In this document: one piece after another, positions 1 through 64,000 of the stretch | Layout of the letters: every line of letters starts with the position of its first letter | Numbering within the stretch: position 1 is the first letter of the stretch | NCBI GenBank assembly: GCA_001784875.1 | Contig: MFSH01000008.1 | Location: forward strand, 1,555 to 65,554 | Source: Candidatus Moranbacteria bacterium RIFOXYB1_FULL_43_19 | GTDB taxonomy: Bacteria > Patescibacteriota > Minisyncoccia > Moranbacterales > UBA11712 | DNA: 64,000 nt | Reading direction: 5' to 3' | The notes under the pieces: generated by a model | Databases searched by the model: none | What the model was told of the DNA's origin: nothing | What the model saw: the letters and a program-made list of their open reading frames with translations, nothing else | Made by a program: the position numbers and the translations under genes

Positions 1-1339
1 AATATTTATACATTTTCGAATCATTTTCCAAAGCTAAGCTTTTTGGATTAAAGCTCGGCTTTTCCCTTCCAAGAGCTAAGCTCTTGGAATTTCTCAAAGC
101 CAAGCTTTCGCTTAGTTTTTTATCGACTAAAACCTCGACAACCCTACCGATGTATTTTTTATTATTTACGAGTGCGGTGCGCGCGAGGATATTTGTGAGT
201 ATTTTTTCGCGGCGAACCTTTTCTTTTTTCGAAATATTATTTTTCAGCTTCCAAGCGGCGGTCTCGGAGCGGGGGGAATATTGGGAAATGTAAGCCATAT
301 CGAATTTCATTTCACGAAATAATTTTACCGTGTTTTCAAATTGTTTTTTGGTTTCGCCGGGGAAGCCGACGATGATGTCGGTGGAAACGGCTGGCGCTGT
401 GTCCGAAAGCTCAACTTTCGGAAATTTCCGAAAGTTGAGCTTTCGGATTTGATAAGTTTGGCGGATTTTTTTGATGAGATTTTTATAATGGGCAACCGTA
501 TAACGCCGGTTCATTTTGCGCAAAATTTCATTGTCTCCCGATTGGGCGGGGAGAGAAATATACTCGCAAATATTTTTTGATTTGACAATTGTTTCAATCA
601 GCTCGTCGGACATATCTTTGGGATGGGAGGTGAGAAAAGATAACCAAAACTTTCCCCGTATAGCGTCTATTGACTCTAACAAATCGGCAAAGCTAATAGT
701 TTTCTTTTTTGTATCTGGTATTTTGTATCTGGTATTTTGTATCTTTGATCTATAGGAATTTACATTTTGTCCAAGTAAAATAATTTCTTTATATCCTTTT
801 TGAACTAAACCTTTGATTTCTTCTAAAATATCTTCCGCCGGCCGCGAATACTCCCGGCCGCGGGCGTAGGGGACGACGCAGTAGGAGCAGAAATTGTTGC
901 AGCCGGTCATGATGGGAACATAGGCGGTATAGTTGTTTGAATATTTCGGTGTTATTTGGAGATAATTATTGCATGGCAAGGTTTTTATATTTAGTATCTG
1001 GTATTTAGTATTTAGTATTTTTTCAATTTCTTTTGGAAAAACTTTAATAGTTACAAATAGATCAGCTTTTTCTTTAAGTCTTCTCTGGACGTCTTTGCGG
1101 TGGGCAAGGCAGCCGGTGAGAATGATAAATTTCTTCGGATATTTTTTTCGGATATTGTTAATTTGCCCGTAAACCCGGTCTTCAGCTGATTGGCGAACTC
1201 CGCAGGTGACAAATATGACAAAGTCCGCCTCTTCTAGCGAGGCGGATTTTTTCAGCTTATATTTTTTTAAGATGGTTTCAATCCTTTCGGCGTCGGAATA
1301 GTTCATTTGACAACCGAAGATTTTGATATAGTAGGTCAT
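1..1339 (-). CDS. MiaB-family radical-SAM methylthiotransferase (MiaB/RimO-like); C-terminus runs off the window start
   Basis: The reverse-strand ORF starts at the ATG at 1339-1337. Its translation reads MTYYIKIFGCQMNYSDAE, VTCGVRQSAE, PIMTGCNNFCSYCVVPYARGREYSRP (the CxxxCxxC radical-SAM site), ILLGQNVNSY, ISLPAQSGDNEILRKMNRRYT, IIVGFPGET and MAYISQYSPRSE. No stop occurs before position 1. It is missing from the ORF track because it is edge-truncated. Confidence 0.75.
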   Translation of the reverse strand, partial: MTYYIKIFGCQMNYSDAERIETILKKYKLKKSASLEEADFVIFVTCGVRQSAEDRVYGQINNIRKKYPKKFIILTGCLAHRKDVQRRLKEKADLFVTIKVFPKEIEKILNTKYQILNIKTLPCNNYLQITPKYSNNYTAYVPIMTGCNNFCSYCVVPYARGREYSRPAEDILEEIKGLVQKGYKEIILLGQNVNSYRSKIQNTRYKIPDTKKKTISFADLLESIDAIRGKFWLSFLTSHPKDMSDELIETIVKSKNICEYISLPAQSGDNEILRKMNRRYTVAHYKNLIKKIRQTYQIRKLNFRKFPKVELSDTAPAVSTDIIVGFPGETKKQFENTVKLFREMKFDMAYISQYSPRSETAAWKLKNNISKKEKVRREKILTNILARTALVNNKKYIGRVVEVLVDKKLSESLALRNSKSLALGREKPSFNPKSLALENDSKMYKY

Positions 1340-1413
1340 CGGTAACAATGGTTATTAGCGGCTGGAAGAGTCGTTAGTTCCTGGTTATCAGAAAAACCAA
1401 TAGGCAATAAAAC

Positions 1414-3159
1414 CTATGGCTTATCTGCGATTTCTTTGTTTATCTTGGCTAAAAATTTATCGAGCTTCATTGCGCCAAGGTCTCCTTTTTCGCGGTCGCG
1501 GACGGCAACGGTTTTGGATTTCACTTCTTTCTCTCCAACAATCAGCATATAATTGATTTTTTCATTTTGGGCGGTGCGAATCCTTTTTCCAAGAGATTCA
1601 GAGGACTCACGAATTAGGGAACGAATATTATGCGAATGTAAGAATGAATTTATGTCCTCGCCGTATTTTGCAAATTTATCAGAAACCGGGATAACTTCAA
1701 CTTGAACAGGAGAAAGCCAGAGCGGAAAAGAACCCGCGTAATTTTCTGTTAAAATTCCGATAAAGCGCTCAAATGAGCCAAAAACAGCGGCGTGAATCAT
1801 GACCGGGACAGCTGGTTTGCCTTTTTTGTCTATATATTCCAAACCAAATCTCTGCGGCATTTGGAAGTCAAGCTGGATAGTTGCCAGCTGCCAGCTTCGC
1901 CCCAGTGCGTCTTTGATTTCAATGTCGATTTTCGGGCCATAAAAAGCCCCGTCTTTTTCTTTGATTTCGTATTTAACTTTTTCTTTTTTAAGAGCGTTTG
2001 CGAGATTTTTTTCCGCCTTGTCCCATTCCGATTTTTTGCCCATAAAATCATCCGGGCGCGTAGAGAGATAAAAGTTAGGCTCAATTCCAAAAGCGGGATA
2101 ATATTCTTTCACCATTTTGATGAGGCTTGAAATTTCTTTTTCGACTTGGTTTGGAAGACAGAAGATATGGGAATCGTCCTGGGTGAGATAACGCACACGG
2201 AGAAGGCCGTTGAGCTCTCCCGATTTTTCATTTCGCATAATGCGTCCGATTTCAGAAAAGCGGATGGGAAGATCACGGTAAGACCTGGTTGTTTCTTTGT
2301 AGATTAAGATATTGAAAGGGCAGTCCATGGGTTTCAGGCAGTAGGTTTCATTTTCTGATTTAATGGAGAACATACTATCCTTGTAGTGGTCCCAATGGCC
2401 GGATTGTTTCCAGAGGATATTTTTGGCGATAAGCGGTGTCTGGATTTCCTGAAATCCATATTTTCTGCGCAGTTCCTTTCCATATTTTTCCATTTCGTTC
2501 CAAATCGCCATTCCTTTGGGGTGCCAAAAAGCGGAACCGGGAGATTCGGCGTGGAAAGAAAAGAGACCAAGGTCGCGCCCAATTTTTTTGTGGTCGCGCT
2601 TTTCCGCTTCGGCAAGCGCAGCAAGATAGTTTTTGAGTTCTTTTTCCGTTGCGAACGCCACGCCATAAATTCTCTGGAGCATTTTATTTTTTTCATCACC
2701 TTTCCAATAGGCGCCGGAAATTCTGGTGAGCTTGAAAGCTTTTGAATTTATTTCACCGGTGGAATCGAGGTGCGGACCCGAGCACAGATCGACAAAATCG
2801 CGTAACGCGTAACATGTAACCCGCAACATTTTTTTGCTTTTTACTTCTTTTTGTAAGTCTTTAATCAATTCAATTTTGTATAACTGCTTGCTTTTTTTGA
2901 ATCTTTCCGTTGCTTCTTTGGCCGGGATGGTGACCTTTTCGAAACTATGGTTTGCTTTGATTATTTTTCTCATCTTGTTCTCAAGTATCTCTAGATCCTC
3001 GGGAATCAATGTCCGGGGCAAATCAAAGTCATAATAAAAACCATTTTCGACTGCCGGTCCAATACCAAAGCGTGCATCAGGAAACATTTCATAAACCGCT
3101 GCAGCCAGGACATGAGCAAGAGAGTGGCGGGCAATTTCTATTTTTTTGATTTTTTCCAT
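1414..3159 (-). CDS. thrS: threonyl-tRNA synthetase; starts at the HSxAH editing-domain motif with no N-terminal TGS domain
   Basis: The product carries HSLAHVLAAAV, FVDLCSGPHL, class II aaRS motifs and a C-terminal anticodon-binding domain. Confidence 0.9.
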   Translation of the reverse strand: MEKIKKIEIARHSLAHVLAAAVYEMFPDARFGIGPAVENGFYYDFDLPRTLIPEDLEILENKMRKIIKANHSFEKVTIPAKEATERFKKSKQLYKIELIKDLQKEVKSKKMLRVTCYALRDFVDLCSGPHLDSTGEINSKAFKLTRISGAYWKGDEKNKMLQRIYGVAFATEKELKNYLAALAEAEKRDHKKIGRDLGLFSFHAESPGSAFWHPKGMAIWNEMEKYGKELRRKYGFQEIQTPLIAKNILWKQSGHWDHYKDSMFSIKSENETYCLKPMDCPFNILIYKETTRSYRDLPIRFSEIGRIMRNEKSGELNGLLRVRYLTQDDSHIFCLPNQVEKEISSLIKMVKEYYPAFGIEPNFYLSTRPDDFMGKKSEWDKAEKNLANALKKEKVKYEIKEKDGAFYGPKIDIEIKDALGRSWQLATIQLDFQMPQRFGLEYIDKKGKPAVPVMIHAAVFGSFERFIGILTENYAGSFPLWLSPVQVEVIPVSDKFAKYGEDINSFLHSHNIRSLIRESSESLGKRIRTAQNEKINYMLIVGEKEVKSKTVAVRDREKGDLGAMKLDKFLAKINKEIADKP

Positions 3160-3223
3160 ATTTTTAATAAATAGTTACGATTTTATAGTAATATCAAATC
3201 GGCTTACTTGCAAGGTTTCGTGA

Positions 3224-4081
3224 GTGAGATACAATAAGAATATGACTTCTTTACAGCGCTCGATAAAAAGAGCAATTATAATACTGGTTTATATAATAAT
3301 TTTCTCCGGAATCGGAACGGGCGCTTTTTTTCTTTTTCGCACGGAGCCGACTTGCGATGACGGCAAACTTAACCAGGGCGAAGAAAAAGCTGATTGCGGT
3401 GGCCCCTGCCAAAAATGCGAGGAAATTCCTAAAATAGAAAATGCCGAAATTTTGGAAAAAAGACTGGTCCCGTCAGGCGCAAACAGATATGATGCCTTGG
3501 TAAAAATCAAAAATCCAAATTCACTTTTTGGAATTGAAGATCTTGGGTATACTTTCAATTTCTTGGATGCCAGCGGAAAAGTTATTGGCCAAAAAGAGGG
3601 AGCGATCTTTCTTCTTCCGGTTGAAACGAAATACATTTTTGTTTTCAACATGGATCTTGCGGAAAAGCCGGATTCTGTCGACTTTCGTATAAAGTCGTAT
3701 AGGTGGCAAAAATTTTCGGATTATGAAGAGCCGAATATTGCTTCCTACCAGAAAGAATTCAGCTTCATCAGTGGCGGACCCGGGTTTGCTCAGTTGAAGC
3801 TGAAAATTCAAAACAAAAGCGGATATGACTTCAAAAAAATATCAACCAAAGCGGTTCTGCGAGACCGCCAGGGGAACCCGGTCGCTATAAACGAAACATA
3901 CAATAACGACGTACGTATAAATGAAGAAAGAGAGGTTATTTTCCAGTGGAGCGAGCCGTTTTCTCAGGATATTGATGTGCAAAATATCGAAGTTGATGAG
4001 GAGGCGAATGTTTTCAGCGACGATAATTTCATGAAGAAATATGGAACACCCGACCAATATGAAAGTTATGAATCGAATTAA
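3224..4081 (+). CDS. hypothetical membrane-anchored protein
   Basis: An N-terminal transmembrane segment (IIILVYIIIFSGIGTGAFFLF) is followed by a Cys-rich stretch and a soluble domain. No family was recognised. Confidence 0.4.
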   Translation: MRYNKNMTSLQRSIKRAIIILVYIIIFSGIGTGAFFLFRTEPTCDDGKLNQGEEKADCGGPCQKCEEIPKIENAEILEKRLVPSGANRYDALVKIKNPNSLFGIEDLGYTFNFLDASGKVIGQKEGAIFLLPVETKYIFVFNMDLAEKPDSVDFRIKSYRWQKFSDYEEPNIASYQKEFSFISGGPGFAQLKLKIQNKSGYDFKKISTKAVLRDRQGNPVAINETYNNDVRINEEREVIFQWSEPFSQDIDVQNIEVDEEANVFSDDNFMKKYGTPDQYESYESN

Positions 4082-4089
4082 AGTTTCAA

Positions 4090-5184
4090 ATGATTAGATC
4101 TTTATACAAATTTGATTGGGTTTTATTCTCAGCGCTTGTTCTCCTTCTGTTTCTTAGCCTGGCTGTGCTTTTTCCGATCAGCTATTCAGGAGAAAAAGAA
4201 ATTCCAGATGAAAGCCATTTTTTGAGACAGACAATTTTTGCGGTCATTGGGCTGACCGTTTTTTTTGTTTTTGCTTTTTTTGATTATCGGAGTCTTAAGA
4301 ATTATTCGACGGTTTTGTACGCTTTAGGTTTTTTGTTGCTGCTGCTCGTTCTTATATTCGGGAAGGTGGTTCGAGGGACGACCGGTTGGCTCGGGATCAG
4401 TGGGGTCCATCTTCAGCCGGTCGAACCATTCAAAATTGTTGCTGCGATACTGCTTGCAAAATATTTTTCACTTCATTCAAGGAGCATCGGAGACTACAAG
4501 CATATTCTTGTTTCTCTTGTTCCGGTGGCTGCATCAATTTTTTTGGTAATCAAGCAGCCTGATTTCGGATCGGCTTTTGTTATTTTTTTTCTCTGGATCT
4601 CGGTTCTCGTTATGAGTGGAATAAATAAAAAACATCTCTTTGTCCTCTTTTTGGTCATTTTGATCTTTGCTCTTTTAGGATGGAATTTTTTTCTCAAAGG
4701 ATATCAAAAAGAAAGAATAACAACACTTTTTAATCCCACTTCTGATCCGCTAGGCGCCGGATATAATGTTATCCAGTCCACAGTCGCGGTTGGGTCGGGA
4801 GGATTTTTGGGAAAAGGCCTTGGCCATGGTTCTCAAAGCCAACTCAATTTTTTGCCCGAAAAGCATACGGATTTCATATTCGCGGTTGTGGCTGAAGAAC
4901 TTGGCTTTGGCGGAGCGGCTTTTGTGATTGTCCTGCTTGCTGTTGTTATTTCGAGACTCATAAAAATTGCGCTGAGCAGCCGGGATAATTTTGGAAAACT
5001 TCTTGTCGGCGGAACAGCCAGTGTGATTTTTGTTCACTCGTTTATCAACATCGGAATGAATATCGGAGTTATGCCGGTGACAGGCATACCCCTTCCTTTT
5101 TTGAGTTATGGTGGAAGTTCTCTCATTACCCTGATGGCCGCTGCTGGTATGGCGGAAAGCGTCTGCCGGATAAATCGAAACTGA
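4090..5184 (+). CDS. SEDS-family peptidoglycan glycosyltransferase (FtsW/RodA)
   Basis: A polytopic membrane protein with the conserved PEKHTDFIFAVVAEELGFGGA block. Confidence 0.85.
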   Translation: MIRSLYKFDWVLFSALVLLLFLSLAVLFPISYSGEKEIPDESHFLRQTIFAVIGLTVFFVFAFFDYRSLKNYSTVLYALGFLLLLLVLIFGKVVRGTTGWLGISGVHLQPVEPFKIVAAILLAKYFSLHSRSIGDYKHILVSLVPVAASIFLVIKQPDFGSAFVIFFLWISVLVMSGINKKHLFVLFLVILIFALLGWNFFLKGYQKERITTLFNPTSDPLGAGYNVIQSTVAVGSGGFLGKGLGHGSQSQLNFLPEKHTDFIFAVVAEELGFGGAAFVIVLLAVVISRLIKIALSSRDNFGKLLVGGTASVIFVHSFINIGMNIGVMPVTGIPLPFLSYGGSSLITLMAAAGMAESVCRINRN

Positions 5185-5382
5185 ACATGGGGCTGGGCTT
5201 GCCCGGTAGTGAAAATTTAGCTGATAACAAATAGAGATAATTGGTAAGGAGCTTATTTACCCAGCTATCCAGCTCGAAATTTATCCCAGATTTTTTTAGG
5301 CCGAATTTCTACTACCGGGCTTGCCAAAGAATCATAATAATGTTATCTTCTTATAGTGGTTTTTTATTTTTGAAAAAAGGAA

Positions 5383-6090
5383 ATGACGTCGAGTTTGACA
5401 CTAAAAGCCGAGACAAGAAAGAAAGAAGGGAAAAAGAAGGACGCGCCGATAGGCGCCATTCCGGCTATTTTATATGGGCGAGGAATTGAAAACGTGATGC
5501 TTTGGGTGAATCGAAGGGAATTCAATCGCATTCGTGAGCAGGCAGGAGAGAGCACTGTTTTCAAAGTGAAACTTGAAAACGGCGAAGAAAGAAATGTCCT
5601 CATAAAAGAAATCCAAAGGGATATTTTGAATGGGAAGCCAACCCACATAGATTTTTATCAGGTTCGGATGGATGAGGAAATAGAAGCAAAAGTGGAACTG
5701 GAGTTTGTTGGAGAATCTCCGGCCGTGAAAGAGCTCGGTGGAATTTTGATAAAAAACATGGATGAGATTGAGGTAAAGTGTCTGCCGGGAGATCTACCGC
5801 CTAAGATAGAAGTTGACATCAGCCGAATAAAAAATTTCGAAGACTATATATATGTCAAAGACTTGCCTGTTTCAGACAAGGTTGAGCTTTTGGCTGATTC
5901 GGAAAATGTTGTGGCGATGGTGACAGAGCCTCGCTCCGAAGAAGAGCTGGCAGAACTCGAAACCGAAGTGAAAGAAGACGTGACGAAGGTCGAAGGAGTC
6001 GTGAAGGAGGAGAAGTCCTCCTCCGATGAATCTTCGGAGGATAAGTCGGCGGGCAAAATCGGAGAAAATAATGAAGAAAAGAAAAAATAA
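5383..6090 (+). CDS. rplY: ribosomal protein bL25 / general stress protein Ctc, with an acidic C-terminal tail
   Basis: The N-terminal LKAETRKKEGKK...IPAILYG motif and the L25 beta-barrel are recognisable. A long Glu/Ser-rich C-terminus follows. Confidence 0.8.
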   Translation: MTSSLTLKAETRKKEGKKKDAPIGAIPAILYGRGIENVMLWVNRREFNRIREQAGESTVFKVKLENGEERNVLIKEIQRDILNGKPTHIDFYQVRMDEEIEAKVELEFVGESPAVKELGGILIKNMDEIEVKCLPGDLPPKIEVDISRIKNFEDYIYVKDLPVSDKVELLADSENVVAMVTEPRSEEELAELETEVKEDVTKVEGVVKEEKSSSDESSEDKSAGKIGENNEEKKK

Positions 6091-6106
6091 TTTCTGAAAT
6101 ATGCAT

Positions 6107-6136
6107 CCGCCCCGAGTCCATCGGGGCGGTTTTTTT
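6107..6136 (+). terminator. intrinsic terminator after rplY
   Basis: The hairpin CCGCCCCGA-gtcca-TCGGGGCGG is followed by TTTTTTT. Confidence 0.6.
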
Positions 6137-6315
6137 AGAGCCCCGCACCATGCCTTTTGCGTTTTGCTTCACATGCTTTTAAAATTATATCCTGCTGGAA
6201 GCGAAAATCGCCGTGGCGTATTCTGCGGTACGGGGTAAATTATGATATAATCTAGGAAAACAAGGAAGCGCGTTCGCAAGAATGCTTCATCCAAAATGAT
6301 TTGCCAAGAACCAAA

Positions 6316-7623
6316 ATGAAAAAAATATTTTCTAAAGTAAAATTATTTCCCATATATTCAGCAAATATCGGAGTAGTATTTTTAGCTGTTCTTCTTTTTG
6401 GGAAAATGGGAACAGGGGCGGCGGTGCCGTCCCAGAAGGAAATTATCAAAACCAGAATCGATGACCTCCGCAAGCAAATAGAAATATATCAAAAAAATAT
6501 TGAGGAAAAAAACCACAAGGAAGAGTCGCTTTCAAATGATATTGAAATCCTTGAAGCCGACATAAAAAAGATTGAGCTTCAAATTCAGGAAACAAATCTT
6601 CAAATTGACGCCCTTGAGGGAGAAATAACTCAGAAAGAAATTGAAATTGAAAAAATGCAAAAGCAGCTTGAGGCAAAGAAAGAGATGCTGGCGAAATTTT
6701 TGCAGGAGCTTTATGAAAAGGGCGGGGGAGAAACATCTGAGATTGTATTCAGTGGGCAAAGCTTTTCGGATTATTTCTCCAAAATCGAGAGCCTTGAAAG
6801 TTTTGAAGACCAGATCAAAGAGACACACGACCAATTGGAAGCTTCGCGGAATGTGCTCAAAGGCGAGAAAGAAAATTTGGTGGACAAAAAAATAGACAAG
6901 GAAAATTTGAGAGGTATGCAGAATGACCAGGAAAGATCACTAGAGCGCGAAAAACAAATGGAGACACTATTGATTTCCCAAGTCAGAAATGAAAGGCAGG
7001 CTCTGGAAAAAAATGTAGGCAGGCTCCAAGCGGAACTAAGCGAGCTCCAGTCGCTTGGCGAGCCAATCAATTTGGAAGAAGCGGTAAAGGCGGCGAAATA
7101 CGCTGCGGATCTCACGGACGTGGCGCCTGAATTTTTGCTAGGGGTGCTTCGGGTTGAATCGGGACTGGGAACGAACGTCGGCGGCGGAAAATACAAATCG
7201 GACATGAATCCGTCTCAGTGGGATACTTTTAAAAAAATTTGCAAAGAGCTTGGGCTCGATCCGGACAAAACTCCCGTTTCCCGCCGGGCTTGCTACAACA
7301 GTGAGGCGAGTGACGGATGCGGTGGATGGGGAGGGGCGATGGGTCCAGCTCAATTTATGCCTTCGACCTGGATGGGATATAAGAGCCAAATCGAAAAAAC
7401 CACGGGCCGCTCTCCGGCCAACCCATGGGACGTCGAAGATTCTCTTGTGGCCATGGGTTTGAAACTCGGGTCAGTTGAAGGAGTGAAAGCGGGGGATAGG
7501 AAAGCTTGGGCAAAAGCGGCGGGAATGTATCTCGCGGGTTCTAACTGGGAAAAGTATTCCTGGTATTCAGACAGGGTTCTTTATTACGCGGACGGGTTCA
7601 AAAAAATAATGAAAAAATATTGA
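6316..7623 (+). CDS. coiled-coil protein with a C-terminal lytic-transglycosylase (SLT)-like domain
   Basis: A signal/TM segment is followed by about 250 aa of heptad-rich coiled coil. It ends in an SLT-like domain (LRVESGLGTN...GPAQFMPSTW). The ATG at 6316 is preferred over the TTG at 6301. Confidence 0.6.
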   Translation: MKKIFSKVKLFPIYSANIGVVFLAVLLFGKMGTGAAVPSQKEIIKTRIDDLRKQIEIYQKNIEEKNHKEESLSNDIEILEADIKKIELQIQETNLQIDALEGEITQKEIEIEKMQKQLEAKKEMLAKFLQELYEKGGGETSEIVFSGQSFSDYFSKIESLESFEDQIKETHDQLEASRNVLKGEKENLVDKKIDKENLRGMQNDQERSLEREKQMETLLISQVRNERQALEKNVGRLQAELSELQSLGEPINLEEAVKAAKYAADLTDVAPEFLLGVLRVESGLGTNVGGGKYKSDMNPSQWDTFKKICKELGLDPDKTPVSRRACYNSEASDGCGGWGGAMGPAQFMPSTWMGYKSQIEKTTGRSPANPWDVEDSLVAMGLKLGSVEGVKAGDRKAWAKAAGMYLAGSNWEKYSWYSDRVLYYADGFKKIMKKY

Positions 7624-7680
7624 TTGGAAAATGGGGACTATTTTTGTCAAGTTTTTTGTCAGAAATTTACGCAGGTTCGA

Positions 7681-7709
7681 TTGACGAATTGCAAAAATAG
7701 TTATATAAT
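7681..7709 (+). promoter_or_regulatory. sigma70-like promoter (TTGACG, 17 nt spacer, TATAAT)
   Basis: The -35 hexamer TTGACG lies at 7681-7686 and the -10 hexamer TATAAT at 7704-7709, with a 17 nt spacer. Confidence 0.3.
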
Positions 7710-7715
7710 AATAGC

Positions 7716-7820
7716 GTAGAATCCAATAACGGGGGATTTGCGCCCCGGCGAAAAAGCGCCGCTTCGCGGCAATTTCACGGGGCGAGAAGGGTGATTTACA
7801 TGGGTGTAAATCGCTTTTTT
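7716..7820 (+). ncRNA. candidate structured leader or small RNA ending in an intrinsic terminator, upstream of the CAP-domain gene
   Basis: GC-rich hairpins (CGGGGGATTTGCGCCCCG, GCGCCGCTTCGCGGC) are followed by the terminator GATTTACA-tggg-TGTAAATC plus TTTTTT at 7793-7820. The longest ORF in the element is 9 aa. Confidence 0.3.
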
Positions 7821-7854
7821 GATTACTAAAAAATAATAATAATTCATATAACTT

Positions 7855-9264
7855 TTGGAGTGGGGTGAGCTCAAACGCTTGATGGCAGAATTCCTTTATC
7901 GGGTGAAACGGGTGAGTCATGTGAATAGGGTGAGCTCAAAAAGAATACTGGCGGAAGATTCGGCCAATTTTGATGTTGGAAAAATTTCTCTTCCTCGGCT
8001 TTCTGACGGGCTGTTTCTTTTTGGCACGGTAGCCCTCTCGGCTGCTTTCTTCCTGTTTGTCATATTGATAAATACGGCTTGGGCATCTTCCATCACAAAA
8101 AATAAAGTTATTGAACTGGCGAACGCGGACAGAAGGGAAAAGGGAGTTGAGGAACTCAAAGAAAACGAGAAGCTTTCGCAAGCTGCCGCAAGCAAAGCCG
8201 AGGACATGATAGTCAACAATTATTTTTCCCATACTTCTCCTGAAGGATTGACACCCTGGCGCTGGATTGAAAAAACCGGTTATGAATACAGTTATGCCGG
8301 GGAAAATTTGGCAATGGATTTTACCTCGGCCGAAAAAATGAACGAGGCTTGGTTGGCGAGCCCAACCCATCGCGCCAACATTTTGAATGAAAAATACAAA
8401 GAAATTGGCGTAGCGGCAAAAGACGGATTTATAAACGGGCATGCGACAACCATTATTGTCCAGATGTTTGGCTCCGGGGACAAAAGCGCTCCCAAGGAAG
8501 AGGAGGCAGGCGAGCCATCAGAAAAAGAGACAGTCGCCGATCAGGGAAACCTTGTTCCTTTCTTGCCGGCCAGCGGCGAGAGAGCAGACAAATTATCACT
8601 TGCCAGTCCCTTGATTACTTCCCCGCGAAATGCCGAGACACTAAATAACAAAAATATAAATATTGTCGGACGGGCCAATCCTCACAGCGCGGTGACAGTT
8701 TTTGACAATGGGACGGCTGTAGGGGACATTATTTCCGATGCCCAAGGCTGGTTCAGGCTGGAGATCAAAGATGCCTCCGAAGGCAGCCACGATTTGATGG
8801 CTACGGCGGAAAGTGTTGCTGCAGGAAGAAAAGAAATCCGGATATCCGATAAAATATCGTTTCGGGTTGACCGCGAAAAGCCTTCGCTAAACTACCATTT
8901 GTATGCCGACAGCCAGGATGGCAAATATATCGTCCGTGTATTTTCAAATAAAAAGAATTGCTATTTCGAACTGGGAGGGAAAAAGTCGCCAAAGAGCTCC
9001 ACAGGCGTGGCAACTTTTTCCGTTGAGACCCGCCAGTCGTCAATTGTGGCCATAGTATCGGATCAGGCTGGAAACAAAACAAAAAAACAAATTGTCCTCG
9101 CGAATTATTTTGCCGGAAGCAAAAAAGGCATTTTTGACAATCTGGCACTTTCTTTCTCACCCCGAACCGCCCTTTCGGATGATTCAGGAAGAAAGATGCT
9201 TGCGCAAAATTTGGGCCTTGTCTCTCACCACTTTCCACAATTAGCAGATGATAATCAAAAATAA
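7855..9264 (+). CDS. secreted or membrane-anchored CAP/SCP-domain protein (YkwD-like) with C-terminal Ig-like region
   Basis: A TM anchor is followed by the CAP domain (NYFSHTSPEG...AGENLAMDF...WLASPTHRANIL). The start is uncertain because the 5' end carries GGGTGAGCTCAAA repeats. Confidence 0.6.
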   Translation: MEWGELKRLMAEFLYRVKRVSHVNRVSSKRILAEDSANFDVGKISLPRLSDGLFLFGTVALSAAFFLFVILINTAWASSITKNKVIELANADRREKGVEELKENEKLSQAAASKAEDMIVNNYFSHTSPEGLTPWRWIEKTGYEYSYAGENLAMDFTSAEKMNEAWLASPTHRANILNEKYKEIGVAAKDGFINGHATTIIVQMFGSGDKSAPKEEEAGEPSEKETVADQGNLVPFLPASGERADKLSLASPLITSPRNAETLNNKNINIVGRANPHSAVTVFDNGTAVGDIISDAQGWFRLEIKDASEGSHDLMATAESVAAGRKEIRISDKISFRVDREKPSLNYHLYADSQDGKYIVRVFSNKKNCYFELGGKKSPKSSTGVATFSVETRQSSIVAIVSDQAGNKTKKQIVLANYFAGSKKGIFDNLALSFSPRTALSDDSGRKMLAQNLGLVSHHFPQLADDNQK

Positions 9265-9435
9265 TGTAAGAATCATTTTCACGAATTTTTCCGAACTATC
9301 GAAAAAAGTGGTGAGGGACAAAGGAGGAAATAAATAATAATTAAAATATAATGATGTGACATAGAAAAAACAAAAAGAAAGTTCCTTAAAATAAAAATAA
9401 AAAAGCGTATATCAATTATGATATAAGTAGAGGTG

Positions 9436-9594
9436 AAAAACCCCCGCTCCAATTTTGCTGGTGAAAATATTCCAAATATTTCTTTTCATGCTCGATGAAT
9501 ATTGTTGTCGCGCGTCGCTGGATGAAAGAGGGTCGAGTTACTCGCTCGACGCGCCGCGCGTGATGTTCAGCGGCAAAATTGGAGCGGGGCAAGC
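9436..9594. repeat. family F hairpin element with a roughly 20 bp terminal stem (CCCCCGCTCCAATTTTGCTGG ... CAGCGGCAAAATTGGAGCGGGG-CAAGC)
   Basis: Long inverted arms enclose internal GC-rich hairpins. A homologous copy lies at 50086-50196 with a shared internal CTCGATGA(A)TATT. Confidence 0.5.
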
Positions 9595-9797
9595 AAAAAG
9601 GTAAGTGTCCTTACTTTTCGCCAATTGGCGTGAATGACAATATGCCCGTCTTCGCGAGGTCTTCGCAAAGGCGGGTTTTTGTTATATGCGATGCTAATCT
9701 ACAAATAAATGCAAATCAGCGAATTGCGAATATTTTTTTCAGATTTGATTATCTTTGAATTTTGAAATATAATAACAATGCTAAAAAACTTGGAGTT

Positions 9798-11054
9798 ATG
9801 TCATATTTTGAAATAATCGGGGGAAGAAAATTGAATGGAGAGATCGAAGTGAAAGGCGCCAAGAACGCGGCCTTGAAAGCCGTAGCGTCGGCTCTTTTGT
9901 CGCGTGAAAAATGGACAATTACCAATCTCCCGCAAATCGAGGATATAAGCCGGATTTTGGAAATGGTGGAAGATTTGGGCGCGGAAGCAAAAAGAAGCAA
10001 AAATAAAGTTGAAATTCAAGCCAAAAACATCAAAAAAAGCCGTTTAAGCGAGAGACTGGCCGGAAAACTACGGGCTTCGATAATCCTGGCCGGACCGGTT
10101 CTGGCGCGAACGGGAAAAGTTTCCATGCCTTATCCGGGAGGGTGCGTGATCGGCAAGCGCCCCATTGATTTGTTCCTCGCCGGATTCCAGAAAATGGGAG
10201 CCAAAGTGAAATGGCAGGATGACCATTTCAGTTTGTCCGCCAAAAAACTAAAAGGCGCGAAAATATTTTTTCCAAAAATAACCGTGACGGGAACAGAAGC
10301 CATGATGATCACGGCGGTTGTAGCGGAAGGAGAGACGATTCTTGAGAACGCTGCCATGGAACCGGAAATTCCGGCTCTGGCGGAATTTCTCAATCGCTCT
10401 GGCTCAAAAATATCAGGCGCCGGAACGCCGACCATCAGAATAAAAGGGGTGAAAAAAATCGGAGGCGGCCGGATGAAAATTATTCCGGACCGGATCGAAA
10501 CAGGGACATTTGTCATACTCGCGGCGCTTTGCGGAGGAAAAATAAAAATCAAGAACTGCAATCCGGACCATATCAGAGCATTCCTTGCGAATATTCAAAA
10601 AGCGGGTGTCCGGATCGAGGAAGAAAATAACGAGCTTGTCGTTTGGGGAGCGGAAAAAATAAATCCGGTCAACGTGTCAACCCACGAATATCCAGGATTT
10701 GCGACTGATCTTCAGCCGCCTTTCACGCTGCTCATGACGCGGGCCAGGGGGACAAGCCAAATTCACGATCCTATTTTTGAAGGGAGACTGCTTTTCACGG
10801 ATATTTTGAATTCGATGGGAGCGAATATTGTTCTCAATGATCCGCATCGGGCGACGGTTCAAGGGCCGACGAAACTGCGAGGGAGAAAAATTGCGAGCCC
10901 TGATCTTCGGGCGGGGATTACACTTCTTCTTTCCGGACTCATCGCGAAAGGGAAAACGACCGTTGAGAATATTTATCAGATTGACAGGGGATATGAAAGG
11001 ATTGAGGAGAGGCTGCAAAAGTTGGGAGCAGATATCAAGCGAATCGAGAAATAA
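9798..11054 (+). CDS. murA: UDP-N-acetylglucosamine 1-carboxyvinyltransferase
   Basis: The N-terminus reads MSYFEIIGGRKLNGEIEVKGAKNAALK. An active-site Cys lies in the PYPGGCVIGKRPID region (characteristic MurA/EPT fold). The ATG at 9798 is preferred over the upstream TTG. Confidence 0.9.
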   Translation: MSYFEIIGGRKLNGEIEVKGAKNAALKAVASALLSREKWTITNLPQIEDISRILEMVEDLGAEAKRSKNKVEIQAKNIKKSRLSERLAGKLRASIILAGPVLARTGKVSMPYPGGCVIGKRPIDLFLAGFQKMGAKVKWQDDHFSLSAKKLKGAKIFFPKITVTGTEAMMITAVVAEGETILENAAMEPEIPALAEFLNRSGSKISGAGTPTIRIKGVKKIGGGRMKIIPDRIETGTFVILAALCGGKIKIKNCNPDHIRAFLANIQKAGVRIEEENNELVVWGAEKINPVNVSTHEYPGFATDLQPPFTLLMTRARGTSQIHDPIFEGRLLFTDILNSMGANIVLNDPHRATVQGPTKLRGRKIASPDLRAGITLLLSGLIAKGKTTVENIYQIDRGYERIEERLQKLGADIKRIEK

Positions 11055-11058
11055 AAAT

Positions 11059-11190
11059 AAAATCCTAAATCCTAAATCCTAAACTCTAAACAATATCAAA
11101 ATTCAAATTATAAAAATTCAAAACCGTTTTGAAAATTTGTATTTTTGAATTTGAATTTGTTTAGGATTTAGTGCTTAGTGCTTAGGATTT
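11059..11190. repeat. long (~130 nt) near-perfect palindrome between murA and mreB, ending in a T-run; likely acts as a terminator
   Basis: The left arm AAATCCTAAATCCTAAATCCTAAACTCTAAACA mirrors the right arm TGTTTAGGATTTAGTGCTTAGTGCTTAGGATTT. The spacer is itself palindromic. TTTTTTATTTT follows. Confidence 0.5.
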
Positions 11191-11198
11191 TTTATTTT

Positions 11199-12206
11199 AT
11201 GTTTATCAAAAAAATCGGCATTGATTTGGGAACCGCCAACACCCTTGTCTTTCTTCCGGGCAAGGGGATTGTTGTCAATGAGCCGTCTGTTGTGGCTATT
11301 TCCCTCATTGACAATAAGATTCTGGCGGTCGGTAACGAAGCCAAGGAAATGATGGGGAGAACGCCCGAATCCATCACCGCCCAAAGACCCCTGAAAGACG
11401 GTGTAATTGCGGATTATCGGATTACAGAAGCTATGCTTCGCTACTTTATAAACAAAGTAAGCGGCGGTTTTCGGCTAGTGCGACCCGAGGTTATGATTTC
11501 GATTCCGGCCGGAGTCACGTCGACAGAGCGCCGGGCGGTTATTGACGCAGCGGTAAAAGCTGGCGCCAAAACGGCCTATGTCGTCAAAGAGCCGGTTCTG
11601 GCGGCGATTGGAGCGGGGATTCCCATCAACAGTGCGGCGGGAAATATGATTGTTGATATTGGAGGAGGAACGAGCGAAGTGGCAATCATATCTCTCGGAG
11701 GAATTGTGGCGGCTCACAGCGCGCGGGTGGGGGGAAACAAGATAGACCAGGCAATTGCCGATTTCATAAAAAAGAAGCATGGCCTCGCCGTCGGGGAACG
11801 GACAGCCGAGGAAATAAAAATCGCGATCGGGAGCGCCATGCCGCAGACAAAAGATGAATATGTCGAAGTGCGAGGACGCGATCTCATCGCGGGACTTCCG
11901 AAAACAATCCGTGTTTCAGCGAATGAAATGACGGAAGCCATCCAAGACGAGCTTCGGGAAATCATAAACGCGATCAAAAGGGTTCTTCAGGAAACGCCAC
12001 CTGAATTGGCAGCGGACGTAATTGACAAGGGAATGATTCTTTCGGGAGGCGGAGCGCTGCTCCGGAATCTCGATCAGCTTATCACAAAGACAACCGGTGT
12101 TCCGTGCTATGTCGCGGATGATCCGCTTCTTTGCGTCGCAAAAGGAACGGGAATTGCTCTCGAACATCTGGAGATGTATAAGAGAACTATAATGATGTCG
12201 AAATAA
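11199..12206 (+). CDS. mreB: rod-shape-determining protein MreB (paralog 1)
   Basis: The N-terminus reads MFIKKIGIDLGTANTLVF and the actin-fold motifs are present. The ATG at 11199 is used because the track's GTG at 11178 lies inside the palindrome. Confidence 0.9.
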   Translation: MFIKKIGIDLGTANTLVFLPGKGIVVNEPSVVAISLIDNKILAVGNEAKEMMGRTPESITAQRPLKDGVIADYRITEAMLRYFINKVSGGFRLVRPEVMISIPAGVTSTERRAVIDAAVKAGAKTAYVVKEPVLAAIGAGIPINSAAGNMIVDIGGGTSEVAIISLGGIVAAHSARVGGNKIDQAIADFIKKKHGLAVGERTAEEIKIAIGSAMPQTKDEYVEVRGRDLIAGLPKTIRVSANEMTEAIQDELREIINAIKRVLQETPPELAADVIDKGMILSGGGALLRNLDQLITKTTGVPCYVADDPLLCVAKGTGIALEHLEMYKRTIMMSK

Positions 12207-12297
12207 ATCACGAAACACGTAACACAAAAAGAAATGAATTAGGCGAGTTATTATTTAGTTCGGAGTATAGAGTTATGTGCTATGTGTTATGAGTTAT

Positions 12298-13404
12298 ATG
12301 ACTATTGGAATTGACGCCAGTCGCGCGTTTCAAAAAAACAAAACCGGGATTGAAGAGTATTCCTATCAGGTTATCAAGCTCCTGCGCGATTTTTTTAAGG
12401 GCGATCAAGTGATTTTATATTGCAATCCGGCGATAAATATAAAACCGGATTTTAGCTTTCCCGAAAATTGGCAGGTGAAAAATTTGCGCGCGCCGATTTT
12501 TTGGACGCAGGCAAGGCTGTCGCTTGAAATGCTGTTTCATCCCGTGGACGTGTTATTCGTGCCAGCGCATACGGTGCCGCTCATCCATCCCAAAAATACA
12601 ATTGTCACTGTCCACGGCCTTGAATTTGAATTTTGCCCGAAAGCCTATTCGCCTTGGCAAAGATTTTATATGCGCTTCGTGATCAAAAATTCCTGCCGTT
12701 GGGCGAAAAAAATAATCGCAGTGAGCGAGAATACGAAGTCTGACTTAATATCAAAATATAATGTTGATGAAAAAAAAATAAAAGTAATATACGAGGGCTA
12801 CAGCGAGTATAATTTTCAATTTCCAATTTCAAATTTTAAATCGAGTCCAAATAATAAAATTTCAAATTATAGAGGTTACATCTTATTCATAGGGCGCCTC
12901 GAGAATAGAAAGAACATCAATGGTATAGTTGAGGCCTTTGAAATTCTGAAAGAGAAATACAAAATTGCGCATAAATTGATCCTGGTTGGCAAGTTTGGCT
13001 ATGGAGGGGATAAAATAAAAGAAAAAATATATAAAAGCGAATACAAAAACGACATTATTTTGACAGGATACGTGAGCGAAGAGGATAAATATTATTTGCT
13101 GAAAAGCGCGGGTATGTTTTTGTTCCCGACATTTTATGAAGGGTTTGGACTGCCGATTCTCGAAGCGCAGAAGGTCGGCACGCCGGTCGTCACTTCGAAT
13201 GTTTCTTCAATGCCGGAAGTGGCAGGGGATGGGGCGGTTTTGGTTGACCCGAAAGATCCGGGCGCGATTGCGGAAGCGATTTATAAGCTCGTCTCGGACG
13301 AAAGCTATAAAAATGATATAATAGAAAAAGGCCTTGCGAACGTGAAAAGATTTTCGTGGGAAAAATGCAGCCGCGAAATCGCGGATGTAATTCGTAATTT
13401 GTGA
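12298..13404 (+). CDS. GT4-family glycosyltransferase
   Basis: The N-terminus reads MTIGIDASRAF and the retaining-GT EX7E motif (FPTFYEGFGLPILEAQKVGTPVV) is present. The start may be at 12277, 12289 or 12298. Confidence 0.8.
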   Translation: MTIGIDASRAFQKNKTGIEEYSYQVIKLLRDFFKGDQVILYCNPAINIKPDFSFPENWQVKNLRAPIFWTQARLSLEMLFHPVDVLFVPAHTVPLIHPKNTIVTVHGLEFEFCPKAYSPWQRFYMRFVIKNSCRWAKKIIAVSENTKSDLISKYNVDEKKIKVIYEGYSEYNFQFPISNFKSSPNNKISNYRGYILFIGRLENRKNINGIVEAFEILKEKYKIAHKLILVGKFGYGGDKIKEKIYKSEYKNDIILTGYVSEEDKYYLLKSAGMFLFPTFYEGFGLPILEAQKVGTPVVTSNVSSMPEVAGDGAVLVDPKDPGAIAEAIYKLVSDESYKNDIIEKGLANVKRFSWEKCSREIADVIRNL

Positions 13405-13487
13405 ATTTGTAATTTGGATATTTTGAATACTCTCATATATGCATATGTGCATATATGAGAGTGTGCGCACTACGATATATCGTAGTG
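13381..13487. repeat. family D 3'-end element (GATGTAATTCGTAATTTGTGAATTTGTAATTTGG plus two perfect hairpins)
   Basis: The element overlaps the last codons and stop of the GT4 gene. The hairpins CTCTCATATATGCA/TGCATATATGAGAG and CACTACGATATATCGTAGTG follow. A paralogous copy lies at the uvrA 3' end. Confidence 0.5.
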
Positions 13488-13603
13488 AAAAAGTTAAAAG
13501 TTATTTGAAAACGAGGGAAATATATTTGGATAAAAAAACCGGACCGGTTCACAGATGAAAATTGTGAGCGGGCCCGGGGGGATTTTTTCAATATTTTGGT
13601 TAG

Positions 13604-13882
13604 CTACAACATAACCTCAATAATTTCTGTTTCAGGGGGCAGGAATTGAAGCTTACCCGTAGCCAAATCCAGTACTGCGATATTATTGTCCATCAGCTCC
13701 CTGGTTCTTTCTTCGCCCAAGTATAGAGCGAATTCATCGATCCGTTGACAGATCCTAAGTTTATTGCCATCTGGGTGGAATTGGCGAGCGTTAGATAAAA
13801 TTTGATGAACTTCACTCGCGACAATGAACCTGGATTTAGCTGGACAAAATCGGAGTTTTGCAAGGTGCTCTCCTTTTTTCAT
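13604..13882 (-). CDS. hypothetical small protein (92 aa)
   Basis: GGAGG lies 4 nt upstream of the ATG on the minus strand. No family was recognised. Confidence 0.3.
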   Translation of the reverse strand: MKKGEHLAKLRFCPAKSRFIVASEVHQILSNARQFHPDGNKLRICQRIDEFALYLGEERTRELMDNNIAVLDLATGKLQFLPPETEIIEVML

Positions 13883-13914
13883 GGCTCCTCCTAGAGTTCT
13901 ATTATTTTAATCAA

Positions 13915-15093
13915 ATGATTTCGAATCACTCTATCACAACTAATAAACTTCGTCAAGGATTCAAAGTGGCTCTTGTCCACGATTTTCTGAACCAACACGG
14001 CGGGGCGGAGAGGGTGCTTTTGGCGTTGCACGAGATATTTACCGAAGCGCCGATTTATACTTTGCTTTATGACCCTCAAAAAATGCGGGGGAAATTCAAG
14101 GACGCCGACGTTCGGCCGTCGTTCCTTCAAAAATTTCCGAAGTTTTTGAAAAAGCGACATAAGTGGCTTTTGCCTCTTATGCCGACTGCGCCGGAGACTT
14201 TCAACCTTCGGGATTTTGATCTGGTGATTTCTTCTTCGAGCGCTTTCGCCAAGGGAATAATAGTCAAACCAAAAACAATTCACATCTGCTACTGCCACAG
14301 CCCCATGAGATACGCCTGGGATTGGAACGAAAAATATCTCGACGAGCAGGGGCTGGGCACGAAAAGACGGATCCTGGCGCGGCTTCTTCTCAATTATGTC
14401 CGGATGTGGGACAAAGTGGCGGCGGACCGGGTGGATTTTTTCATCGCCAATTCAAAATATACCAGGGAGAGAATAAAAAAATACTATGGCTGCGAAAGTG
14501 CGGTCGTTTATCCGCCAGTGGATATTTCTTCCAAGACTAAATCTGGGAGCGATTTCCAAGACTTAGTCTTGGAAAAACGGGGTTACTTTTTGATTGTTTC
14601 CCGGCTATCGCCATACAAGAAAGTTGAAATCGCCGTGGAAGCCATGAACAAATTGAATCTTCCGCTCTTGGTAATTGGAGAAGGTTCTCCGAAATACGTG
14701 AAATACCTGAAATCAATCGCGGGGCCGAAAACGAAATTTCTGGGATTCCTACCGGATGAAATGATAAAAAAATATTTTTTCGGATGCCGAGCCTTCATTT
14801 TTCCGGGAGAAGATGATTTTGGAATCGCACCGGTTGAAGCCATGTCTTTTGGAAAGCCGGTGATTGCTTTCCGGCGGGGAGGAGCCATGGAAACGGTTGT
14901 CGAAGGAGAAACGGGAGAATTTTTTAACGAGCCAACAATTGAAGTTCTGGCCGACGCGGTGCGCCGGTTCCAGGAAAATGAAAAAAATTATGACCCGGAA
15001 AAAATCCAGCATCAGGCGCAAAAGTTTTCAAAAGAAAAATTTCGGGAGCATTTTTTGGAGGAAATTGAAAAAATAATACAAATACGCGATTGA
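13915..15093 (+). CDS. GT4-family glycosyltransferase
   Basis: The N-terminus has KVALVHDFLNQHGGAERVL and the C-terminus has the EX7E motif (FPGEDDFGIAPVEAMSFGKPVIA). It carries an in-frame CCAAGACTTAGTCTTGG repeat at 14531-14572. The ATG at 13915 is preferred over the TTG at 13858. Confidence 0.8.
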   Translation: MISNHSITTNKLRQGFKVALVHDFLNQHGGAERVLLALHEIFTEAPIYTLLYDPQKMRGKFKDADVRPSFLQKFPKFLKKRHKWLLPLMPTAPETFNLRDFDLVISSSSAFAKGIIVKPKTIHICYCHSPMRYAWDWNEKYLDEQGLGTKRRILARLLLNYVRMWDKVAADRVDFFIANSKYTRERIKKYYGCESAVVYPPVDISSKTKSGSDFQDLVLEKRGYFLIVSRLSPYKKVEIAVEAMNKLNLPLLVIGEGSPKYVKYLKSIAGPKTKFLGFLPDEMIKKYFFGCRAFIFPGEDDFGIAPVEAMSFGKPVIAFRRGGAMETVVEGETGEFFNEPTIEVLADAVRRFQENEKNYDPEKIQHQAQKFSKEKFREHFLEEIEKIIQIRD

Positions 15094-15114
15094 AATGCAA
15101 AATGAAAAATATCT

Positions 15115-15567
15115 ATGAAAAAGAAGAAGTTTAAAATTGTTCCAGCAGCATACCTGGTTTTAGCCAAAAAGAAAAAAGTGCTAATGCTTCGAAGGTTCAA
15201 TACGGGATATGAGGATGGGAATTATAGTCTCGTTGCCGGTCATTTAGAGGGCAATGAGTCTTTTCGTAAATGCCTGGTTAGAGAAGCCAAAGAAGAAGCA
15301 AATATAATACTAAATGAAAATGATCTGGAAATTGTTCATGTCATGCATCGGAGAACTACGTTTCACGATGTTGGGTTGAGAGAAAGAATTGATATTTTTA
15401 TTGCTGCGAAAAAATGGAAAGGAGAGATAAAAAATGTGGAACCTCATAAATGTGACGACTTAAGCTGGTTTCCTCTAAAAAAAATTCCAAAAAATACGAT
15501 TCCATACATTAAACTTGTTCTAAAAAATATTTCGAAGGGTGTATTTTATAGTGAATTTGGATTTTAG
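15115..15567 (+). CDS. NUDIX hydrolase
   Basis: The Nudix box GHLEGNESFRKCLVREAKEEANI is present. Confidence 0.8.
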   Translation: MKKKKFKIVPAAYLVLAKKKKVLMLRRFNTGYEDGNYSLVAGHLEGNESFRKCLVREAKEEANIILNENDLEIVHVMHRRTTFHDVGLRERIDIFIAAKKWKGEIKNVEPHKCDDLSWFPLKKIPKNTIPYIKLVLKNISKGVFYSEFGF

Positions 15568-15570
15568 TTT

Positions 15571-16398
15571 ATGCAAAATGATTTTTCTCCAAAAATAAAA
15601 ACCTATCTCGACCGGCTGGCGGCCTCACCCAAGCGGCCGAATTCCTTTTTGTTTGCCGGGGCGCAGCGAACGGGGAAAGCGGAAGCGGCGGAATATTTTG
15701 TTTCGAAACTGGCCCAAAAAACGGGAGATGCGGAATTTTTACGAAGGTTCAGGGGAAAAGTCCATCCGGATGTGGTTGTGATCGAGCCAGAAACTGTCGA
15801 AGACAAAAAGGGCAGGATCCGGGAAAAAGAAATCACAGCTTCGCAAATCCGAGAGGCGTGCCAAAGGCTGAAATTTTTTCCTTATGAGCTTGAAAAAAAG
15901 TTCTGCCTTATCAAAAAATCCCAGCGAATGAATGCCGAAGCTTCGAACGCGCTTCTCAAAATTCTCGAGGAGCCGACAAAAAGCACTTTTTTTATCCTTC
16001 TGGCAGGCGACACCGATTCGGTTTTGCCGACAATTTCTTCGCGCTGCGCTGTCTTGAGGTTTCCCAGGACAGAGCTTCCCGTTTGGAACGAAGAAAACCG
16101 CGAGAAGTTCCGAAATATTTTCAAGGAAGAAATCTTTGAAAAATTCGATTATATTGAAAAAATTTCCCGCGACAAAAATGAATTTTCCGGGATTCTCAAA
16201 GATTGGGAAGCAGTGGCGGCGGAAGGGATGCGAAAACTTGCGACAGGAGACCAGGGAGGCGGGAACAATTTGGGGAAAATGAAAAAAGTTGCGGTCTTGC
16301 TTGAGAATATCAGGGAAGCTATCGATCAACTGGAGCGCACAAACGCGAGTGCGAGGGCAGTGGGGGAGAAATTGATGTTGGAAATGAGTAGTGGGTAA
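15571..16398 (+). CDS. holB: DNA polymerase III delta-prime subunit (AAA+ clamp-loader subunit)
   Basis: The product carries FAGAQRTGKAEAAEYF, the sensor motif NALLKILEEP and the SRC-like SRCAVLRF. Confidence 0.75.
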   Translation: MQNDFSPKIKTYLDRLAASPKRPNSFLFAGAQRTGKAEAAEYFVSKLAQKTGDAEFLRRFRGKVHPDVVVIEPETVEDKKGRIREKEITASQIREACQRLKFFPYELEKKFCLIKKSQRMNAEASNALLKILEEPTKSTFFILLAGDTDSVLPTISSRCAVLRFPRTELPVWNEENREKFRNIFKEEIFEKFDYIEKISRDKNEFSGILKDWEAVAAEGMRKLATGDQGGGNNLGKMKKVAVLLENIREAIDQLERTNASARAVGEKLMLEMSSG

Positions 16399-16493
16399 CG
16401 AGGCAGTGAGCAGTGGGATTGGCCGTGTGTCTTGAGTTGTGAGAAAAAAATCCTATAACTCACTGCTAATGACCTGGCTCACAGCCCACAGCC
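16390..16493. repeat. family E intergenic imperfect inverted repeat (GTGAGCAGTGGG ... CACTGC...CTCACAGCCCACAGCC)
   Basis: Related copies lie at 18297-18417, 25105-25222 and 31630-31735. Each sits immediately downstream of a gene. Confidence 0.5.
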
Positions 16494-16532
16494 ATGTTAC
16501 TAATGACTAAAATATATGCTATAATTCGCAAT

Positions 16533-17600
16533 ATGAAGCATACTTCAAAAATTTTATTATTATTACCGACAATGATATTCCTCTCTGCTTGTTCTCTAAC
16601 CGGCGGCGGGAATGATGGGGGCATTTTTCGTTCGGACGACGGCGGAAAGACATTCGCGTCCAAAGACAAGGCCGAAAACAATCGGACTATCAGCGGAGTC
16701 GACATTTTGAGTCTTGCGGTTAATCCTCAAAACGGAAACGAGATATACGCAGGCTCGAAAGCGAGCGGCATTTTCAAATCAACTGACGGAGGCGAGCTTT
16801 GGAAGCAACTGGGAGTTTCCCGGCTTACTCCGGCAAAAGTCTATTCTTTGGCGATTGACCCGATGAATCCCAACACCCTTTATGCCGTTGCAGCCATTGG
16901 CAAAAGAGGGAAAATCATGAAATCAACCGATACCGGAGAAACTTGGAAGGACACCTATTCGGAGCCGTCTGACGGGTCGCTTGTTCTTTCGGTTGCTTTG
17001 AATCCGCAAAAACCATCAGATATTTTTGCCGGGACGGACCAGGGACAGATAATTTTTTCCGAAGATTCGGGAGAAACATGGAGGAGCGCTTATTGGACGG
17101 AAGGAAAAGCAGCGGTCTCAAAAATTGTCTTTGACAATGCCAATCCGGATTCGGCCTATTTCGTCCTGTTTGAAAAAGGAATCATAAGAACAACTGACGA
17201 AGGGAAAAATTTCGAAGCGCTAAGCTGGAAAAAAGACGATCGAACTTTTTCTTTTGGAAGCGGGCTTGGTGGGGCGGTTTCATTTGAGACGGATCCAATG
17301 CGCGGAGGATGGGTATACGCAGGAACATCCGAAGGGCTCTTGAGGAGCAAGGACGGGGGCGATAACTGGGAAATCGTGAAAACTCTTAGCAATCCAAACG
17401 AACTCAATATCCGCTCGATCGCCGTCAATCCGCAAAATTCGGATGAAATAATTTGCACCGTGGCGCAGGCGCTGTATAAGTCCGTTGACGGGGGAGTGAA
17501 TTGGCTGCCGGTTCAGTTTGACACGAGCCGGACTCTCGAAGTGGCCGAATATAACCCCCAAAACCCGGGGCAGGTTTTTGTGGGACTGAATAAACGGTAA
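16533..17600 (+). CDS. BNR/Asp-box repeat beta-propeller lipoprotein (Ycf48/sialidase-like)
   Basis: A lipobox (LLLLPTMIFLSAC) is followed by seven SxDxGxTW repeats (SDDGGKTF, STDGGELW, STDTGETW, SEDSGETW, TTDEGKNF, SKDGGDNW, SVDGGVNW). Confidence 0.65.
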   Translation: MKHTSKILLLLPTMIFLSACSLTGGGNDGGIFRSDDGGKTFASKDKAENNRTISGVDILSLAVNPQNGNEIYAGSKASGIFKSTDGGELWKQLGVSRLTPAKVYSLAIDPMNPNTLYAVAAIGKRGKIMKSTDTGETWKDTYSEPSDGSLVLSVALNPQKPSDIFAGTDQGQIIFSEDSGETWRSAYWTEGKAAVSKIVFDNANPDSAYFVLFEKGIIRTTDEGKNFEALSWKKDDRTFSFGSGLGGAVSFETDPMRGGWVYAGTSEGLLRSKDGGDNWEIVKTLSNPNELNIRSIAVNPQNSDEIICTVAQALYKSVDGGVNWLPVQFDTSRTLEVAEYNPQNPGQVFVGLNKR

Positions 17601-17737
17601 AGTTCACTTCATGTTTTTAAGCGAAAAATTAAACTTTCTTAAATAGGCTAACCTTGTTTGCCTTGCAAGCATGGCAAACAAGAACGCGATATTTTCGAAA
17701 GATTAATTTTCCGCTTTTAATAATTATTCCTAACTTT

Positions 17738-18295
17738 ATGCTTGACCAAATCATCCAAAAATCAAAGCCGGAAATGGAGAAGGCGGTTGAGAGGTTCAGG
17801 GAGGAAATCGCGAAACTTCGCACAGGCCGGGCCAATCCGGCGATGGTGGAAAATCTGCCAGTTGACTATTACGGCGCCAAAAGCCCCCTAAAACAGGTGG
17901 CGAGCATCACTGTTCCCGAACCGCGGCTCGTTGTCATCACTCCCTGGAACAAGGACAATTTGGTTGACATCGAAAAAGCCGTGAGCGAATCGGGGCTGGG
18001 GCTGAACCCGACCAATGACGGACAAGTCGTCCGGATTGCCATTCCGCCTCTCAACGAGGAGCGCCGGACGGAGCTTGTGAAAGTTTTGGGAAAATATTCC
18101 GAGGAGGCGCGCGTATTAATTCGGCAGGCGCGTGAAGAGGCTTGGGATGAAATACAGGATATGGTGAAAAATGGAAAATTGGGCGAAGACGCGAAATTCA
18201 AAGGAAAGGAACAGCTCCAGAAATTGATTGATGAATATAACGGGAAAGTAGAAGAAGTGAGGGGGAAGAAAGAGAAGGAAATTATGGAAATATAG
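17738..18295 (+). CDS. frr: ribosome recycling factor
   Basis: The N-terminus reads MLDQIIQKSKPEMEKAVERFREEIAKLRTGRANPAMVENLPVDYYG. The ATG at 17738 is preferred over the track start. Confidence 0.9.
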   Translation: MLDQIIQKSKPEMEKAVERFREEIAKLRTGRANPAMVENLPVDYYGAKSPLKQVASITVPEPRLVVITPWNKDNLVDIEKAVSESGLGLNPTNDGQVVRIAIPPLNEERRTELVKVLGKYSEEARVLIRQAREEAWDEIQDMVKNGKLGEDAKFKGKEQLQKLIDEYNGKVEEVRGKKEKEIMEI

Positions 18296-18296
18296 T

Positions 18297-18417
18297 TTTA
18301 GTAACATAGCAGTGGGCGGTGAGACTGGTTGTGGGCAGTGGGTCATGATAAAATTTTTCCAGTGACTAACGACTCACGGCTATTCCCGCTACTCACAGTC
18401 TTGTTACCCACAGCTTT
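18297..18417. repeat. family E intergenic imperfect inverted repeat
   Basis: AGCAGTGGGCGGTGAG...GTGGGCAGTGGG pairs with CCCGCTACTCACAG...CCCACAGC. Confidence 0.5.
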
Positions 18418-18419
18418 TT

Positions 18420-19604
18420 ATGATTACAGTTTTAATTTTTATCTTCATCCTGGGTCTTCTGGTCTTTGTTCACGAACTGGGACATTTTTTGGTTGCGCGA
18501 AGGAACGGCGTTGAGGTTGAAGAATTCGGTTTTGGTTTTCCGCCGAGAATATTCGGGGTTTATTGGAACTGGGAGGGGAAAAGAAGAATAATCTGGGGAT
18601 CGAAAGAAATTGAAGAAGTTCGAGAAGCGAGAAAAATCGGCGAAGAAAAAACTGTTTATTCGTTCAATTGGATTCCGCTCGGGGGTTTTGTGAAAATCAC
18701 GGGCGAAGACGGCGAGAAGAAGGGAAATCCGAAAAGTTTTGCTTCGAAGCCGCCATTTACCCGGGTTAGAATCCTCGCGGCGGGCGTGGTCATGAATTTT
18801 CTTTTGGCGGCCGCACTGTTTTCTTTCGGTTTTTGGCTGGGAGTTCCGCAACCTGCGGAAGAAGTGAAAAATGGGAAAGTGGGAAATGAGAAGATTCAGA
18901 TTGTAGATGTCGGGAAAGGAACGCCGGCTGAGGCAATGGGTATCCGCGCCGGGGACGAAATTTTGGGGGCGATGAAGGAAAATAATCTGGTGAAATTTTC
19001 TTCAGTTGAGGAAGTGCAGAACTTTATAGGAGAAAATAAAGGCAGCCAAGTAATTCTGGAAATTCAAAGGGGGAAGGAAAAATTGGAAATTTTCGGCACA
19101 CCGAGAGCTGATTTTCCGGAAGGCGAAGGGCCGCTAGGGATTGGCCTTGCGAAAATAGTTGTCGCGAAATATCCGTGGTATCGGGCAATTGCCAAGGGAT
19201 TCCAGTATACTTTCGATCTGACAATCACTTTCATTTCATTTTTGGGGTTGCTCATTTGGCGGCTCATTGTCGGCCAGCCGGCGGGACTGGATGTTTCCGG
19301 GCCGGTGGGGATCGCGGTGCTGACCGGGCAAGTGGCGCAGCTGGGTTTCGACTATCTCATCCGTTTCACGGCGATGCTGTCTGTCAATCTCGCTATTATC
19401 AACATTCTCCCGATCCCCGCGCTTGACGGCGGTCGGATTCTCTTCATACTGATCGAAAGGCTTAAAGGCTCGCCGATTTCTCAAAAATTTGAGCAGCGCG
19501 CGCACAGCCTGGGATTTGCTCTTTTAATCTCCCTAATGGTTTTCGTCACCGTGAGGGATTTCATGAAATTTGATTTGGTGGAGAAGGCTATAAATTTATT
19601 TTAA
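18420..19604 (+). CDS. rseP: RseP-like site-2 zinc metalloprotease (M50) with a PDZ domain
   Basis: The HELGHFLVAR (HExxH) motif, a PDZ domain and the NLAIINILPIPALDGG motif are present. Confidence 0.85.
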   Translation: MITVLIFIFILGLLVFVHELGHFLVARRNGVEVEEFGFGFPPRIFGVYWNWEGKRRIIWGSKEIEEVREARKIGEEKTVYSFNWIPLGGFVKITGEDGEKKGNPKSFASKPPFTRVRILAAGVVMNFLLAAALFSFGFWLGVPQPAEEVKNGKVGNEKIQIVDVGKGTPAEAMGIRAGDEILGAMKENNLVKFSSVEEVQNFIGENKGSQVILEIQRGKEKLEIFGTPRADFPEGEGPLGIGLAKIVVAKYPWYRAIAKGFQYTFDLTITFISFLGLLIWRLIVGQPAGLDVSGPVGIAVLTGQVAQLGFDYLIRFTAMLSVNLAIINILPIPALDGGRILFILIERLKGSPISQKFEQRAHSLGFALLISLMVFVTVRDFMKFDLVEKAINLF

Positions 19605-19823
19605 TGGGAAAAATTGTTTGTTGGGTTGACTTAAGCTTTTTTTATTTTGTAAAAATCTTGGTCTTGGGCAACTTTGACACAATTCTTTGGCTGGGGTAAT
19701 ATTAGGTACTAGGAATAGAAAATAAATATAAAAATAGCCTGAAATTCACACATCGCTGAAATACTTTTTTATTTTTTTCTGATTCTCGTGTTTCGATTGA
19801 TAAAAAAAACATTACACGAATAA

Positions 19824-20876
19824 ATGCTTTCAAAAATATTCGGGAAATTTTCAAAAGATATCGGGATTGACCTTGGAACGGCCAACACTTTGGTTTATGT
19901 CCGTGACAAGGGAATCGTCATCAACGAGCCCTCGGTGGTGGCCGTCAACCAAAAAACGGGACAGATCCTGGCTATCGGCTCCGAGGCCAAAAAAATGGTC
20001 GGGAAAACTCCTTCGCATATTGTTGCCACGCGGCCTCTCGTTGATGGAGTTGTTTCTGATTTTGAAGTTACGGAACAGATGCTTCGCTATTTCATCGAAA
20101 AAGTCCATCAAGGAAGTTCGGCCTTTTTTTCCCGCCCCCAAGTGGTGATCGGAATTCCATCGGGAGTGACTGAAGTGGAAAAAAGAGCGGTGGTCGACGC
20201 GGCAGTCAGTGCCGGAGCGCGAAAAGCCTATCTTGTCGACGAGCCTATGGCGGCGGCTATCGGTGCCCGGCTTCCAGTCCAGGAGGCTTCAGGGAATATG
20301 ATAGTTGACATTGGAGGCGGCACGACGGAAATTGCGGTGATATCGCTTGGTGGAGTGGTTGTTTGCCGGAGTCTCCGTATTGCGGGGGACGAAATGAACG
20401 AAGACATTATCCGCTTCGCCCGGGACGAATTCAACCTTCTTCTTGGGGAAAAAACAGCTGAAGATATCAAAATTGCCATCGGGAGCGCCTATGAGCTCAA
20501 TGAAGTTCTGGAAATGCCGATGCGCGGAAGAGATCTCGTGACGGGCCTTCCTAAAGAAGTAATTGTGAACGATGCCCAAATCCGGGAAGCTATTTTCCGG
20601 TCGATAAAGATTATCGTCAACAATATCAAGTCAACTATTGAAGAAACTCCTCCGGAGCTTCTTTCTGATATAATGCAAAGGGGAATAATCCTGGCCGGCG
20701 GCGGGAGCCTCATTCGGGGGATCGAAAGGCTTATTTCCGAGCAAACTGATATGCCTGTCCGGGTAATGGATGATCCTCTGACGGCGGTTGTCCGGGGAAC
20801 GGGAATAATTCTTGAACACATTGACGAGTTGAAAGATATTTTGACGGAAACGCAGTACGATAAGGTATCTTTTTAG
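19824..20876 (+). CDS. mreB: rod-shape-determining protein MreB (paralog 2), followed by mreC, mreD and PBP2
   Basis: The N-terminus reads MLSKIFGKFSKDIGIDLGTANTLVYV. Confidence 0.9.
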   Translation: MLSKIFGKFSKDIGIDLGTANTLVYVRDKGIVINEPSVVAVNQKTGQILAIGSEAKKMVGKTPSHIVATRPLVDGVVSDFEVTEQMLRYFIEKVHQGSSAFFSRPQVVIGIPSGVTEVEKRAVVDAAVSAGARKAYLVDEPMAAAIGARLPVQEASGNMIVDIGGGTTEIAVISLGGVVVCRSLRIAGDEMNEDIIRFARDEFNLLLGEKTAEDIKIAIGSAYELNEVLEMPMRGRDLVTGLPKEVIVNDAQIREAIFRSIKIIVNNIKSTIEETPPELLSDIMQRGIILAGGGSLIRGIERLISEQTDMPVRVMDDPLTAVVRGTGIILEHIDELKDILTETQYDKVSF

Positions 20877-20970
20877 TAGCTGGTAGCTAGTATATGGTAT
20901 CTGGTATATTTTTTTTGATATCAATAAAATAAAATACTAAATACTAAATAACAGATACCAAATACAAGTC
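20874..20970. repeat. family B repeat (GGTATCTGGTAT / ATACTAAATACTAAATA...GATACCAAATAC)
   Basis: The same motifs occur in-frame in the MiaB-like gene at 711-750 and 983-1024. Confidence 0.45.
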
Positions 20971-21774
20971 ATGACATTTTTTTCCCGCAAAAACACAAAA
21001 TTCATATTCACGGTTGTTCTTCTGCTATTCATTGTTTTTCTTTCTTTCCGCGGGGCGGATAATCCGGTCAAGGGAACGACTCTCTGGCTGATCAGCCCGT
21101 TTATGAAGACTTTCCGCATTTTTTCCGGAGGCGTCCAGGGCTTTTTTCACTTTCTCGGATCAATTGGCGAGCTCAAAGAAGATAATGAAAAACTGCTGAA
21201 TGAGAATCAGAACCTTTCGGCGGAAATCGCAAGGCTCAAGGACACGGCGGAGGAGAACAAGGTTTTGAGATCAGAAATGAGCCTTATCCCAAAGGCAAAA
21301 TATGACCTTGAAGCAAGTTTTGTGATCGGGCAAGACGCACTGGGCTCGGGAAGTTCGATTTTCATAGATAAGGGAGAAAATAAGGGAATCAGAGAAGGTA
21401 TGGCGGTCATTGTTTCAAATGGTATTCTGGTCGGGAAAATAAATCAGGTTTTTCCGGATACATCAAAAGTGGTTCTTATTTCCGACCGGGAAAGCGCTAT
21501 AGCCGGTGAAGTTTTGGAATCGGGAGCGAAGGGTATAATCAGAGGAACATACGGGCTCGGGACCATGATGGATATGATTTCTCAGGCTGAAGTTGTCAAA
21601 GAAGGAGATACGGCCATCACATCAGGTTTGAGAGGAGGTATTCCGAGAGGATTGCTTATTGGAAAAATCGGGCAAGTCGAACAATCAGAAGACAAACTTT
21701 TCCAGCAAGCCACAATTTTTCCGTCAGCCAATTTTTCCTCCCTCAAAGTTGTTTTTATTGTGAAAAGTTTCTAA
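20971..21774 (+). CDS. mreC: rod-shape-determining protein MreC
   Basis: An N-terminal TM segment and a coiled coil are followed by the beta domain (GDTAITSGLRGGIPRGLLIGKI). Confidence 0.8.
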   Translation: MTFFSRKNTKFIFTVVLLLFIVFLSFRGADNPVKGTTLWLISPFMKTFRIFSGGVQGFFHFLGSIGELKEDNEKLLNENQNLSAEIARLKDTAEENKVLRSEMSLIPKAKYDLEASFVIGQDALGSGSSIFIDKGENKGIREGMAVIVSNGILVGKINQVFPDTSKVVLISDRESAIAGEVLESGAKGIIRGTYGLGTMMDMISQAEVVKEGDTAITSGLRGGIPRGLLIGKIGQVEQSEDKLFQQATIFPSANFSSLKVVFIVKSF

Positions 21775-21788
21775 GCCAAATTTCGAGT

Positions 21789-22322
21789 ATGAAGAACTTC
21801 AACCTTTTTTTGCTTATCTTGGTCCTTTTCATTTTCCAATTTTCCATTCTGGGGGTATTCTTCCAGAGCGGCCGTATTCCCAATTTGTTTGTGGCGCTGG
21901 TGGTGAGCCTGGCGATAATTTTCGGTTTTGAAAAATCTCTGCCATGGGTCGTTTTCGCCGGATTTCTTTCGGATGCCGGATCAACCTGGCTTTTTGGTTC
22001 GGGAATTTTGGCTCTGGTGATCATTCTTTGGCTGATTGACAAGGTAAAAGCCATTGCTGAATTTCGCTCGAAGCGATATTTGTTTGCTTTCCTTCTTTTT
22101 CTGACTACGGGTGTTTCGAGCGTTGCTTTCGATATTTCGATCGAGCTTATTCTCAAGGCTGAAAAACTTTTTTCTCTGGGAGTTTCTTCCGCATCTTTGA
22201 ATTTGTCTTTCGGGACAGACTATACTTTAAAGACGGCCTATACGGCTCTTTCGGTCATCGCTGTATATTTTTTTGTCCGTAAGATACCCAAGCGTTCTAA
22301 TATTATTTTGGCCAGAAAATGA
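21789..22322 (+). CDS. mreD: MreD-like membrane protein
   Basis: A small polytopic membrane protein sits between mreC and the PBP2 gene. The call rests on synteny only. Confidence 0.5.
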   Translation: MKNFNLFLLILVLFIFQFSILGVFFQSGRIPNLFVALVVSLAIIFGFEKSLPWVVFAGFLSDAGSTWLFGSGILALVIILWLIDKVKAIAEFRSKRYLFAFLLFLTTGVSSVAFDISIELILKAEKLFSLGVSSASLNLSFGTDYTLKTAYTALSVIAVYFFVRKIPKRSNIILARK

Positions 22323-22359
22323 AGTACATAATCCCAATCAAAGCTAATTGAAATAATAG

Positions 22360-24261
22360 ATGTTTTTCAAAAAATATTTCAAAAATAGGCGGCAGGGGAA
22401 AGGCATTGAAATTGAAGACGTGACCAGCTTCCGCGAGAATAGCCCTCAAAGAGAAATGCTGATCAGCGAACCGATTGACAGCCGGGGCTTTCAATTTTTC
22501 CGTTTTTTGGCGATTTCTATTTTTTTGATGCTTGCCTTCAGGGTTTTTTATCTTCAAGTTATGAGAGGAGATTATTATGGCGGACTGGCGAAGGAAAACA
22601 GAATGCGCTACGTGGATATCAAAGCCCCGAGAGGCCTGATTTATGACCGCAATGGGCGGGAATTGGTGAGAAACATACCCAGTTTTGATGTTATTTTTAT
22701 CCCGGCTGATTTTTCCAGAGATGCTTCTGAAAAAAACAGGGACATAAGGGGCATGGCCGAGCTTCTCAATATGAACGACCAAAACATGGCTGCTATCACA
22801 AATTCCCAAGATGCCGATTCGCTGAATCCGGTTCTCGTGAAAAGCAACATCAGCGAAGAAGAAGCTCTTGTCCTTTCAGAAAGAAAGAAAGATTTCGGAG
22901 GTTTCCAGCTGGACAAGACGGCGGTCAGGCAGTATGAAAACGGAGCCGTTTTTTCGGCAGTCATGGGATATACGGGAAAAATAAACCGTGAAGAGCTTAA
23001 GAAATATCCGGATTATCCGCTGACGGACTATATCGGAAAAATGGGCTTGGAAGAGAGCTATGAGAAATATTTGCGCGGAATAAATGGGAAGCAAAAAGTC
23101 GAGGTTGATTCAGCGGGAAACATCAAGAAAAATCTGGGGACGGAAAATCCGACCAACGGGAACGATTTGCATCTGGGACTTGACGCCGGCCTTCAAGAAA
23201 AAATCGAAGAAAGCCTTCAGAAAATGTTTGAGCAAACCGGGACAAAAACGGCCGCGGCGGTTGCTATCAACCCTCAAAACGGGGAAGTTTTGGCGCTGGT
23301 GAGTCTGCCCGGCTTTGACAATAATCTTTTTTCGCAGGGAATAACGTCCGAAGACTACGAAAAACTTCTCGGCGACGCAGAAAAGCCGATGTTCAACCGG
23401 GCGATTTCAGGGGAATATCCGCCAGGCTCGACACTGAAGCCACTGGTGGCTGCCGCGGCGCTTCAGGAAAAAACAATTTCTCCGGATACAACCATTGGTT
23501 GCAGCGGCGGCATCAGAATTGGCAGTTATAATTTTCCCGACTGGAAAACTCATGGAGAGACCGATGTTCGAAAAGCCATTGCCGAAAGTTGCGACGTTTT
23601 TTTCTATTCTGTCGGCGGTGGATGGCAAAATATTCCACCGCTCGGAATTGACCGGATAAAAAAATATGCCGACCTTTTCGGCCTCGGAAAAATTTTGGGG
23701 ATTGACATTCCCGGAGAAACTAGCGGACTCATGCCAACCCAATCCTGGAAGCAGGAAAAGATCGGGGAGCGATGGTTTTTGGGAGATGACTACCACTCAG
23801 CTATCGGACAGGGATTTGACACCGCGACTCCGCTCCAGCTCGCGAACTATATTGCGGCGGTTGCAAACGGGGGAACGGTCTATCGCCCTCATCTTCTGAG
23901 CTACGTCAAGAAAAATGACGGAACGGAAGAAAAAATAAAACCCGAAATTTTGAGCAAAAATTTTGTTTCGTCTTCTAATATGGAAGTGGTGAGAGAGGGC
24001 ATGCGCCAGACAGTTTTTTCCGGAACAGCGCAGTCGCTCAAAGACTTGCCGGTTGAAGTGGCCGGGAAAACCGGAACAGCTCAATTCGGGGGCGAGAACA
24101 AAACGCATGGCTGGTTTGTTTCTTTCGCGCCTTACGACAATCCGGAAATTGCCATGGCAGTTTTGGTTGAAGGCGGAGGAGAAGGGCACTCGACGGCGGT
24201 GCCGGTGACAAGAGAAACTCTCGATTGGTATTTTTCCCGGCGGGACAATGGAACAAAGTAA
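22360..24261 (+). CDS. mrdA: penicillin-binding protein 2 (transpeptidase)
   Basis: A TM anchor and dimerisation domain are followed by the transpeptidase motifs STLKP and KTGTA. Confidence 0.85.
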   Translation: MFFKKYFKNRRQGKGIEIEDVTSFRENSPQREMLISEPIDSRGFQFFRFLAISIFLMLAFRVFYLQVMRGDYYGGLAKENRMRYVDIKAPRGLIYDRNGRELVRNIPSFDVIFIPADFSRDASEKNRDIRGMAELLNMNDQNMAAITNSQDADSLNPVLVKSNISEEEALVLSERKKDFGGFQLDKTAVRQYENGAVFSAVMGYTGKINREELKKYPDYPLTDYIGKMGLEESYEKYLRGINGKQKVEVDSAGNIKKNLGTENPTNGNDLHLGLDAGLQEKIEESLQKMFEQTGTKTAAAVAINPQNGEVLALVSLPGFDNNLFSQGITSEDYEKLLGDAEKPMFNRAISGEYPPGSTLKPLVAAAALQEKTISPDTTIGCSGGIRIGSYNFPDWKTHGETDVRKAIAESCDVFFYSVGGGWQNIPPLGIDRIKKYADLFGLGKILGIDIPGETSGLMPTQSWKQEKIGERWFLGDDYHSAIGQGFDTATPLQLANYIAAVANGGTVYRPHLLSYVKKNDGTEEKIKPEILSKNFVSSSNMEVVREGMRQTVFSGTAQSLKDLPVEVAGKTGTAQFGGENKTHGWFVSFAPYDNPEIAMAVLVEGGGEGHSTAVPVTRETLDWYFSRRDNGTK

Positions 24262-24408
24262 ATGGAATTTATCTATTTGCTGGAACATATAGATTAATTT
24301 ATATCTTGCCTGTTTAATCGGAAGTGGGTTGACAGAATTTCTCTTTTTTATATAATTCATACTGTTCAATATAATAAGTTTCCAGTGCTCGCGAACGAGT
24401 GCTTTTAA

Positions 24409-24527
24409 ATTCACCCCGCACCAATCCTAACAACGCGCGTCAATTATTCACGACAGAGAGGCGAAGCCGCTTCACTCTCTAGCTCAGTCTAACTATGGAC
24501 CTTGGCTGGGATTGGTGCGGGGTGAAC
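24409..24527. repeat. family F-like hairpin element directly upstream of greA
   Basis: The arms TTCACCCCGCACCAATCC ... GGATTGGTGCGGGGTGAA are near-perfect and enclose about 80 nt. Confidence 0.45.
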
Positions 24528-24535
24528 CCAATACT

Positions 24536-24991
24536 ATGACAAAACTTCTTACTCCCGAGGGCTTCAAAAAGCTGGAAGAAGAGCTTGGCATGCGAAAAAC
24601 AGAAATGAGGCAGAAAATTGCCGCCATTATCAAGGAAGCCAAGGAACAGGGAGATCTTTCTGAAAACGCGGAATATACCGAAGCCAAGCGCCAGCAGGCT
24701 GACAACGAAAGGCGGATTATGGAGCTGGAAAGCCAGATCCGCACTTCGGAAGTGGCCAATTTTGTGAAGGGTTCTAACGTGGTCCAGATGGGCTCAAAAG
24801 TGAAAGTGAAATTCAACGGCGAAGAGCAGGTTTTTGAAATTGTCGGCTCGAACGAAGCTGATCCGATGGTCTGGAAAATTTCCAACGAATCGCCGATTGG
24901 CAAAGTTCTTCTCGGGAAAAAAGCCGGAGACAAAGTGAAAGCCGGCACGCCAAGCGGGGAGAAAGAGTATGAGATTATTGAGGTGAAATAA
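24536..24991 (+). CDS. greA: transcription elongation factor GreA
   Basis: The N-terminus reads MTKLLTPEGFKKLEEEL. A coiled coil and an FKBP-like C-terminal domain follow. Confidence 0.9.
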   Translation: MTKLLTPEGFKKLEEELGMRKTEMRQKIAAIIKEAKEQGDLSENAEYTEAKRQQADNERRIMELESQIRTSEVANFVKGSNVVQMGSKVKVKFNGEEQVFEIVGSNEADPMVWKISNESPIGKVLLGKKAGDKVKAGTPSGEKEYEIIEVK

Positions 24992-25104
24992 TATTTCTAT
25001 TGTTTTATCGGAGAGCTAATGGGTTAACGAGTTATATTACAACAAGCACTGGATGAAAGTCCGGGCTTGTTTTTTTGTGGGGGAAAAGATAATATATAGT
25101 CATT

Positions 25105-25222
25105 GGGAACAAGGTTGTGAGCAGTGAGTTAGGTCTTTGGTCATGGGTCTTTGGGGGCTCAATTCCCACAGCCAATGAATCATGACTAGTCCCACTGCCC
25201 ACTGCTTCGTTACTCACAGCCA
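25105..25222. repeat. family E intergenic imperfect inverted repeat
   Basis: GTGAGCAGTGAG ... CCCACTGCCCACTGC...CTCACAGCC. Confidence 0.5.
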
Positions 25223-25227
25223 AATTT

Positions 25228-26673
25228 ATGCTCGACGAAATCAAAGAAATAAAGCTCAAAAAACTCATAAACCTGCGTCAGTCCGGTATGGAAGCCTATC
25301 CGGAAAAAACGGAACGGTCGATGACCAACCAAAAAGCACTGGCCGGTTTTGAGGCGCTCCAGGAAAAAGAATTGAGCCTTGTCGGCAGAATCCGGTCGCT
25401 TCGTCCCATGGGCGGTTCGGCTTTTGCCAATATCGAAGACGAGTCGGGAAAAATCCAGATTTTTCTGAATAAAGATAATATTGGTGAAGAGAAATACAAA
25501 TTATTCACAGACAATGTCGAGCTTGGGGATTTCATCGAAGCCGGCGGGAAACTTTTCAAAACCCAGACTGGAGAAACAACTCTTCAAATTCGGGATTGGA
25601 AAATGCTCTCCAAGAGTCTAGCTCCCGTTCCGACTGAATATTTCGGGCTCAAAGACACGGAAGAACTTTTGCGCCGGAGATACTTGGATCTTATGATGAA
25701 CGCGGAAACGCGCGAAATTTTCCGCCAAAAAAATATCTTCTGGCAGACGGTGCGAAATTTCCTTGCTAAACACGGCTTTCTCGAAGTTCAGACTCCCGTT
25801 TTTGAAAATATTCCCGGCGGCGCCGACGCGGAGCCTTTTGTCACGCGCCACAACGCCCTCGGAAGGGACTATTTCATGAGAATATCCTTGGAGTTGCCGC
25901 TCAAAAAAATGCTGGTCGGCGGATACGAAAAGATTTTTGAAATCGGGCGGGTTTTCCGAAATGAAGGAATTGACCGCGAGCATCTTCAGGAATACGACAT
26001 GGTCGAGCTATATTCGGCTTATACAAACCTCAAAGAGGGGATGAAACTGACGAAAAAAATATTCCAGGAAATTGTGAAAAAATCCGGGAAAGCAGAAACT
26101 GAATACGAAGGGAATATGATAAACTGGCTCGGAAAATGGGAAACAAAAGACTATTTCAAATTATTCAAAGAGGAGACGGAGATCGACCTTGGAAAGGAAA
26201 TCTCCGTGGAAGATCTCAAGAAAAAAGCGGTCGAACTCCGGATTGAATACAGGCCGGAATATGGGAAGGGCCGAATGGTTGATCTTCTTTTCAAAAAAAA
26301 GATCCGGCCGAAATTGACGAATCCTTGTTTTTTAGTCGGCCATCCAATTGAAGTTTCACCGCTGGCGAAAAAAGACCCGAAAAATCCGAAAAAAGTTTTG
26401 CGAGTGCAAGTAATTGCCGGCGGAACGGAACTTGCCAACGGTTTTTCCGAGCTCAATGACCCGATTGACCAGCGAGCCCGTTTTGAAGCGCAAATGAAAC
26501 TTCGCGAGGCCGGAGACAAAGAGGCTCAAATGCTCGACGAGGATTTTGTGGAAGCGCTCGAATATGGAATGCCTCCCGCTTTCGGCCTTGGAATCAGCGA
26601 ACGACTCTTCGCGTTTCTCATGGGAAAGTCGGTGCGAGAAACGATCATTTTCCCGCCGATGAAGGAGAAGTAA
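25228..26673 (+). CDS. lysS: lysyl-tRNA synthetase (class II)
   Basis: An OB-fold N-domain and class II motifs (FRNEGIDREH, GGTELANGFSELNDP) are present. Confidence 0.9.
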   Translation: MLDEIKEIKLKKLINLRQSGMEAYPEKTERSMTNQKALAGFEALQEKELSLVGRIRSLRPMGGSAFANIEDESGKIQIFLNKDNIGEEKYKLFTDNVELGDFIEAGGKLFKTQTGETTLQIRDWKMLSKSLAPVPTEYFGLKDTEELLRRRYLDLMMNAETREIFRQKNIFWQTVRNFLAKHGFLEVQTPVFENIPGGADAEPFVTRHNALGRDYFMRISLELPLKKMLVGGYEKIFEIGRVFRNEGIDREHLQEYDMVELYSAYTNLKEGMKLTKKIFQEIVKKSGKAETEYEGNMINWLGKWETKDYFKLFKEETEIDLGKEISVEDLKKKAVELRIEYRPEYGKGRMVDLLFKKKIRPKLTNPCFLVGHPIEVSPLAKKDPKNPKKVLRVQVIAGGTELANGFSELNDPIDQRARFEAQMKLREAGDKEAQMLDEDFVEALEYGMPPAFGLGISERLFAFLMGKSVRETIIFPPMKEK

Positions 26674-26694
26674 AGTAATAATTAATAAAAAAAT

Positions 26695-27120
26695 ATGGGT
26701 ATCGAAGACGGACCAAAAATGCCGATAAAACAAGAAGAAAGTCCAGGCGTTGAAGGATCTCCAATTCAAGATCCCGCCCTTGAAGCCGAAAAAAGAAAAA
26801 GAGAAATTATGGGCTTGTTTGAAATTATTCAGGATATCATTCAAAGGGCTGGCACAACCGGGGGCGAACTCAAAAAGTTACTTGATGACTTGCAGGATTA
26901 TCAGCAACAGAAATACGGCGAGGTCTTGAAGCTGTTACAAGAAGATAATCAAGAAGATAATTCGGAAGAAGCTCTGGCTTTTCTGAAAGATTCAGACGAA
27001 AGAGCCAAGCGAGCTAGGATGACAGCAGCCCAGATCGAAAGCCTGATGGATGATGTAGTGAAAAAAACCGGCGAATTGAGCGGTATTATTCAACCAAAAG
27101 AACCGAAAAATATTTCTTAA
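26695..27120 (+). CDS. hypothetical acidic protein
   Basis: A clean ORF between lysS and serS. No family was recognised. Confidence 0.4.
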   Translation: MGIEDGPKMPIKQEESPGVEGSPIQDPALEAEKRKREIMGLFEIIQDIIQRAGTTGGELKKLLDDLQDYQQQKYGEVLKLLQEDNQEDNSEEALAFLKDSDERAKRARMTAAQIESLMDDVVKKTGELSGIIQPKEPKNIS

Positions 27121-27126
27121 TTTTCT

Positions 27127-28392
27127 ATGCTCGACCTAAAATTTATCCGGGAAAATAAAGAAAAAGTAAAAGAGAATTGCCGGCTGCGCAATTTTGAGGT
27201 AGATGTTGACCGGCTTTTGGAATTGGATGAAAAAAGGCGGGAAATGATCCAGAGGATGGAAAAGCTGAAAAATGAAAAAAACAAGCTGAACGAAGAAATT
27301 AAAAAATCTGCGGATAAAAAAGTTATTGTCGAAAAAGGAAAGATTATAAAGAAAAAACTTGAAGAAGCTGTTCCGGAATTCGAAGAAACGGAAAAAGAAT
27401 GGAAAAAACTGGTTATCAAAATTCCCAATATGACCCATCCGGACGCGCCGATTGGGAAAGACGACAGCGAGAATAAAGAAATTGAAAGATACGGCGAACC
27501 GCCAGAATTTGCATTTACGCCGAAAGGGCACGAGGAACTAATGAAAAATCTGGACCTTATTGATTTCGAAAGGGGGGCGAAAGTGGCCGGGGCGAAATTC
27601 TATTTTCTCAAAAACGAGGCCGTTTTTTTGGAGCAGGCTTTAGTGAACTACGCACTCGAAGTTTGCCGCCAGGAAGGATTTTCGCCGTTTGTGACTCCGG
27701 ATTTGGCCAAAGACGAGGTTTTGCTGGGAATCGGATATAATCCCCGAGGCGAAGAGACACAGGTTTATTCCATTGAAAAAACGGATCTCAATCTAGTCGG
27801 GACGGCGGAAATCACGATGGGCGGCTATCACAAAGACGAAGCAATAGACGAGAAGGATCTGCCGCTCAAATACGTGGCGCTTTCCCATTGCTTTCGCACC
27901 GAAGCCGGTTCCTATGGCCGACACAGCGCCGGCCTTTTCCGGGTGCACCAGTTCACGAAGGTGGAAATGTTTGCCTATACGCTTCCGGAAAACTCGGAGG
28001 AAATGCACACTTATTTCAAGGATATGGAAGTGAAAATTTTCAAAGGGCTGGGTGTGCCTTTTCGGGTGGTGGACATCTGCACGGGCGACCTTGGCGGACC
28101 GGCTTACCGGAAATACGATCTCGAGGCCTGGATGACGAGCCGCGACGGGTGGGGAGAAGTGACTTCCACTTCCGATACGACGGACTACCAAGCGAGACGG
28201 CTCAACGTGAAAGTGAAACGCGAGGGCGGCCAAAAAGAATTTCTGCATATGCTCAACGGCACTGCCATTGCCACATCCCGGGCTTTGATTGCAATAATCG
28301 AGAATTGTCAGCAGGCCGATGGTTCGGTTGTCATTCCGGAAGTGCTTCGCAAATGGATGCCGGGAGGGATGAAAACAATTAACAGAAAATAA
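27127..28392 (+). CDS. serS: seryl-tRNA synthetase
   Basis: An N-terminal coiled-coil arm and class II motifs (FRTEAGSYGR, GLFRVHQF) are present. Confidence 0.9.
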   Translation: MLDLKFIRENKEKVKENCRLRNFEVDVDRLLELDEKRREMIQRMEKLKNEKNKLNEEIKKSADKKVIVEKGKIIKKKLEEAVPEFEETEKEWKKLVIKIPNMTHPDAPIGKDDSENKEIERYGEPPEFAFTPKGHEELMKNLDLIDFERGAKVAGAKFYFLKNEAVFLEQALVNYALEVCRQEGFSPFVTPDLAKDEVLLGIGYNPRGEETQVYSIEKTDLNLVGTAEITMGGYHKDEAIDEKDLPLKYVALSHCFRTEAGSYGRHSAGLFRVHQFTKVEMFAYTLPENSEEMHTYFKDMEVKIFKGLGVPFRVVDICTGDLGGPAYRKYDLEAWMTSRDGWGEVTSTSDTTDYQARRLNVKVKREGGQKEFLHMLNGTAIATSRALIAIIENCQQADGSVVIPEVLRKWMPGGMKTINRK

Positions 28393-28393
28393 A

Positions 28394-28693
28394 ATGGAAG
28401 ACGAAAAAAAATATGGCCCGGATGGAATTGTGAAGCTTCAGCAAGCAGATAAAGACTCCAGGGAAAAGGGCATGACCTTGAAAGAATGGTATGATGGGCT
28501 TCAAGAATTGGAAAAAGAAATAATTCAAAAGCTAAATGATCTGGATATTTCATTTAAAAAAGGAGAGATTGACGAGGAGACTCACAATGCAAAAAGTGAA
28601 GAACTTTATCGCGCGATAGGGGAAATAGACGAATCATATAATCGGCTGAAGCAGGCCTATAATTCACATTTAAGAATAAGAACAACTAATTAG
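28394..28693 (+). CDS. hypothetical small acidic protein
   Basis: A clean 99 aa ORF abutting serS. Confidence 0.4.
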   Translation: MEDEKKYGPDGIVKLQQADKDSREKGMTLKEWYDGLQELEKEIIQKLNDLDISFKKGEIDEETHNAKSEELYRAIGEIDESYNRLKQAYNSHLRIRTTN

Positions 28694-28730
28694 CAAAATG
28701 GCCATGGTACAACAAGAAAATCTATGCTAA

Positions 28731-29921
28731 ATGTCTGAAAAAATAGACTTATCACCTATAAAAGAAATGGAACTCCGGGCGTCTCGCATTCCCGGAGTTG
28801 TTTCGCTGGCGCAGGGCGTGCCGTCTTTTGACACTCCGGAAACAGTGAAAAGCGCGGCCATTGAAGCGATTGAGAAGGGGAAGGTGGCCAAATATTCTCT
28901 GGCGCCGGGAACTCTTGAATTCCGGGAAGCAATTGCCCAGCATCTGGAAAAGGAAAACAAATTTTTTGACTTTGAGAAGGAAGTCATCGCCACTGCCGGA
29001 TCCATCGAGGCAATCACGGCGACACTTCTGGCGATTATCGAACCGGGTGACGAAGTTCTGATTCCGGATCCGACTTACACTTCATACCAGTCGGCTATCA
29101 AAGTTGCCCGGGGAGTTCCCGTTTTTGTTCCGCTCGATGAAAAAAATCATTGGGCACTCGACATTGAGAAATTCGAAAAACTCATCACACCGCGGACGAG
29201 AGCTTTTCTTTTTTGCAATCCCAACAATCCGACTGGAACCGTATTTGCTCGCAACCAGCTGCACGCGCTGGCGCAACTGGCCATCAAGCACAATTTATAC
29301 ATTTTGAGCGACGAAGTTTATAAGGATTTCGTCTTTGATTCCGGGGAAAAATTATATTCTCTTGCCGAACTTCGCGGCATCCGTGACCGACTCGTCTACA
29401 TATATTCCTTTTCCAAAGCCTATGCCATGACCGGCTGGCGGATAGCATATCTCGCCACGCATCAGGATCTATCCGCGCGCATTCTGGCGGTTCATGACGC
29501 GCTGGTCACCTGCGCGCCGGTCATTTCCCAATTCGCGGCCCAGGCGGCGCTTGAGATGGCCGATAAGGAGGTCATGCGTTTTAGAAATTATTTCCGGAAA
29601 AGACGGGACCTCATCTGCAAAAGACTGGACAAACTCAGCCACGTTTTTGAATATCAGAAACCGGACAGCGCCTATTTTGTGTTTCCCCGGATAAAAAAGG
29701 ATATTCTGCAAAAAATTGCCCCTGATGGCGGTTCCTGGCAGTTTGCGATAGAATTATTGGAGAAAGCCAAAGTGGCTACAGTCCCCGGTTCGGCTTTCGG
29801 TCCCAACGGCGAAAACCATATCCGGATGTGTTTTGGAAGGAGCGAAGAAGATATTAATTTGGCCTTTGACAGGATGGAAAAATATTTCAATGAACAAGGA
29901 ACAAAGATCAACGATCAATAA
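28731..29921 (+). CDS. class I/II PLP-dependent aminotransferase (AspC family)
   Basis: The PLP-lysine motif SFSKAYAMTGWRIAY is present. Confidence 0.8.
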   Translation: MSEKIDLSPIKEMELRASRIPGVVSLAQGVPSFDTPETVKSAAIEAIEKGKVAKYSLAPGTLEFREAIAQHLEKENKFFDFEKEVIATAGSIEAITATLLAIIEPGDEVLIPDPTYTSYQSAIKVARGVPVFVPLDEKNHWALDIEKFEKLITPRTRAFLFCNPNNPTGTVFARNQLHALAQLAIKHNLYILSDEVYKDFVFDSGEKLYSLAELRGIRDRLVYIYSFSKAYAMTGWRIAYLATHQDLSARILAVHDALVTCAPVISQFAAQAALEMADKEVMRFRNYFRKRRDLICKRLDKLSHVFEYQKPDSAYFVFPRIKKDILQKIAPDGGSWQFAIELLEKAKVATVPGSAFGPNGENHIRMCFGRSEEDINLAFDRMEKYFNEQGTKINDQ

Positions 29922-29967
29922 TTTTTTGTTCGTTGTTCTTTGATCATTGATCATTATCTAGGTAAGT

Positions 29968-30711
29968 ATGAAAAATTTATTTAAGAAAATAATTCAGCAT
30001 TATCTGAAATTATTTACCAAAATCATTCTTTGGCGGCACAAGCCGTTCATTGTAGCTGTGGCCGGAAGTACGAACAAGACCACGACCAAAGACTACATTC
30101 TCAAATTTCTGCGGGAAAAATACGGAGAAAAAGAGGTCCGGGGAAACCCGAAATCCTACAATACCGAAATCGGACTGCCTCTGGCGATCCTTTATCTTAA
30201 TTCCGGCGAATCCTCGGCGCTGCGCTGGCTGAAAATTCTTGTCCAGGCCAAAATACGGGCCCTGTTCGGACGAAAATTCCCTAAAAAACTGGTGCTTGAG
30301 TTTGGCGTGGAGGAAAAAGGGGATATGAAATATCTTCTTGAAATGGTTCGGCCGAACGTAGCTATCGTCACCAATATTGAAGGGAGCTATACCTACTCAA
30401 ATTCAGGCCTTGAAAAAATTTTTGAAGAAATGAAGATTATGGCGGAAAATATTCCCAAGGATGGATATATTCTTCTCAATGCTGATGACGAGCGGGTGAA
30501 TGGGCTTAAAAAACACACGAAAGCGAAAACGTTCACCTATGGATTTTCCGAGAATGCGGATGCCCGGGCGGAAAATTTGAAAACCGACGCCCAGGGCCAG
30601 ACATTCGGTTTTGTTTTTCAGGGCAAAAAAGAGTTTGTCCGGATAAAAAAATACGGCCGGACGAACATATATGCCTGGATGGCAGCAAAAGTGGTGAAAA
30701 ATATTTTGTGA
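29968..30711 (+). CDS. Mur-ligase-family protein with the central ATPase domain only; short and possibly truncated
   Basis: The P-loop reads VAVAGSTNKTTTKDYI, close to the Mur ligase GTNGKTT motif. At 247 aa it has no C-terminal domain. Confidence 0.5.
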   Translation: MKNLFKKIIQHYLKLFTKIILWRHKPFIVAVAGSTNKTTTKDYILKFLREKYGEKEVRGNPKSYNTEIGLPLAILYLNSGESSALRWLKILVQAKIRALFGRKFPKKLVLEFGVEEKGDMKYLLEMVRPNVAIVTNIEGSYTYSNSGLEKIFEEMKIMAENIPKDGYILLNADDERVNGLKKHTKAKTFTYGFSENADARAENLKTDAQGQTFGFVFQGKKEFVRIKKYGRTNIYAWMAAKVVKNIL

Positions 30712-30748
30712 AAGCGTAATTCCTAAGATCGGATCTTAGGAAAAAAAT

Positions 30749-31627
30749 ATGGCTTTTTTCCGCAAAAAAGAAAAAAACAAAAGTTGGAAGCGCAAGAAAA
30801 CAAAAATATATTCCGGTGTGCCGAAAAGGGAAAAACAAGAAAAAAAGGGCCGCTTCAGTCGATTCCTTTTTTGGATCTTGCTTTTGGGATTTTTGGGAGT
30901 ATGTGGATACCTTCTTTTTTTCTCGCCTTTTTTGGATGTGGACTCCATAGCTGTCGATGGAAACAAAGAAATACCGTCGGAGCAAATAGTCGAAAAAGCG
31001 AACGGCGCAATAGAAGGAAAATATTGGGGCTATCTTTCGAAACGTAATTTTCTCCTTGTCAGCAAGAATGCCATAAATAGTCAGCTGAAAAGCAGCTTCA
31101 ACCGGCTCGAAATTTCTTCAATCGAAAAAAAGTTTCCCCGGACAATTTTTATCAAAGTCAAGGAGCGCCAGCCGGAGCTTGTCTGGTGCAGCGGGGGAGT
31201 CTGCTATCTGGCTGACAAAAACGGCCTGATCTATTCCGGAGCCAACGCGACAGACGAACAGATAAACAAAGAACGTTTTCTGGTCGCGATTGATGACAAC
31301 GCCCGGCCGGTTGAAATAGGAAAAAATACTCTCGGCGAAAACTTCATCCAATATCTCAAAGAGATTGACGCGGTTCTTGTAAATGACCTCGGGTTTTCAA
31401 TTGACGGAAAATACCATACCCCCGCCCTTTCTTCGCAGGAAATCATTGTGAAAATCAAAGAGGGTGAAGGCTGGACGCTGAAGCTTTCCAGCTTGATTTC
31501 CCCCGGGGAGACAAAAAAAATTCTCGAAACGGTTTTCGAGAAGGATCTATCGGGGGACAAAAGGATCCGATTGGAATATTTGGATTTGAGGGTGAAGGGT
31601 AAGGTGTATTATAAACTTAGGTCATAA
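30749..31627 (+). CDS. FtsQ/DivIB-like cell division protein (POTRA domain)
   Basis: A basic N-terminus and a TM segment are followed by a POTRA-like region (SIAVDGNKEIPSEQIVEKA). Confidence 0.6.
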   Translation: MAFFRKKEKNKSWKRKKTKIYSGVPKREKQEKKGRFSRFLFWILLLGFLGVCGYLLFFSPFLDVDSIAVDGNKEIPSEQIVEKANGAIEGKYWGYLSKRNFLLVSKNAINSQLKSSFNRLEISSIEKKFPRTIFIKVKERQPELVWCSGGVCYLADKNGLIYSGANATDEQINKERFLVAIDDNARPVEIGKNTLGENFIQYLKEIDAVLVNDLGFSIDGKYHTPALSSQEIIVKIKEGEGWTLKLSSLISPGETKKILETVFEKDLSGDKRIRLEYLDLRVKGKVYYKLRS

Positions 31628-31629
31628 GA

Positions 31630-31735
31630 AACAAGCGGTGGGCGGTGGGTCTAGCCGTGGGCCATTAGTTATTAGTTTCCCATGACCCAAGACCGGTGAC
31701 CTGCCCCATTACCAATGACCTAGTTACCAATGACT
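31630..31735. repeat. family E intergenic imperfect inverted repeat
   Basis: AGCGGTGGGCGGTGGG ... CCCATGACCCAAGACCGGTGACC. Confidence 0.5.
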
Positions 31736-31769
31736 TATTATTGCTCCAAAGTTCAAGATAATATAGAAA

Positions 31770-33563
31770 TTATTCTATTTTGTATATTAAAATTGAGTAT
31801 CCAATCGTGGCATAAGGTTCCCGTTCCCGCAGCCACTCGTAGTCCGGTTTTCCTTCTGTGATTTTGTAGTAGAGTGAATTCTGGATGAAAGTCGCCGAAA
31901 TAGCATACCAGCCGGGTTCTTGTCCTGAATCGGCGTGCCAGATGACGGCTTTTGAACCGAGATAGTGGACAACATCTCCGCCGCCAAAATAGTCAACCCG
32001 GATTTTGTCGATGTTGTTTTCGTCCACGAAACTTTTGAGGCGCTTCAAATCCTGGCCCCAGTCAACATTGGAATCGGTTACGTATTTGTAGCCGTTTTTT
32101 GATCCGCCGATGGTTTCGTTGAAATAGGCGAGATAATAGGGATAGGCAAAGGCGGTTTCGGCGACTAGCCAGAGCAAAAGAACAGCCACAACCGCTGAAT
32201 AAATTTTCCTCGTTTTTCCCCGCAACCTCGCCCAAAGAAAAATAATTTCTTTGGAAATAAGAATATACATGAACGGCAGGATCGGAAAAAGGTGCCGAAA
32301 GCCAATATTGAGATTTCCGGTGATGCTCACATAGGCATAGAGGGCGACAAAAAGGAGCATGGCGGTTTCGGCGATGTGGCCATCCAGATAATTTTTGGCG
32401 TTTTTCCAAATATGCCGCGGAAAATCAGCCAAGTTGTTGCGCAGGATGAAATAGATAGAGATAGCGAGCGCGCTAAGAAGCAAGATAAGAATTGGCAAAG
32501 GCTCTTTGATGAGAAAGACAAGCGGAAAGTATTCGCGGAAACTCTGGTTTGTCACTTGGCCGAAGAAATAGGTCGTGTTCCCCCCGGCAACGCGCCCAAA
32601 GACCATGAAAAATCCGGTGAAGTATTGGGCCAGAGGCCTCAAGACGGGGCTGTCTGCCATTTTGTGAAGATAAGGCGCCGCGATGTTTTGCGTTCCGCCA
32701 TAAAGCTGCGTGTCAATAAGTTGGTGGACTTTTTCCGCCGGCATTTTATATATATTGGCTTCATACACAACCCAGATCATGGCAAAACAAACGATCACAA
32801 TGACTGCAAAGGTGGCGGCGTAGTGGCAAAATTTCTGGAGCCAGAACTTCTTGATCTTGCTGATGCCCCAAAAAGAATATTTCAGCTTGTCTTTTCGGAA
32901 AAATATGCAAATAAGAAGCGATAATCCAAAAATGGGGAAAAGAAGCACGGCCGAAAATTTGGCCAGCTGGGCGAGGCCCAAAAAAACTCCAGCCAGCGCT
33001 GTCATCTTCCAGCTTGGATCTTTGAGATATTTGACGAAAAAATAAAAGGCGAAAACAGAAAAAGCGGCAATTCCGAGATCGGTTGTCACATAGTGGTCGT
33101 GGCCCAAAATATTGGGGTCAAAGGCGTAAAGAACGAGTGCCAGAAGTCCCGCTTTGACGCCAAAAAGCTCCTTGGCCCATTTGAAAATGAAAAATCCTAA
33201 AAGAAGAGAAAGCAGGACAATCGGAAATCTCGACCAAAAAATTATTTTTTCCGTATCGTTTCCGGGCAGATACATAAAGCGCCAGCCAGCGTTCCATTGT
33301 CCGTTGGCGTCAGTTGCCCAGAACTGTTCATCGGTCGGAAAAGTGACGTTCAGGAATTGGAGCGGGATGCCGGCCAGGTCCTTGAGAATGGGGGGATGCT
33401 CCGGATTGAGGCGATAGTCGTGATATTTAATATATGAGTATCCCGACGGAATATGGGCTACTTCATCCATAATGGCCGCGTCGCCAAGCGCTGTGCCAAT
33501 AGAAATGGCAAGCATGATTGCCAAAATCGCAGCAACGATATACTTTTGGTATTTTTCGAGCAT
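31770..33563 (-). CDS. GT-C glycosyltransferase, PMT/GT39-like (dolichyl-phosphate-mannose-protein mannosyltransferase family)
   Basis: A polytopic membrane protein with the N-terminal-loop DE motif (AAIMDEVAHIPSGYSY). Confidence 0.7.
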   Translation of the reverse strand: MLEKYQKYIVAAILAIMLAISIGTALGDAAIMDEVAHIPSGYSYIKYHDYRLNPEHPPILKDLAGIPLQFLNVTFPTDEQFWATDANGQWNAGWRFMYLPGNDTEKIIFWSRFPIVLLSLLLGFFIFKWAKELFGVKAGLLALVLYAFDPNILGHDHYVTTDLGIAAFSVFAFYFFVKYLKDPSWKMTALAGVFLGLAQLAKFSAVLLFPIFGLSLLICIFFRKDKLKYSFWGISKIKKFWLQKFCHYAATFAVIVIVCFAMIWVVYEANIYKMPAEKVHQLIDTQLYGGTQNIAAPYLHKMADSPVLRPLAQYFTGFFMVFGRVAGGNTTYFFGQVTNQSFREYFPLVFLIKEPLPILILLLSALAISIYFILRNNLADFPRHIWKNAKNYLDGHIAETAMLLFVALYAYVSITGNLNIGFRHLFPILPFMYILISKEIIFLWARLRGKTRKIYSAVVAVLLLWLVAETAFAYPYYLAYFNETIGGSKNGYKYVTDSNVDWGQDLKRLKSFVDENNIDKIRVDYFGGGDVVHYLGSKAVIWHADSGQEPGWYAISATFIQNSLYYKITEGKPDYEWLREREPYATIGYSILIYKIE

Positions 33564-33656
33564 GATTTCGAATTTTTAATTTTATAATTTTTAAATAATG
33601 TCCAAATTTTTAATGTTTTAAAATTAGATCATTAAAAATGATTTAAAAATCAAAAA

Positions 33657-35495
33657 TTAATTTACGTTTATAACATAATAATCCGTCCCATTTCCGGGCT
33701 GGGGATCGAGCTTTTGGACATAGGCTCCCGGGAAAATTGATTTTGTTTTGGCGATGATTTCGCCGTCATAATACATAAGAACTATCTTGGCCGGCGCCTT
33801 GACGGTTTTCGGGTCGAAGTCGACGGGACGGAAATAGGCAATTTCCGGAGTCGGATAATGCGTTAGAACTTTTATCGCTTCGGCCGAGACAGGCAGGCCA
33901 TCGTCCATGATCTGGCCCCCGGCATTGGCAATGACGTATTTATTCACGTTGGGCGGAAGATTATTGAGATAAAGGGCCATATTTTTGAAATTTTGGGAAA
34001 AAGCGGCGTGAATGTCAGGGGCGCTGGCCCAGTCGATGAAATATGTTTTGATGGCGGCAAATCCAGACCAGGCAATGAGAATGATCAGCGCGGCGCGGCC
34101 GAGCTGGGCGGCAGGAAGCCGGAAATTTCTGGTTTTCATATGGTCGAGAAACCGGAAAATCATTTCCACGGCAAAAGCGGCAATGAGAATAGCAGCCGGG
34201 AGGGCTCCAATGGTCCGAAGAGCGTGGGGAAGGCCTTCGTAGGTGAGAAGTCCCGGCAGAAGCATGGCCACAAGCCAGGAAAGGAGAAGGACAGAGACCA
34301 CAAATTCCTGGCTTCTTTTCCTAAACCTGATTCTCTGATAAAGCCAATAGAAGAAATGGTAAATCAAAATGATTATCCCAATCAGGAAAAATATTCCCGT
34401 CCATGACTGAAGCTCTGGCTGGGAGGGAAAATTATGCCGCCAGTTCTGGTCACCTTTCACATTGAACATTCCAAAAGTCTTGCTGGTACTTTCCCAAAGA
34501 GCCGGCAGAAGATGGCCCTGGTTAACTTTTGGCGAAAGGACAGAAACAGATTCGGATCGGGTTTCAAAATATTCGGGATGCAGCCAAAAAGTGAGAAGCA
34601 TCGGAAGGGCGACAAAAAAAGCAGCTGAAAAGAAAGCCAGAATCGGCCTCCAGTGTTCGCGGAGGAACTTTTTCTTTGAAATGAGGAAAGCGATGAAAAG
34701 GGCAACGAGAATCGCCGGGGCGATCCGGAAGGCGATGTAACCGTGGATTCCAAGGCCGAAAAACACGCCGGCCAAAATATAATCATAGACCCCGCACCAA
34801 TTTTTTATATTAAAAAAAGATCCTAATTTTTCTCCCAAACTTTTTTGTCTTCGGGAAATTGATGCGGGGCAAGCTTTTTTCTCGCGCAGGCCCTTGAAAA
34901 GAAAATAAAAGGCAAAAACAAGGACGAACGGCAGCATGTTGGCGCGAAAAGAAATGCGGTTGAAATTGATGGCCCAAAAAGAAGTGGCGTATAGAAAACC
35001 GGCGACCAGTCCGGTCCGGTAGGTGCCGAAAAGCTCGCGGGCAAGAAGCATCATCCCGGCCACTGTCAATGCGCCGAAAAAGACCGACCACATTTTGAGA
35101 GTAATGATGCTGACGCCGAAGAATTTGAATCCCAAAGCAATGAGATTCATGAAAAGTCCCTCACGCCCATAGTTATTGGGATAGAACCACTGAAATTGGC
35201 CGGTTTCGAGAGCGTTGATGGCGTCGGTCCCATTGACAGCCTCATCCGGATAAACTCCGGGAGGCAACGTCGTGATATGATATGTCCTTGCCAGAATAGC
35301 AATCGCAAAAATCGAAGCCGCGACTGTCAAATAGAAAAATCGATGTTGGAGAAAAGAGTTATCTTTCCAAACAGCAGCTATTCTGTCCTTGAGGGCAGGT
35401 TTTTTTTGCTTTTTTGTTTTACTTTTCATTTCTGTTTTAGAAGTTATTCCGATGATCATATTATACATCAAAACCCCGAGGCTTGACAATATCAT
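33657..35495 (-). CDS. GT-C glycosyltransferase, ArnT/GT83-like
   Basis: A polytopic membrane protein with a DE motif (YPDEAVNGTDAINALETG). Confidence 0.7.
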   Translation of the reverse strand: MILSSLGVLMYNMIIGITSKTEMKSKTKKQKKPALKDRIAAVWKDNSFLQHRFFYLTVAASIFAIAILARTYHITTLPPGVYPDEAVNGTDAINALETGQFQWFYPNNYGREGLFMNLIALGFKFFGVSIITLKMWSVFFGALTVAGMMLLARELFGTYRTGLVAGFLYATSFWAINFNRISFRANMLPFVLVFAFYFLFKGLREKKACPASISRRQKSLGEKLGSFFNIKNWCGVYDYILAGVFFGLGIHGYIAFRIAPAILVALFIAFLISKKKFLREHWRPILAFFSAAFFVALPMLLTFWLHPEYFETRSESVSVLSPKVNQGHLLPALWESTSKTFGMFNVKGDQNWRHNFPSQPELQSWTGIFFLIGIIILIYHFFYWLYQRIRFRKRSQEFVVSVLLLSWLVAMLLPGLLTYEGLPHALRTIGALPAAILIAAFAVEMIFRFLDHMKTRNFRLPAAQLGRAALIILIAWSGFAAIKTYFIDWASAPDIHAAFSQNFKNMALYLNNLPPNVNKYVIANAGGQIMDDGLPVSAEAIKVLTHYPTPEIAYFRPVDFDPKTVKAPAKIVLMYYDGEIIAKTKSIFPGAYVQKLDPQPGNGTDYYVINVN

Positions 35496-35577
35496 TTTTT
35501 CGTAGTAAGCAGAAGGCAGATATACAAGGCGTTTTGCAATGTCAGGCGCTTAAATTTCAGGCGGGAGGGGAAAGGAA

Positions 35578-36435
35578 ATGGTAAAAAAATTGTGGATTTT
35601 TCGGATTTTTTTCTTTTTTTCTTTGATATTTAGCACGAATGCCTTTGCCGCTGACCGGCAGGGCGTGTGGGAAGCTCTGCACTTTGATCGTCTGTATCAG
35701 GAGTATGTGCTTTGGCACCAATGGGCTGACAGCGGAAAAGTCAAGTTTGAGATCTCAAAGTATTCACTCATCGGTGACCAAGAAAAAGAAGAAGTTTTCT
35801 GTTCCGGAGAAATTGAAGCCAACTCCATTCTTATCGCCAAAGATTTTTTCAATGGCGATGATGGCATCGTTTTTGCCCGGAGAGAGGGGAGTTCTGGAAA
35901 TTTGAGTTATTCTTTCTTCTGTTTCTATCCATATGCCAGAAAACTGGAAAAAGTTTTCCCGGAACGGTTTCTGGAATGCGGCTCCCTCACGGTCGAAGGT
36001 GGACGCCTGATCGAATGGTCAAGCTTGAGGTCCACGGTCATAGAGCTCGAAGATGGAAAAGTTATTTTCAAAGATGAAATTGTGGGTAAAAATCTTCTTC
36101 TCTATGCCGGCGGATATGTCATTTCCTTCAATATGAGTGACGGAAAAATATCTGCTCGGCTGGGGGAAATTATCCGCCGCAAAAAAAAGGTAATCACAAT
36201 GGATCGAGGTGCCCTTGCCAACGGCTCGACCATAAATATACCAGTTGGCCAGGGCATAATACTGATCCGGACCGACAGGATCACGACCTGTGAAAAAATC
36301 AGGATTGAGGGAGAAGCGCTTAAGATAATCACGCCCAATGTTTCCATCGGCGACAAAAAAGGAGAGAGCCGAATTTCGATCGAGTATAATCATAGCCAGC
36401 CCCATTCTTTTGAACTGAAAGTCAGGGCGAATTGA
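35578..36435 (+). CDS. secreted hypothetical protein
   Basis: A signal peptide (FSLIFSTNAFA|AD) is present. No family was recognised. Confidence 0.45.
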   Translation: MVKKLWIFRIFFFFSLIFSTNAFAADRQGVWEALHFDRLYQEYVLWHQWADSGKVKFEISKYSLIGDQEKEEVFCSGEIEANSILIAKDFFNGDDGIVFARREGSSGNLSYSFFCFYPYARKLEKVFPERFLECGSLTVEGGRLIEWSSLRSTVIELEDGKVIFKDEIVGKNLLLYAGGYVISFNMSDGKISARLGEIIRRKKKVITMDRGALANGSTINIPVGQGIILIRTDRITTCEKIRIEGEALKIITPNVSIGDKKGESRISIEYNHSQPHSFELKVRAN

Positions 36436-36661
36436 ATGGGTGTCCAAATTTTTAAGCTTCCGGTGCCAAACTGCGTGGATTCCACGCGGGGCAGCGCCGG
36501 GGCTTTTTTTATAGAAAAAACCTTGCCCCGTACCAATTCTGCGCAATATACACCAAACATCGCAGGCAAATTAAAATTATCTTCTAACAAGCTGCTGATA
36601 CGGCAGAAAAATTGGTGCGGGGTTATCCACACCGCCGGATGTTGTTCTCTCCAGAAAGTTT

Positions 36662-39187
36662 TTGTGGTATAATTCTGGAAAAGAAAAGAAAATTTTTTCC
36701 ATGGTAAACAAAAAACCATCACAAACGGGCGGGAGAATTGAAGTTGGTACAATATCGCCAACTGGACCAGCTAGGCAAGTTGAAAATCCAGAAAAAAAAG
36801 AGCTCAAGTTGACCAAAGAAGAGGAAAGAAAAATCGCCCAAGACATCCAAATTCTTTCCGGAAAATACGATTTTGCCAAACTTTTGCGGCAAAAGGGTTT
36901 CGATGTGACAGATACAGACGGAGAAGAATTCAGAATATTTGTTTTGAACAATATGGGTGATCTTCAGGGCGCCCTGCTGTCATATTTGGAAGAAGAATAT
37001 GGGACGCAAAAATTGAAGCAAGAAATTCTTGGAAACGGAAACCTTGCAAGCGAATTTTTTGAAGCTGAAATGGAAAAACAGACGGGAGAATATTATTGCA
37101 AATTTTTGAACAGCCAGAATGAATTGAGTGAAAAACAAGGCCGGAATTTTGACCGGATGAACCTTGAGAAACACTCAGATGTTGTTTTGAAATCAGCGGC
37201 AGAAGTCCTGTCAGAAGCCGTGGACCAAAAAGAGCTGAAAGAAAAAATAGAAGCAGCTGTCGAGGAAAAAATTCAAAAAATTATGCAAGCCATGGACGGG
37301 CTGGATCAAGACGGGTTGCGAAAAAGTGGAGTGGATCCGGACGCTCTCGAAGCAGAAAAGAAATCTTTCTTAGAAAAGGAGAAACAGAAAATTATCGAAC
37401 ATTGTCTGGAAAGATTCCAAAAAGGTTCTGAAGCGGGACCACTGCCTCAAGATCCCGAACAAATTGTTTTTTGGACGAACTATTTCACGAACTCCGCTTT
37501 CAGCCATAAGGGTGACGAAAATCTCCGGAAGGCCTTCGGAAAAGCGTTTCCAAAAACTGTGGGCGGGACAGAAAAATCCGAAATGGACAACAGGGCGGAT
37601 CCCAATGCCACTCCCGAGAGGTTGATTGCCGAACACGGGCTATATAGCGCCAAAACGCCGAATTTGGATGAAATGCTGGGAAAAAGTCCTTCTAAAGAAG
37701 AAGCTTTGCAACGGCTCAAAGAAAATATGCGCAAGTTTTTGGATGATTTCACGACGCACGGGATGCTCGGTCCCCCCGATCCGGAAACAGGAGAGCGCCA
37801 AATTTTGCCGCGGTCTGATCTGGACGGACAGGCTTGCGTGCTGCTTCTCAAAAAAGCGGGCTTCAATTTGGACAAATTGAAATACGTGAAACAGGGCGAG
37901 GAGCCGGAATCGGGCTGGGCATTTGACATAACCAAGGAGCACGGCTATGTCCTGAAAGACGGAGGCCGGGTTCTCATCACCAACGATTCAAACAAAGAAT
38001 CCGGAAAAGACAGTTCGGCCAAGTTTATCTTCGAGGGGCTCAAAAATTTTGGCCTGCTTGACCAGATTGGAAAAGAGGAAATGAAGGCTCTTGAAAAATT
38101 TGTCGAATTTGTGACAAAAGAAGACAACAAAGACTACACCGACCACGAAGCGAAGCAAATCATTGACCATTATCCCAAAAATCTGGCGGGACTGCGCAGA
38201 TTCTTGACGGACGAGGACTTGCTTCGGGTTTTTGAAGAACAGGTAAAGGAAAAAAAATATTTCAACCCATATATGGCTTTGCCGGGCATATATCTGGAAA
38301 ATCTTTCCTATCGCGATCCGGCAACGGGCGAACCGATGAAATTCGAGCAGGTTTCGAAAAAACTCCATAATTCCAAAAAATATTCTTTGGAATCGATCAG
38401 CGATTCGGAGAGCAAGGGATTCTTCATTGACACGGGCGACGGGCGTTTTGGAAAAGTTTTGATTGACTCCGGAAGGCTCGACGCGCAGGGAGTCCGGAGA
38501 AGAAAAATCGGCTTGGGTTATGATGCAGCGAGAAGCGAGGGATTTGGAGCCTATGTGGTTTTTGACGAAGAAGGCAAATATTTTTCCGTCCAAACCGTGA
38601 AAGACATGGACTTTGAATTTGGTCAGGGAATGGAAGTTAGCAAGCGGTATTGGCTTTTCACAGGAGACAGGAAATTGGAGGTGAATCTGGAGGAAATACT
38701 CAAAAAATTGAGTGGCAATCCGGATTATCAGATGGAAGCCGGTCTCAAAGAAGCTCTGGAAAAAGAGAAAAAAGAAATTGAAGAAACAGAAAAAAGAGTG
38801 AATCTTCTCTTTGATGGGTTGAAAATCGGGGCGATTGAAGCAGGAATGCCCGAAGATATTTCCGCCCTTTCAGGCGAAGAAAAAAAGAAAGCCGAGGCGA
38901 AATTCAGGCTTCTGGAAGAAACAAAAACGCTTGCGCGGAAGATTGCGGGCGCTGTATCAGTGAAGGATGTCGAATATTTTTTGGCGAGCGTCTTGGGAGA
39001 GAAAAACTTTGAACAATATGCCAGTTTGAGGGACAAGGAAACAGATCCGGGAAAAAGAGAAAGATTTGGCAATGTAGTCAAAAAAGCATCGCGTGATTTT
39101 TTGGAAAAAAGAGGCTATAATAAGGATGAAGCAAAACAAGTTGTCAACTTATTTTTCAAAATAACGGATCTAAGGTTTACCAAATAA
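36662..39187 (+). CDS. large hypothetical protein (841 aa, highly charged, no TM)
   Basis: A clean ORF, first of a same-strand block that ends in a T4CP-like ATPase. Confidence 0.5.
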   Translation: MWYNSGKEKKIFSMVNKKPSQTGGRIEVGTISPTGPARQVENPEKKELKLTKEEERKIAQDIQILSGKYDFAKLLRQKGFDVTDTDGEEFRIFVLNNMGDLQGALLSYLEEEYGTQKLKQEILGNGNLASEFFEAEMEKQTGEYYCKFLNSQNELSEKQGRNFDRMNLEKHSDVVLKSAAEVLSEAVDQKELKEKIEAAVEEKIQKIMQAMDGLDQDGLRKSGVDPDALEAEKKSFLEKEKQKIIEHCLERFQKGSEAGPLPQDPEQIVFWTNYFTNSAFSHKGDENLRKAFGKAFPKTVGGTEKSEMDNRADPNATPERLIAEHGLYSAKTPNLDEMLGKSPSKEEALQRLKENMRKFLDDFTTHGMLGPPDPETGERQILPRSDLDGQACVLLLKKAGFNLDKLKYVKQGEEPESGWAFDITKEHGYVLKDGGRVLITNDSNKESGKDSSAKFIFEGLKNFGLLDQIGKEEMKALEKFVEFVTKEDNKDYTDHEAKQIIDHYPKNLAGLRRFLTDEDLLRVFEEQVKEKKYFNPYMALPGIYLENLSYRDPATGEPMKFEQVSKKLHNSKKYSLESISDSESKGFFIDTGDGRFGKVLIDSGRLDAQGVRRRKIGLGYDAARSEGFGAYVVFDEEGKYFSVQTVKDMDFEFGQGMEVSKRYWLFTGDRKLEVNLEEILKKLSGNPDYQMEAGLKEALEKEKKEIEETEKRVNLLFDGLKIGAIEAGMPEDISALSGEEKKKAEAKFRLLEETKTLARKIAGAVSVKDVEYFLASVLGEKNFEQYASLRDKETDPGKRERFGNVVKKASRDFLEKRGYNKDEAKQVVNLFFKITDLRFTK

Positions 39188-39199
39188 AAAATAAATTTT

Positions 39200-41389
39200 A
39201 TGGGGCTCAAATACAAAGTTTTAGAAACAGGGAAAGTAGCACCTCCTCGGCAGTCTCAATCTCCCGATCCGGATCCAAAATCCCAGGATCAATCACGGGA
39301 TATAAATGCGGAGCAGAGCGCAGAAATACCCACGGTCAATCTCGAAGTGTCTTCCGGGGAACCGGCAGGTGAGCCAGCGACACCTGCCACTCCCGAAGCC
39401 GATTCCGTTGCAGCGTCTGCTGATGTTCCTGAAACTCCTTCCAAAAAACCGGCAGGCGAGCCGGTTGCTCCTCCAGCTCCGGAATCCGAAACCGAAAGAA
39501 AAAACCGCGAGGACCTTAATAGAATACAGAAAGAATTTGATGAGAATGAAAAGAAAATAGCCGAAGCGAGGGCGAAAAATTTCAAAAGATGGAGAACAAT
39601 TGGCGAAGCATTGGGCTTGATTAAGAGGCCGGTTGATGAAGGCGATGATGTCAAGGAATATCTTGAGAGAAGAGGAGCTCTTTATAAGGCTTTGAGGGTA
39701 TCCGGAGTAAACGCGTTTAGAGGCAAAAACGAAGATCTTCAGAATTTTTTGACTGAATATGACAAAAGTATGATTGCTGTCAGAACCAGGACCTGGGAGA
39801 TGGATACCAGAGCGGGAAATGCAAAATGGTATGACAAGGCCTTTGTCAAATTCGCGAACGTCAGCAAAAATTATAGGGAGTTCATAGGCAAACAATTTCT
39901 CAATGAGAAAGGGAAGTTGAGCGCCAAAGGAATTTTCAAGGGAACAGCGATTGCAGCTTCAGTGTCCATAGCTATCGCGACGGCTTTGGGCGCAGCCTTG
40001 CCGGCCTTGGGGATTGCCGCTGTCGGCGCTGCTGGGACGACCGCTTGGGGCATGCGGATTTTTGGAGGCGTCGGAGCTGGCTATGCCGCCAAAAAGCGAA
40101 TGGAAGCTGGATTTTTCGAAAAGACCAAAAAAGATGTTGAGAGAAGAGTTTTGGATGCGGTTGAATCGATGAAAAATAAAACTGATGAACAATGGAAGGG
40201 TTATATTGAAGGTTTGGAAATGACTAGTGAGAAAAAATTAAAAGGCATATTAGAGGGAGAAGAGCACAAATTCGCAGATGTGGACGCCAAGCACAAAAGA
40301 TATGCTTTGGCCATCGGTTCGGGGACTGTAGTTGCCGGAGCTCTTGCAAGCCATTATATTATGCCTCATGCCAGAGGAATATTCGGTCAAACTTGGGAAA
40401 AAATAACAAATTCATTTGGTGACGGGAAAACCGGTTTCTATGAATCGTCGCACAGTCCGGTTTCTGATGCGGTTGTTCCGGAAAAGACAGGAGGGCCGTT
40501 TTTGGGCGATTCGCACAGGATCAAATCCGGTGAAAATGTCTGGAAAGTGACGAGGGAGATGTATATAGAGCACGCGAAGGAATATGATCTTAAGCCGGAT
40601 GATCCGAAAATCAAAAATCTGTTCCATTCACTCAAAAAACAGGGTTTCTTGGGCCGGATGGGGATTAATGCCGAAAATTTCAATGATTTGTCAGACGCCG
40701 AAAAAATAAAAATCCTCGCGGAAAACAAAACCGCCAATGCGATGGAATGGTATAAGTCCCATCACGGAGGAAAATTGCCGTCAGCGGTCAGAGAAGGCTG
40801 TACGGTTACTCTGGACGACAAAGGAAAATTGTTTGTAGAGGACATTTCGCAGATCAAGGCCGGAGCCGTTCATCACGAGCCAACTCATAGCGCTGGAAAG
40901 GCGGCTACGGCAGCGGAACATCATGGACGGGGCGGCAGAGGAGCAGTTGATACGAGCGAATTCGATCGGAGAATAGAAGATGCTCGGGAACGTGGAGCAG
41001 CGGCGGAAGCTTTTGGCAGGAGTGAAGTTGCGCGGCTCGGAGCGGAGGCTCAAGCCTTGAATGAACAGGCTGTTGCGGGCCTTACCAGCGCCAACGCGCG
41101 GCTTTGGAACAGCTGGCTTGAAAATCTGGGAGGTTTCAAGCTCAACACGCCGGCTTCTCAAATTCAAGAAGCTATCGGCCGTTTTAGTCCGGGAATCACA
41201 AGTGACATGCCGCTTGCGCCAACTGCCGAGGAAATGACTCAAAGGGCAAGTGCGGTCAATTTCACACAGGAAACTTTTCAAAAATTTCCGCCTCTCAATG
41301 CTCGGGAAACGATGCAGCAATATCTAGAACGGATGTCGCGAACCAGTTTCAACCTTTTCAAGGCCTTGAGCATAAAAAACAGACTTTAA
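39200..41389 (+). CDS. hypothetical membrane protein with a Pro/Glu-rich N-terminus and an Ala/Gly-rich TM hairpin
   Basis: The TM region reads GTAIAASVSIAIATALGAALPALGIAAVGAAGTTAWGMRIFGGVGAGYAA. It starts 12 nt after the upstream ORF. Confidence 0.5.
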   Translation: MGLKYKVLETGKVAPPRQSQSPDPDPKSQDQSRDINAEQSAEIPTVNLEVSSGEPAGEPATPATPEADSVAASADVPETPSKKPAGEPVAPPAPESETERKNREDLNRIQKEFDENEKKIAEARAKNFKRWRTIGEALGLIKRPVDEGDDVKEYLERRGALYKALRVSGVNAFRGKNEDLQNFLTEYDKSMIAVRTRTWEMDTRAGNAKWYDKAFVKFANVSKNYREFIGKQFLNEKGKLSAKGIFKGTAIAASVSIAIATALGAALPALGIAAVGAAGTTAWGMRIFGGVGAGYAAKKRMEAGFFEKTKKDVERRVLDAVESMKNKTDEQWKGYIEGLEMTSEKKLKGILEGEEHKFADVDAKHKRYALAIGSGTVVAGALASHYIMPHARGIFGQTWEKITNSFGDGKTGFYESSHSPVSDAVVPEKTGGPFLGDSHRIKSGENVWKVTREMYIEHAKEYDLKPDDPKIKNLFHSLKKQGFLGRMGINAENFNDLSDAEKIKILAENKTANAMEWYKSHHGGKLPSAVREGCTVTLDDKGKLFVEDISQIKAGAVHHEPTHSAGKAATAAEHHGRGGRGAVDTSEFDRRIEDARERGAAAEAFGRSEVARLGAEAQALNEQAVAGLTSANARLWNSWLENLGGFKLNTPASQIQEAIGRFSPGITSDMPLAPTAEEMTQRASAVNFTQETFQKFPPLNARETMQQYLERMSRTSFNLFKALSIKNRL

Positions 41390-41407
41390 TATTTAGAAAA
41401 CAAAACA

Positions 41408-41746
41408 ATGACAACAAAAAACACAATCATGCAGGAAACAATCGTTGAAGAATTGGGACTCACGGATTTGCCTGAAGAGCAAAAATCCAAAGTTCTGGTG
41501 AATCTCCTGGAGTTGGTTTTGAAGCGCCTTTATATGGAGACAATGGACAAACTGTCGCCGGAAGACCAAAAGGAACTGATGAAAATAATTGATGAAAAAG
41601 GGGAACCGGACAGAATTGAAAAATTCCTTCGCGAGAAAATTAGCGATTATGACGAATTTGTGAAAAAAGTGGTGAGCGACCTGAAAGACGAGCTGAAAGA
41701 AGACATCGCCGGCTTTGGAAATGCGGAGGAAGCGACAAAGAGCTGA
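41408..41746 (+). CDS. hypothetical small acidic protein
   Basis: A clean ORF that starts 18 nt after the upstream ORF. Confidence 0.4.
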   Translation: MTTKNTIMQETIVEELGLTDLPEEQKSKVLVNLLELVLKRLYMETMDKLSPEDQKELMKIIDEKGEPDRIEKFLREKISDYDEFVKKVVSDLKDELKEDIAGFGNAEEATKS

Positions 41747-41949
41747 AAGTTGATATGGAAATAGCGACGCTTTTGGCGTAATTTCTAATTTCTGATACCC
41801 AATTTCCAATAAAATGTCCAATATTAAAAATTAAAATTTTTGTAATTGGGCATTTAGATTTTTATTAGAAATTAGATGTTAAATATTGGAATTTTGACGG
41901 GAAGTTTATTTACGGTGATATTGCATAAATAAATATTTACGGATCTTTT

Positions 41950-42474
41950 ATGGCACAACAATTATATCAGGAGCCTATCGAAAAGGAGGATTTGGATTTG
42001 GCGAAAAAGTTAAAAAGTGATATTCCAGCCGCGGGCGCAGGAAAAGTACCAGAAAATGTGGAAACGAAAAAAACGGAAATTACTGAAATTCCGGAAGTAC
42101 CGGTGCCGGAGGCTGAAAAAGCCACGGGAGTTGAATCTGAAATGGGAGGAGAAAAAAAGGCCGAGGAAGTTTCCGAAAAAATTGAAACCGTCCGGAAATC
42201 GATCCAAACCCAAAAACCGACGGCCGGGGCGAGCGTGGCTTCGGACGCGGGAACAGTTTCGCAAATCACAGAATATGAAAAAAAAGTGGAAAAACTGGTC
42301 GAAATGGCGCTCCAAAAAGGCCCGGAGCACGCGATCAAAGTCGCGCGGCACATGGACAAAGGAAAGTCTCCCAGCCAGGCGGATAACTATACCCTCGATG
42401 AAATCCACGACCGTCTTTTGGAAGAGAGTCTTCGAAAACAACTTATTCAGAAAGGACTATTAAAAGAATTATAA
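41950..42474 (+). CDS. hypothetical acidic protein
   Basis: A clean ORF flanked by AT-rich spacers. Confidence 0.4.
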   Translation: MAQQLYQEPIEKEDLDLAKKLKSDIPAAGAGKVPENVETKKTEITEIPEVPVPEAEKATGVESEMGGEKKAEEVSEKIETVRKSIQTQKPTAGASVASDAGTVSQITEYEKKVEKLVEMALQKGPEHAIKVARHMDKGKSPSQADNYTLDEIHDRLLEESLRKQLIQKGLLKEL

Positions 42475-42621
42475 ATTTTTAATTTAGAATTTCGAAATAA
42501 TTTCAAATGATATAATTTTGAAACATTAAAGCATTGGAACATTATTTCAAAATTAAAAATTGGAAATTCAAAATTGTATATCAGAATATTCTTCTTAAAA
42601 TAAAAACAAAAACATATTTAG

Positions 42622-45156
42622 ATGGATGTATATAATTTGAACTTGATAATGTATCCCCTTGCTTTTCTTTTGGCCGCGCTAAGCTTTGGTTCGGCGTTTT
42701 TGATGATTTTCAAAAGCTTTGTTTCTTTTCGCGCTGAAATCACCCGGTCGCTTAATATGGATATTGACATTGTCAAAGTTTCGCGGTCACTCAAAGCCCA
42801 GAATCCGCAGGCGCAGCAGCAGCAGCCGAAAAATGACAAAGAGCTTATTTCCGTAACGGAACATCTTTTCGCGAGCCTCGGGAATATCAAGGAAAAAACC
42901 GGAATTTTCCATCGGCTGATCTATGGCGATGCGGTTATATCCCTTGAAATCGCCAATCCGGCGAGCGGAGATGAGATTTGTTTTTTTGTCGGGGCGCCAA
43001 AAAAATTTATCAATATAGTCGAACGCCAGATTCATAGCTTTTATCCCAAAGCAGCCATCGAAAGGGTAAAAGATTACAATATTTTCAATCCGGGAAGCTT
43101 CACGGCGGCATCGTACCTCAAGCTCAGTCAAAAAAATCATTTTCCGATCCGCACCTATCTGTCTTTGGAGTCCGATCCGCTCAACAATATCACCAATGTC
43201 CTTGGAAAATTTGATGAAAAAAAAGAAGGAGCGGCGATCCAGCTTCTGATAAAACCAGCTCGTGGCGATTGGAGGACCAAAGGGCGGGAAGTAGCTCATA
43301 AAATGCAGCAGGGGAGGCAACTTTCGGACGTGAAAAAAGACAGTTTTTTTCGAGAACTGTTTCGAGGATTCTTCAAAATAGCCGTGAAAAAAGATGACAG
43401 TCAGAAAAAAGATATTCTGAAAAGTGATAAAGATCCGGTGCAGCTGACACCTGAAGAACAGGAAATCATAAAAAAAATCGAGGGAAAGTCGAACAAGCCC
43501 GGATTTTTGGTCAACATCCGCCTCGTGGCTTCGGCCCTCACCCAGGAACGTTCCGAGCAGGTGCTGGCCGAACTTGAAAACGCTTTCATTCAATACGAAA
43601 ATCCCGGGCTGAACCGATTTCGGGTGTTGAGGGAAGACAAAATACGCAAAAAAAACATCGCTTTCGATTTCATTTTCCGGAATTTCAAAGACGACCAGGG
43701 AATGATTCTTTCCTCCGAAGAAGTGGCCAGCATATTCCATTTCCCTCTTTCTTCGACAGAAACGCCGAAAATTTCCTGGCTCAAGTCCCGCACGGCCTCT
43801 CCGCCTTCGAATATTTCCAAGGAAGGAATCAAAATTGGCTACAATGACTATCGCGGAGTGGAAACGGTCATCCGGCACAACGCTGACGATCGTCGCCGCC
43901 ATTTCTATATCATTGGTCAAACCGGAACCGGAAAATCGACCATGATCCAGGAAATAGTGAAGCAGGACATCAAAAACGGTGAGGGGGTCTGCGTGATCGA
44001 TCCGCACGGCGATCTGGTTGACCACATCATTGAATCCATTCCCAAAGAGCGGGCGGAGGACGTCATTTATTTTGACCCGGCCGATATAGAGAGGCCATTC
44101 GGGCTCAATATGCTTGAATTCGACCATGCCAAACCGGAGCAAAAGACTTTTGTTATTAATGAGATGATCAACATTTTTGACAAGCTCTATGACCTCCGCC
44201 AGACAGGTGGGCCGATGTTCGAGCAGTATATGCGCAATGCCGCTCTTCTTGTCATGGAACACTCCGAATCCGGCGCAACACTAATGGAAATTCCGCGCGT
44301 TCTCGCCGACGAAGAATTCCGTCATATGAAACTTTCCCATTGCACAAACCCGGTCGTCAAGAATTTCTGGGAAAAAGAAGCTGAAAAAGCGGGGGGCGAA
44401 GCGGCGCTGGCCAACATGGTTCCCTATATCACTTCAAAACTCACCCAGTTCATTTCGAACGACATGATGCGCCCGATCATCGCCCAGGAAAAAAGCACCA
44501 TCAATTTTCGGCGGGCAATGGATGACCGGCGGATAGTTCTTGTCAATCTTTCCAAAGGAAAAATCGGAGAAATAAACGCCAACCTTTTGGGTATGATTAT
44601 TGTCGGAAAAATTTTGATCGCGGCTCTTTCACGGGTGGACACGCACGAAGAAGGGCGCAAAGATTTCTATCTCTATATCGACGAATTCCAAAATTTCACG
44701 ACCGATTCAATCGCCCAGATTCTTTCCGAAGCCCGCAAATACCGCTTATCACTTATCATAGCCCACCAGTTCATTGCCCAGCTCAAGGAGGAAATTTCGA
44801 AGGCTGTTTTCGGAAACGTTGGTTCAATCTGCTCATTTCGCATCGGGGCCGAAGATGCCGAGTTTGTCCAGAAGCAGTTCGAGCCGGTTTTTGACGCCAA
44901 CGACCTCATGAATGTTGATAACCGGAATTGCTTCATGAAACTTTTGATCGCGAGCCAGGTGGCGCCGCCGTTCAATATGAAAACTTATCCACCGACTGTC
45001 GGCAATCCGAAGATTGCCGAAGCCATCAAAGAGCTTTCCAAGTTGAAATATGGCAGGAACCGTGATATAGTGAATGAGGAGATCATGAAAAAGGCGGCAT
45101 TTGTCGCCGCTGCTCCGACGGCCGACGCGTTTGATATGGGAGAAAAGCCTTTGTGA
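42622..45156 (+). CDS. type IV secretion coupling protein-like ATPase (VirD4/TraG/TraD family) with an N-terminal TM segment and a ~390 aa unrecognised domain
   Basis: The Walker A motif reads RHFYIIGQTGTGKST. A T4CP-type VCVIDPHGD (DPKGE-like) motif follows. The Walker B motif is FYLYIDEFQNF and the C-terminal ARKYRLSLIIAHQFIAQL block is present. Confidence 0.7.
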   Translation: MDVYNLNLIMYPLAFLLAALSFGSAFLMIFKSFVSFRAEITRSLNMDIDIVKVSRSLKAQNPQAQQQQPKNDKELISVTEHLFASLGNIKEKTGIFHRLIYGDAVISLEIANPASGDEICFFVGAPKKFINIVERQIHSFYPKAAIERVKDYNIFNPGSFTAASYLKLSQKNHFPIRTYLSLESDPLNNITNVLGKFDEKKEGAAIQLLIKPARGDWRTKGREVAHKMQQGRQLSDVKKDSFFRELFRGFFKIAVKKDDSQKKDILKSDKDPVQLTPEEQEIIKKIEGKSNKPGFLVNIRLVASALTQERSEQVLAELENAFIQYENPGLNRFRVLREDKIRKKNIAFDFIFRNFKDDQGMILSSEEVASIFHFPLSSTETPKISWLKSRTASPPSNISKEGIKIGYNDYRGVETVIRHNADDRRRHFYIIGQTGTGKSTMIQEIVKQDIKNGEGVCVIDPHGDLVDHIIESIPKERAEDVIYFDPADIERPFGLNMLEFDHAKPEQKTFVINEMINIFDKLYDLRQTGGPMFEQYMRNAALLVMEHSESGATLMEIPRVLADEEFRHMKLSHCTNPVVKNFWEKEAEKAGGEAALANMVPYITSKLTQFISNDMMRPIIAQEKSTINFRRAMDDRRIVLVNLSKGKIGEINANLLGMIIVGKILIAALSRVDTHEEGRKDFYLYIDEFQNFTTDSIAQILSEARKYRLSLIIAHQFIAQLKEEISKAVFGNVGSICSFRIGAEDAEFVQKQFEPVFDANDLMNVDNRNCFMKLLIASQVAPPFNMKTYPPTVGNPKIAEAIKELSKLKYGRNRDIVNEEIMKKAAFVAAAPTADAFDMGEKPL

Positions 45157-45283
45157 ATAAAAAAGTAAAAATGAATAAGTAAAAGTTTCGGTACTCGCTT
45201 CGCTCGTTTTTTTTATAAATTAATATCGCGAAGCGAATCCTTAGCCTTTAGTTTTTCGCTTTTAATTTTTAATTTATATCGTT

Positions 45284-45421
45284 ATGACCGACGAAACTAC
45301 AACTCCGATGACGGATGCTCCGGCAACGGATGCTCCGGCTGCTCCGGAAGCTCCGATGGCTTCTCCAGTGGAACCGACTCCGGAAATGCCTCCAGCGGAA
45401 GAAGCTCCGAAAGCCGAGTAA
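45284..45421 (+). CDS. candidate 45 aa Pro/Ala/acidic peptide (MTDETTTPMTDAPATDAPAAPEAPMASPVEPTPEMPPAEEAPKAE)
   Basis: An ATG-to-TAA ORF that is too short for the ORF track. It lies just downstream of the T4CP-like gene and just upstream of a terminator, and it has no obvious SD. Confidence 0.25.
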   Translation: MTDETTTPMTDAPATDAPAAPEAPMASPVEPTPEMPPAEEAPKAE

Positions 45422-45450
45422 TTATTTTTCAAAAATTACTCATCAAAAAA

Positions 45451-45476
45451 GCCAGTCGAGAACGACAGGCTTTTTT
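45451..45476 (+). terminator. intrinsic terminator closing the T4CP-like block
   Basis: The hairpin GCCAGTCG-agaa-CGACAGGC has one mismatch and is followed by TTTTTT. Confidence 0.45.
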
Positions 45477-45537
45477 GTTTGGAAAAGAAAACCGCTTGGC
45501 GAATGCCCAAGCGGTCGGTTCTGCAGTTATTTTGCCC

Positions 45538-46167
45538 TTAGAAAAGGTCTCTTTGCCGGGCCGGATCCGACAAGCTTCTCAAATTTGGATCGTTGGTTGG
45601 AATCATATAATCGACACAGAGGTAGTATTTCAATACGTTGGCAGCGGCTTCTCTCATTTTTATGCCCGAAAATTTATAATCTTTCAGGACTGAATATACA
45701 GCGTCCCGAATTATGGCCGCGTCAACTTTTGCCTTTTTTCTTCCTTTACCCCTTTTTTCAAGGACGATACTTCTTGCCTTGTCCAACTGTTCTCGGGTCC
45801 TTTCGTTTTCCGGCTGTCCGAAAGAATCTTTCAGCTCTTTTGCCCGCTTCCGACGGAAGTGCTCTTCCGGCGGGATGGATATTGTATTTTCAATACGTCT
45901 GGCCAAACTTCCCCAGAAACGGTCCTGTTCCTCCTTGGAGCTTATTCCCGTGATTCCAAAAACAATTCCGATAACTTCTTTCTTGCGTTCTTGAAATTCG
46001 GGGTGTTCGACACCGACCTCCTTGTTTCTCAGGATGCGCACGGCTATTTTCACCATTTCGTTGAGAAGTGAAACCTCCTCGTCGGTGAAAATCCTCTCTT
46101 TTTTCTTTCCCATTTGCGGGTCTCCTCCTTTTTTCCGGAACGGGTTTTCAATATCTCCCTTGCTCAT
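45538..46167 (-). CDS. hypothetical protein, in an operon with the DUF763 gene (ATGA overlap)
   Basis: A clean ORF whose start overlaps the stop of the upstream minus-strand gene by 4 nt. Confidence 0.45.
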   Translation of the reverse strand: MSKGDIENPFRKKGGDPQMGKKKERIFTDEEVSLLNEMVKIAVRILRNKEVGVEHPEFQERKKEVIGIVFGITGISSKEEQDRFWGSLARRIENTISIPPEEHFRRKRAKELKDSFGQPENERTREQLDKARSIVLEKRGKGRKKAKVDAAIIRDAVYSVLKDYKFSGIKMREAAANVLKYYLCVDYMIPTNDPNLRSLSDPARQRDLF

Positions 46168-47393
46168 ATTATGCGATTCATTATCTTATTTCTTTCAGAA
46201 TATCCGATTTTCATTTTCTCGACAAGTTTTTGCATGGTTTGGATTGTTTGGTCATAAGTCGGCCGGTCGACGGGGTAGGGGATGAAATCCTTTCCTCCAT
46301 GGGCGAAAGAATAGCGGGCCGGGTCTTCATACGAGGCTTTCGCGCCATAAATCACTTCGGCTGTGAGAGCCAACGCTCGAATGGTCTTTGGGCCGACGCC
46401 TTTCAAGGATAAAAGCTGTTCGTAACTTTTTGGTTTTATTTCGGAAACTTCATATAAAATCTTTTCGAGATATTTACTTTTTGAAAAATCTTCAAATATC
46501 ACAGGGTGGGTTTTGAAATCGAGATTGGTTAAATTAACTTTCGTCAGCACCTGGTGTTTGTTGCCAACAGACATTACTTCACTTTGGGGCGTGGAATATT
46601 TTCGCAGCAGTTTGAGATCTTTCATCAAAGTATTATAACTCCCTTGCACGAGTTCTGTGCTGATTTTTTGCGCATTCTCGCTTTCTTTGGCGGTCATATT
46701 TAGTCCGGTATTTTTTCCATCCGAAATTATACCAGCATGTGGTTCAATAACCATGTTATTAGTAGAGTCCGAAAACCAGTGATATCTCCGCGCTGTGACC
46801 TCTCTTTCGTTCATGCCTTGCTGGACGACTGCCCAGGCGCCGTTCTCGCCCCCACACCAATCTCCGGAATTATTGGATTTATTTTTTTCGTTTTTTATCT
46901 TTTTCTTCCATGAGGATTGGTATGGGGGTACCGAAAAGAAAAAACAGTGATGATAGATTTGAAATCCGTCTTGAATGAGTGAGGAATCAACTTTGGCGGC
47001 CATGCGGGAATTATACTCGAGCGAATTTATTTTCTCTTGCGAGAGTTCGGCTCGCGCGCCAAAAAGAGAAATTTGTTCCGGAGTCTTGAGGGAAGTTTTT
47101 CCTTTCCCGCCGCAAATATATATTCCCAAGTCCTTTTCTTCGCCCCGAATGGCTTCTTTGAGAGCAGCGGTCAAAATCGTCGTCAGTCCCGACGCGTTCC
47201 AGTCAAAAGCGAGAACCGTTCCGAGCGCTTGAAACCAGACCGGATCGGAAATCCTTTTCACAAATTCATCCGGTCCGTATTCGGCGACAATGACCCGCGC
47301 CATCTCTCGTCCCAGCTTCACCATCCGCTCAAAGAGCCATTTCGGACACTTGCCGTAATCAAGGGTAAATGTAGCAATTCCACGCTTAAACAT
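46164..47393 (-). CDS. DUF763-family protein (helix-hairpin-helix containing)
   Basis: The HhH block reads LSLKGVGPKTIRALALTAEVIYGAKASYEDPARYSFAHGGKDFIPYPVDRPTYD. A low-complexity insert is also present. Confidence 0.6.
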   Translation of the reverse strand: MFKRGIATFTLDYGKCPKWLFERMVKLGREMARVIVAEYGPDEFVKRISDPVWFQALGTVLAFDWNASGLTTILTAALKEAIRGEEKDLGIYICGGKGKTSLKTPEQISLFGARAELSQEKINSLEYNSRMAAKVDSSLIQDGFQIYHHCFFFSVPPYQSSWKKKIKNEKNKSNNSGDWCGGENGAWAVVQQGMNEREVTARRYHWFSDSTNNMVIEPHAGIISDGKNTGLNMTAKESENAQKISTELVQGSYNTLMKDLKLLRKYSTPQSEVMSVGNKHQVLTKVNLTNLDFKTHPVIFEDFSKSKYLEKILYEVSEIKPKSYEQLLSLKGVGPKTIRALALTAEVIYGAKASYEDPARYSFAHGGKDFIPYPVDRPTYDQTIQTMQKLVEKMKIGYSERNKIMNRII

Positions 47394-47539
47394 GATATCA
47401 CTATATCACTATATTATAATTTGTGGTAGTATCTATATGGACGTATCTATTTTTTACCTATATAATAATTGAACATGAAATTCCGCGGTTGAATATTTGC
47501 TGCGCAAATTCAACTGGGCAGGCAAAATTTAATCTAAGT

Positions 47540-49522
47540 ATGTCGAAGTTCAAGATAAATTCAAAATTTCACCCCGACGGTGACCAACCGAAAGCAATTA
47601 AGCAGCTGACGGCTGGTCTTAAGGATGGCATGAAATTCCAAACCCTTCTTGGTGTGACGGGGTCAGGGAAGACTTTCACGATGGCGAATGTCATCGAAAA
47701 TGAGCAAAAACCAACTCTCGTGATCGCGCCGAACAAAACGCTTGCAGCCCAGCTCGCCCAGGAATTCCGGACTTTTTTTCCAAAAAACGCGGTGGAATAT
47801 TTCGTTTCCTACTATGACTACTACCAGCCGGAAGCATATATTGCGTCCTCGGATACCTACATTGAAAAAGAATCCCAGATAAACGACGAAATTGACCGAC
47901 TGCGGCACGCGGCGACGGTAGCGGTTATGTCGCGGCATGATGTGGTCATTGTCGCGTCAGTGTCGTGTATCTATGGTCTCGGATCACCCGAATTCTATGA
48001 AGAGATTTCTCTTAGCTTCAAAGTGGGGGAGGCAATTGATCGGGAAAAACTGATTCAGGATCTCACGGAAATGCACTTCCTTCGCAGTGAATATCTGTCT
48101 CGCGGGAGGTTTCGCTCTCATGGAGATACGATTGAAGTGATGGCTCCGTCGCGGGAAATTGTCACCAGAATAGAATTGAGAGATGGGAGAGTGAGAACTA
48201 TAAGCGAATATGATTTTCTCACCGGCGAGGCGCTGGGAAAATTGGAAAAAGTTTTAGTCTATCCTGCCAAGCATTTTGTCGTTCCGGAGCCGGTGATGGA
48301 AGAAGCGCTTCATGAGATAGAAAAAGAATTGAGAGACAGGGTGAATTATTTCAAGAAGAATAATAAATTATTGGAAGCGGAAAGGATATACCGGCGGACC
48401 AAGCAGGATCTGGAAATGATGCGGGAAATCGGATATTGCAACGGAATTGAAAATTATTCCCGTTATCTCACCGGCCGCGCTCCGGGAGAAGCGCCGTATA
48501 CGCTGGTGGACTATTTCGGCAAAAATTTTCTCATGGTGATAGACGAATCGCATGTGACCGTGCCCCAGCTCAACGGAATGTATAACGGCGACCACGCCCG
48601 CAAGAAATCTTTGATCGACAACGGTTTCCGTCTCCCGAGCGCCTATGACAACCGGCCGCTTAAATTCAGCGAGTTTGAGAAAAAAATAAATCAAGTGATT
48701 TTCACTTCGGCAACTCCGGGAGGATACGAAACACGTAACTCGCAACACGTAGCACATAACACAAGTGGAATTGTGGAACAGATTATCAGGCCTACTGGGT
48801 TAGTGGATCCTGAATTAGTAATTAAGCCAGCCAAAGGACAAGTGAAGGATATAATTGAAGAAATAAAGAATGTGGTGGCGAAGAAAGAGCGGGTGCTCGT
48901 GACGACGCTCACCAAAAAAATGGCCGAAGACCTCGCGGAATTTTTGAAAGAAAACGAAATAAAATCCGAATATTTGCATTCGGGAGTGGATACGATGGAG
49001 CGAGTGAGAATTCTCGAAAATTTGAGAAGGGGAAAATTTGACGTGCTTGTGGGAGTTAATCTTTTGCGAGAAGGTTTGGATCTCCCTGAAGTTTCGCTCG
49101 TCGCAATACTCGACGCGGACAAAGAAGGCTTTTTGCGCTCCGAAACTTCGCTCGTGCAAACAATCGGACGCGCGGCGAGGAACATTTCCGGGAGAGTTAT
49201 ACTTTATGCCGACAAAGTCACCGGCTCGATGAAGCGGGCGATCAATGAAACGAACCGTCGGCGCGCCACGCAGACAAAATACAACAAAAAACATCGTATC
49301 ACGCCGACAACCATCAAGAAAAAAATCGAATCTATCGTCGATCACGAGCTGAAGCCGGAAATTCCGCGGGAATTCGTGAAACTCGAATCGCTCGAGGATA
49401 TTGCCGGATATGTGAAACAAAAAGAAGCCGAAATGAAATCCGCCGCCCGAAATATGGAATTCGAAAAAGCGGCGGTGATTCGGGACGAAATCATCCAGCT
49501 CAGGAAATTGCAGATGGGGTAA
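47540..49522 (+). CDS. uvrB: excinuclease ABC subunit B
   Basis: The N-terminus reads MSKFKINSKFHPDGDQPKAIKQL. The product carries the Walker A motif GVTGSGKT, helicase motifs and a C-terminal UVR domain. The ATG at 47540 is preferred over the track start. An in-frame ACACGTAAC-type repeat lies at 48726-48766. Confidence 0.9.
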   Translation: MSKFKINSKFHPDGDQPKAIKQLTAGLKDGMKFQTLLGVTGSGKTFTMANVIENEQKPTLVIAPNKTLAAQLAQEFRTFFPKNAVEYFVSYYDYYQPEAYIASSDTYIEKESQINDEIDRLRHAATVAVMSRHDVVIVASVSCIYGLGSPEFYEEISLSFKVGEAIDREKLIQDLTEMHFLRSEYLSRGRFRSHGDTIEVMAPSREIVTRIELRDGRVRTISEYDFLTGEALGKLEKVLVYPAKHFVVPEPVMEEALHEIEKELRDRVNYFKKNNKLLEAERIYRRTKQDLEMMREIGYCNGIENYSRYLTGRAPGEAPYTLVDYFGKNFLMVIDESHVTVPQLNGMYNGDHARKKSLIDNGFRLPSAYDNRPLKFSEFEKKINQVIFTSATPGGYETRNSQHVAHNTSGIVEQIIRPTGLVDPELVIKPAKGQVKDIIEEIKNVVAKKERVLVTTLTKKMAEDLAEFLKENEIKSEYLHSGVDTMERVRILENLRRGKFDVLVGVNLLREGLDLPEVSLVAILDADKEGFLRSETSLVQTIGRAARNISGRVILYADKVTGSMKRAINETNRRRATQTKYNKKHRITPTTIKKKIESIVDHELKPEIPREFVKLESLEDIAGYVKQKEAEMKSAARNMEFEKAAVIRDEIIQLRKLQMG

Positions 49523-49604
49523 AAAGCTATACGGCGTATTGACATATTGTTTGCTTATGCTAGCTTTAGGCAAAACAAATATCAGGGAAAAGGAGGGAAT
49601 TGGC

Positions 49605-49988
49605 ATGCCTGCAGAAGTGATAGAGTTCTTTGCATGTAAACGTGGAAAGGCGGCTGTCGGGGAATTCGAACAAAAATTAAAGGCTCTTCGCGGCAAACTC
49701 GTATTGGTCTTTTTTTATGCCATGTGGTGTGGGCCGTGCCGGAGAATGCTTCAGGAAGCAAAATACCTTCCTTATGTAATAGAAGAGGTCGACAGTCGGG
49801 TAGTTATTTGCAAAGTCGACGTCGACAAGGATAAGCTAAAAAACGCCGGGAATATTGCCATAGCCGGAGAATACAGTGTCCTTGCTATACCTACCACTGT
49901 GTTTATTAAGGACATGAGACATGTTCACGACATCACTGGTGCGGCAGAAGGCGGTGTCATTTTACACAATATCAAAAAATACCTGTAA
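49605..49988 (+). CDS. trxA: thioredoxin
   Basis: The WCGPC active site is present. GGAGGG lies 7 nt upstream of the ATG at 49605. Confidence 0.8.
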   Translation: MPAEVIEFFACKRGKAAVGEFEQKLKALRGKLVLVFFYAMWCGPCRRMLQEAKYLPYVIEEVDSRVVICKVDVDKDKLKNAGNIAIAGEYSVLAIPTTVFIKDMRHVHDITGAAEGGVILHNIKKYL

Positions 49989-50013
49989 TACAGGTGGAAA
50001 TTAAACCCTTTAC

Positions 50014-50041
50014 TCCCGCGGCTTGCTGCGGGACTTTTTTT
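50014..50041 (+). terminator. intrinsic terminator after trx
   Basis: The hairpin TCCCGCGG-cttgct-GCGGGA is followed by CTTTTTTT. Confidence 0.5.
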
Positions 50042-50085
50042 ATGCAATTTGAAATTGATTTATTAACTTAATAGTATTATATTAG

Positions 50086-50196
50086 TGAAACCCCCGCACC
50101 AAATTTTTGCTGGTTTGTATATATGCCAATTTGGGGTAAGTTTTTGTATTTGCGAAATCAGAAACTTATTCTCGATGATATTTGGTACGGGGCAAG
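50086..50196. repeat. family F hairpin element (CCCCCGCACCAAATTTTTGCTGG ... TTTGGTACGGGGCAAGC)
   Basis: A paralog of the element at 9436-9594. Confidence 0.45.
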
Positions 50197-50295
50197 CCTT
50201 AAATGGGGGATTTTTGTGTTAGGGATATGAATTTAGCGCGGAGAATCCTAAAGCTAAACTTTAGGAGCGCCTAAAGTTTAGCTTTAGGGGAAAAT

Positions 50296-50377
50296 ATGGA
50301 TAAAATAATCATTCGCGGAGCTCGCGAGCACCCCGAAGTATAACGCTTCGCGTTAACTACGGGGCAAGCAATTTGAT
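50296..50377 (+). promoter_or_regulatory. uvrA leader: a 15-codon uORF (MDKIIIRGAREHPEV) mimicking the UvrA N-terminus, overlapping a conserved hairpin element (50331-50370)
   Basis: The uORF ATG at 50296 has a GGGGA SD and its stop lies at 50341-50343. Its first 12 codons are synonymous or conservative variants of the uvrA start at 50378. The hairpin CCCCGAAGTATAACGCTTCGCGTTAACTACGGGGCAAGC has a paralog at 55392-55436. Confidence 0.35.
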
Positions 50378-53254
50378 ATGAATAAGATCATTATAAAAGG
50401 TGCTAGAGAACATAATCTCAAAAACATCGACCTTGAACTTCCGCGGGGGAAGTTTATCGTGTTCACGGGAATCAGCGGGTCGGGAAAAAGTACACTCGCA
50501 TTCGACACCATTTTTGCCGAAGGGCAAAGGCGGTATCTTGAAAGTTTGTCGAGTTATGCCCGGCAGTTTTTGGGACAAATGGAAAAACCGGATGTGGATT
50601 CAATCGAAGGTTTGAGCCCTGCGATTTCGATTGACCAGAAAGCCTCATCGCACAATCCGCGCTCGACAGTCGGGACAGTGACGGAAATCCAAGACTATCT
50701 GCGGCTTCTCTATGCCAAAATCGGACGGCCGCACTGCCCGGTATGTGGAAAAGAAATTTCGAAACTTTCAATTGATGAAATTGTGGATCGGATACTAACA
50801 TTCAATGCTCCGGGAACATTGAATGTTTTAGAAATTCTTTCACCGGTAGTCCGCGAGCGGAAAGGTGATTATGCCACGCTTCTTGCGGAGATGTGGAAAA
50901 GGGGATTCGCGGAGGCCTACGTGGATGGAAAAAAAGTGGTCCTCGAAGATGAAGCGAAAAAAGGAAAAATACTCGCCAGATACAAAAAACACAGCATTGA
51001 TATTTTGATTGATACGGTTGAAATCAGCGATAAAAATATTAGCCGGATATTTGAAAGTGTTGAGTCGGCGCTCAAGTTGTCTAAGGGATTGGTGAAAGTT
51101 ATTCCCGAAACGCATAACACGAAACACGACACGCGAGGGGAAGGGATTATTTTCAACCAAAATATGGCTTGTCCGGATCATGAGGACGTGGTTTTCCCAG
51201 AACTCGAGCCGAGGCTGTTCTCTTTCAATAGTCCGCAGGGGGCTTGTCCTGACTGCGAAGGATTGGGAACGAAAAAAGAAATTGATCCGAGCCTCATCAT
51301 TCCCGACAAAACCCGAACGATTGCCGAAGGGGCGATCATGCCCTGGAGCTACAAGCCGAACAACTACCAAGGCTCGATTTTGCGGGCGGTGACGAACTAT
51401 TATCATATTCCCGACAACGTCCGTTTCCGGGATTTGAGCGAAAAACAGCAAAATATTTTATTGTATGGGGATGAGGAACCAGAGGATATTGAAGTGCGGC
51501 TGAAGACAAAAACCGGAGCAGTTTGGCGCTTTGACGTCACCTGGAACGGAATTTTGGGCTTTATGCGCGACCGCTATTTCAAGACCGAATCGGAAGCGGT
51601 GCGGCAGGACATTGAAAAATATATGTCCCAAAGTCCGTGCAGCGCCTGCAAAGGTTCACGATACAAGCCGGAAGCGCTGTTAATAACAGTTGGAAGTCGT
51701 AATATTGCCCAAGTTTCAAAAATAAGCGTAAATGAAACGCTGAAATTTTTTGAGAGTTTGAAACTGAACGAGCGGGAAAAAATAATCGCGGGAAAAATCT
51801 TGAACGAAGTGAAAAGCCGCCTGAAATTTTTGGATGATGTCGGGTTGGGCTATTTGACCCTGGCCCGTTCAGCCAATACTCTGGCAGGCGGAGAAACACA
51901 GCGAATTCGTCTTGCTTCTCAAATCGGTTCGCAACTGGTCGGAGTCCTATACATTCTCGACGAACCGTCTGTTGGTCTTCATGCACGTGACAATGCGAAG
52001 CTTCTTGATACGCTGCTTAAGTTGAGAGACATTGGCAACACAGTGATTATTATCGAACATGACGAGGAAACTATCCGGAGTGCCGATCATCTGGTTGACA
52101 TCGGGCCGGGTGCGGGAAGGCTTGGCGGGGAGATTGTGGCTGAAGGAAAAATTAAAGATATCGAAACTGCTAAGAATTCTGTCACTGGCAAATACTTACG
52201 GGGAGAACTTGAAATTTCAATCCCAAAGGGTCGCCGGCCAGTGCGAAACAAAAAATGGCTGACCGTGAAAGGAGCGACAGAGCATAATCTCAAAAACGTG
52301 ACGGTTGAATTTCCTTTGAAAACTTTGACGTGCGTGACGGGCGTTTCGGGGTCGGGAAAATCAACACTCGTCGAAGACATTCTTGGAAAAGGACTTTCAG
52401 CAAAAATCATGCGTTCGCTGGAGCGGCCAGGCCGGCACAAGGAAATTCTCGGTACGCAGTATGTGGACAAAGTGATCCATATCAACCAGTCGCCGATCGG
52501 GAGGACGCCGCGATCGAACCCGGCGACATATGTGGGATTTTTCACACTGATTCGAGAACTTTTTGCGATGACAAAAGATGCGAAGCGGCATGGTTATGGT
52601 CCGGGAAGGTTTTCTTTCAACGTGAATGGGGGGCGTTGCGACAATTGCCGCGGGGAAGGATTTTTGAAAGTTGAAATGCAGTTTATGCCGGATGTATTTT
52701 TGCCGTGTGATGTCTGTCGCGGAAAAAGATACAACCGGGAAACGCTCGAAGTGAAATATAAAGGAAAAAATATCGCCGATATTCTCGCGATGACGGTTTC
52801 GGAAGGAAAAGTTTTTTTTGAAAATTATCCACGGATATATGCGCCGCTCAAAGTCCTCGAGGAGGTCGGGCTGGGATACATCAATCTTGGCCAGGCGGCG
52901 ACAACGCTCTCGGGCGGGGAAGCGCAGAGAATCAAACTGGCCTCGGAACTTTCGCGGCGGATGACCGGAAATACATTATACATTCTTGATGAGCCGACAA
53001 CAGGACTGCATTTCGACGACGTGAAAAAATTATTGAACGTTCTCCATCGCTTGGTGGAGGCGGGAAATACTGTTATTGTGGTTGAGCACAATATGGATGT
53101 TATCAAAACGGCCGATTGGATCATTGACCTTGGACCGGAAGGCGGGGACAATGGCGGACGCGTGGTGGTCACCGGCCCGCCGGAAGAAGTGGTGAAGTAT
53201 CATCAAGAAAGTTATACCGCAAAATTTCTTCGCGACGTAATTCGTAAATCGTAA
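50378..53254 (+). CDS. uvrA: excinuclease ABC subunit A
   Basis: Two ABC ATPase modules (GISGSGKSTL, GVSGSGKSTL), zinc fingers and LSGGE signatures are present. An in-frame ACACG repeat lies at 51107-51137. The last codons lie inside a family D repeat. Confidence 0.92.
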   Translation: MNKIIIKGAREHNLKNIDLELPRGKFIVFTGISGSGKSTLAFDTIFAEGQRRYLESLSSYARQFLGQMEKPDVDSIEGLSPAISIDQKASSHNPRSTVGTVTEIQDYLRLLYAKIGRPHCPVCGKEISKLSIDEIVDRILTFNAPGTLNVLEILSPVVRERKGDYATLLAEMWKRGFAEAYVDGKKVVLEDEAKKGKILARYKKHSIDILIDTVEISDKNISRIFESVESALKLSKGLVKVIPETHNTKHDTRGEGIIFNQNMACPDHEDVVFPELEPRLFSFNSPQGACPDCEGLGTKKEIDPSLIIPDKTRTIAEGAIMPWSYKPNNYQGSILRAVTNYYHIPDNVRFRDLSEKQQNILLYGDEEPEDIEVRLKTKTGAVWRFDVTWNGILGFMRDRYFKTESEAVRQDIEKYMSQSPCSACKGSRYKPEALLITVGSRNIAQVSKISVNETLKFFESLKLNEREKIIAGKILNEVKSRLKFLDDVGLGYLTLARSANTLAGGETQRIRLASQIGSQLVGVLYILDEPSVGLHARDNAKLLDTLLKLRDIGNTVIIIEHDEETIRSADHLVDIGPGAGRLGGEIVAEGKIKDIETAKNSVTGKYLRGELEISIPKGRRPVRNKKWLTVKGATEHNLKNVTVEFPLKTLTCVTGVSGSGKSTLVEDILGKGLSAKIMRSLERPGRHKEILGTQYVDKVIHINQSPIGRTPRSNPATYVGFFTLIRELFAMTKDAKRHGYGPGRFSFNVNGGRCDNCRGEGFLKVEMQFMPDVFLPCDVCRGKRYNRETLEVKYKGKNIADILAMTVSEGKVFFENYPRIYAPLKVLEEVGLGYINLGQAATTLSGGEAQRIKLASELSRRMTGNTLYILDEPTTGLHFDDVKKLLNVLHRLVEAGNTVIVVEHNMDVIKTADWIIDLGPEGGDNGGRVVVTGPPEEVVKYHQESYTAKFLRDVIRKS

Positions 53255-53325
53255 TTTGTAATTGGGATAATTTTCACTACAACTAGTTGTAGTGAGTTTT
53301 ACTACTATATATAGTAGTAAAATAA
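53231..53325. repeat. family D 3'-end element (GACGTAATTCGTAAATCGTAATTTGTAATTGGG plus two perfect hairpins)
   Basis: It supplies ...DVIRKS-stop to uvrA. The hairpins CACTACAACTAGTTGTAGTG and TTTACTACTATATATAGTAGTAAA follow. Confidence 0.5.
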
Positions 53326-53401
53326 TTTTACAAAAGAAAAAGGACCAGTTTTCTAGGCTGGCCCTCAGCACCTCAGATTATTAATATCAGGAGAATTTAA
53401 G

Positions 53402-53644
53402 TTAAGATCTCGTGATAACACGGACTCGCTGGTCCATGGTGTTCTGCATGTCCGTACTGGTTCCCACAGAAATGATTTTTTCCGCGCAGGCCTGATTCTC
53501 AAGGTAATTCAAGAACTCAGACAAGACGAGATCATCCGTGGCGCCAGTGAAAGCTCGATCCAGTGCGCGCCTTCCATCTTGAGTAACCAGGGCTTCGTAC
53601 TCGCTGCCTTTGAATTTAATCCGTACCTCGTAAACCATTATCAT
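53402..53644 (-). CDS. hypothetical small protein (80 aa)
   Basis: A strong SD (AAGGAGG) precedes the ATG at 53644. Confidence 0.45.
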   Translation of the reverse strand: MIMVYEVRIKFKGSEYEALVTQDGRRALDRAFTGATDDLVLSEFLNYLENQACAEKIISVGTSTDMQNTMDQRVRVITRS

Positions 53645-53655
53645 GGCCGGCCTCC

Positions 53656-53976
53656 TTAGCTGATTGGCTCGATCGGGGTCACTGGCGTCGATTGGTGAAG
53701 TTCGTAATAATTGTCGCCAGGTCCTAAGATTGGGATGATATCCCGCCCCGGATTTTCCATCGGTCGCACGACGACAAATTTTACGCCGCCGTTATTTGGC
53801 CAGCCCAGTTCGAAGAGTCGCCAGGGTTCCATTTCGCCGAGAGGGATTAAGGGTAATTTTTTATACATCTCTCCCAGAGGAGGGGGAACGTCCAGACGCT
53901 TGCCTATAAGATACAAACCTGACAACACCAGTGCAACGAAGCACAAAGCGATTCCAATGATATCCACTTTTTCCAT
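53656..53976 (-). CDS. hypothetical small membrane-anchored protein
   Basis: An N-terminal TM segment (IIGIALCFVALVLSGLYLI) and an AAGGAGG SD just upstream of the start region. Confidence 0.45.
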   Translation of the reverse strand: MEKVDIIGIALCFVALVLSGLYLIGKRLDVPPPLGEMYKKLPLIPLGEMEPWRLFELGWPNNGGVKFVVVRPMENPGRDIIPILGPGDNYYELHQSTPVTPIEPIS

Positions 53977-54043
53977 TCCTCCTTGGAGTTAAAGATCTTG
54001 TTGCTTTTTGGTTTTCGTATAAACATATAGCATTAAGATTTGT

Positions 54044-55342
54044 ATGTCAATGCAAACCATAAAATCTAAAATCTCCAATCTCCCCAAATCTCCCGGTGTA
54101 TACGAATTTCGCGATAAGCAAGGGAAAATTCTTTATATTGGGAAAGCAACGAGTCTTAAGAGCAGGGTGGGGAGCTATTTCGGAAATTTTTCCAAGACTA
54201 AGTCTTGGAAAACCACAAAACTTAGTCTTGAGAGAGGGCCACGGATTGTTGAAATGGTCTCGCGAGCTACAGAAGTAAAAATCCATGAAACCGATTCGGT
54301 TCTCGAAGCCTTGATTTTGGAATCGAATCTCATCAAAAAGTACCAGCCGAAATATAATGTGATGGCGAAAGATGACAAGAGTTTTGGCTATTTTGTGATC
54401 ACCAAAGAAAAATTTCCGCGAGTGGTGATTTTCTGGAAAACGGAGCTGGGGAAAGTGCCGGCAAAAAAAATATACGGGCCGTATCTATCAAAATATCAAA
54501 TGAATATTGCTCTGAAACTGATTCGCCGAATTTTTCCGTTTCATTCCAACAAGCAGCAAACCGAAAAAGGGTGCCTTGATTTCCAAATCGGCCGGTGTCC
54601 CGGACCGTACGTGGGAGCTATTACGAAAAAAGATTATCTCAAAAATATCCGCAATATCGAGATGATACTCCGAGGCGAAAAAAAGCGGCTCGTCAGCTCG
54701 CTTAAAAAAGAAATGAAAAATTGCGCGAAGAACCACGAATTCGAAAAGGCCGCCGAAGCCCGCAACCGAATTTTCGCGCTCGAACATATCAGGGATGTTG
54801 CATTGATAAACCAAGACTTAGTCTTGGAAAATTCCAAGACTAAGTCTTGGGGAAGGATCGAGGCCTATGATATTTCCAATATCGGCGGTGATTATGCGGT
54901 TGGTTCGATGGTCGTTTTCACGAACAGCAAAGCGGATAAAAACGAATATCGTAAATTCAAAATCAAAACAGTCATTGGTGTTGACGATGTTGGTATGATG
55001 AAAGAAGTTTTAGCTCGGCGTTTTAGGAATAATTGGCCGAAACCGGACCTGATTCTCCTCGACGGGGGGAAGGGCCATCTCAATATGGCCCAGAAAATAA
55101 TGGAGGAATTGAAACTCGAAATCCCGATCATTGCTGCTGCCAAAGGGCCGACACGAAAAAAAATCGATATCTACCAGTCAAAATACCTCTTGACATATCT
55201 TGGTCGAAATGAGGAAATAAGGGAGAGGTATAACAGTATATTGAGTGATGCGAAGCTAATCGAGAGAATTCGCAACGAAGCCCATCGCTTTGCGATCAGT
55301 TATCACAAGAAATTACGACAGAAAAATTGGAAAAGTAGATAA
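54044..55342 (+). CDS. uvrC: excinuclease ABC subunit C, short form lacking the C-terminal (HhH)2 domain
   Basis: The GIY-YIG module (GVYEF...ILYIGKA), a UVR domain (EFEKAAEARNRIFALEHI) and an RNase-H-like endonuclease domain are present. Two in-frame CCAAGACTAAGTCTTGG insertions lie at 54192-54232 and 54811-54851. Confidence 0.8.
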   Translation: MSMQTIKSKISNLPKSPGVYEFRDKQGKILYIGKATSLKSRVGSYFGNFSKTKSWKTTKLSLERGPRIVEMVSRATEVKIHETDSVLEALILESNLIKKYQPKYNVMAKDDKSFGYFVITKEKFPRVVIFWKTELGKVPAKKIYGPYLSKYQMNIALKLIRRIFPFHSNKQQTEKGCLDFQIGRCPGPYVGAITKKDYLKNIRNIEMILRGEKKRLVSSLKKEMKNCAKNHEFEKAAEARNRIFALEHIRDVALINQDLVLENSKTKSWGRIEAYDISNIGGDYAVGSMVVFTNSKADKNEYRKFKIKTVIGVDDVGMMKEVLARRFRNNWPKPDLILLDGGKGHLNMAQKIMEELKLEIPIIAAAKGPTRKKIDIYQSKYLLTYLGRNEEIRERYNSILSDAKLIERIRNEAHRFAISYHKKLRQKNWKSR

Positions 55343-55391
55343 GCATATCTAGTACAGTAATACAGTATACTATACCGAATGTCCTTGTCGT

Positions 55392-55436
55392 CCCCCGAAG
55401 TATAAATGCTTCGCATTTAACTACGGGGCAGGCAAT
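55392..55436 (+). repeat. conserved hairpin element (paralog of 50331-50370) immediately upstream of the tRNA locus
   Basis: CCCCGAAGTATAAATGCTTCGCATTTAACTACGGGGCAGGC differs from the uvrA copy by compensatory AACGC/GCGTT to AATGC/GCATT changes. It is flanked by a duplicated TGTCCTTGT. Confidence 0.4.
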
Positions 55437-55442
55437 GGATAT

Positions 55443-55464
55443 GTCCTTGTAGCTCAACTGGATA
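55443..55464 (+). other. tRNA-like 5' fragment (acceptor strand plus D-arm start: GTCCTTG-TA-GCTC-AACTGGATA)
   Basis: It matches a canonical tRNA 5' end up to the D-loop. The cloverleaf then breaks off into a GC-rich hairpin. Confidence 0.3.
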
Positions 55465-55534
55465 CCTGCCCGCTTCGAGTCGCGAAGCGAGTCGGGCGGG
55501 GAGTGTTGGTTTCCGGCCGCCTGCTTGCGCTTTT

Positions 55535-55606
55535 GCCCTTGTCGTTCAATGGATAGGACGCAAGTTTCCGGAACTTGAAATATAGGTTCGATTCCTATCA
55601 AGGGCG
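55535..55606 (+). tRNA. tRNA-Arg (anticodon CCG)
   Basis: A clean cloverleaf. The acceptor stem GCCCTTG pairs with CAAGGGC. The D-arm reads TCGTTCAATGGATAGGACG. The anticodon stem-loop reads CAAGT-TTCCGGA-ACTTG. The T-arm carries GGTTCGATTCC. There is a discriminator G and no encoded CCA. Confidence 0.85.
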
Positions 55607-55636
55607 CAAAAAAAAACGGGCAGGGAACCAAAGATC

Positions 55637-55661
55637 GCAGGTTCGAGTCCTGCCAAGGACG
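55637..55661 (+). other. tRNA-like 3' fragment (T-arm GCAGG-TTCGAGT-CCTGC plus acceptor strand CAAGGAC and discriminator G)
   Basis: A perfect T-arm consensus. Its acceptor strand is the exact complement of the 5' fragment at 55443-55449. Confidence 0.3.
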
Positions 55662-55726
55662 CAATTTTTAGGTTCGATTTTTACCCGCCAAAGTGAGAGT
55701 GTCGGCGTGCCTGTCGAGGGCACAGA

Positions 55727-56476
55727 TTATAAATTCTTTATCCCAATCACCGCTATCATTGCTTCGACTTCTTTGGGTTTATCCCTTCTTGCCGAGAAAT
55801 ATTTTCCAAGTAGCTCAAAAGTGCATTCGGAGCTGATTTCTATATTTTTGCTATATATACCCAAAGATAGAAGCTGCAATTCGGCGACTTTTTTTATGTC
55901 CAAAAAAATTTTATTGCCTTTTCTTTTTATCGCCTCCGGATATTTTGCGAATTTTTTCGCCACTTCCAGACCGATTTCATAGTGTTTTTGGCAAATCGCC
56001 GGGCCGATGCCAACTAAAATATTTTGTGACTTACCTCCCGATTCTTTTATTTTCCCGACTGCGTTTTCTAAAACATTTCTTTCTAAGCTTCGCCAGCCGG
56101 CATGAACCATCCCGACTATCTCTTTTTTCGGATCAAACAAGAAAATCGGCAGACAATCGGCGGCTGTAACTGATAAAAAAATGTTTTTTTGATCGGTGAC
56201 TAAGCCGTCTGTACCTGTGAATCTTTCTCCTTTATTTTTTGCGGATACATATTCAACTCGATTTCCGTGGCATAATTCTCCGCTGGAAACATCTTTGGGA
56301 AAGATGCCAAAAATATTCAAAAATTTCTTCCTGTTCCTCAGATTTTTTTTCATCAAAACAGAATTATTATTCTGGAATTTCATTGACCCGTCTGTTTTTT
56401 GCGAGAACAAAACCAGAAGGCCTCGATATCTTTTGAATAAAGCAAAATTACATTGCATCTTTTCCCTGGAGTTCAT
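55727..56476 (-). CDS. YfiH/PgeF-family (DUF152) laccase-domain protein / purine nucleoside phosphorylase
   Basis: The product carries VTAADCLPIF, GMVHAGWRSL and CTFELLGKYFSARRD. Confidence 0.75.
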   Translation of the reverse strand: MNSREKMQCNFALFKRYRGLLVLFSQKTDGSMKFQNNNSVLMKKNLRNRKKFLNIFGIFPKDVSSGELCHGNRVEYVSAKNKGERFTGTDGLVTDQKNIFLSVTAADCLPIFLFDPKKEIVGMVHAGWRSLERNVLENAVGKIKESGGKSQNILVGIGPAICQKHYEIGLEVAKKFAKYPEAIKRKGNKIFLDIKKVAELQLLSLGIYSKNIEISSECTFELLGKYFSARRDKPKEVEAMIAVIGIKNL

Positions 56477-56602
56477 GCCGGATTATCGTATCGAAATCCT
56501 TGAAATAAAAATTTCCTTTGGAATTTCTTCCTCTGGTTTTTTCATAGAAACAAAACCAACGCTTTAGTTGTTGACAAAGCTCGCGAAAAAAATGTTTTTT
56601 GC

Positions 56603-56821
56603 CTAACCGGCTTTTTCTTCCCCCATCATCGTGAATTTCTTCACCACCATAAAGAGGGCGGACAGACCGACCAAGTCGTAGATAATCCGGGAAAGCGCAG
56701 TCATGTCTCCAAAAATAGCGGCTACAAGGTCAAAATTAAAAAATCCAACCAATCCCCAATTCAAGCCTCCGACGATAAGAAGGATGAAAGCGATCATGCC
56801 CAAGAGCCCTTTTGTCTTCAT
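56603..56821 (-). CDS. DUF378-family small membrane protein
   Basis: The family signature reads GGLNWGLVGFFNFDLVAAIFG. A strong SD (AGGAGGTGA) precedes the ATG at 56821. Confidence 0.65.
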   Translation of the reverse strand: MKTKGLLGMIAFILLIVGGLNWGLVGFFNFDLVAAIFGDMTALSRIIYDLVGLSALFMVVKKFTMMGEEKAG

Positions 56822-57108
56822 TTTTGTATCACCTCCTTTCGAAATACTAAAATAATCCGCGAATCTCATGCTAATCAATGAATTGCGAATGTATTTTTAC
56901 GTTTATTTTATACTATCAAATTAAACTGATTTAGGCGAATATGAAAAAACCAGCCACTTTGGCTGATTTTTACATTAAATCACGGCAACAACTAGCCGCA
57001 GTGATGGCCGCAATGCGAGCAGTCGCATCCTTCGTCACCTTTGGGCTCGTCTTTTTCTTCATCATGCGGCTTTCCGCAATTTGATACCTTTCTCATTGTA
57101 TGAAAAAA

Positions 57109-57717
57109 TTATTGATTATTTTCTAACAATTTTTTTGGGATCTTCCCGGATCCCTCTCTCATTATACTCACGCGGCCGCTTTTTATTTCAACCAGAGAGG
57201 AAGGGAGCGATTTCATTTTACCACCGCCCGTGTAAAAATCAACTTTGTTGCCAAAGTATTTTTTTGCTTCGGCAATTGTTTCAGCCGATTTAATGCTTTC
57301 CGGGTTGGCGCTCGAAGAGATAAGCGGACCGGTTTTTTTGATTAAATTTATCAGGCTTTTCTTTTTCGGAACTCTAAAAGCTAATGTTTTTGTCCCACGG
57401 TGGAGATACTCAAATTTCTTGGTCTTAATCGGCAAAATAACACTCACTTTTCCAGGCCAGATTTTTTTGAGAATATTTTTTGCAGTGCTATCTATTTTTA
57501 TACTAAACAAAGTCAAATCCCTTGTTGAAGAAATAAGGATGATAAAAGGCTTCTTCGGATTGCGCTTCATGATTTTGTATGCCCGTTCGACCGTTTTTTT
57601 TGACCATGCCGAAGCCGCAACGCCATAGATGGTGTCAGTTGGGATCACACCGATTCTATTTCGCTTAAACAAACTGATAGTTTTTGATGCTGATGGGTCG
57701 GAAGAGTTTTTTTTCAT
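57109..57717 (-). CDS. tsaC: L-threonylcarbamoyladenylate synthase (TsaC/YrdC/Sua5 family)
   Basis: The YrdC fold motif VIPTDTIYGVAASAWS is present. It overlaps the upstream gene by 4 nt. Confidence 0.75.
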   Translation of the reverse strand: MKKNSSDPSASKTISLFKRNRIGVIPTDTIYGVAASAWSKKTVERAYKIMKRNPKKPFIILISSTRDLTLFSIKIDSTAKNILKKIWPGKVSVILPIKTKKFEYLHRGTKTLAFRVPKKKSLINLIKKTGPLISSSANPESIKSAETIAEAKKYFGNKVDFYTGGGKMKSLPSSLVEIKSGRVSIMREGSGKIPKKLLENNQ

Positions 57718-58001
57718 AAAGAAAGCTTTTCTCCTTGGGACTTATTCCGGAAAATAAAATAAATAAAGACAACCGACAAGCTTGTGAACAATTTGATTGC
57801 GTTTCCAATAATCAAGGGGATATTTTTTATTGAAATTCCATAAAATAGCCAAAGGGCACCGATAGTCAAAATAGATAAGAAAGTGAACAGTGAAACGTCT
57901 TTAGCACTCTTTCTTTTTATGCTTTTAACAGCTTGAAAGAGAGGATTAAATTCCAAGAGAGTAGAGGCGATAAGAATAAACTCGAGAGGCGTAAGATGCA
58001 T
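57714..58001 (-). CDS. SemiSWEET-type (PQ-loop) sugar transporter
   Basis: A ~95 aa 3-TM protein with EFNPLFQAVKSIKRKSAKDVSLFTF and LWLFYGI, closely resembling bacterial SemiSWEETs. Confidence 0.6.
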   Translation of the reverse strand: MHLTPLEFILIASTLLEFNPLFQAVKSIKRKSAKDVSLFTFLSILTIGALWLFYGISIKNIPLIIGNAIKLFTSLSVVFIYFIFRNKSQGEKLSL

Positions 58002-58152
58002 AATATATTATCTAAATGATTACGATAAAATTCTAGCATTTTGTTTTTTTTGACACAAATTTTAAAAAACACTATAGTTATAAAAAGGAACAAGTTCTCT
58101 TTTTGGGGACTTTATTTTTTACCCCGTTAAATAATACTTAAGCTAATATTTT

Positions 58153-59616
58153 ATGCCAGCAAAAGACGATATTAAAAAAGGCCTTACTTTCGATGATGTT
58201 CTTCTCGTCCCGCAAAAATCGGGGGTTTCGGCGAGGAACACGGATGTGAGCACCTATATAACCAAAGATATCAAGCTGAATATTCCCATTCTCTCCGCGG
58301 CGATGGATACGGTGACTGAATCGCGGCTCGCCATTGCTCTCGCGCAGGAAGGAGGAATTGGAATTATTCACCGCAACCTATCTCCCAAGCAGCAGGCGGC
58401 CGAGGTGGAAAAAGTGAAAAAATCGGAAAGCGGAATGATTGTTGATCCGGTGACGGTGCGGCCGAGCGCGACTATCGGGGAGGTAAAAAAGCTGATGGAA
58501 CACTACCGTATTTCCGGAATTCCGGTGACGGACAAAAAAAACAAGCTGATCGGAATCATCACCAATCGCGATATGCGGTTTGAAACCGATATGAAAAGGC
58601 TGGTGAGAAACGTGATGACGAAAAACAAGCTAGTGACGGCGGCGGAAAAGACAACTCTTGAGCAGGCCAAAAAGCTGCTCCATAAATATAAAATCGAAAA
58701 ACTTCCCATTGTTGACAAACAGTATATTCTCAAAGGGCTGATTACTATCAAAGACATTGAAAAAAAGAGAAAATATCCGAGCGCCGCTAAGGATAGCCTT
58801 GGTAGGTTGCGAGTCGGGGGAGCCATCGGAACAAGCGCTGATATTTTGGAACGGGTGGAACTTCTTGTGAAAGCGGGCGCGGATTTGGTTTCCATCGACC
58901 GGGCGCATGGGCATTCGGAAGCGGTGCTCCGAACTTTGCGCGAAGTCAAGAAAAATTTTGACATTCCGGTGACGGCGGGAAATATTGTGACGGCCGAAGG
59001 AGCGGAGGATCTCATCAAAGCCGGCGCGGACGCTCTAAAAGTCGGAGTCGGTCCTGGATCAATTTGCACGACTCGGATAGTTTCCGGAGCAGGCATGCCC
59101 CAGCTTACAGCTGTTTTCGATGTTGTGAAAATAGCAGCGAAACACAAAATTCCGGTGATTGCCGACGGAGGTATCAAATTTTCGGGCGATATCGCTAAAG
59201 CTCTCGCAGCCGGGGCGAATGCGGTCATGATCGGCAGTCTTTTCGCCGGAACGGATGAAGCGCCGGGCGAAACTATTTTATTCCAGGGGAGAAACTATAA
59301 GCTCTATCGTGGAATGGGGTCGCTCGGAGCGATGCTTGACGGGTCGGCCGACCGGTACGGACAGGGGAAAGTCGAAGCCTCGAAATTGATACCAGAGGGG
59401 ATTGAAGGGCGCGTTCCTGCCAAAGGGCCGCTCGCGAACAGTCTTCATCAGCTGGTCGGGGGCATTCGTTCGGGAATGGGATACTGCGGCGCAGAAAATA
59501 TCAAAGAACTTCGGGAGAAAGCGAAATTTGTGGAAATTTCCAATGCGGGGCTCAAAGAAAGTCATGTCCATGACGTGACTATCACCAAAGAATCGCCGAA
59601 TTATCAAGTGAGTTAA
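58153..59616 (+). CDS. guaB: inosine-5'-monophosphate dehydrogenase
   Basis: A TIM barrel with a CBS pair, the catalytic loop GVGPGSICTTR and GIGIIHRNL. Confidence 0.92.
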   Translation: MPAKDDIKKGLTFDDVLLVPQKSGVSARNTDVSTYITKDIKLNIPILSAAMDTVTESRLAIALAQEGGIGIIHRNLSPKQQAAEVEKVKKSESGMIVDPVTVRPSATIGEVKKLMEHYRISGIPVTDKKNKLIGIITNRDMRFETDMKRLVRNVMTKNKLVTAAEKTTLEQAKKLLHKYKIEKLPIVDKQYILKGLITIKDIEKKRKYPSAAKDSLGRLRVGGAIGTSADILERVELLVKAGADLVSIDRAHGHSEAVLRTLREVKKNFDIPVTAGNIVTAEGAEDLIKAGADALKVGVGPGSICTTRIVSGAGMPQLTAVFDVVKIAAKHKIPVIADGGIKFSGDIAKALAAGANAVMIGSLFAGTDEAPGETILFQGRNYKLYRGMGSLGAMLDGSADRYGQGKVEASKLIPEGIEGRVPAKGPLANSLHQLVGGIRSGMGYCGAENIKELREKAKFVEISNAGLKESHVHDVTITKESPNYQVS

Positions 59617-59643
59617 AGTATGGCATATAGAGTATTTTTTATT

Positions 59644-59871
59644 CTATAATCCCGTGATGCTTGTCAGTGTTTTCAGGAAATAAGGGATAACGAAGGCGAG
59701 AGCAATAAGAGGAAGAATGAACAACACGGCCGTGGCAATCGCTGTCCAGAGGATTATCTTATAAGTCCGGTTTGTGATCCTGTTGATTTCATCTATTTTT
59801 TGGCTCATTTCTTCAAGCTCCGCCTTAGGCGGATCAGTCTTGGGCTGGTTTTCCAACAAGTCTTGGTCCAT
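59644..59871 (-). CDS. hypothetical small membrane protein
   Basis: A single TM segment. No family was recognised. Confidence 0.35.
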   Translation of the reverse strand: MDQDLLENQPKTDPPKAELEEMSQKIDEINRITNRTYKIILWTAIATAVLFILPLIALAFVIPYFLKTLTSITGL

Positions 59872-59949
59872 AAATTTTGGTGACTATAAAATGTTGCTCT
59901 GGCAATAGTTTATAGAATTAATAAATTATTTTATTTCTTCAGGAAACAC

Positions 59950-61542
59950 TTATTTAAGCTTGTAAATAACCAAAAGATCCGACTCGTATCTTGATATTTT
60001 GTAAAATGGCTCTTTTTGTTCATATTTGAAAATTTCCTCCATATTTTCAGGTGTATAAGCCCAGCGGGTAATGGACATGAGATAATTCGCGTTTTCAGTG
60101 CAGTCGAAAGAGAGATCAGCCCGGACAGGATAGCAGCCCACCAGATGGCCAGCTATAGGAACGCAAAAACTGGAATCGGGGTCAGCGTATTGGTTCAGCC
60201 AATCCATACCCTGGCGGTAGCTGGGACCCCAATACTCAAAGTCAAAGCGCTTTTCAATTTGCGATCCAAGCATCAGCCTCGCAGTTTCATTATAATACGA
60301 CCCTCCGAAAGGGTAAATCCAGAAAAACTCGACGAGGAGCCAAAGAAAAGCAAGGCCAATCGCAGTGCTCAGCAGCTTGATCCGGCCTTCGTTGGCGAGA
60401 TTAAACTTTTTATCAAGATATTTTAAGAAGATATCAAATCCAATTCCGGCGAGAATCAAGATGGGCGGAATCACGAGCATGAAATGCCGGACACCGTCGT
60501 ATTTTACTGATTTTGGGAAAAGGCCAAAAGCGAGCCGCAAGAATATCCAGAGGGAAATAAGCGAAAAAAAGAATATTTTTTTGCCGGAGAGCATGTTTCT
60601 GGCAGCAGAAATAAAACCCCAAAAAGCAAAAAGCAGGACCAGCGCGGAAGTAGTGGCCAAGACATGAAAAATGGCGTAATGCCAAGGAAGGGCGCTGCCA
60701 GAGTATAGGTCCCCGAAATAAAGAACATGGCCGGGAAAGCTATGGTGAAAAAAATATCCGATGGCTGAAAATAAGAAAGCGGGATTTCTCCAGAGAGCCG
60801 GCCAAGCCAGGTAAAAAAACGACGCAAATATGCCAACAAAGAGAAGGGAATACAAGAAATCTTTTTTTATTCTCGCGACAAACTCTTCTTGTGAAGAGGT
60901 TTTGTGCTCAAAGATTATATAAATGGCGTATGCGGGGAAAAAAATCGGCAGCAGAAACATCACGTCAATTCTTGTAGCGAGACAAAGGCCGAAAATTGCA
61001 CCGGATACAATAACAAACTTGCATTTTCTATCAAAAAAACCACGTAAAAGAAAATAAAGGGTGGTGATAAATCCAGCGATAACTGGAATGTCTTTGGAAT
61101 TATACTGGCTGTGAGCGGATAAAATCGGATGGAGAATCCAAAAGGAAGAGGCGAGGAGAGCGGCACGTTCGTTGAAAAGCAGGGAAGCCAGCTTGAAGAA
61201 GAAGTAGAGGCCGGTCGCGGCTGTGATAATCAGCAACAGGTGGAAGGCAATTACCGGATCCATCCGAAAGACTTCGATCATTGCCGAGCTGAAGCTGTAG
61301 TTCACCATTTCGAAAAAAGGGCCGTAATATTGGAGATCGTTGCCAGCGGGGAAGTCAATGCGGTCGATTTTCCCACGCAAAAGGTCGGAATAAGCCTGGC
61401 CGATAAAATGCTGTGATGGCTCGTCCCAGGTGATGCCAAAATTCCTCATCGCCGAAAAGTTGAAAATGAGATAAATGGCAAGAATCAGCAGAAAAACAAT
61501 TTGATAGCTGTTTAATTTGCGATTTGTTTGTGCAGCTTCCAT
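59950..61542 (-). CDS. GT-C glycosyltransferase, PMT/ArnT-like (third in the window)
   Basis: A polytopic membrane protein with a DE motif (FGITWDEPSQHFIG). Confidence 0.65.
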   Translation of the reverse strand: MEAAQTNRKLNSYQIVFLLILAIYLIFNFSAMRNFGITWDEPSQHFIGQAYSDLLRGKIDRIDFPAGNDLQYYGPFFEMVNYSFSSAMIEVFRMDPVIAFHLLLIITAATGLYFFFKLASLLFNERAALLASSFWILHPILSAHSQYNSKDIPVIAGFITTLYFLLRGFFDRKCKFVIVSGAIFGLCLATRIDVMFLLPIFFPAYAIYIIFEHKTSSQEEFVARIKKDFLYSLLFVGIFASFFYLAWPALWRNPAFLFSAIGYFFHHSFPGHVLYFGDLYSGSALPWHYAIFHVLATTSALVLLFAFWGFISAARNMLSGKKIFFFSLISLWIFLRLAFGLFPKSVKYDGVRHFMLVIPPILILAGIGFDIFLKYLDKKFNLANEGRIKLLSTAIGLAFLWLLVEFFWIYPFGGSYYNETARLMLGSQIEKRFDFEYWGPSYRQGMDWLNQYADPDSSFCVPIAGHLVGCYPVRADLSFDCTENANYLMSITRWAYTPENMEEIFKYEQKEPFYKISRYESDLLVIYKLK

Positions 61543-61921
61543 CAGTTGGCAATTTATTTCCTATATTATAGCATTTTTTTTGAAGGTCTTGACAATTGCT
61601 GTTTTGTGGTATAAATTTATCTATTCCAAAAAAAGGAGGTGAGGAGAAATTGTTTGGACCAGATATCGAAGCCTATAAAAAACTTCTTCAAAGGCGCATG
61701 GAATGGAGGGAACTCACTGAAGAAGGAAAGGCCGCGGAAATGTTGCAGCTTCACCTTCCCTCATTTTGGCAAATTGTTCCGTACCTCGTTGTCGAGGCTC
61801 GCAGGATAGCGCAAACTTGCGCGATGTCTTACAGGAAATTTGTGTGGGATGCGCTCTTTATGCCTTCAATTCAAAACCCCATTACATAGAAGATTTTTAT
61901 AAAATCTTCAGGGGATCAAAC

Positions 61922-62227
61922 ATGAAACCGCTGGCGCACGGTCCTAATATGTGTGCCGAAGCTGTTGCGGCGCAGGCGGCCAGGCATGCCGGTTACGAAT
62001 TGATTGTCGGAATTGTAATTGCCGGTGAGCCTCAAGAAGATCATAAGAGCGGTCTCATTACACTGACTCTCGAACCCTGCGGAAATTGCCGGACATTTCT
62101 CTCCGCAATGTTGGAGATGAGAGAAGATACTGAAATCATCACTGTGCATCTCGAAAATGACATACATGAAGTCCACACTTTCGGGCAAATTCTGACTAAA
62201 CATAATCACAATTCTTGCGAAAAGTGA
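61922..62227 (+). CDS. CDA-fold zinc deaminase-like small protein
   Basis: The zinc-ligand motifs CAEAVA and EPCGNCR are present. The N-terminus and frame upstream of 61922 are ambiguous. An overlapping frame (61650-61889) has a strong SD. Confidence 0.4.
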   Translation: MKPLAHGPNMCAEAVAAQAARHAGYELIVGIVIAGEPQEDHKSGLITLTLEPCGNCRTFLSAMLEMREDTEIITVHLENDIHEVHTFGQILTKHNHNSCEK

Positions 62228-62339
62228 TCGCCCGGAGGCAAAATATCGCCCCGGGCTTTTTTATTTTTCGAAATATTTATAAAAAAGAACCCCACCGGCG
62301 AACCGATGGGGGAGAAGAGCCATGAGACTCTTGATATTT

Positions 62340-62501
62340 TCAGTTGACGCGGATTTCGGCAACCTTGCCCTCGCGCCGCTTGGGAACGATTGAAGCGATA
62401 GGTGTTGCCCCGGCCTGCTCATACTCCTCGATGGCGGCCGCAACTGCCTTTTCGAACTTTTCCTTCGCCTTCCTTAGTCTCGCGTAGTTTTTTTCTGCCA
62501 C
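62340..62501 (-). CDS. hypothetical small basic protein (53 aa, GTG start)
   Basis: AAGGAGG lies 8 nt upstream of the GTG at 62501. A terminator-like hairpin plus T-run lies downstream (62290-62330). Confidence 0.4.
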   Translation of the reverse strand: MAEKNYARLRKAKEKFEKAVAAAIEEYEQAGATPIASIVPKRREGKVAEIRVN

Positions 62502-62626
62502 GTTTTTTTCCTCCTTAAATAAAAACTCAACCAAAATGGTTGGCTTTGTATAGTATAAGCTGGAAAATTTTTTGTCAATTATTGCTGGGGCTATGGGACG
62601 AACTTCGAATTTATTTAATATCAAGT

Positions 62627-63154
62627 TTATCCACTCGCTAATAACTTAAGCATTTTATTTGGCCATTCAATATTTCCCCTTTTTACTTCCGACTTGAAAA
62701 AGGCGATCATTAATTTTTTTGGTTTTTCGGAAATTGGCGCGTGAATTATCTCGGGCCAAACTTCGCGGTAGTGTAGACCGATTTTATCATGCTTCATATC
62801 GCAGGCTCCGCCGTTCGGATCCTTTTGGATGTATATAATTTTGCTCACATTATTTGTCACACAGGATCCCAAGCATTGAATACAAGGTTCGAGAGTTGTA
62901 TATAAGGTCGAAGATTTGCCAGCATCAAAAGCTTTGAATAATTTTTTTCCGTTTCTAATAATCAAAGTATTCTCCGCATGCATAACCCGCGATTTATGCC
63001 CAAACATATTGCTTCCGGTTGCATCAACAATTTTGCCGTCAATAGACAAAACGGCTCCGACAGGATAATTGGTACCTTTCTTGAATACTTCAGACGCAAA
63101 ATCGATAGCTTTTTGTAGACACTCTTTATCAAATTTTGATATTTTTGATTTCAT
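62627..63154 (-). CDS. CMP/dCMP-deaminase-family zinc-binding protein (TadA-like)
   Basis: The zinc-ligand motifs HAEN and LEPCIQC are present. Confidence 0.7.
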   Translation of the reverse strand: MKSKISKFDKECLQKAIDFASEVFKKGTNYPVGAVLSIDGKIVDATGSNMFGHKSRVMHAENTLIIRNGKKLFKAFDAGKSSTLYTTLEPCIQCLGSCVTNNVSKIIYIQKDPNGGACDMKHDKIGLHYREVWPEIIHAPISEKPKKLMIAFFKSEVKRGNIEWPNKMLKLLASG

Positions 63155-63166
63155 AAAATGTTGCAG

Positions 63167-63239
63167 CTGGGGCGGTAGGATTCGAACCTACGCAATGGTG
63201 GCTTCAAAGGCCACTGCCTTACCGCTTGGCTACGCCCCA
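63167..63239 (-). tRNA. tRNA-Gln (anticodon TTG)
   Basis: The reverse complement reads TGGGGCG-TA-GCC-AAGCGGTAA-GGC-A-GTGGC-CTTTGAA-GCCAC-CATTGC-GTAGG-TTCGAAT-CCTAC-CGCCCCA-G. This is Gln-like architecture with a 3 bp D-stem. Confidence 0.85.
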
Positions 63240-63243
63240 GTGT

Positions 63244-64000
63244 TTACTCCTTCACAATCTTGCCACCGAAAATGTCGACGGCTTCCTGCAGAAGGCTTTT
63301 TTTCTCTTTGAAATCGGGATATTGGGCGGAAAAATCTTTTTCAGTGACGGCTTTCAACCGCAAATTAACGCCCGTTATCTTATCAATCGCTTTCTCTATT
63401 GTCAACCGGTTCTGGGTGTCGGAAATTTTGTCGTTATAAAAAGAGTATTTCGTTTTGAGAATGAGATATTTTCCGTCAATCAGAGCCGGCTGGGACATTT
63501 TGAGGACTGAGGAAAGGGAATGGTTGTAGCTTTTGAGAGACTCGATAATTTCCGTCCATTGGGAAACAATGAGATTGAAATCCTCGCTTGAATTTCCAGG
63601 ACTTTTATTTTCAGATTTCGCAGCCGTTTCTTTCACCTCTTGCTTTCCTGAAATATCCGTTTTTTTCTTTGCCGAAGGTTCAACCTTCGGAAGCGCGGTT
63701 TGCGCAATTTCTCTTTTAGGGGTCGGATCTCTAAATTCAGCAGGTTTGCTGCGGATTGTTTTGGCGAGGCTTACTTCCAAAAATAATTGGGGAATGGGGC
63801 TGTTGCGAAATTTTTCGATATTTTCCTGAAGAATATTGATCAGATCCAAAATCTCGGCAAGTTCTATGTTATTGATTTGATCATTTATTTGTTCGAGCCT
63901 TTCTTTTGTGAGTTCATATGACAATTTTTTCCCAAGTTCCGGGTTTATTTTGAGAACGAGCATTTGGCGAAGATAATTGAGCAAAGATTTTCCAAAATTT
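63244..64000 (-). CDS. dnaX: DNA polymerase III subunit gamma/tau, C-terminal portion; N-terminus lies beyond the window
   Basis: The frame stays open to the window edge. The C-terminus (...LQEAVDIFGGKIVKE) resembles the DnaX C-terminal domain and the middle section is coiled and charged. No AAA+ region is visible in the window. Confidence 0.55.
   Translation of the reverse strand, partial: NFGKSLLNYLRQMLVLKINPELGKKLSYELTKERLEQINDQINNIELAEILDLINILQENIEKFRNSPIPQLFLEVSLAKTIRSKPAEFRDPTPKREIAQTALPKVEPSAKKKTDISGKQEVKETAAKSENKSPGNSSEDFNLIVSQWTEIIESLKSYNHSLSSVLKMSQPALIDGKYLILKTKYSFYNDKISDTQNRLTIEKAIDKITGVNLRLKAVTEKDFSAQYPDFKEKKSLLQEAVDIFGGKIVKE

Follow-up and report, generated by a model that had tools for sequence, protein, structure and literature searches.

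A perfect in-frame palindrome in a Moranbacteria miaB gene belongs to a family of small hairpin repeats dispersed through protein-coding genes

Results

miaB and its repeat-derived insertions

The window examined here is a stretch of 64,000 nt from Candidatus Moranbacteria bacterium RIFOXYB1_FULL_43_19 (contig MFSH01000008.1, positions 1,555 to 65,554, forward strand). Its left end falls within miaB, the stop codon of which lies 41 codons left of the window, and the following features were identified in this gene:

1..1339, minus strand: miaB, 446 of 487 codons in the window, start codon at 1339
28..108: TRAM-domain insert of composite, nested palindromic structure, encoding LSESLALRNSKSLALGREKPSFNPKSLALEN
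402..447: perfect palindrome, an inverted (REPIN-like) doublet of 46 nt identical to its own reverse complement
403-421 and 428-446: 19-nt hairpin units of the palindrome (loops CTCAA and TTGAG, respectively), separated by the spacer AAATTT
700..752: first repeat of family B, made of GTATCTGGTATTT units in tandem and read in frame as KIQNTRYKIPDTKKK
983..1021: second repeat of family B, read in frame as KILNTKYQILNIKT

The first-pass annotation had described the host gene as encoding a MiaB-like radical-SAM protein, and it is a genuine MiaB. UPF0004 and radical-SAM domains were identified using Pfam, the best solved relative is 7MJV (E value, 3.9e−62), and miaA lies directly downstream, overlapping miaB by 4 nt (13281-13284 in L001/L002). 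All six cluster cysteines (in FGCQMN, VTCGVR, TGCLA, and GCNNFCSYC) and every residue invariant among 27 orthologs are retained. The TRAM domain is recognized in orthologs and is split by an insert in the window MiaB. The first-pass annotation called the enzyme essential, for which the analysis gave no support; in model bacteria miaB is dispensable.

The complete gene was obtained, and its reading frame is intact over 487 codons, with no frameshift or premature stop. The 1,339 nt of miaB within the window are identical across four independently assembled contigs (L001, L002, L005, and L006), and the palindrome is also present on a fifth, L003, which stops inside miaB. As the gene is intact and identical in several independent assemblies, the palindrome is neither an artefact nor a feature of a pseudogene, the two outcomes that the first-pass annotation had named as fatal to its reading. 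The MiaBs matched in a profile search of genome contigs with the MiaB alignment were all distant (Clostridia and other phyla), with no Moranbacteria DNA among them.

The palindrome, TCCGAAAGCTCAACTTTCGGAAA followed by TTTCCGAAAGTTGAGCTTTCGGA, is real and perfect as first described, but measures 46 nt (402-447) rather than 44. Each arm is itself a hairpin (CCGAAAG-loop-CTTTCGG), and as RNA the whole element is predicted to form a 21-bp stem (−36.9 kcal/mol; z = −12 versus shuffles). The element is not due to chance: at ≤3 mismatches the 19-nt arm has 7 matches versus 0.03 expected. Its minus-strand reading, IRKLNFRKFPKVELSD, occupies MiaB residues 298 to 313 of 487 (I-RKLNFRKFPKVELS-D), and the predicted translation across the insert includes FPKVELSDTAPAVSTDIIVGFPGETK; the element is in frame just ahead of the STDIIVGFPGET motif. 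The net gain at this site is 11 amino acids (33 nt) for an element of 46 nt, which indicates that part of the ancestral sequence was replaced.

The repeats reported at 15-110 are likewise real and in frame, but they lie within the TRAM domain, whereas the first-pass annotation placed them near the 3′ end of the gene. The insert at 28-108 contains an imperfect hairpin (28-46) and an inner hairpin (67-89, TTCCAAGAGCTAAGCTCTTGGAA) that is enclosed by outer arms, AAAGCTCGGCTTT at 50-62 and AAAGCCAAGCTTT at 96-108; the cluster folds into a nested palindrome of −40 kcal/mol. An element with this outer frame but another inner hairpin was found in leuS of the source genome (L133), and the peptide points to one at the palindrome site of ortholog P0036 as well. 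The two family B repeats, mapped to 700-752 and 983-1021, are both in frame as claimed. The repeat at 700-752 has no RNA structure and represents a repeat class distinct from the hairpins; most orthologs carry similar peptides at the 983-1021 site.

miaB carries four separate repeat-derived insertions, and their sites are the same four at which an alignment of 27 orthologs is hypervariable for indels. They also account for four of the five low-confidence (low-pLDDT) segments of the AlphaFold MiaB model (P0001), the fifth being the Fe-S cluster loop. The palindrome is most likely kept because it is in frame within a loop that MiaB can spare.

Related hairpins elsewhere in the window

Hairpins of the form 'TTCC...GGAA', chiefly inverted doublets, occur at two intergenic sites and in miaB, a GT4 glycosyltransferase gene, dnaX, and uvrC, the last of which has two. 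Of ∼10 such sites in the window, 8 are within ORFs that remain open, and family cores were found at 12 positions, with more on other contigs of the genome. The copies outside miaB include:

14526..14577: family A doublet, slightly decayed (CCAAGACTWAGTCTTGG), in frame in the GT4 glycosyltransferase gene as SSKTKSGSDFQDLVLE
30720..30742: single hairpin TTCCTAAGATCGGATCTTAGGAA, intergenic, Mur-ligase fragment/ftsQ
50246..50288: intergenic DNA upstream of uvrA, perfect doublet of the CCTAAAGCTAAACTTTAGG family
54188..54235: uvrC (GIY-YIG region), family A doublet whose second unit is degenerate, read in frame as NFSKTKSWKTTKLSLE
54811..54850: uvrC, perfect family A doublet of 40 nt, read in frame as QDLVLENSKTKSW
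63672..63690: dnaX-like ORF, single hairpin CCGAAGGTTCAACCTTCGG, read in frame as LPKVEPSA

In five doublets of the window (402-447, 14526-14577, 50246-50288, 54188-54235, and 54811-54850), the units are inverted relative to each other and closely spaced, so that they form a single long hairpin. Perfect stems of ≥10 bp number 11 in the window versus 1.1 in dinucleotide shuffles, and those of ≥15 bp number 4 versus 0. The palindrome in miaB is one copy of such a small repeat, dispersed through protein-coding genes of an ultra-small CPR/Moranbacteria bacterium. All three stop-free frames of one hairpin are used (SKTKSW, QDLVLE, and LRLSLR), which argues that the encoded peptide is not selected at the protein level. 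At the GT4 site, a homologous gene from another metagenome (L099) has a different doublet.

No target site duplication or target motif was identified at the borders of the window copies, and no transposase, of the DDE type or otherwise, was found among the 47 Pfam-annotated ORFs of the window. Rfam and tRNA scans of the window identified two tRNAs only, with no known RNA family over the hairpins. The GTAG or CGTC tetranucleotide tag known from one end of REP hairpins (PMC3733652, PMC6006769) is absent from the families of the window, which end TTCC...GGAA.

Presence, absence, and copying among orthologs

The segment from MNRxY to STD, within which the palindrome lies, spans 27 to 28 amino acids in 42 of 42 distant homologs (21 in one of them) and 30 to 54 amino acids in 45 of the 73 closest homologs measured, with at least seven peptide families represented. 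Approximately one-third of the close orthologs, and all distant ones, have no insert at the palindrome site. Where DNA of orthologs could be inspected, six carried six different long palindromes at this position and a seventh carried none. The palindrome thus fills a loop that in orthologs is either empty or taken up by palindromes of unrelated sequence.

The miaB gene of ortholog P0016 contains an identical 42-nt doublet twice (L091, 5850-5891 and 6167-6210), the core of which is identical to that of the window hairpin at 63672-63690. Since this doublet recurs within one gene, and the composite of the TRAM site is found again in leuS, the element is copied as a doublet. Between P0002 and P0006 the changes fall at paired positions and are compensated between the arms; the stems CCGAAAG/CTTTCGG and CGAAGG/CCTTCG differ, and the loop CTCAAC is common to both. 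Identical units of 17 to 44 nt were found at unlinked loci and in different genomes, and the palindrome at 402-447 belongs to a multicopy family dispersed in the source genome and related ones.

Metagenome loci yielded 21 doublets, 14 of them inside ORFs of ≥150 codons. Single units of the family were in 14 of 35 cases followed by T-runs, resembling intrinsic terminators in intergenic DNA. Many high-GC metagenome hairpin matches represented one recurrent terminator-like context (GACAAAAAGGATCCCGAAAG...) and were set aside as unrelated; the five matches on viral contigs contained no doublets.

Hairpins linked to RAYT-like transposase genes

The source genome encodes two Y1/HUH transposase-like proteins, P0195 and a 220-amino-acid paralog, which score 25.6 and 29.7 bits against Pfam Y1_Tnp (cutoff, 23). 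In an alignment of 35 homologs led by P0195 and excluding the paralog, YHxxNRG and NHxH (HUH) motifs are invariant and a Tyr is conserved. The P0195 model (pLDDT 88.7) has as its best PDB match 4ER8, the Escherichia coli RAYT bound to a REP hairpin (E value, 1.5e−5), followed by the IS200/IS605 TnpA structures 2VJV and 2XMA. A phmmer search of P0195 against PDB sequences gave nothing meaningful, and the RAYT relationship emerged from the fold comparison only. The sole NCBIfam match of the RAYT-like proteins is REP_Tyr_transpos, at 18 to 30 bits, far under the cutoff of 80; they represent a distant branch.

Both source-genome genes have their own hairpin family at the 5′ flank, in frame inside the gene, and at the 3′ end; for the first this is family A of the window (CCAAGACTTAGTCTTGG) and for the other CCTAAAGGAAACCTTTAGG (L219). 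A metagenome scan that used hairpins only recovered RAYT-like genes in 13 low-GC loci. Cognate hairpins were found at two or three of the same positions in 11 of 13 RAYT-like genes examined, and their sequences covary with the gene. Some of the bracketing hairpins on other contigs (L096 and L168) contain CGTC. The hairpin families are therefore physically and specifically linked to RAYT-like Y1/HUH genes, two of which are in the source genome. A RAYT-like gene of another organism (L144) has the arms of 402-447 on either side in exact form, as TTCCGAAAGCTCAACTTTCGGAA and TTCCGAAAGTTGAGCTTTCGGAA; this was the only gene seen bracketed by that exact family, none having been found in the source genome.

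Discussion

Origin of the palindrome

The palindrome is best explained, with a probability of roughly 0.7, as a non-autonomous mobile element of the REP/REPIN type, in which two short inverted hairpins are linked to a RAYT-like transposase and have colonized coding sequence. The association of genes and hairpins suggests that the mover is most likely a tyrosine transposase of the REP type encoded by the source genome. Such an enzyme would recognize the hairpin on single-stranded DNA and then cut and reinsert the doublet, a mechanism already put forward for REPINs. Within genes, insertions would persist only if they kept the frame, avoided stops, and hit a dispensable surface loop; in miaB, the permissive loop would be the helix-to-strand connection before the STDIIVGFPGET strand. 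If intact hairpins are the only substrates and decayed copies give way to young ones, the arms would remain perfectly complementary, and the encoded peptide would be a by-product of the DNA element, not itself selected.

Among the alternatives, the one that fares best, although still unlikely, is that the hairpins are mRNA or DNA structural signals selected by the host, such as an RNase III site, an mRNA stabilizer, an interdomain translational pause, or an attenuator. The great stability of the hairpin (−37 kcal/mol over a 21-bp stem), the palindromes at the same site in many orthologs, the compensated substitutions between P0002 and P0006, and the likeness of intergenic single units with T-runs (14 of 35 singles) to intrinsic terminators are all consistent with such a role. 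However, the site is empty in about one-third of close orthologs and in all distant ones, the palindromes that do occupy it belong to unrelated sequence families, and the same element is found in unrelated genes and in intergenic DNA, while the specific link to transposase-like genes requires no host function.

Slightly less probable is the formation of the palindromes in place, without transposition, by replication template switching (quasi-palindrome correction or extension) in a repair-poor genome. This process could give perfectly complementary arms around a centre of 0 to 6 nt and nested palindromes, would leave no visible target site duplication, and is compatible with a net change (+33 nt) that differs from the element length. 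It may even help to keep the arms perfect, but it leaves unexplained the dispersal of identical 17- to 44-nt units over unlinked loci and different genomes, and the hairpins on either side of RAYT-like genes correspond to the doublet families.

Movement by a DDE transposase via terminal inverted repeats, as for a classical MITE or RPE-type element, is improbable. A small palindromic noncoding element lying in frame in housekeeping genes does recall the RPEs of Rickettsia (PMC10969869), but the elements here are 40 to 46 nt, against ∼100 to 150 bp for RPEs and 70 to 300 bp for MITEs, and consist only of hairpins of the sort that bracket Y1-transposase genes; no target site duplication was seen, nor any DDE transposase in the window. 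Finally, chimeric reads can create palindromes and the end of the gene lay outside the window, but an assembly artefact or decaying pseudogene is a negligible prospect given that the identical assemblies derive from different samples and assemblers, with the palindrome on the truncated fifth contig as well, and that the 487 open codons keep the residues invariant in 27 orthologs, six cysteines included.

If the REPIN-type reading is extended beyond this locus, Moranbacteria, and probably other CPR bacteria, would harbor REPIN-like doublets driven by a divergent RAYT clade and located mainly inside protein-coding genes, repeatedly occupying and replacing one another at a few permissive loops of housekeeping enzymes as a continuing source of lineage-specific protein insertions. 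Each RAYT-like gene would in addition keep its cognate hairpin in frame, suggesting self-sensing or regulation. This wider proposal is tentative, and we rate its chances as somewhat short of even.

Several implications follow from the repeat-derived nature of these segments. Much of the length variation among CPR orthologs can be explained: MiaB homologs range from 408 to 549 amino acids (leaving out two MiaB-MiaA fusions of 756 and 793 amino acids), with the variation concentrated at four sites. Annotators and structure predictors should be cautious with such segments, which are derived from repeats. With each gene tied to a recognizable hairpin at three fixed positions, and recent copies recognizable, as for the identical doublet present twice in one gene, these genomes also offer a natural system for the study of RAYT function.

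Comparison with known systems

The elements resemble the REPIN/RAYT system (PMC5581495; structure 4ER8) in that short palindromic units form inverted doublets that fold into one long hairpin, changes are compensated between arms, the doublet is the copied unit, and several families coexist per genome, of which family A and CCTAAAGGAAACCTTTAGG in the source genome each have their own bracketed Y1/HUH transposase-like gene. They differ in that most copies lie within protein-coding genes and are translated, whereas in Pseudomonas fluorescens only 14 of 1,067 16-mers overlap genes. The doublets are moreover AT-rich, often perfect, and devoid of the GTAG tag; a cognate hairpin also lies in frame inside the transposase-like gene, and the host is a CPR bacterium. 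Typical REPINs are also longer than the 40- to 46-nt doublets described here.

IS200/IS605 TnpA (2VJV, 2XMA) shares the protein fold, the recognition of hairpins on single-stranded DNA, and the absence of target site duplication. However, the RAYT-like genes here are not in IS with distinct left and right ends, no tnpB is nearby, and the repeats are much shorter than an IS. In the mitochondria of Nematomorpha (Mikhailov et al. 2019, PMC6649704), perfect inverted repeats are likewise found in functional genes with both arms translated, but there the arms encode conserved regions, with no dispersed family or transposase, whereas in miaB the insert that they encode is dispensable and its sequence is that of a repeat found at dispersed sites.

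Intragenic REP dimers and the RPEs of Rickettsia provide precedents. Intragenic GTAG/CGTC REPs (Di Nocera, De Gregorio & Rocco 2013, PMC3733652), which add about 20 to 30 amino acids, also occur as units and dimers wholly within ORFs for known proteins, with many in replication or repair genes (uvrA and uvrB there; uvrC and dnaX here) and certain genes hit at two sites. They are, however, a minority of largely intergenic, GTAG/CGTC-tagged families, whereas intragenic copies are the majority of those seen here. Rickettsia RPEs (Ogata et al. 2000, summarized in PMC10969869) are selfish palindromic DNA that, in a reduced genome, has entered unrelated housekeeping genes in frame and where the protein fold allows it; in contrast to the elements described here, which are 20 to 46 nt and use any stop-free frame, they are ∼150 bp with a conserved peptide per family.

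Literature searches combining RAYT/REPIN or palindromic or in-frame insertions with CPR, Patescibacteria, or Parcubacteria returned nothing relevant, and the occurrence in a CPR bacterium, the predominance of intragenic copies, and the presence of an in-frame hairpin within the transposase gene appear undescribed. By definition REPs are extragenic, and work on REPIN/RAYT systems has dealt almost exclusively with Proteobacteria; the REPIN-like population described here resides mostly in genes of essential pathways, in a genome with almost no intergenic space. It is an example of how selfish DNA can survive in a streamlined genome, through insertions that pass a filter for reading frame and loop location.

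A perfect palindrome within an open miaB gene

The miaB ORF is on the minus strand, starts at position 1339, and extends past the left edge of the window. Its locus was found in six contigs via the neighboring ThrRS, four of which held the whole gene. In these, thrS precedes miaB, which has 487 codons and remains open until a stop codon overlapping miaA. The 1339 nt within the window were identical across four independent assemblies (contigs L001, L002, L005, and L006); the end of a further contig, L003, falls inside miaB, and the palindrome was nonetheless present. The best solved relative was Bacteroides uniformis MiaB (7MJV; E = 3.9e-62), against which about 17 additional residues map exactly to the palindrome. 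The protein retains the IIVGFPGET motif and each of the six cluster cysteines. The open frame, the agreement of the assemblies, and the retained cysteines and motif exclude the pseudogene or assembly artefact that the first-pass annotation had kept in mind, and from its sequence miaB appears to be a working gene.

That annotation had described a perfect palindrome of 44 nt; it is perfect, but its real span is 46 nt. Each arm contains a CCGAAAG-loop-CTTTCGG hairpin, with loops (CTCAA and TTGAG) that are mutual reverse complements and a spacer of AAATTT. As each arm is a hairpin in its own right, the palindrome is one hairpin in two copies, here called a doublet, as opposed to a single unit. The predicted RNA fold has a 21-bp stem of −36.9 kcal/mol (z = −12; equaled by 0 of 200 shuffles). 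The arm had 7 matches at ≤3 mismatches against 0.03 expected, and the window contains 11 perfect stems of ≥10 bp and 4 of ≥15 bp, compared with 1.1 and none, respectively, in dinucleotide shuffles. The palindrome is not a chance feature. Its translation forms MiaB residues 298 to 313, IRKLNFRKFPKVELSD.

Hairpin elements in the window
28-108, nested hairpin cluster in the miaB TRAM domain
402-447, perfect 46-nt palindrome in minus-strand miaB, its own reverse complement (TCCGAAAGCTCAACTTTCGGAAATTTCCGAAAGTTGAGCTTTCGGA)
14526-14577, decayed doublet in the GT4 glycosyltransferase gene
30720-30742, single unit, intergenic
50246-50288, perfect doublet upstream of uvrA
54188-54235, decayed doublet in uvrC
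54811-54850, perfect 40-nt doublet in uvrC
63672-63690, single unit in a dnaX-like ORF

Hairpins in the window and in metagenomes

All window elements share the outline TTCC-stem-loop-stem-GGAA, and 8 of about 10 lie inside ORFs that are still open. Every stop-free frame of one hairpin is used in translation (SKTKSW, QDLVLE, or LRLSLR), which makes the peptide a by-product rather than the target of selection.

Several neighboring features were also recorded. An ORF at 29968-30711 (247 aa), whose match to Mur ligases is confined to their middle domain, ends just before the hairpin at 30720-30742 and may have been truncated or split. Immediately upstream of uvrA (start 50378, MNKIIIKGAREH...) is a short ORF at 50296-50377 (ATGGATAAAATAATCATTCGCGGAGCTCGCGAGCAC) whose product, MDKIIIRGAREH, duplicates the N terminus of UvrA. 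A stop codon and a CCCCG...CGGGG hairpin follow it, and it looks like a duplicated gene start made by insertion. A second set of perfect intergenic palindromes, containing GTAG (ACTCTCATATATGCATATGTGCATATATGAGAGT, CACTACGATATATCGTAGTG, TCACTACAACTAGTTGTAGTGA, and TTTTACTACTATATATAGTAGTAAAA), was found at window positions 13429-13487 and 53274-53322 and at L088:20649-20670. These could represent either terminators or a further REP family; TCACTACAACTAGTTGTAGTGA has an identical copy in another Moranbacteria contig. The region 36662-45156 carries large ORFs that match nothing in Pfam and, after them, a TrwB/VirD4-like coupling-protein ATPase (42622-45156), and may be a secretion or DNA-transfer module.

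Metagenomes were scanned with the pattern CCGAARGYTCAACYTTCGG; matches in a high-GC terminator context were unrelated and were removed before counting. Among the matches listed, low-GC contigs held at least 21 doublets and at least 35 singles, with 14 of 21 doublets inside ORFs of ≥150 codons and 14 of 35 singles followed by a terminator-like T-run. Doublet hosts included GT4, where the insertion site is that of the window copy, along with Pth, FolD, LeuRS, LysRS, a family-4 glycosyltransferase, RNase HII, TatD, a metallophosphoesterase, an HMA-domain protein, and a further MiaB, in which the site differs. Singles with a T-run at gene ends (contigs L094 to L211; e.g., L128:208-238, L199:110-138, and L114:5343-5369) resemble intrinsic terminators, and the mobile hairpin family may have a common origin with these genomes' terminators.

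Insertion sites in MiaB and their reoccupation

In an alignment of 27 MiaB orthologs (65 to 75% identity over aligned columns), there were four hypervariable indel blocks, two coinciding with family B repeats, one with the palindrome, and one with the hairpin cluster of the TRAM domain, matching the four or more repeat insertions first proposed for this gene. An AlphaFold model (pLDDT 76) had five low-confidence segments, four in these inserts and the fifth in the Fe-S cluster loop. The palindrome occupies the helix-to-strand connection preceding the STDIIVGF strand, presumably on the face of the radical-SAM barrel away from the active site. Family B (700-752, 983-1021, and 20887-20968) is a repeat class distinct from the hairpins, with GTATCTGGTATTT-type tandem units and unstructured RNA (0 kcal/mol). 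Its N-T-K-Y-Q-I-L-D-T-K-like peptides are common to most MiaB orthologs at the first site and to several of the closest at the second, and the mreB-mreC spacer holds an inverted pair.

The MNRxY-to-STD segment spanning the palindrome site was measured across the 120 MiaB homologs listed. Its length in the 42 distant homologs was always 27 to 28 aa, apart from one with 21 aa, and its ancestral form there was AYKKYKPxxxPxI. In 45 of 73 measured close homologs it was 30 to 54 aa, and the inserts belonged to seven or more unrelated peptide families. DNA from seven orthologs revealed no insert in one and long perfect or near-perfect palindromes at exactly this site in six, all different in sequence (−24 to −43 kcal/mol). 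Between homologs P0002 and P0006, substitutions were compensated by the opposite arm. Host selection for an RNA or DNA signal would not easily explain why many orthologs lack an insert or why unrelated families occupy one site.

The miaB of homolog P0016 carries the same 42-nt doublet at two sites (contig L091, 5850-5891 and 6167-6210), where it lies in perfect palindromes 42 and 44 nt long; the doublet core is identical to window positions 63672-63690. A second copy of the composite element at the TRAM site lies in leuS of the source genome, where the outer arms are kept and the inner hairpin differs, and the peptide at the palindrome site of homolog P0036 points to a further copy. Whole doublets are therefore copied between sites. 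Template switching in place may polish arms, but it cannot account for the presence of identical units at loci that are unlinked. The conserved outer arms of the miaB (28-108) and leuS (L133:11680-11785) copies are AAAGCTTGGCTTT and AAAGCCGAGCTTT, and the inner hairpins are CCAAGAGCTTAGCTCTTGG and CCGAAAGTTCAACTTTCGG, respectively; either a hairpin was inserted into the center of another or the element is modular. Overall, a few permissive loops are occupied repeatedly.

RAYT-like transposase genes and their hairpins

One doublet host, on contig L096, is a Y1_Tnp (IS200-like) protein, and further hairpins of that family bracket its gene. It had >2,400 homologs, several labeled by JGI as "REP element-mobilizing transposase RayT", and among them was P0195 from the window's own genome. 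The P0195 contig (L217 to L219) carries two genes for such RAYT-like proteins, i.e., proteins resembling REP-associated tyrosine transposases. Gene 1 has TTTCCAAGACTTAGTCTTGGAAA before it, TCTTTTCCAAGACTAAGTCTTGGAAAAGA in frame within it, and TTTCCAAGACTTAGTCTTGGAAA in frame at its end, exactly the family found in uvrC and GT4 of the window. In gene 2, the three corresponding positions are occupied by CCTAAAGGAAACCTTTAGG-type hairpins.

RAYT-like genes with hairpins at three places, and the gene between the source-genome pair
L219:1681-2407 and L219:9026-9764, RAYT-like genes of the window's genome
L096, L128, L154, L198, and L114, contigs with further RAYT-like genes
L217:6385-12890, L218:6932-13426, and L219:2502-8996, giant gene between the two RAYT-like genes

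Two assemblies show the giant gene as a single 2164-aa ORF and a third divides it into ORFs of 913 and 1237 aa; either the strains or the assemblies may differ here. In each listed RAYT-like gene the cognate hairpin lies just upstream of the start, in frame within the ORF, and at the 3′ end or immediately beyond it, and its sequence covaries over the three places from one gene to the next. The in-ORF copy falls at protein positions ∼60 to 75, a segment present in 35 of 35 aligned homologs. A recognition hairpin in frame within the transposase's own coding sequence suggests self-regulation.

A profile search of retrieved loci identified RAYT-like genes in 13 low-GC loci fetched by hairpin pattern alone, and 11 of 13 RAYT-like genes examined had such an arrangement, with hairpins of gene-private sequence at two or three of the positions. 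On L144, from a different organism, the sequences that bracket the gene, TTCCGAAAGCTCAACTTTCGGAA and TTCCGAAAGTTGAGCTTTCGGAA, are exactly the two arms of the palindrome in miaB; a RAYT-like gene cognate to the exact 402-447 family was not found in the source genome. Both source-genome proteins passed the Pfam Y1_Tnp cutoff. The YHxxNRG and NHxH motifs were invariant and the Tyr conserved across P0195 and its homologs (n = 35). The P0195 model (pLDDT 88.7) matched best to 4ER8, the E. coli REP-associated tyrosine transposase bound to a REP hairpin; the transposases of IS608 and ISDra2 came next. The sole NCBIfam match of the RAYT-like proteins was the RAYT model, at a score far under its cutoff, and they are therefore a distant branch.

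Interpretation and comparison with known systems

REPINs are hairpin-forming inverted REP doublets with compensatory arm changes and a family-specific, bracketed RAYT (Bertels and Rainey, PMC3116915). The elements described here match this anatomy in their inverted doublets, in the compensation seen between orthologs, and, for the families of the two source-genome RAYT-like genes, in the RAYT association, and the miaB palindrome is therefore read as a REPIN-like doublet, with a probability of about 0.7. An HUH/Tyr enzyme would recognize the hairpin on single-stranded DNA, cutting and rejoining it. Only intact hairpins would be substrates, so that young copies would be perfect and old ones decayed, as at 14526-14577 and 54188-54235, and selection would leave copies that are in frame, stop-free, and located in loops. 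Counting against the REPIN-like reading, the source genome yielded no RAYT-like gene cognate to the 402-447 family, and the net insertion at the palindrome site is +11 aa, less than the palindrome itself. Neither an empty-site allele of the miaB palindrome nor a target motif at the insertions was found. A MITE or RPE fails on size, target duplications, and transposase type.

The classic case of selfish palindromes lying in frame is that of the RPEs (PMC10969869), and perfect, translated palindromes occur in nematomorph mitochondria (PMC6649704). Intragenic REPs of the GTAG/CGTC families are often dimers, add 20 to 30 aa, and are frequent in replication and repair genes (PMC3733652); the GTAG/CGTC tag is absent from the TTCC...GGAA families of the window. 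A literature search for RAYT or REPIN with CPR, Patescibacteria, or Parcubacteria found no linking paper. Compared with known systems, the host here is a member of the CPR, intragenic copies predominate, families turn over at orthologous loops, and each RAYT-like gene holds its cognate hairpin in frame.

What the first reader, a model, noticed from the sequence alone, without database searches (positions are those of the whole stretch)
7681..7854. Promoter plus terminated, structured ~100 nt leader upstream of the CAP-domain protein gene
TTGACG, a 17 nt spacer and TATAAT (7681-7709) are followed by GC-rich hairpins. A clean intrinsic terminator (GATTTACA-tggg-TGTAAATC plus T6, 7793-7820) lies only about 35 nt before the ORF at 7855. 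There is no coding potential in the element. This architecture is typical of riboswitch or attenuator control, or of an independent sRNA. I could not match it to a known riboswitch class.
Basis: seen in the sequence. Interest (0 to 1): 0.55.

Follow-up and report, generated by a model that had tools for sequence, protein, structure and literature searches.

The report
Conserved terminator leader RNA in Moranbacteria
A strong promoter, a small two-hairpin RNA ending in a transcription terminator, and a repeated GGGUGA signal that runs into the gene itself are conserved upstream of one cell-envelope gene in an uncultured bacterial lineage, and they match no known RNA family, so this is probably an undescribed gene-control element.

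Summary
TTGACG-17-TATAAT (7681-7709) is the best promoter match in 6 kb. The RNA from about 7716 folds into hairpins and ends in a hairpin plus U6 (7785-7820).

The window is from a Candidatus Moranbacteria (CPR) genome. All 13 orthologous loci fetched by protein similarity, and 19 more fetched by a DNA pattern, keep three things between an SLT-like gene and the CAP-domain gene:
- the promoter (11-12 of 12 matches);
- a 9-bp 5' hairpin P1, which covaries;
- a terminator P2 with an invariant G.U-rich base (GGGUGAUU/AAUCGCUU) and a covarying top.

Rfam 15 has no match.

No second promoter lies between P2 and the gene, so the gene is probably read through P2. GGGUGR recurs three to five times per locus, only here. 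Copies flank the conserved ATG (7882, the likely true start), and inside the ORF they are held at synonymous sites.

No intrinsic antiterminator and no ligand pocket is evident. My best reading (0.45) is a factor-dependent attenuator leader. The main rival is a stand-alone or decoy sRNA. This looks like a new RNA motif, and its function is untested.

The parts
7644..7651 (+). TTGTCAAG box, an invariant upstream element exactly 29 nt before the -35 hexamer
   Evidence: It is invariant in alignment A1 and present at the same 29-nt distance in L021, L073 and L074. TTGTCAAG-N29-TTGAC occurs once in the window against 0 expected. Its function is unknown; a transcription-factor site, or pairing with the -35 region, are possibilities.
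7681..7709 (+). Sigma-70-type promoter: -35 TTGACG, 17-nt spacer, -10 TATAAT (extended TATATAAT 7702-7709)
   Evidence: It scores 11 of 12. It scores 11-12 of 12 with a 17-nt spacer in 27 of 28 homologous loci. The hexamers are invariant in A1.
7716..7741 (+). P1: a 5'-terminal hairpin. GUAGAAUCC (7716-7724) pairs with GGGAUUUGC (7733-7741). The predicted transcription start is at about G7716.
   Evidence: Nine pairs are 97% paired across 22 distinct sequences, and 5 pairs show changes on both sides, for example U-A/U.G/C-G and A-U/G.U/G-C. The loop takes inserts of up to 56 nt in homologues. The window copy has one bulged A.
7741..7784 (+). P1a: a GC-rich insert hairpin between P1 and P2. It is optional and lineage-specific.
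   Evidence: It is folded. It is present in the window, L035, L046 and L060, with variants in L013, L051 and L071. It is absent in L011, L012, L014-16, L021, L022, L026, L028, L037 and L039.
7785..7820 (+). P2: an intrinsic terminator hairpin. It has the invariant base AAGGGUGAUUU (7787-7797) / AAAUCGCUU (7808-7816), loop UGGG (7801-7804) and U6 (7815-7820).
   Evidence: All 23 distinct versions fold as a hairpin plus U-tract, at -12.5 to -20.4 kcal/mol. Eight base pairs are invariant, including three G.U pairs, and the upper pairs covary. Six of six loci fetched by protein alone carry the exact sequence. L073 has a roughly 60-nt insert in the loop.
7821..7862 (+). Variable AT-rich spacer without a conserved promoter
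   Evidence: Its length is 29-177 nt in homologues. There is no sigma-70-like site of 9 of 12 or better in 26 of 28 loci.
7863..7872 (+). GGGUGAGCUC copy 1, in the 5' UTR 10 nt before the start codon (12-17 nt from its GGGUGA core to the AUG in the homologues read)
   Evidence: GGGUGAGCU(C/U) is present in 27 of 29 loci examined (L031 has CGAGCUCG instead; L069 has no copy). It is part of the only GGGTGA cluster in the window.
7882..7884 (+). The conserved ATG, the likely true start of the CAP-domain gene (gene 7882-9264)
   Evidence: It is an invariant column in A1. It is in frame in all 26 homologues scored. Pfam CAP PF00188 matches at E = 3.2e-16.
7901..7919 (+). GGGUGA copies 2a (7901-7906) and 2b (7910-7919, GGGUGAGUCA) inside codons 7-13
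   Evidence: The codon 18 nt upstream of copy 3 is NGG (CGG 13, AGG 5, UGG 6, giving Arg or Trp), followed by GUG in 21 of 26.
7928..7938 (+). GGGUGAGCUCA copy 3, inside codons 16-19 of the gene
   Evidence: Arg is encoded only as AGG or CGG, or is replaced by Gly GGG. Val is GUG in 25 of 26, Ser is UCA in 25 of 26, and Ser is AGC in 19 of 19. At 49 other conserved 4-6-fold-degenerate columns of the same 24 genes, about 4 codons are used and the commonest codon makes up 25-83%.

Best explanation
This is a lineage-specific cis-acting 5' leader of the CAP-domain gene in Candidatus Moranbacteria.

Proposed mechanism. The near-consensus promoter at 7681-7709 starts an RNA at about 7716. The first nine bases of that RNA form hairpin P1. 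A few bases later in most homologues (after an optional insert hairpin in the window), the intrinsic terminator P2 (7785-7820) stops most transcripts and yields a 105-nt RNA. Only polymerases that read through P2 make the CAP mRNA. P2 therefore sets, and probably regulates, expression of the gene.

No competing antiterminator helix is conserved, and the minimal versions leave no room for a ligand pocket. The switch is therefore most likely a trans-acting factor that recognises the reiterated single-strand element GGGUGR. One copy is the 5' arm of P2, and a degenerate copy is the 3' arm of P1. Binding there would keep P2 from forming. Further copies bracket the start codon at about -15 and +20 to +50, where the same factor would also act on translation.

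Shown: the promoter, P1, P2, their conservation and covariation, the absence of a second promoter, the exclusive linkage to this gene, and the nucleotide-level constraint on the repeats.

Inferred: that P2 terminates in vivo, that read-through feeds the gene, and that a factor binds GGGUGR. The factor could be a protein, or the 3' end of 16S rRNA, whose UCACCU is complementary to GGGUGA with one G.U pair.
For: - Source and synteny: the window is Candidatus Moranbacteria (GCA_001784975.1; named). The gene order RodA-L25-SLT-like-CAP-MurA-MreB is conserved.
- Linkage from the protein side: 13 of 13 CAP orthologue loci fetched by protein only (36-66% identity) carry the promoter plus terminated leader. 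The most divergent, L069, has it in altered form.
- Linkage from the DNA side: 19 of 19 true hits of a DNA-pattern scan that ignored the neighbouring genes are followed by the same gene start.
- Structure: 96.3% of cells are paired, against 91.9% in shuffles (0 of 500 reach the observed value) and 30-57% when the partner is slid. Seven pairs change on both sides. The conserved G.U pairs would be A.C on the other strand, so the RNA is on the + strand.
- Single copy: the covariance model finds one strong hit per locus and nothing else in 228 kb.
- No own promoter: there is no sigma-70-like promoter between P2 and the gene in 26 of 28 loci, and the spacer is as short as 29-32 nt. The leader promoter scores 11-12 of 12.
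- Repeats: five GGGTGA lie in 145 nt here, against 24 in the whole window on both strands. There is one such cluster per homologous locus and none elsewhere in 198 kb.
- Synonymous-site constraint inside the ORF.
- A U-tract of 5 or more is present in all loci fetched by protein.
Against: - No transcript data exist. Termination and read-through are inferred from sequence only.
- No conserved alternative (antiterminator) structure was found. The possible P1-5'/P2-5' pairing is lost in L012, L061 and L071, where P1 itself covaries (my reading). The terminator could therefore simply be constitutive.
- P2 is strong, so read-through may be very low.
- The factor is unidentified, and GGGUGR matches no binding motif known to me (my own knowledge; a literature search for the string gave nothing relevant).
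- CPR promoters other than sigma-70 type would be missed.
- The sequences fetched with the DNA pattern cannot speak to the invariance of the P2 base, because the pattern required it.
- The alignment for one search was trimmed by hand: inserts were cut and one 2-nt bulge was removed.
Confidence: 0.45

Rival explanations
1. It is a stand-alone small RNA gene whose product works in trans. One version is a decoy that titrates the GGGUGR-binding factor away from the CAP mRNA, in the manner of CsrB/CsrA or GlmY/GlmZ. Its position next to the gene would then be synteny, or local target-plus-decoy organisation, rather than read-through control.
For: - It has its own near-consensus promoter and a strong terminator with a U-tract of five or six U in every locus.
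- A hairpin at the very 5' end plus a 3' terminator hairpin is the usual build of stable sRNAs (established knowledge).
- No antiterminator is conserved.
- The RNA carries 2-3 copies of the same hexamer found around the start codon of the neighbouring mRNA.
Against: - It is never found away from the CAP gene: 19 of 19 by DNA pattern and 13 of 13 by protein.
- It is always on the same strand, 29-177 nt upstream, with no detectable promoter left for the gene.
- It has no conserved single-stranded seed. The loops and linker vary, and the conserved bases are in stems.
Confidence: 0.3
2. There is no sensing. P2 is simply the terminator of the upstream SLT-like gene, with constitutive partial read-through. 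The promoter is the ordinary CAP promoter placed in that gene's 3' UTR, and P1 is a 5' stabiliser hairpin. The sequence conservation would reflect efficiency, not regulation.
For: - No terminator lies between the stop of the upstream gene (7623) and the promoter, so its transcripts would also end at P2.
- 5'-terminal hairpins are known mRNA stabilisers (established knowledge).
Against: - Ordinary terminators are not held invariant over about 20 nt, including three G.U pairs, across genomes whose proteins are only 40-47% identical and whose synonymous sites are saturated.
- This reading does not explain the GGGUGR copies around and inside the ORF.
- It does not explain why a promoter would be kept upstream of a strong terminator in every lineage.
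Confidence: 0.12
3. It is a small metabolite- or ion-sensing riboswitch with a terminator-embedded aptamer, as in the HMP-PP (thiS) class.
For: - The sequence conservation lies inside the terminator stem, and a small hairpin sits just upstream. That is the layout reported for the HMP-PP riboswitch (title and abstract of PMC6478431, seen).
- The regulated gene sits in a cell-wall gene cluster.
Against: - No Rfam family matches, even at E = 10.
- The minimal members (L012 at 67 nt, L022 at 69 nt after TATAAT) are two helices joined by 2-4 nt, with variable loops.
- Inserts of 30-115 nt are tolerated in the P1 loop, the linker and the P2 loop.
- No conserved alternative pairing was found.
- The same hexamer recurs in the ORF, which a ligand pocket does not explain.
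Confidence: 0.06
4. The repeats act at the DNA level, as binding sites for a transcription factor (a roadblock or operator array). Examples are TGAGCTCA and TGAGTCA-like palindromes within GGGTGAGCTCA, and the TTGTCAAG box upstream.
For: - TGAGCTCA is an 8-bp palindrome that occurs twice (7865-7872 and 7930-7937).
- The TTGTCAAG box lies at a fixed 29 nt from the -35, which looks like a DNA-level constraint.
Against: - All GGGTGR copies are on the transcribed sense strand and downstream of the start site.
- The flanks are asymmetric (GGG on one side, AAA on the other).
- The copies are spaced irregularly (74, 38, 9 and 18 nt).
- In P2 the hexamer takes part in a helix whose upper part covaries (the six pairs formed by the hexamer itself never vary).
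- The palindrome is broken in several lineages (GAACTC, GGACTC, GAGCTT).
Confidence: 0.07

Closest known systems
TRAP-controlled trp leader and TRAP-regulated translation in Bacillus subtilis (protein-mediated attenuation through reiterated short RNA elements)
   Same: Both have a promoter-proximal terminator in a leader. In both, a short element is reiterated many times on the sense strand, some copies overlap terminator-forming sequence, and further copies lie at the translation start region (in TRAP's case, of other regulated genes). This comparison rests on established knowledge of TRAP.
   Different: The element here is GGGUGR, not (G/U)AG. There are 3-6 copies at irregular spacing rather than 11 copies spaced by 2-3 nt. 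No antiterminator helix is evident. No TRAP-like protein is identified. The lineage is CPR.
CsrA/RsmA targets and CsrB-type decoy RNAs
   Same: In both, a short G-rich motif is repeated in a small RNA and around the start codon of a target mRNA. A decoy logic is possible.
   Different: CsrA needs GGA, usually in hairpin loops. Here the invariant core is GGGUG(A/G) and is mostly in stem arms. GGA is not conserved. The presence of CsrA in these genomes was not tested.
HMP-PP (thiS motif) riboswitch with a terminator-embedded aptamer (PMC6478431)
   Same: Both are very small leaders whose conserved nucleotides lie inside the intrinsic terminator stem.
   Different: There is no Rfam match. There is no conserved unpaired pocket or alternative helix. 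Large inserts are tolerated. The gene context is different.
Terminated leaders that double as trans-acting sRNAs (for example the Listeria SreA/SreB riboswitch-derived RNAs), and the ToxI-terminator-toxN layout of type III toxin-antitoxin loci
   Same: The layout is promoter, short structured RNA, strong terminator, then a protein gene fed by read-through. The short product may have its own function.
   Different: No riboswitch aptamer is recognised. There are no tandem 36-nt repeats (nothing of that kind was seen by eye; no tandem-repeat scan was run). The downstream gene is an envelope CAP-domain protein, not a toxin.

Membership tests
Any Rfam 15 family (riboswitches, leaders, sRNAs) | Score at or above the family's gathering threshold against its covariance model | tested here: not met
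   The window has only two tRNAs elsewhere. Region 7550-8050 at E up to 10 gives two chance hits upstream of the element. Twenty homologous loci (147 kb) give no hit.
Intrinsic (Rho-independent) terminator | Stable hairpin immediately followed by a U-tract on the transcribed strand | tested here: met
   P2 is -15.2 kcal/mol in the window, followed by U6. All 23 distinct homologues fold the same way with U5-6. In vivo or in vitro termination was not tested.
Transcription attenuator / riboswitch expression platform | Terminator lies between the promoter that serves the gene and the gene's start codon | tested here: met
   The leader promoter scores 11-12 of 12. No other sigma-70-like promoter lies in the 29-177-nt spacer in 26 of 28 loci. 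Promoters of another type cannot be excluded.
Transcription attenuator / riboswitch expression platform | Conserved mutually exclusive antiterminator structure | tested here: not met
   The only candidates (P1-5' with P2-5', and P1-3' with P2-3') are 5-7 bp. They do not follow the covariation of P1 in L012, L061 and L071 (sequences; pairs).
Metabolite-binding riboswitch aptamer | Conserved unpaired nucleotides forming a pocket, with fixed architecture across members | tested here: not met
   Minimal members are two abutting helices with a 2-4-nt linker and variable loops. Inserts of 30-115 nt occur at three positions. Ligand binding itself is not testable here.
Trans-acting base-pairing sRNA | Own promoter and terminator | tested here: met
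Trans-acting base-pairing sRNA | Conserved accessible (single-stranded) seed region | tested here: not met
   The conserved columns are in the P1 and P2 stems. The loops and linker vary.
Protein-titrating or protein-regulated RNA with reiterated sites (TRAP-, CsrA-type) | Short motif reiterated far above chance in the leader and/or at the translation start | tested here: met
   There are 5 GGGTGA in 145 nt, against 24 in 128 kb of strand. The cluster is unique in each of 22 of the 23 loci scanned (L016 has two exact copies only; its copy 1 reads GGGTGG). The copies are held at synonymous sites.
Protein-titrating or protein-regulated RNA with reiterated sites (TRAP-, CsrA-type) | Motif equals the known recognition element (GAG/UAG for TRAP, GGA for CsrA) and the cognate protein is encoded in the genome | tested here: not met
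   The motif is GGGUG(A/G), and GGA is not conserved. Whether a cognate protein is present was not tested, because no whole genome was available.
Type III toxin-antitoxin (ToxI-like RNA) | Tandem direct repeats of the antitoxin RNA upstream of a terminator and a toxin gene | tested here: not met
   The leader has no tandem repeats (sequence read). The downstream gene is CAP PF00188 with Ig-like domains.

The most novel reading that the evidence does not exclude
GGGUGR marks a dedicated RNA-level control circuit in Candidatus Moranbacteria, a lineage of the candidate phyla radiation (CPR). One trans-acting factor would read the same hexamer in three places: in the 5' arm of a leader terminator, in the 5' UTR, and inside the first 20 codons of a single envelope gene. 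It would thereby couple antitermination and translation. The factor could be an unknown RNA-binding protein. Alternatively it could be the free 30S subunit acting through its anti-Shine-Dalgarno tail, in a genome where most genes lack Shine-Dalgarno sequences. To my knowledge (no targeted literature search was run), this would be the first attenuation system described in the CPR, and a new recognition element.
Probability: 0.3. Interest if true: 0.75.

Novelty: new variant of a known kind. Interest (0 to 1): 0.58.

Why it matters
As far as I know, and as far as the literature searched here shows (searches found nothing for Moranbacteria), regulatory RNAs of the candidate phyla radiation are essentially uncharted. 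These organisms have tiny genomes and few recognisable regulators.

This element is well delimited, phylogenetically supported and specific to one gene. It has a testable architecture: promoter, two helices, terminator and a reiterated hexamer. It controls, or accompanies, a surface CAP-domain/Ig-like protein that sits in the cell-wall and morphogenesis cluster (RodA, MurA, MreB).

The element gives a concrete handle for metatranscriptomic re-analysis and for simple in vitro transcription tests. If a GGGUGR-binding factor exists, it would define a new attenuation system. The ORF-internal constraint is also a clear example of overlapping RNA and protein codes.

Tried and rejected
- Rfam at gathering and permissive thresholds, on the window and on 20 homologous loci, gave nothing.
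- Leader peptide: the 9-codon ORF from ATG 7800 is not conserved. Many homologues have ACG, AUU or CUU at that position.
- Intrinsic antiterminator: P1-5'/P2-5' and P1-3'/P2-3' pairings look possible in the window. They do not track P1 covariation in L012, L061 and L071, so I rejected them.
- Long-range helix between hexamer copies 1 and 3 enclosing the start codon. RNAalifold gives only 8 weak pairs (-4.9 kcal/mol) with no double-sided change. Single-sequence folds use the palindrome UGAGCUCA. A C.A mismatch appears in 7 lineages (my tally from the sequences). This is left as unproven.
- Local mini-hairpin GGGUGA[GCU]UCRCYY at copy 1: it is good in L014, L017, L035, L067 and L071 but absent in the window clade, so it is not general.
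- GGGUGA as the usual ribosome-binding site: most genes in the window have no SD, and those that do use GGAGG. The spacing to the ATG is 12-17 nt, so it is not an ordinary SD.
- A second promoter in the spacer: none was found.
- Other copies in the genome: there is no other AAGGGTGATTT or AATCGCTTTTTT in the window and no other covariance-model hit.
- ACGAAT/ATTCGT repeat element: the only window hit is inside the coding end of the 958-aa ORF 50378-53254 (not identified here), so it is chance.
- Literature searches for Moranbacteria plus riboswitch (0 papers) and for GGGUGA (nothing relevant).
The anti-SD idea therefore rests on the general bacterial consensus.

Full report
**1. What is in the window**

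Between the stop of a coiled-coil/SLT-like gene (6301-7623) and a CAP-domain gene lies a 230-nt intergenic region. It contains the following:
- TTGACG, a 17-nt spacer and TATAAT at 7681-7709. This scores 11 of 12 and is the best of seven promoter-like sites in 6 kb. The number of sites is not above chance, so the single match alone proves little.
- RNA from 7716 to 7825, which folds at -45.7 kcal/mol (z = -4.3, 0 of 200 shuffles as stable) into three hairpins.
- The last hairpin (7785-7820), which is GAUUUACA-UGGG-UGUAAAUC extended by GGGUGA/UCGCUU and followed by U6.

The terminator is missing from the consensus scan, probably because the stem can extend into the T-run. Rfam 15 gives no match at gathering thresholds or at E up to 10.

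**2. Where it comes from and whether it is conserved**

The L25 protein of the window is found on contigs of Candidatus Moranbacteria RIFOXYB1_FULL_43_19 (GCA_001784975.1) and on related metagenome contigs. The gene order there is RodA-L25-SLT-like-CAP-MurA-MreB.

I fetched orthologous loci in two independent ways:
- By protein. Six genome loci have 47-66% identity. Seven further loci came from orthologues of 36-44% identity. All 13 carry a consensus promoter followed by a terminated leader in front of the CAP gene. The most divergent, L069, has it in a modified form.
- By a DNA pattern taken from the terminator. This gave 48 hits, of which 19 are true homologues. Every one of those is followed by the same gene start. 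The rest are chance matches in coding DNA.

The linkage therefore holds in both directions.

**3. Anatomy from comparison (23-28 distinct sequences)**

(a) An invariant TTGTCAAG box lies exactly 29 nt upstream of the -35.

(b) The promoter is TTGAC(N)-17-TATATAAT, scoring 11-12 of 12 in 27 of 28 loci.

(c) P1 is a 9-bp hairpin that starts at the predicted +1 (GUAARAUCC/GGGRUUUUGC).
- 97% of cells are paired, and five pairs change on both sides (A-U/G.U/G-C, U-A/U.G/C-G, A-U to U-A, A-U to G-C).
- The loop accepts inserts of up to 56 nt.

(d) An optional insert hairpin lies between P1 and P2.
- The GC-rich hairpin at 7741-7784 is this insert.
- It is shared with L035, L046 and L060, and in variant form with L013, L051 and L071.
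- It is absent from most loci.

(e) P2 is the terminator.
- Its base, AAGGGUGAUUU/AAAUCGCUUUUU, never varies, even in the loci fetched without reference to it.
- The base contains three G.U pairs. Its upper part covaries freely. One homologue has a roughly 60-nt insert in the loop.
- In L069 the 3' arm reads UCAC instead of UCGC. This turns a U.G pair into U-A while GGGUGA is kept.

Overall, 96.3% of cells are paired. That compares with 91.9% in column shuffles (0 of 500 reach the observed value) and 30-57% when partners are slid. The G.U pairs would be A.C on the opposite strand, so the structure belongs to the + strand RNA. The caveats are that the alignment was trimmed by hand and that the pattern-fetched loci cannot speak to the invariance of the P2 base.

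**4.

GGGTGA occurs five times in 7789-7933 on the + strand, against 24 times in the whole window on both strands. Twenty-two of the 23 loci scanned have one such cluster (three to five exact copies; L016 has only two), at this place, and no other cluster exists in 198 kb.

The copies are placed as follows:
- Copy 1 (GGGUGAGCUY, 7863-7872) lies 10 nt before an invariant ATG at 7882 (12-17 nt from its GGGUGA core to the AUG across the homologues). This ATG, not the TTG at 7855, is the likely start.
- Copies 2a and 2b (7901 and 7910) lie inside the first 20 codons.
- Copy 3 (GGGUGARCUCA, 7928-7938) also lies inside the first 20 codons.

Within the ORF the hexamer is always read NGG-GUG-ARN. Codon use is strongly restricted:
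- The first codon is AGG, CGG, UGG or GGG (Arg, Trp or Gly). It is never another Arg or Gly codon.
- Val is GUG in 25 of 26.
- The next Ser is AGC in 19 of 19, or is replaced by AAC or GAC.
- The following Ser is UCA in 25 of 26.

As a control for relatedness, I examined 49 other conserved 4-6-fold-degenerate columns in the same 24 genes. They use about four codons each, and the commonest codon makes up 25-83%. Genome codon usage does not explain the bias either. These bases are therefore constrained as nucleic acid, not as protein.

**5. Cis or trans?**

The spacer between P2 and copy 1 is 29-177 nt long and variable in sequence. In 26 of 28 loci it contains no sigma-70-like site of 9 of 12 or better, whereas the leader promoter is near-perfect everywhere. 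The covariance model finds the leader only at this locus.

This argues that the CAP mRNA starts at the leader promoter and must pass P2. That is the definition of an attenuator. It also means P2 ends transcripts of the upstream gene, which has no terminator of its own.

Several points weigh against a simple attenuator:
- No conserved antiterminator exists. The two conceivable alternative pairings are short and do not follow P1's covariation.
- P2 looks efficient.
- A hairpin-capped, terminator-ended RNA is also what a stable sRNA looks like.

A metabolite riboswitch is unlikely for three reasons:
- Minimal members are two abutting helices with variable loops.
- Large inserts are tolerated at three positions.
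- There is almost no conserved unpaired sequence.

**6. Most likely mechanism**

I commit to a factor-dependent attenuator (confidence 0.45). A trans-acting factor recognises single-stranded GGGUGR.
- Bound to the 5' arm of P2, and to the related GGGGRU in the 3' arm of P1, it would prevent the terminator from forming.
- Bound to the copies around the start codon, it would affect translation.

This is the logic of TRAP in Bacillus, but with a different element and an unknown protein.

A speculative alternative factor is the 30S subunit. GGGUGA(U) is complementary to the UCACCU of the general bacterial 16S 3' end. Most genes in this window have no Shine-Dalgarno sequence, and those that do use GGAGG. 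I could not retrieve a Moranbacteria 16S to check this.

The terminated 105-nt RNA may additionally act as a decoy for the same factor (rival, 0.30).

The lesser rivals are:
- a constitutive terminator plus stabiliser hairpin (0.12);
- DNA-level operator sites (0.07);
- a riboswitch (0.06).

**7. Comparison with known systems and novelty**

The element works like a promoter-proximal terminator leader. It is not a member of any Rfam family. The closest analogues are:
- TRAP/trp, which uses reiterated short elements for attenuation plus translation control;
- CsrA/CsrB, which has a repeated G-rich motif and a decoy RNA;
- the HMP-PP riboswitch, which has conservation embedded in the terminator (PMC6478431);
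- leader-derived sRNAs.

For each of these, a defining feature (the recognition element, the antiterminator, the aptamer or the seed) was tested and not met. I therefore file it as a new variant of a known kind. The two literature searches run for Moranbacteria with riboswitch and for the hexamer string found nothing relevant.

**8. Verdict**

This is a real, conserved, structured, terminated leader RNA that is unique to the CAP-domain gene of Moranbacteria. It extends into the ORF through a reiterated hexamer. Its function is inferred, not shown. Interest is 0.58. It would be higher if transcript data confirmed regulated read-through or if a GGGUGR-binding factor were found.

Noticed in passing
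window 7644-7651: An invariant TTGTCAAG box lies exactly 29 nt upstream of the -35 hexamer in the homologues where I counted it (window, L021, L073, L074); the box itself is present in every homologue except L069. It is an inverted copy of the -35 (TTGACA on the minus strand). No usable -10 follows it on either strand. It may be a transcription-factor site.
   Followed up: partly
L012:2898-3008, L013, L028, L051, L060, L061, L072:1320-1460, L074:1385-1470 (between the terminator and GGGTGAGCT): A long imperfect palindrome built from ACGAAT/ATTCGT-type repeats is inserted in the spacer in about a third of homologues. It is absent from the window. It may be a further 5'-UTR hairpin or a small mobile repeat. 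The only similar string in the window (53234-53260) is coding DNA at the end of the 958-aa ORF 50378-53254.
   Followed up: partly
window 7865-7884: The GUG inside hexamer copy 1 opens a 5-codon uORF (GUG AGC UCA AAC GCU UGA). Its stop overlaps the CAP start as UGAUG. In the related 'GCUC' clade the uORF also ends on or next to the AUG (UAAUG, AUGA). In other clades it is in frame with the gene or overlaps it out of frame. Termination-reinitiation coupling is possible in part of the family.
   Followed up: partly
window 7855 vs 7882: The longest ORF, and the public gene call of 469 aa, start at TTG 7855. The only start codon conserved in all homologues is ATG 7882 (460 aa).
   Followed up: yes
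window, many gene starts (e.g. 16533 +, 42649 +, 35459 -): Most long ORFs have AT-rich upstream regions without a Shine-Dalgarno sequence. Several have a TATAAT-like hexamer only 0-12 nt before the ATG. This suggests frequent leaderless or SD-independent initiation in this genome.
   Followed up: no
window 6107-6129: A strong GC-rich intrinsic terminator (CCGCCCCGAGTCCATCGGGGCGG followed by T7) lies directly after the L25 gene. The SLT-like gene therefore has its own transcription unit, and that unit runs into the leader terminator P2.
   Followed up: no
L067/L068 8209-9305; L074 3104-3968: In one homologous contig a diversity-generating retroelement (bAvd plus reverse transcriptase) lies about 3 kb downstream of the CAP gene, after a 645-aa protein. 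In another contig a nucleotidyltransferase/HepT-like (MNT-HEPN) pair follows the CAP gene.
   Followed up: no
L069 620-775: The most divergent orthologue (36% identity) has two tandem terminator-like hairpins that both display GGUGA. One is CGCCG-GGUGA-CGGCG followed by AAU6. The other is AAAGGGUGAUUC...GGGGUGAAUCACU6. It has no GGGUGA copies in the ORF. This suggests that the leader copies are older than the ORF copies.
   Followed up: partly

Follow-up and report, generated by a model that had tools for sequence, protein, structure and literature searches.

We found that a hairpin recurring in a 64-kb stretch of DNA from Candidatus Moranbacteria (the window, by which we mean the whole stretch that was analysed) represents a family, here called Family F, whose members are probably small (~60-150 bp), transposase-less palindromic DNA insertion elements, similar to MITEs and to Rickettsia palindromic elements. 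The ends common to them read CCCCGCWCCAA...TTGGWRCGGGG, and CAAGC usually comes next. This reading is drawn from occupied and empty orthologous sites, the in-frame read-through of one copy, mixed orientation, 4-bp target duplications around copies elsewhere, insertions in RNA loops, and interiors that are not conserved and hold no ORF; it agrees with one of the two readings offered by the original prediction, that of a non-autonomous mobile element. Family F explains extra segments in intergenic leaders, a glycosyltransferase, RNase P RNA and tRNA genes, and possibly in UvrA, and can be annotated by the signature CCCCGCACCAA..TTGGTGCGGGG.

Hairpin copies in the window

Five long copies and two short hairpins of Family F are present in the window. 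When the sequence was read at their coordinates, all the hairpins named in the original prediction proved to be there; its list was nevertheless incomplete, as a fifth long copy (34790-34874, plus strand), located inside the minus-strand ORF 33657-35495 of a family-39 glycosyltransferase (GT39), had been missed. The first long copy (9441-9594, plus strand) has its arms at 9442-9452 (CCCCGCTCCAA) and 9579-9589 (TTGGAGCGGGG), a stem that reaches ~19 bp and the tail CAAGC at 9590-9594, and is flanked by the gene of a CAP/Ig-domain protein and a murA-like gene (9762-11054). The second (24410-24526), of ambiguous strand, has a perfect 18-bp stem (TTCACCCCGCACCAATCC/GGATTGGTGCGGGGTGAA) and, in place of the CAAGC tail, TTCA and TGAA on its two sides; its interior bears a weak resemblance to the ~110-nt class described below, which has a GC(C)-UUC-G(G)C hairpin, the minus strand fitting better. 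The copy at 36521-36622, which has the terminator of one gene (35578-36435) on one side and the promoter region of another (36662-39187) on the other, had been taken for a degenerate pair (36520-36625) and is a normal minus-strand copy with the tail CAAGG on that strand. The last long copy (50091-50197, plus strand) is upstream of uvrA and begins ~8 nt past a promoter-like site (50055-50083), so that it is predicted to stand in the uvrA leader, at the start of the transcript. The second copy lies between a sigma-70 promoter that matches the consensus at 12 of 12 positions (24329-24356) and the greA ATG (24536), and is likewise predicted to be within the greA 5' UTR. Since one of these two copies follows a promoter and the other a promoter-like site, some copies are predicted to be transcribed.

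Upon alignment of the long copies (85-154 bp, none with an ORF inside), only ~11-18 terminal bases and the tail were conserved, and the interiors could not be aligned. The arms and tails originally proposed as conserved were thus confirmed to this extent, with the exception of copy 24410-24526, which lacks CAAGC. The internal motif CTCGATGA that had been described as shared turned out to be a weak coincidence of 7-8 bases at different internal positions; ribozyme cores (hammerhead, twister, other) were also sought in it and rejected, as none matched. Orientation relative to transcription is mixed (two sense and two antisense, one of the latter inside the ORF). The window copies have no target-site duplication, their flanks being TTCA and CAAGC or other unequal sequences; left flanks other than TTCA are TAGA, ATAA and AAAC.

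The short hairpins, both on the plus strand, are S1 (50331-50377), which reads CCCCGAAGTATAACGC-TTC-GCGTTAACTACGGGG followed by CAAGC and then AATTTGAT, and S2 (55392-55442), which reads CCCCGAAGTATAAATGC-TTC-GCATTTAACTACGGGG followed by CAGGC and then AATGGATAT. The hairpins themselves are at 50331-50370 and 55393-55433. Both conform to CCCCGAAGTATAA..GC-TTC-GC..TTAACTACGGGG-CARGC, and the differences between their stems are compensatory changes. They have the ends CCCCG..CGGGG-CARGC in common with the long copies and are short relatives of Family F.

The copies are far in excess of chance. With one mismatch or none allowed, the arm CCCCGCWCCAA was counted 16 times in the window versus 2.3 expected, a count reached in none of 100 shuffles, and the paired pattern CCCCGYWCCAA..TTGGWRCGGGG matched three elements versus 0 expected from shuffles. 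All five exact CGGGGCARGC sites in the 64 kb are at the 3' end of a Family F hairpin. Folding energies of the long copies gave z values versus shuffles of -6.3, -7.7, -2.5, -2.8 and -3.1, and those of S1 and S2 gave -4.1 each. In addition, the window sequence is the same in two independent assemblies (NCBI GCA_001784975.1 and ENA ERZ27254805), which excludes an assembly artefact, and its protein homologues point to Candidatus Moranbacteria. Rfam 15, searched at gathering thresholds and at E<=10, returned no family at any window copy. The likeness of CCCCGCACCA to the 3' end of initiator tRNA had prompted a reading of it as a tRNA 3' end with CCA, that is, as a tRNA-like structure or primer-binding site; this was dropped, as the arms are plain inverted copies and the adjacent TTCA misfits a T-arm. 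A XerC/D dif-like site was rejected as well, the hexamer GGTGCG alone being in common, and in the wrong orientation.

Insertion sites in relatives and across phyla

The copy inside the GT39 gene is antisense to the ORF and is read through in frame. It adds ACPASISRRQKSLGEKLGSFFNIKNWCGV to the protein, a net insert of 28 amino acids with the predicted peptide ACPASISRRQKSLGEK... Among 15 homologues (65-100% identical), 7 have the insert at exactly the same site and 8 do not; this distribution is patchy and does not track overall similarity, as the nearest homologue (88%) is without the insert. Translated, the conserved arm gives the ends of the inserts, (I)YPAP(I/V) and NWCG, between which lie interiors of 28-36 residues. 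In the DNA, the window and the related locus L004 carry a copy at the site; L003 and L005 are cleanly empty there. The two occupying copies are equal in length, co-oriented and ~70% identical, the ends being conserved while the interior diverges. Selection or homogenisation therefore acts on the ends, which at this site may have a role at the level of the host or of the RNA. As with the Rickettsia palindromic elements, a palindromic element stands in frame in some orthologues and is missing from others.

A scan of metagenome contigs based on UvrA yielded two close relatives (L006 and L007), the remaining 78 loci being from unrelated bacteria. Altogether, four sites were compared with the relatives L003-L007, and they revealed insertion polymorphism, with empty orthologues at three places. 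Besides the GT39 insert, the divergent promoter region upstream of the GT39 gene has a copy in L003 only, the window and L004 being empty there; the DNA inserted in L003 takes in the tail. The 36520 site is occupied in the window only and is empty in L003 and L004. Of the copy upstream of uvrA, L006 retains just the left ~75 nt, and L007 has no copy. The UvrA of L006 contains further in-frame palindromic inserts. Copies have been gained or lost (the comparison fits both directions) and have decayed since the lineage split from its relatives.

We scanned one genome per GTDB species with the pattern CCCCGYWCCAA-N36-96-TTGGWRCGGGG. At least 119 further loci, across many phyla, carry the end pair, and among the matches listed the 11-base ends flank inserts of 59-116 bp. 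Patescibacteria are represented by Saccharibacteria and by Kaiser-, Falkow-, Wolfe-, Moran-, Buchanan-, Doudna-, Giovannoni- and Portnoybacteria, and Planctomycetota by Pirellulales, Phycisphaerae and Sedimentisphaerales; Omnitrophota, Gemmatimonadota, Acidobacteriota, Zixibacteria and others were also matched. Stem positions 12, 13 and 14, to which the search pattern does not extend, are paired in 90, 85 and 75% of the matches listed versus 44, 62 and 42% with shuffled partners, using several pair types, and positions 6 and 7, which are free in the pattern, covary (C-G 79 and T-A 28; A-T 100 and T-A 21, respectively). Pairing beyond the search pattern means that the GTDB matches are not due to chance. 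The further copies and covarying stems on which the original prediction had staked the family were thus found, and they fit an RNA stem and a DNA inverted repeat alike. The identity of the 11-bp ends across phyla is unusual for the ends of insertion sequences, although it is also what the search pattern selected for.

Among the matches listed, 22 of 121 copies are surrounded by an exact 4-bp direct repeat (versus ~0.5 expected), all 22 of them YNNR, and 64 of the 121 have YNNR on both flanks (versus 7.6 expected), the outer 4-mers being at background. Such 4-bp YNNR duplications are what an insertion into a staggered cut of 4 bp leaves behind. Copies from Patescibacteria are usually flanked by TTCA at one end and by CA(A/G)GC at the other, with no duplication; among the Patescibacteria and window copies, A occupies left flank position -1 in 26 of 34, and TTCA is the commonest 4-mer. 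Neither a transposase nor an autonomous element was seen between distant arm pairs or beside solo arms in ~1 Mb of examined loci, where the genes are ordinary (FlhA, RpoN, RecG, SecY, GspF and others). A search of 2.9 million viral contigs gave one doubtful match, and phages were rejected as the carrier on that account.

Four classes of interior could be distinguished among the GTDB matches listed. Some interiors are unconserved and often AT-rich, as in the window; others belong to an 80-83-nt Pirellulales type. The third class is a ~110-nt Patescibacteria type (15 copies in 14 loci among the matches listed), which has a conserved centre, CGG-AUCGCCUUCGGCUUAC, in an orientation fixed relative to the tail, and is without an Rfam family. 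The fourth consists of complete tRNA genes. In addition, one Parcubacteria contig has three to four copies as long hairpins in helices of its RNase P RNA gene, where they occupy P3, P5.1, P9 and a place close to the 3' end; because of these inserts, the match to Rfam class A RNase P (E = 1.9e-14) is under the gathering score. Across the window and 18 related loci, tRNAs, a TPP riboswitch and RNase P were the only Rfam matches.

Displaced and replacement gene parts

Each short hairpin separates a displaced 5' end (uvrA at S1, tRNA-Arg at S2) from a diverged copy that is in working order. Directly before S1 is a displaced ancestral uvrA 5' end (50296-50331, plus strand; ATGGATAAAATAATCATTCGCGGAGCTCGCGAGCAC, MDKIIIRGAREH), which reads into the hairpin and then stops (..PEV*). 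It is identical at 30 of 36 nt to the working uvrA start of L006 and specifies the same N-terminus. The working, recoded uvrA 5' end of the window (50378-50413, plus strand; ATGAATAAGATCATTATAAAAGGTGCTAGAGAACAT, MNKIIIKGAREH) comes after AATTTGAT and is identical to the displaced one at 23 of 36 nt, so that the two differ about as much as orthologues of separate species do. A fresh local duplication of the uvrA 5' end was rejected, as the copies are too diverged for it; translational bypass of the hairpin was also rejected as needless, because a complete start follows. Sliding identity of uvrA to L006 had no step marking a recombination tract, for which 36 nt is too short.

The arrangement at S2, all on the plus strand, is nested. 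A 12-nt relic 5' end of tRNA-Arg (GTCCTTGTCGTC, 55381-55392) is directly 5' of the hairpin, and a 22-nt relic 5' part of tRNA-Arg (GTCCTTGTAGCTCAACTGGATA, 55443-55464) comes after it. A different hairpin pair, CCTGCCCG/CGGGCAGG (55465-55472 and 55617-55624), then encloses the working tRNA-Arg(CCG) (55535-55607), which is nested in an older tRNA-Arg (55443-55663) whose relic T-arm and acceptor 3' strand are at 55625-55663. L006 has a plain tRNA-Arg at the corresponding place.

The same order was seen elsewhere. Among the matches listed, 13 copies in 12 other loci enclose a complete tRNA, and 11-12 of these 13 are inside an older, homologous and co-oriented tRNA gene. The older genes are split at the anticodon, D or T loop, and the enclosed tRNAs are in either orientation relative to the asymmetric outer flanks. 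In L198, for example, a tRNA-Val(TAC) is split after position 35, and compensatory changes in the stems distinguish the new copy from the old one. L168 has the first 44 nt of lepA, a complete element, 33 nt and then a recoded full lepA start; a 5' fragment, an element and a new copy follow each other in L194 (tRNA-Asp) and L122 (tRNA-Cys) as well. In the cases read closely, namely uvrA and tRNA-Arg of the window, lepA of L168 and tRNA-Asp of L194, the old fragment stops at the first base of the element.

As a pattern, then, element ends mark the junctions where a diverged gene copy overwrote the resident one. Survivorship can explain part of it, if a cargo tRNA is retained only where the resident gene has been destroyed; three features speak for something beyond survivorship, namely the constant first-base junction, the seamless downstream junctions and the divergence of the new copies from the old. 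It is possible, though we regard it as doubtful, that the hairpin is the vehicle or the scar of an undescribed gene-overwriting process, which installs a diverged working copy inside the hairpin or directly after it. The element would enter essential genes, at tRNA loops or in the first dozen codons of uvrA or lepA, and would become fixed since its cargo had become the sole functional copy. Were this so, alleles would be replaced horizontally by this route in Patescibacteria, where it would also be an 'addictive' strategy of persistence; should the link with gene replacement reflect mechanism, it would show foreign alleles overwriting essential genes in unculturable organisms, and a 100-bp element making itself indispensable.

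Origin of the elements and comparison with known systems

The 11-bp ends, CCCCG(C/T)(A/T)CCAA, are the halves of a 22-bp palindrome, followed by a copy-specific stem extension and a variable interior. We infer that a transposase encoded elsewhere would recognise these ends and paste the element into staggered 4-bp YNNR targets. Copies would then persist only where a long hairpin is harmless, that is, between genes or in 5' UTRs, in the loops of structured RNAs or in a tolerant in-frame protein loop. For the overwritten genes, one may speculate that the end of the element serves as a defined DNA end with which adjacent or enclosed DNA travels along, the far side of the event being resolved, perhaps, by homologous recombination with the resident gene. 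The 4-bp duplications favour a DDE-type enzyme, and the tail-type copies of Patescibacteria and the window (TTCA|...|CA(A/G)GC, with no duplication) leave room for a single-strand HUH mechanism.

Several observations count against insertion as a mobile element, or against its simplest form. At five sites (four tRNA loops and the intergenic site of L003), for which the empty sequence is known or deduced, N-CA-N' has become N-TT-CA-[CCCC..GGGG-CARG]-N', a product that is derivable from no standard transposition chemistry; models with a target duplication of 2 bp (CA) or 4 bp were tried for the tail-type copies, and neither fits the junctions. The TTCA and CAAGC flanks of the window copies travel with the element, which speaks against plain cut-and-paste. 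No autonomous element with these ends is found in the ~1 Mb of loci, and the presence of two copies in what are predicted to be 5' UTRs would also count against mobility.

Three other explanations were considered. The transcribed stems could act at the RNA level, as processing sites (for example for RNase III), stabilisers or regulatory 5'-UTR structures, with the 11-bp stem bound by a conserved RNA-binding protein and transposition secondary or absent. Strong predicted stems and covariation at positions 6, 7 and 12-14 are what such a role would produce, and it would suit the copy between a consensus promoter and greA, the copy at the predicted start of the uvrA leader, the copies that flank tRNAs or occupy RNase P RNA helices, the conserved ends and drifting interior at the GT39 site, and the fixed orientation of the centre in the ~110-nt class. 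We nevertheless consider it unlikely, as we do the structured ncRNA family of the original prediction: no Rfam family matches even at E<=10, the interiors of the window copies are unrelated, and copies are found sense as well as antisense to transcription, including one antisense copy within an ORF. The terminal stem, the sole conserved structure, is equally explained by a DNA inverted repeat; G-U versus C-A mismatches give a weak strand asymmetry (28 versus 12), most of which comes from the frayed, innermost part of the stem; and the asymmetric flanks do not fix the direction of the enclosed tRNAs. The 4-bp target duplications and empty orthologous sites are, moreover, signatures at the DNA level. 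A similarly low probability applies to movement by a single-strand-specific HUH (Y1) enzyme, as for IS200/IS605-derived palindromic elements and REP/RAYT, with TTCA as the left-flank target tetranucleotide and CA(A/G)G as the 3' terminal tetranucleotide. The asymmetric conserved tetranucleotides directly outside the hairpin would be expected of it, as would the lack of target duplications in Patescibacteria and window copies and the location of 6 of the 7 window copies on the same strand; the right junction at the loops of tRNA-Glu and tRNA-Val(CAC) agrees with a native TTCA having stood 5' of the insertion. Yet staggered double-strand cuts are indicated by the exact 4-bp duplications, variable in sequence, around 22 copies that have these same ends, the ends of IS200/IS605 are two different subterminal hairpins rather than one terminal inverted repeat, left flanks besides TTCA are common (as in the window), the two additional T's at left junctions are left unaccounted for, and no Y1 transposase was seen in the examined loci.

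By far the least credible explanation is that the ends are sites of a site-specific recombinase, the elements being invertons or insertion sites for cassettes resembling integron attC. The perfect 22-bp palindrome with 11-bp halves has the size of a tyrosine-recombinase core site, the conserved inverted repeats bound a variable interior of 36-126 bp like 'cargo' between arms, copies are positioned ahead of genes and within the gene of a surface glycosyltransferase, and the enclosed tRNAs are in either orientation relative to the outer flanks. Against this, no locus was seen with its interior in both orientations, and all orthologous copies seen are co-oriented; an inverted GT39 interior gives stop codons, and could be an off switch only, with no such allele among the 15 homologues. 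Integration predicts a full site on each side of the insert, not the half site found, and such enzymes do not make 4-bp target duplications.

The genomes of Patescibacteria (CPR) are tiny and densely packed, and odd insertions in their rRNA and proteins have been noted before. Within what a full-text search of the literature by sequence and topic covered, there was no account of Family F or of palindromic mobile elements of Patescibacteria. Among known systems, the REP/BIME elements with RAYT and other IS200/IS605-derived elements are similar in being extragenic hairpins with a conserved tetranucleotide adjacent to the stem and many duplication-free copies. REPs, however, are species-specific imperfect palindromes of 20-40 nt, whereas in Family F long terminal stems enclose a large variable loop, and some copies have 4-bp duplications.

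Travel of an element end together with neighbouring host DNA is also known from one-ended transposition (ISEcp1 of the IS1380 family; IS91/ISCR) and from insertion-duplication by a single crossover. Ends with 'CC' and duplications of 4-5 bp characterise the IS1380 family. ISEcp1 and IS91/ISCR are full insertion sequences with a transposase, whereas the pieces mobilised with Family F measure just 14-75 nt, or consist of one tRNA, and have a seamless far junction such as homologous recombination would produce. Mitochondrial double-hairpin elements and GC clusters are small hairpins that invade genes, rRNA loops and spacers, and homing-endonuclease insertions (Allomyces atp6) bring a replacement for the severed gene part, the old part staying as a relic. 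Hairpin invasion, a replacement gene part and a relic are thus shared with Family F. Those systems are organellar, usually replace the 3' end and have an endonuclease gene inside the insert; Family F, in contrast, is bacterial, replaces 5' ends and whole tRNAs, and has no ORF.

Closer still are the Rickettsia palindromic elements, reportedly ~100-150 bp long, in frame in protein-coding genes and translated. They share with Family F the palindromic form, the in-frame insertion and the presence of orthologous insertions in some relatives and not in others; they differ in that phylum and sequence are unrelated and that their copies are conserved over the whole length. To our knowledge, they have not been described as enclosing tRNAs or as lying beside displaced gene ends. 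Bacterial MITEs (Correia elements of Neisseria, ERIC/IRU, RUP, Nezha) are, like Family F, short, multi-copy and ORF-less with terminal inverted repeats, form a long hairpin when transcribed, are mostly intergenic or in 5' UTRs, and differ in insertion between relatives; short target-site duplications are shared by part of Family F. We know of no parent insertion sequence for Family F. Unlike MITEs, its copies in one genome have only the terminal 11-18 bp in common and not the body, its 11-bp ends are found across many phyla, some copies enclose complete tRNA genes, and those of Patescibacteria have fixed asymmetric flanks without a duplication. What is new relative to MITEs is that its ends are common to many phyla, that it has invaded RNA genes and that it is linked with overwritten genes.

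Junctions of tail-type copies and genes nested within genes

Tail-type copies of family F, the small palindromic insertion elements, followed a single junction rule at four tRNA loops and one intergenic site of a close relative (L198 2100-2520, L130, L176, L118 and L003 2880-2960), where the empty target is known or deduced. A target N-CA-N' becomes N-TT-CA-[CCCC..GGGG-CARG]-N'; thus, the left side gains two T's and the right side gains the tail, and there is no duplication.

In the window, an older tRNA-Arg gene (55443-55663), recognizable by its 5' part (55443-55464) and its T-arm/acceptor 3' part (55625-55663), encloses the working tRNA-Arg(CCG) gene (55535-55607). The inner gene is flanked by the inverted pair CCTGCCCG/CGGGCAGG, which is distinct from family F, indicating that the gene-in-gene arrangement also occurs in a second hairpin family. 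The short (S-type) relatives of family F, hairpins of 32-34 nt with the form CCCCG..CGGGGCA(A/G)G, are present in further Patescibacteria, on the minus strand of both L120 (about 6100-6200) and L109 (about 4040-4071). In this pair of loci, one S-type hairpin occupies the D loop of a tRNA-Pro relic, beside a long copy with the working tRNA-Pro inside it.

The RNase P RNA gene of a Parcubacteria contig (JAGLXN010000044.1; L154 100-960, minus strand) carries family-F hairpins of ~100 nt at P3, P5.1 and P9, a further one close to its 3' end, and a long AT-rich insert in P12. Because of these hairpins and the P12 insert, the gene scores just 52 bits in Rfam.

Inserts at uvrA and in proteins, and other repeats

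Between uvrA and uvrC the window has two small minus-strand ORFs of 80 and 106 aa (53402-53976), neither of which had a match in Pfam. Since the uvrA-uvrC spacing in the close relative L006 is only about 150 nt, about 650 bp have been inserted between these genes in the window. The UvrA encoded by L006 (3327-6449), in turn, exceeds that of the window by 82 aa through four in-frame inserts. The ends of one of them (4750-4870), CCGGTCTCAATT../..AATTGGCGAGG, resemble those of family F in decayed form, and another (4095-4205) is a different palindrome, CAAGGTTCGAC...GTCGAACCTTG. Homologues of the window's family-39 glycosyltransferase, P0006 and P0018, have additional inserts, likewise in frame and each about 40 aa long, at two different sites (columns 52-95 and 458-498 of their alignment); these may derive from other palindromic elements.

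Perfect palindromes unrelated to family F lie in the window upstream of uvrA (CCTAAAGCTAAACTTTAGG/CCTAAAGTTTAGCTTTAGG; 50247-50288), within the uvrC ORF (54811-54850) and within ORF 13858-15093 (14526-14577), the latter two of the CCAAGACTTAGTCTTGGAA type, and at 402-447 (46 bp). Several families of palindromes seem to be present in the genome, some of them within ORFs. A motif of ~45 nt, GATGCTAATCTAC(A/T)AATAAATGC(C)AATCA..AAT(T/C)GCGAAT(A/G)TTTTTT, is another dispersed repeat: in the window it lies at 9690-9740, downstream of family-F copy 1, and in L006 (3215-3275) it stands in place of the right half of the family-F copy upstream of uvrA.

Tandem copies and the class of about 110 nt

On the Zixibacteria chromosome CP070839.1 (L105 5980-7000), several family-F copies are arranged head to tail with an identical 8-nt spacer, TACCCTTA; this region is either the element repeated in tandem or a repetitive coding sequence made from it.

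A class of elements of ~110 nt (loci L183, L187, L102, L162, L194, L089, L179, L200, L122, L155, L193, L094, L168 and L182) has a conserved centre, CGG(A/U)AUCGCCUUCGGCUUAC, in an orientation fixed relative to the CARGC tail. The class, which has no Rfam entry, is spread over distant Patescibacteria, and may represent the ancestral body of the family-F element or, alternatively, a small RNA.
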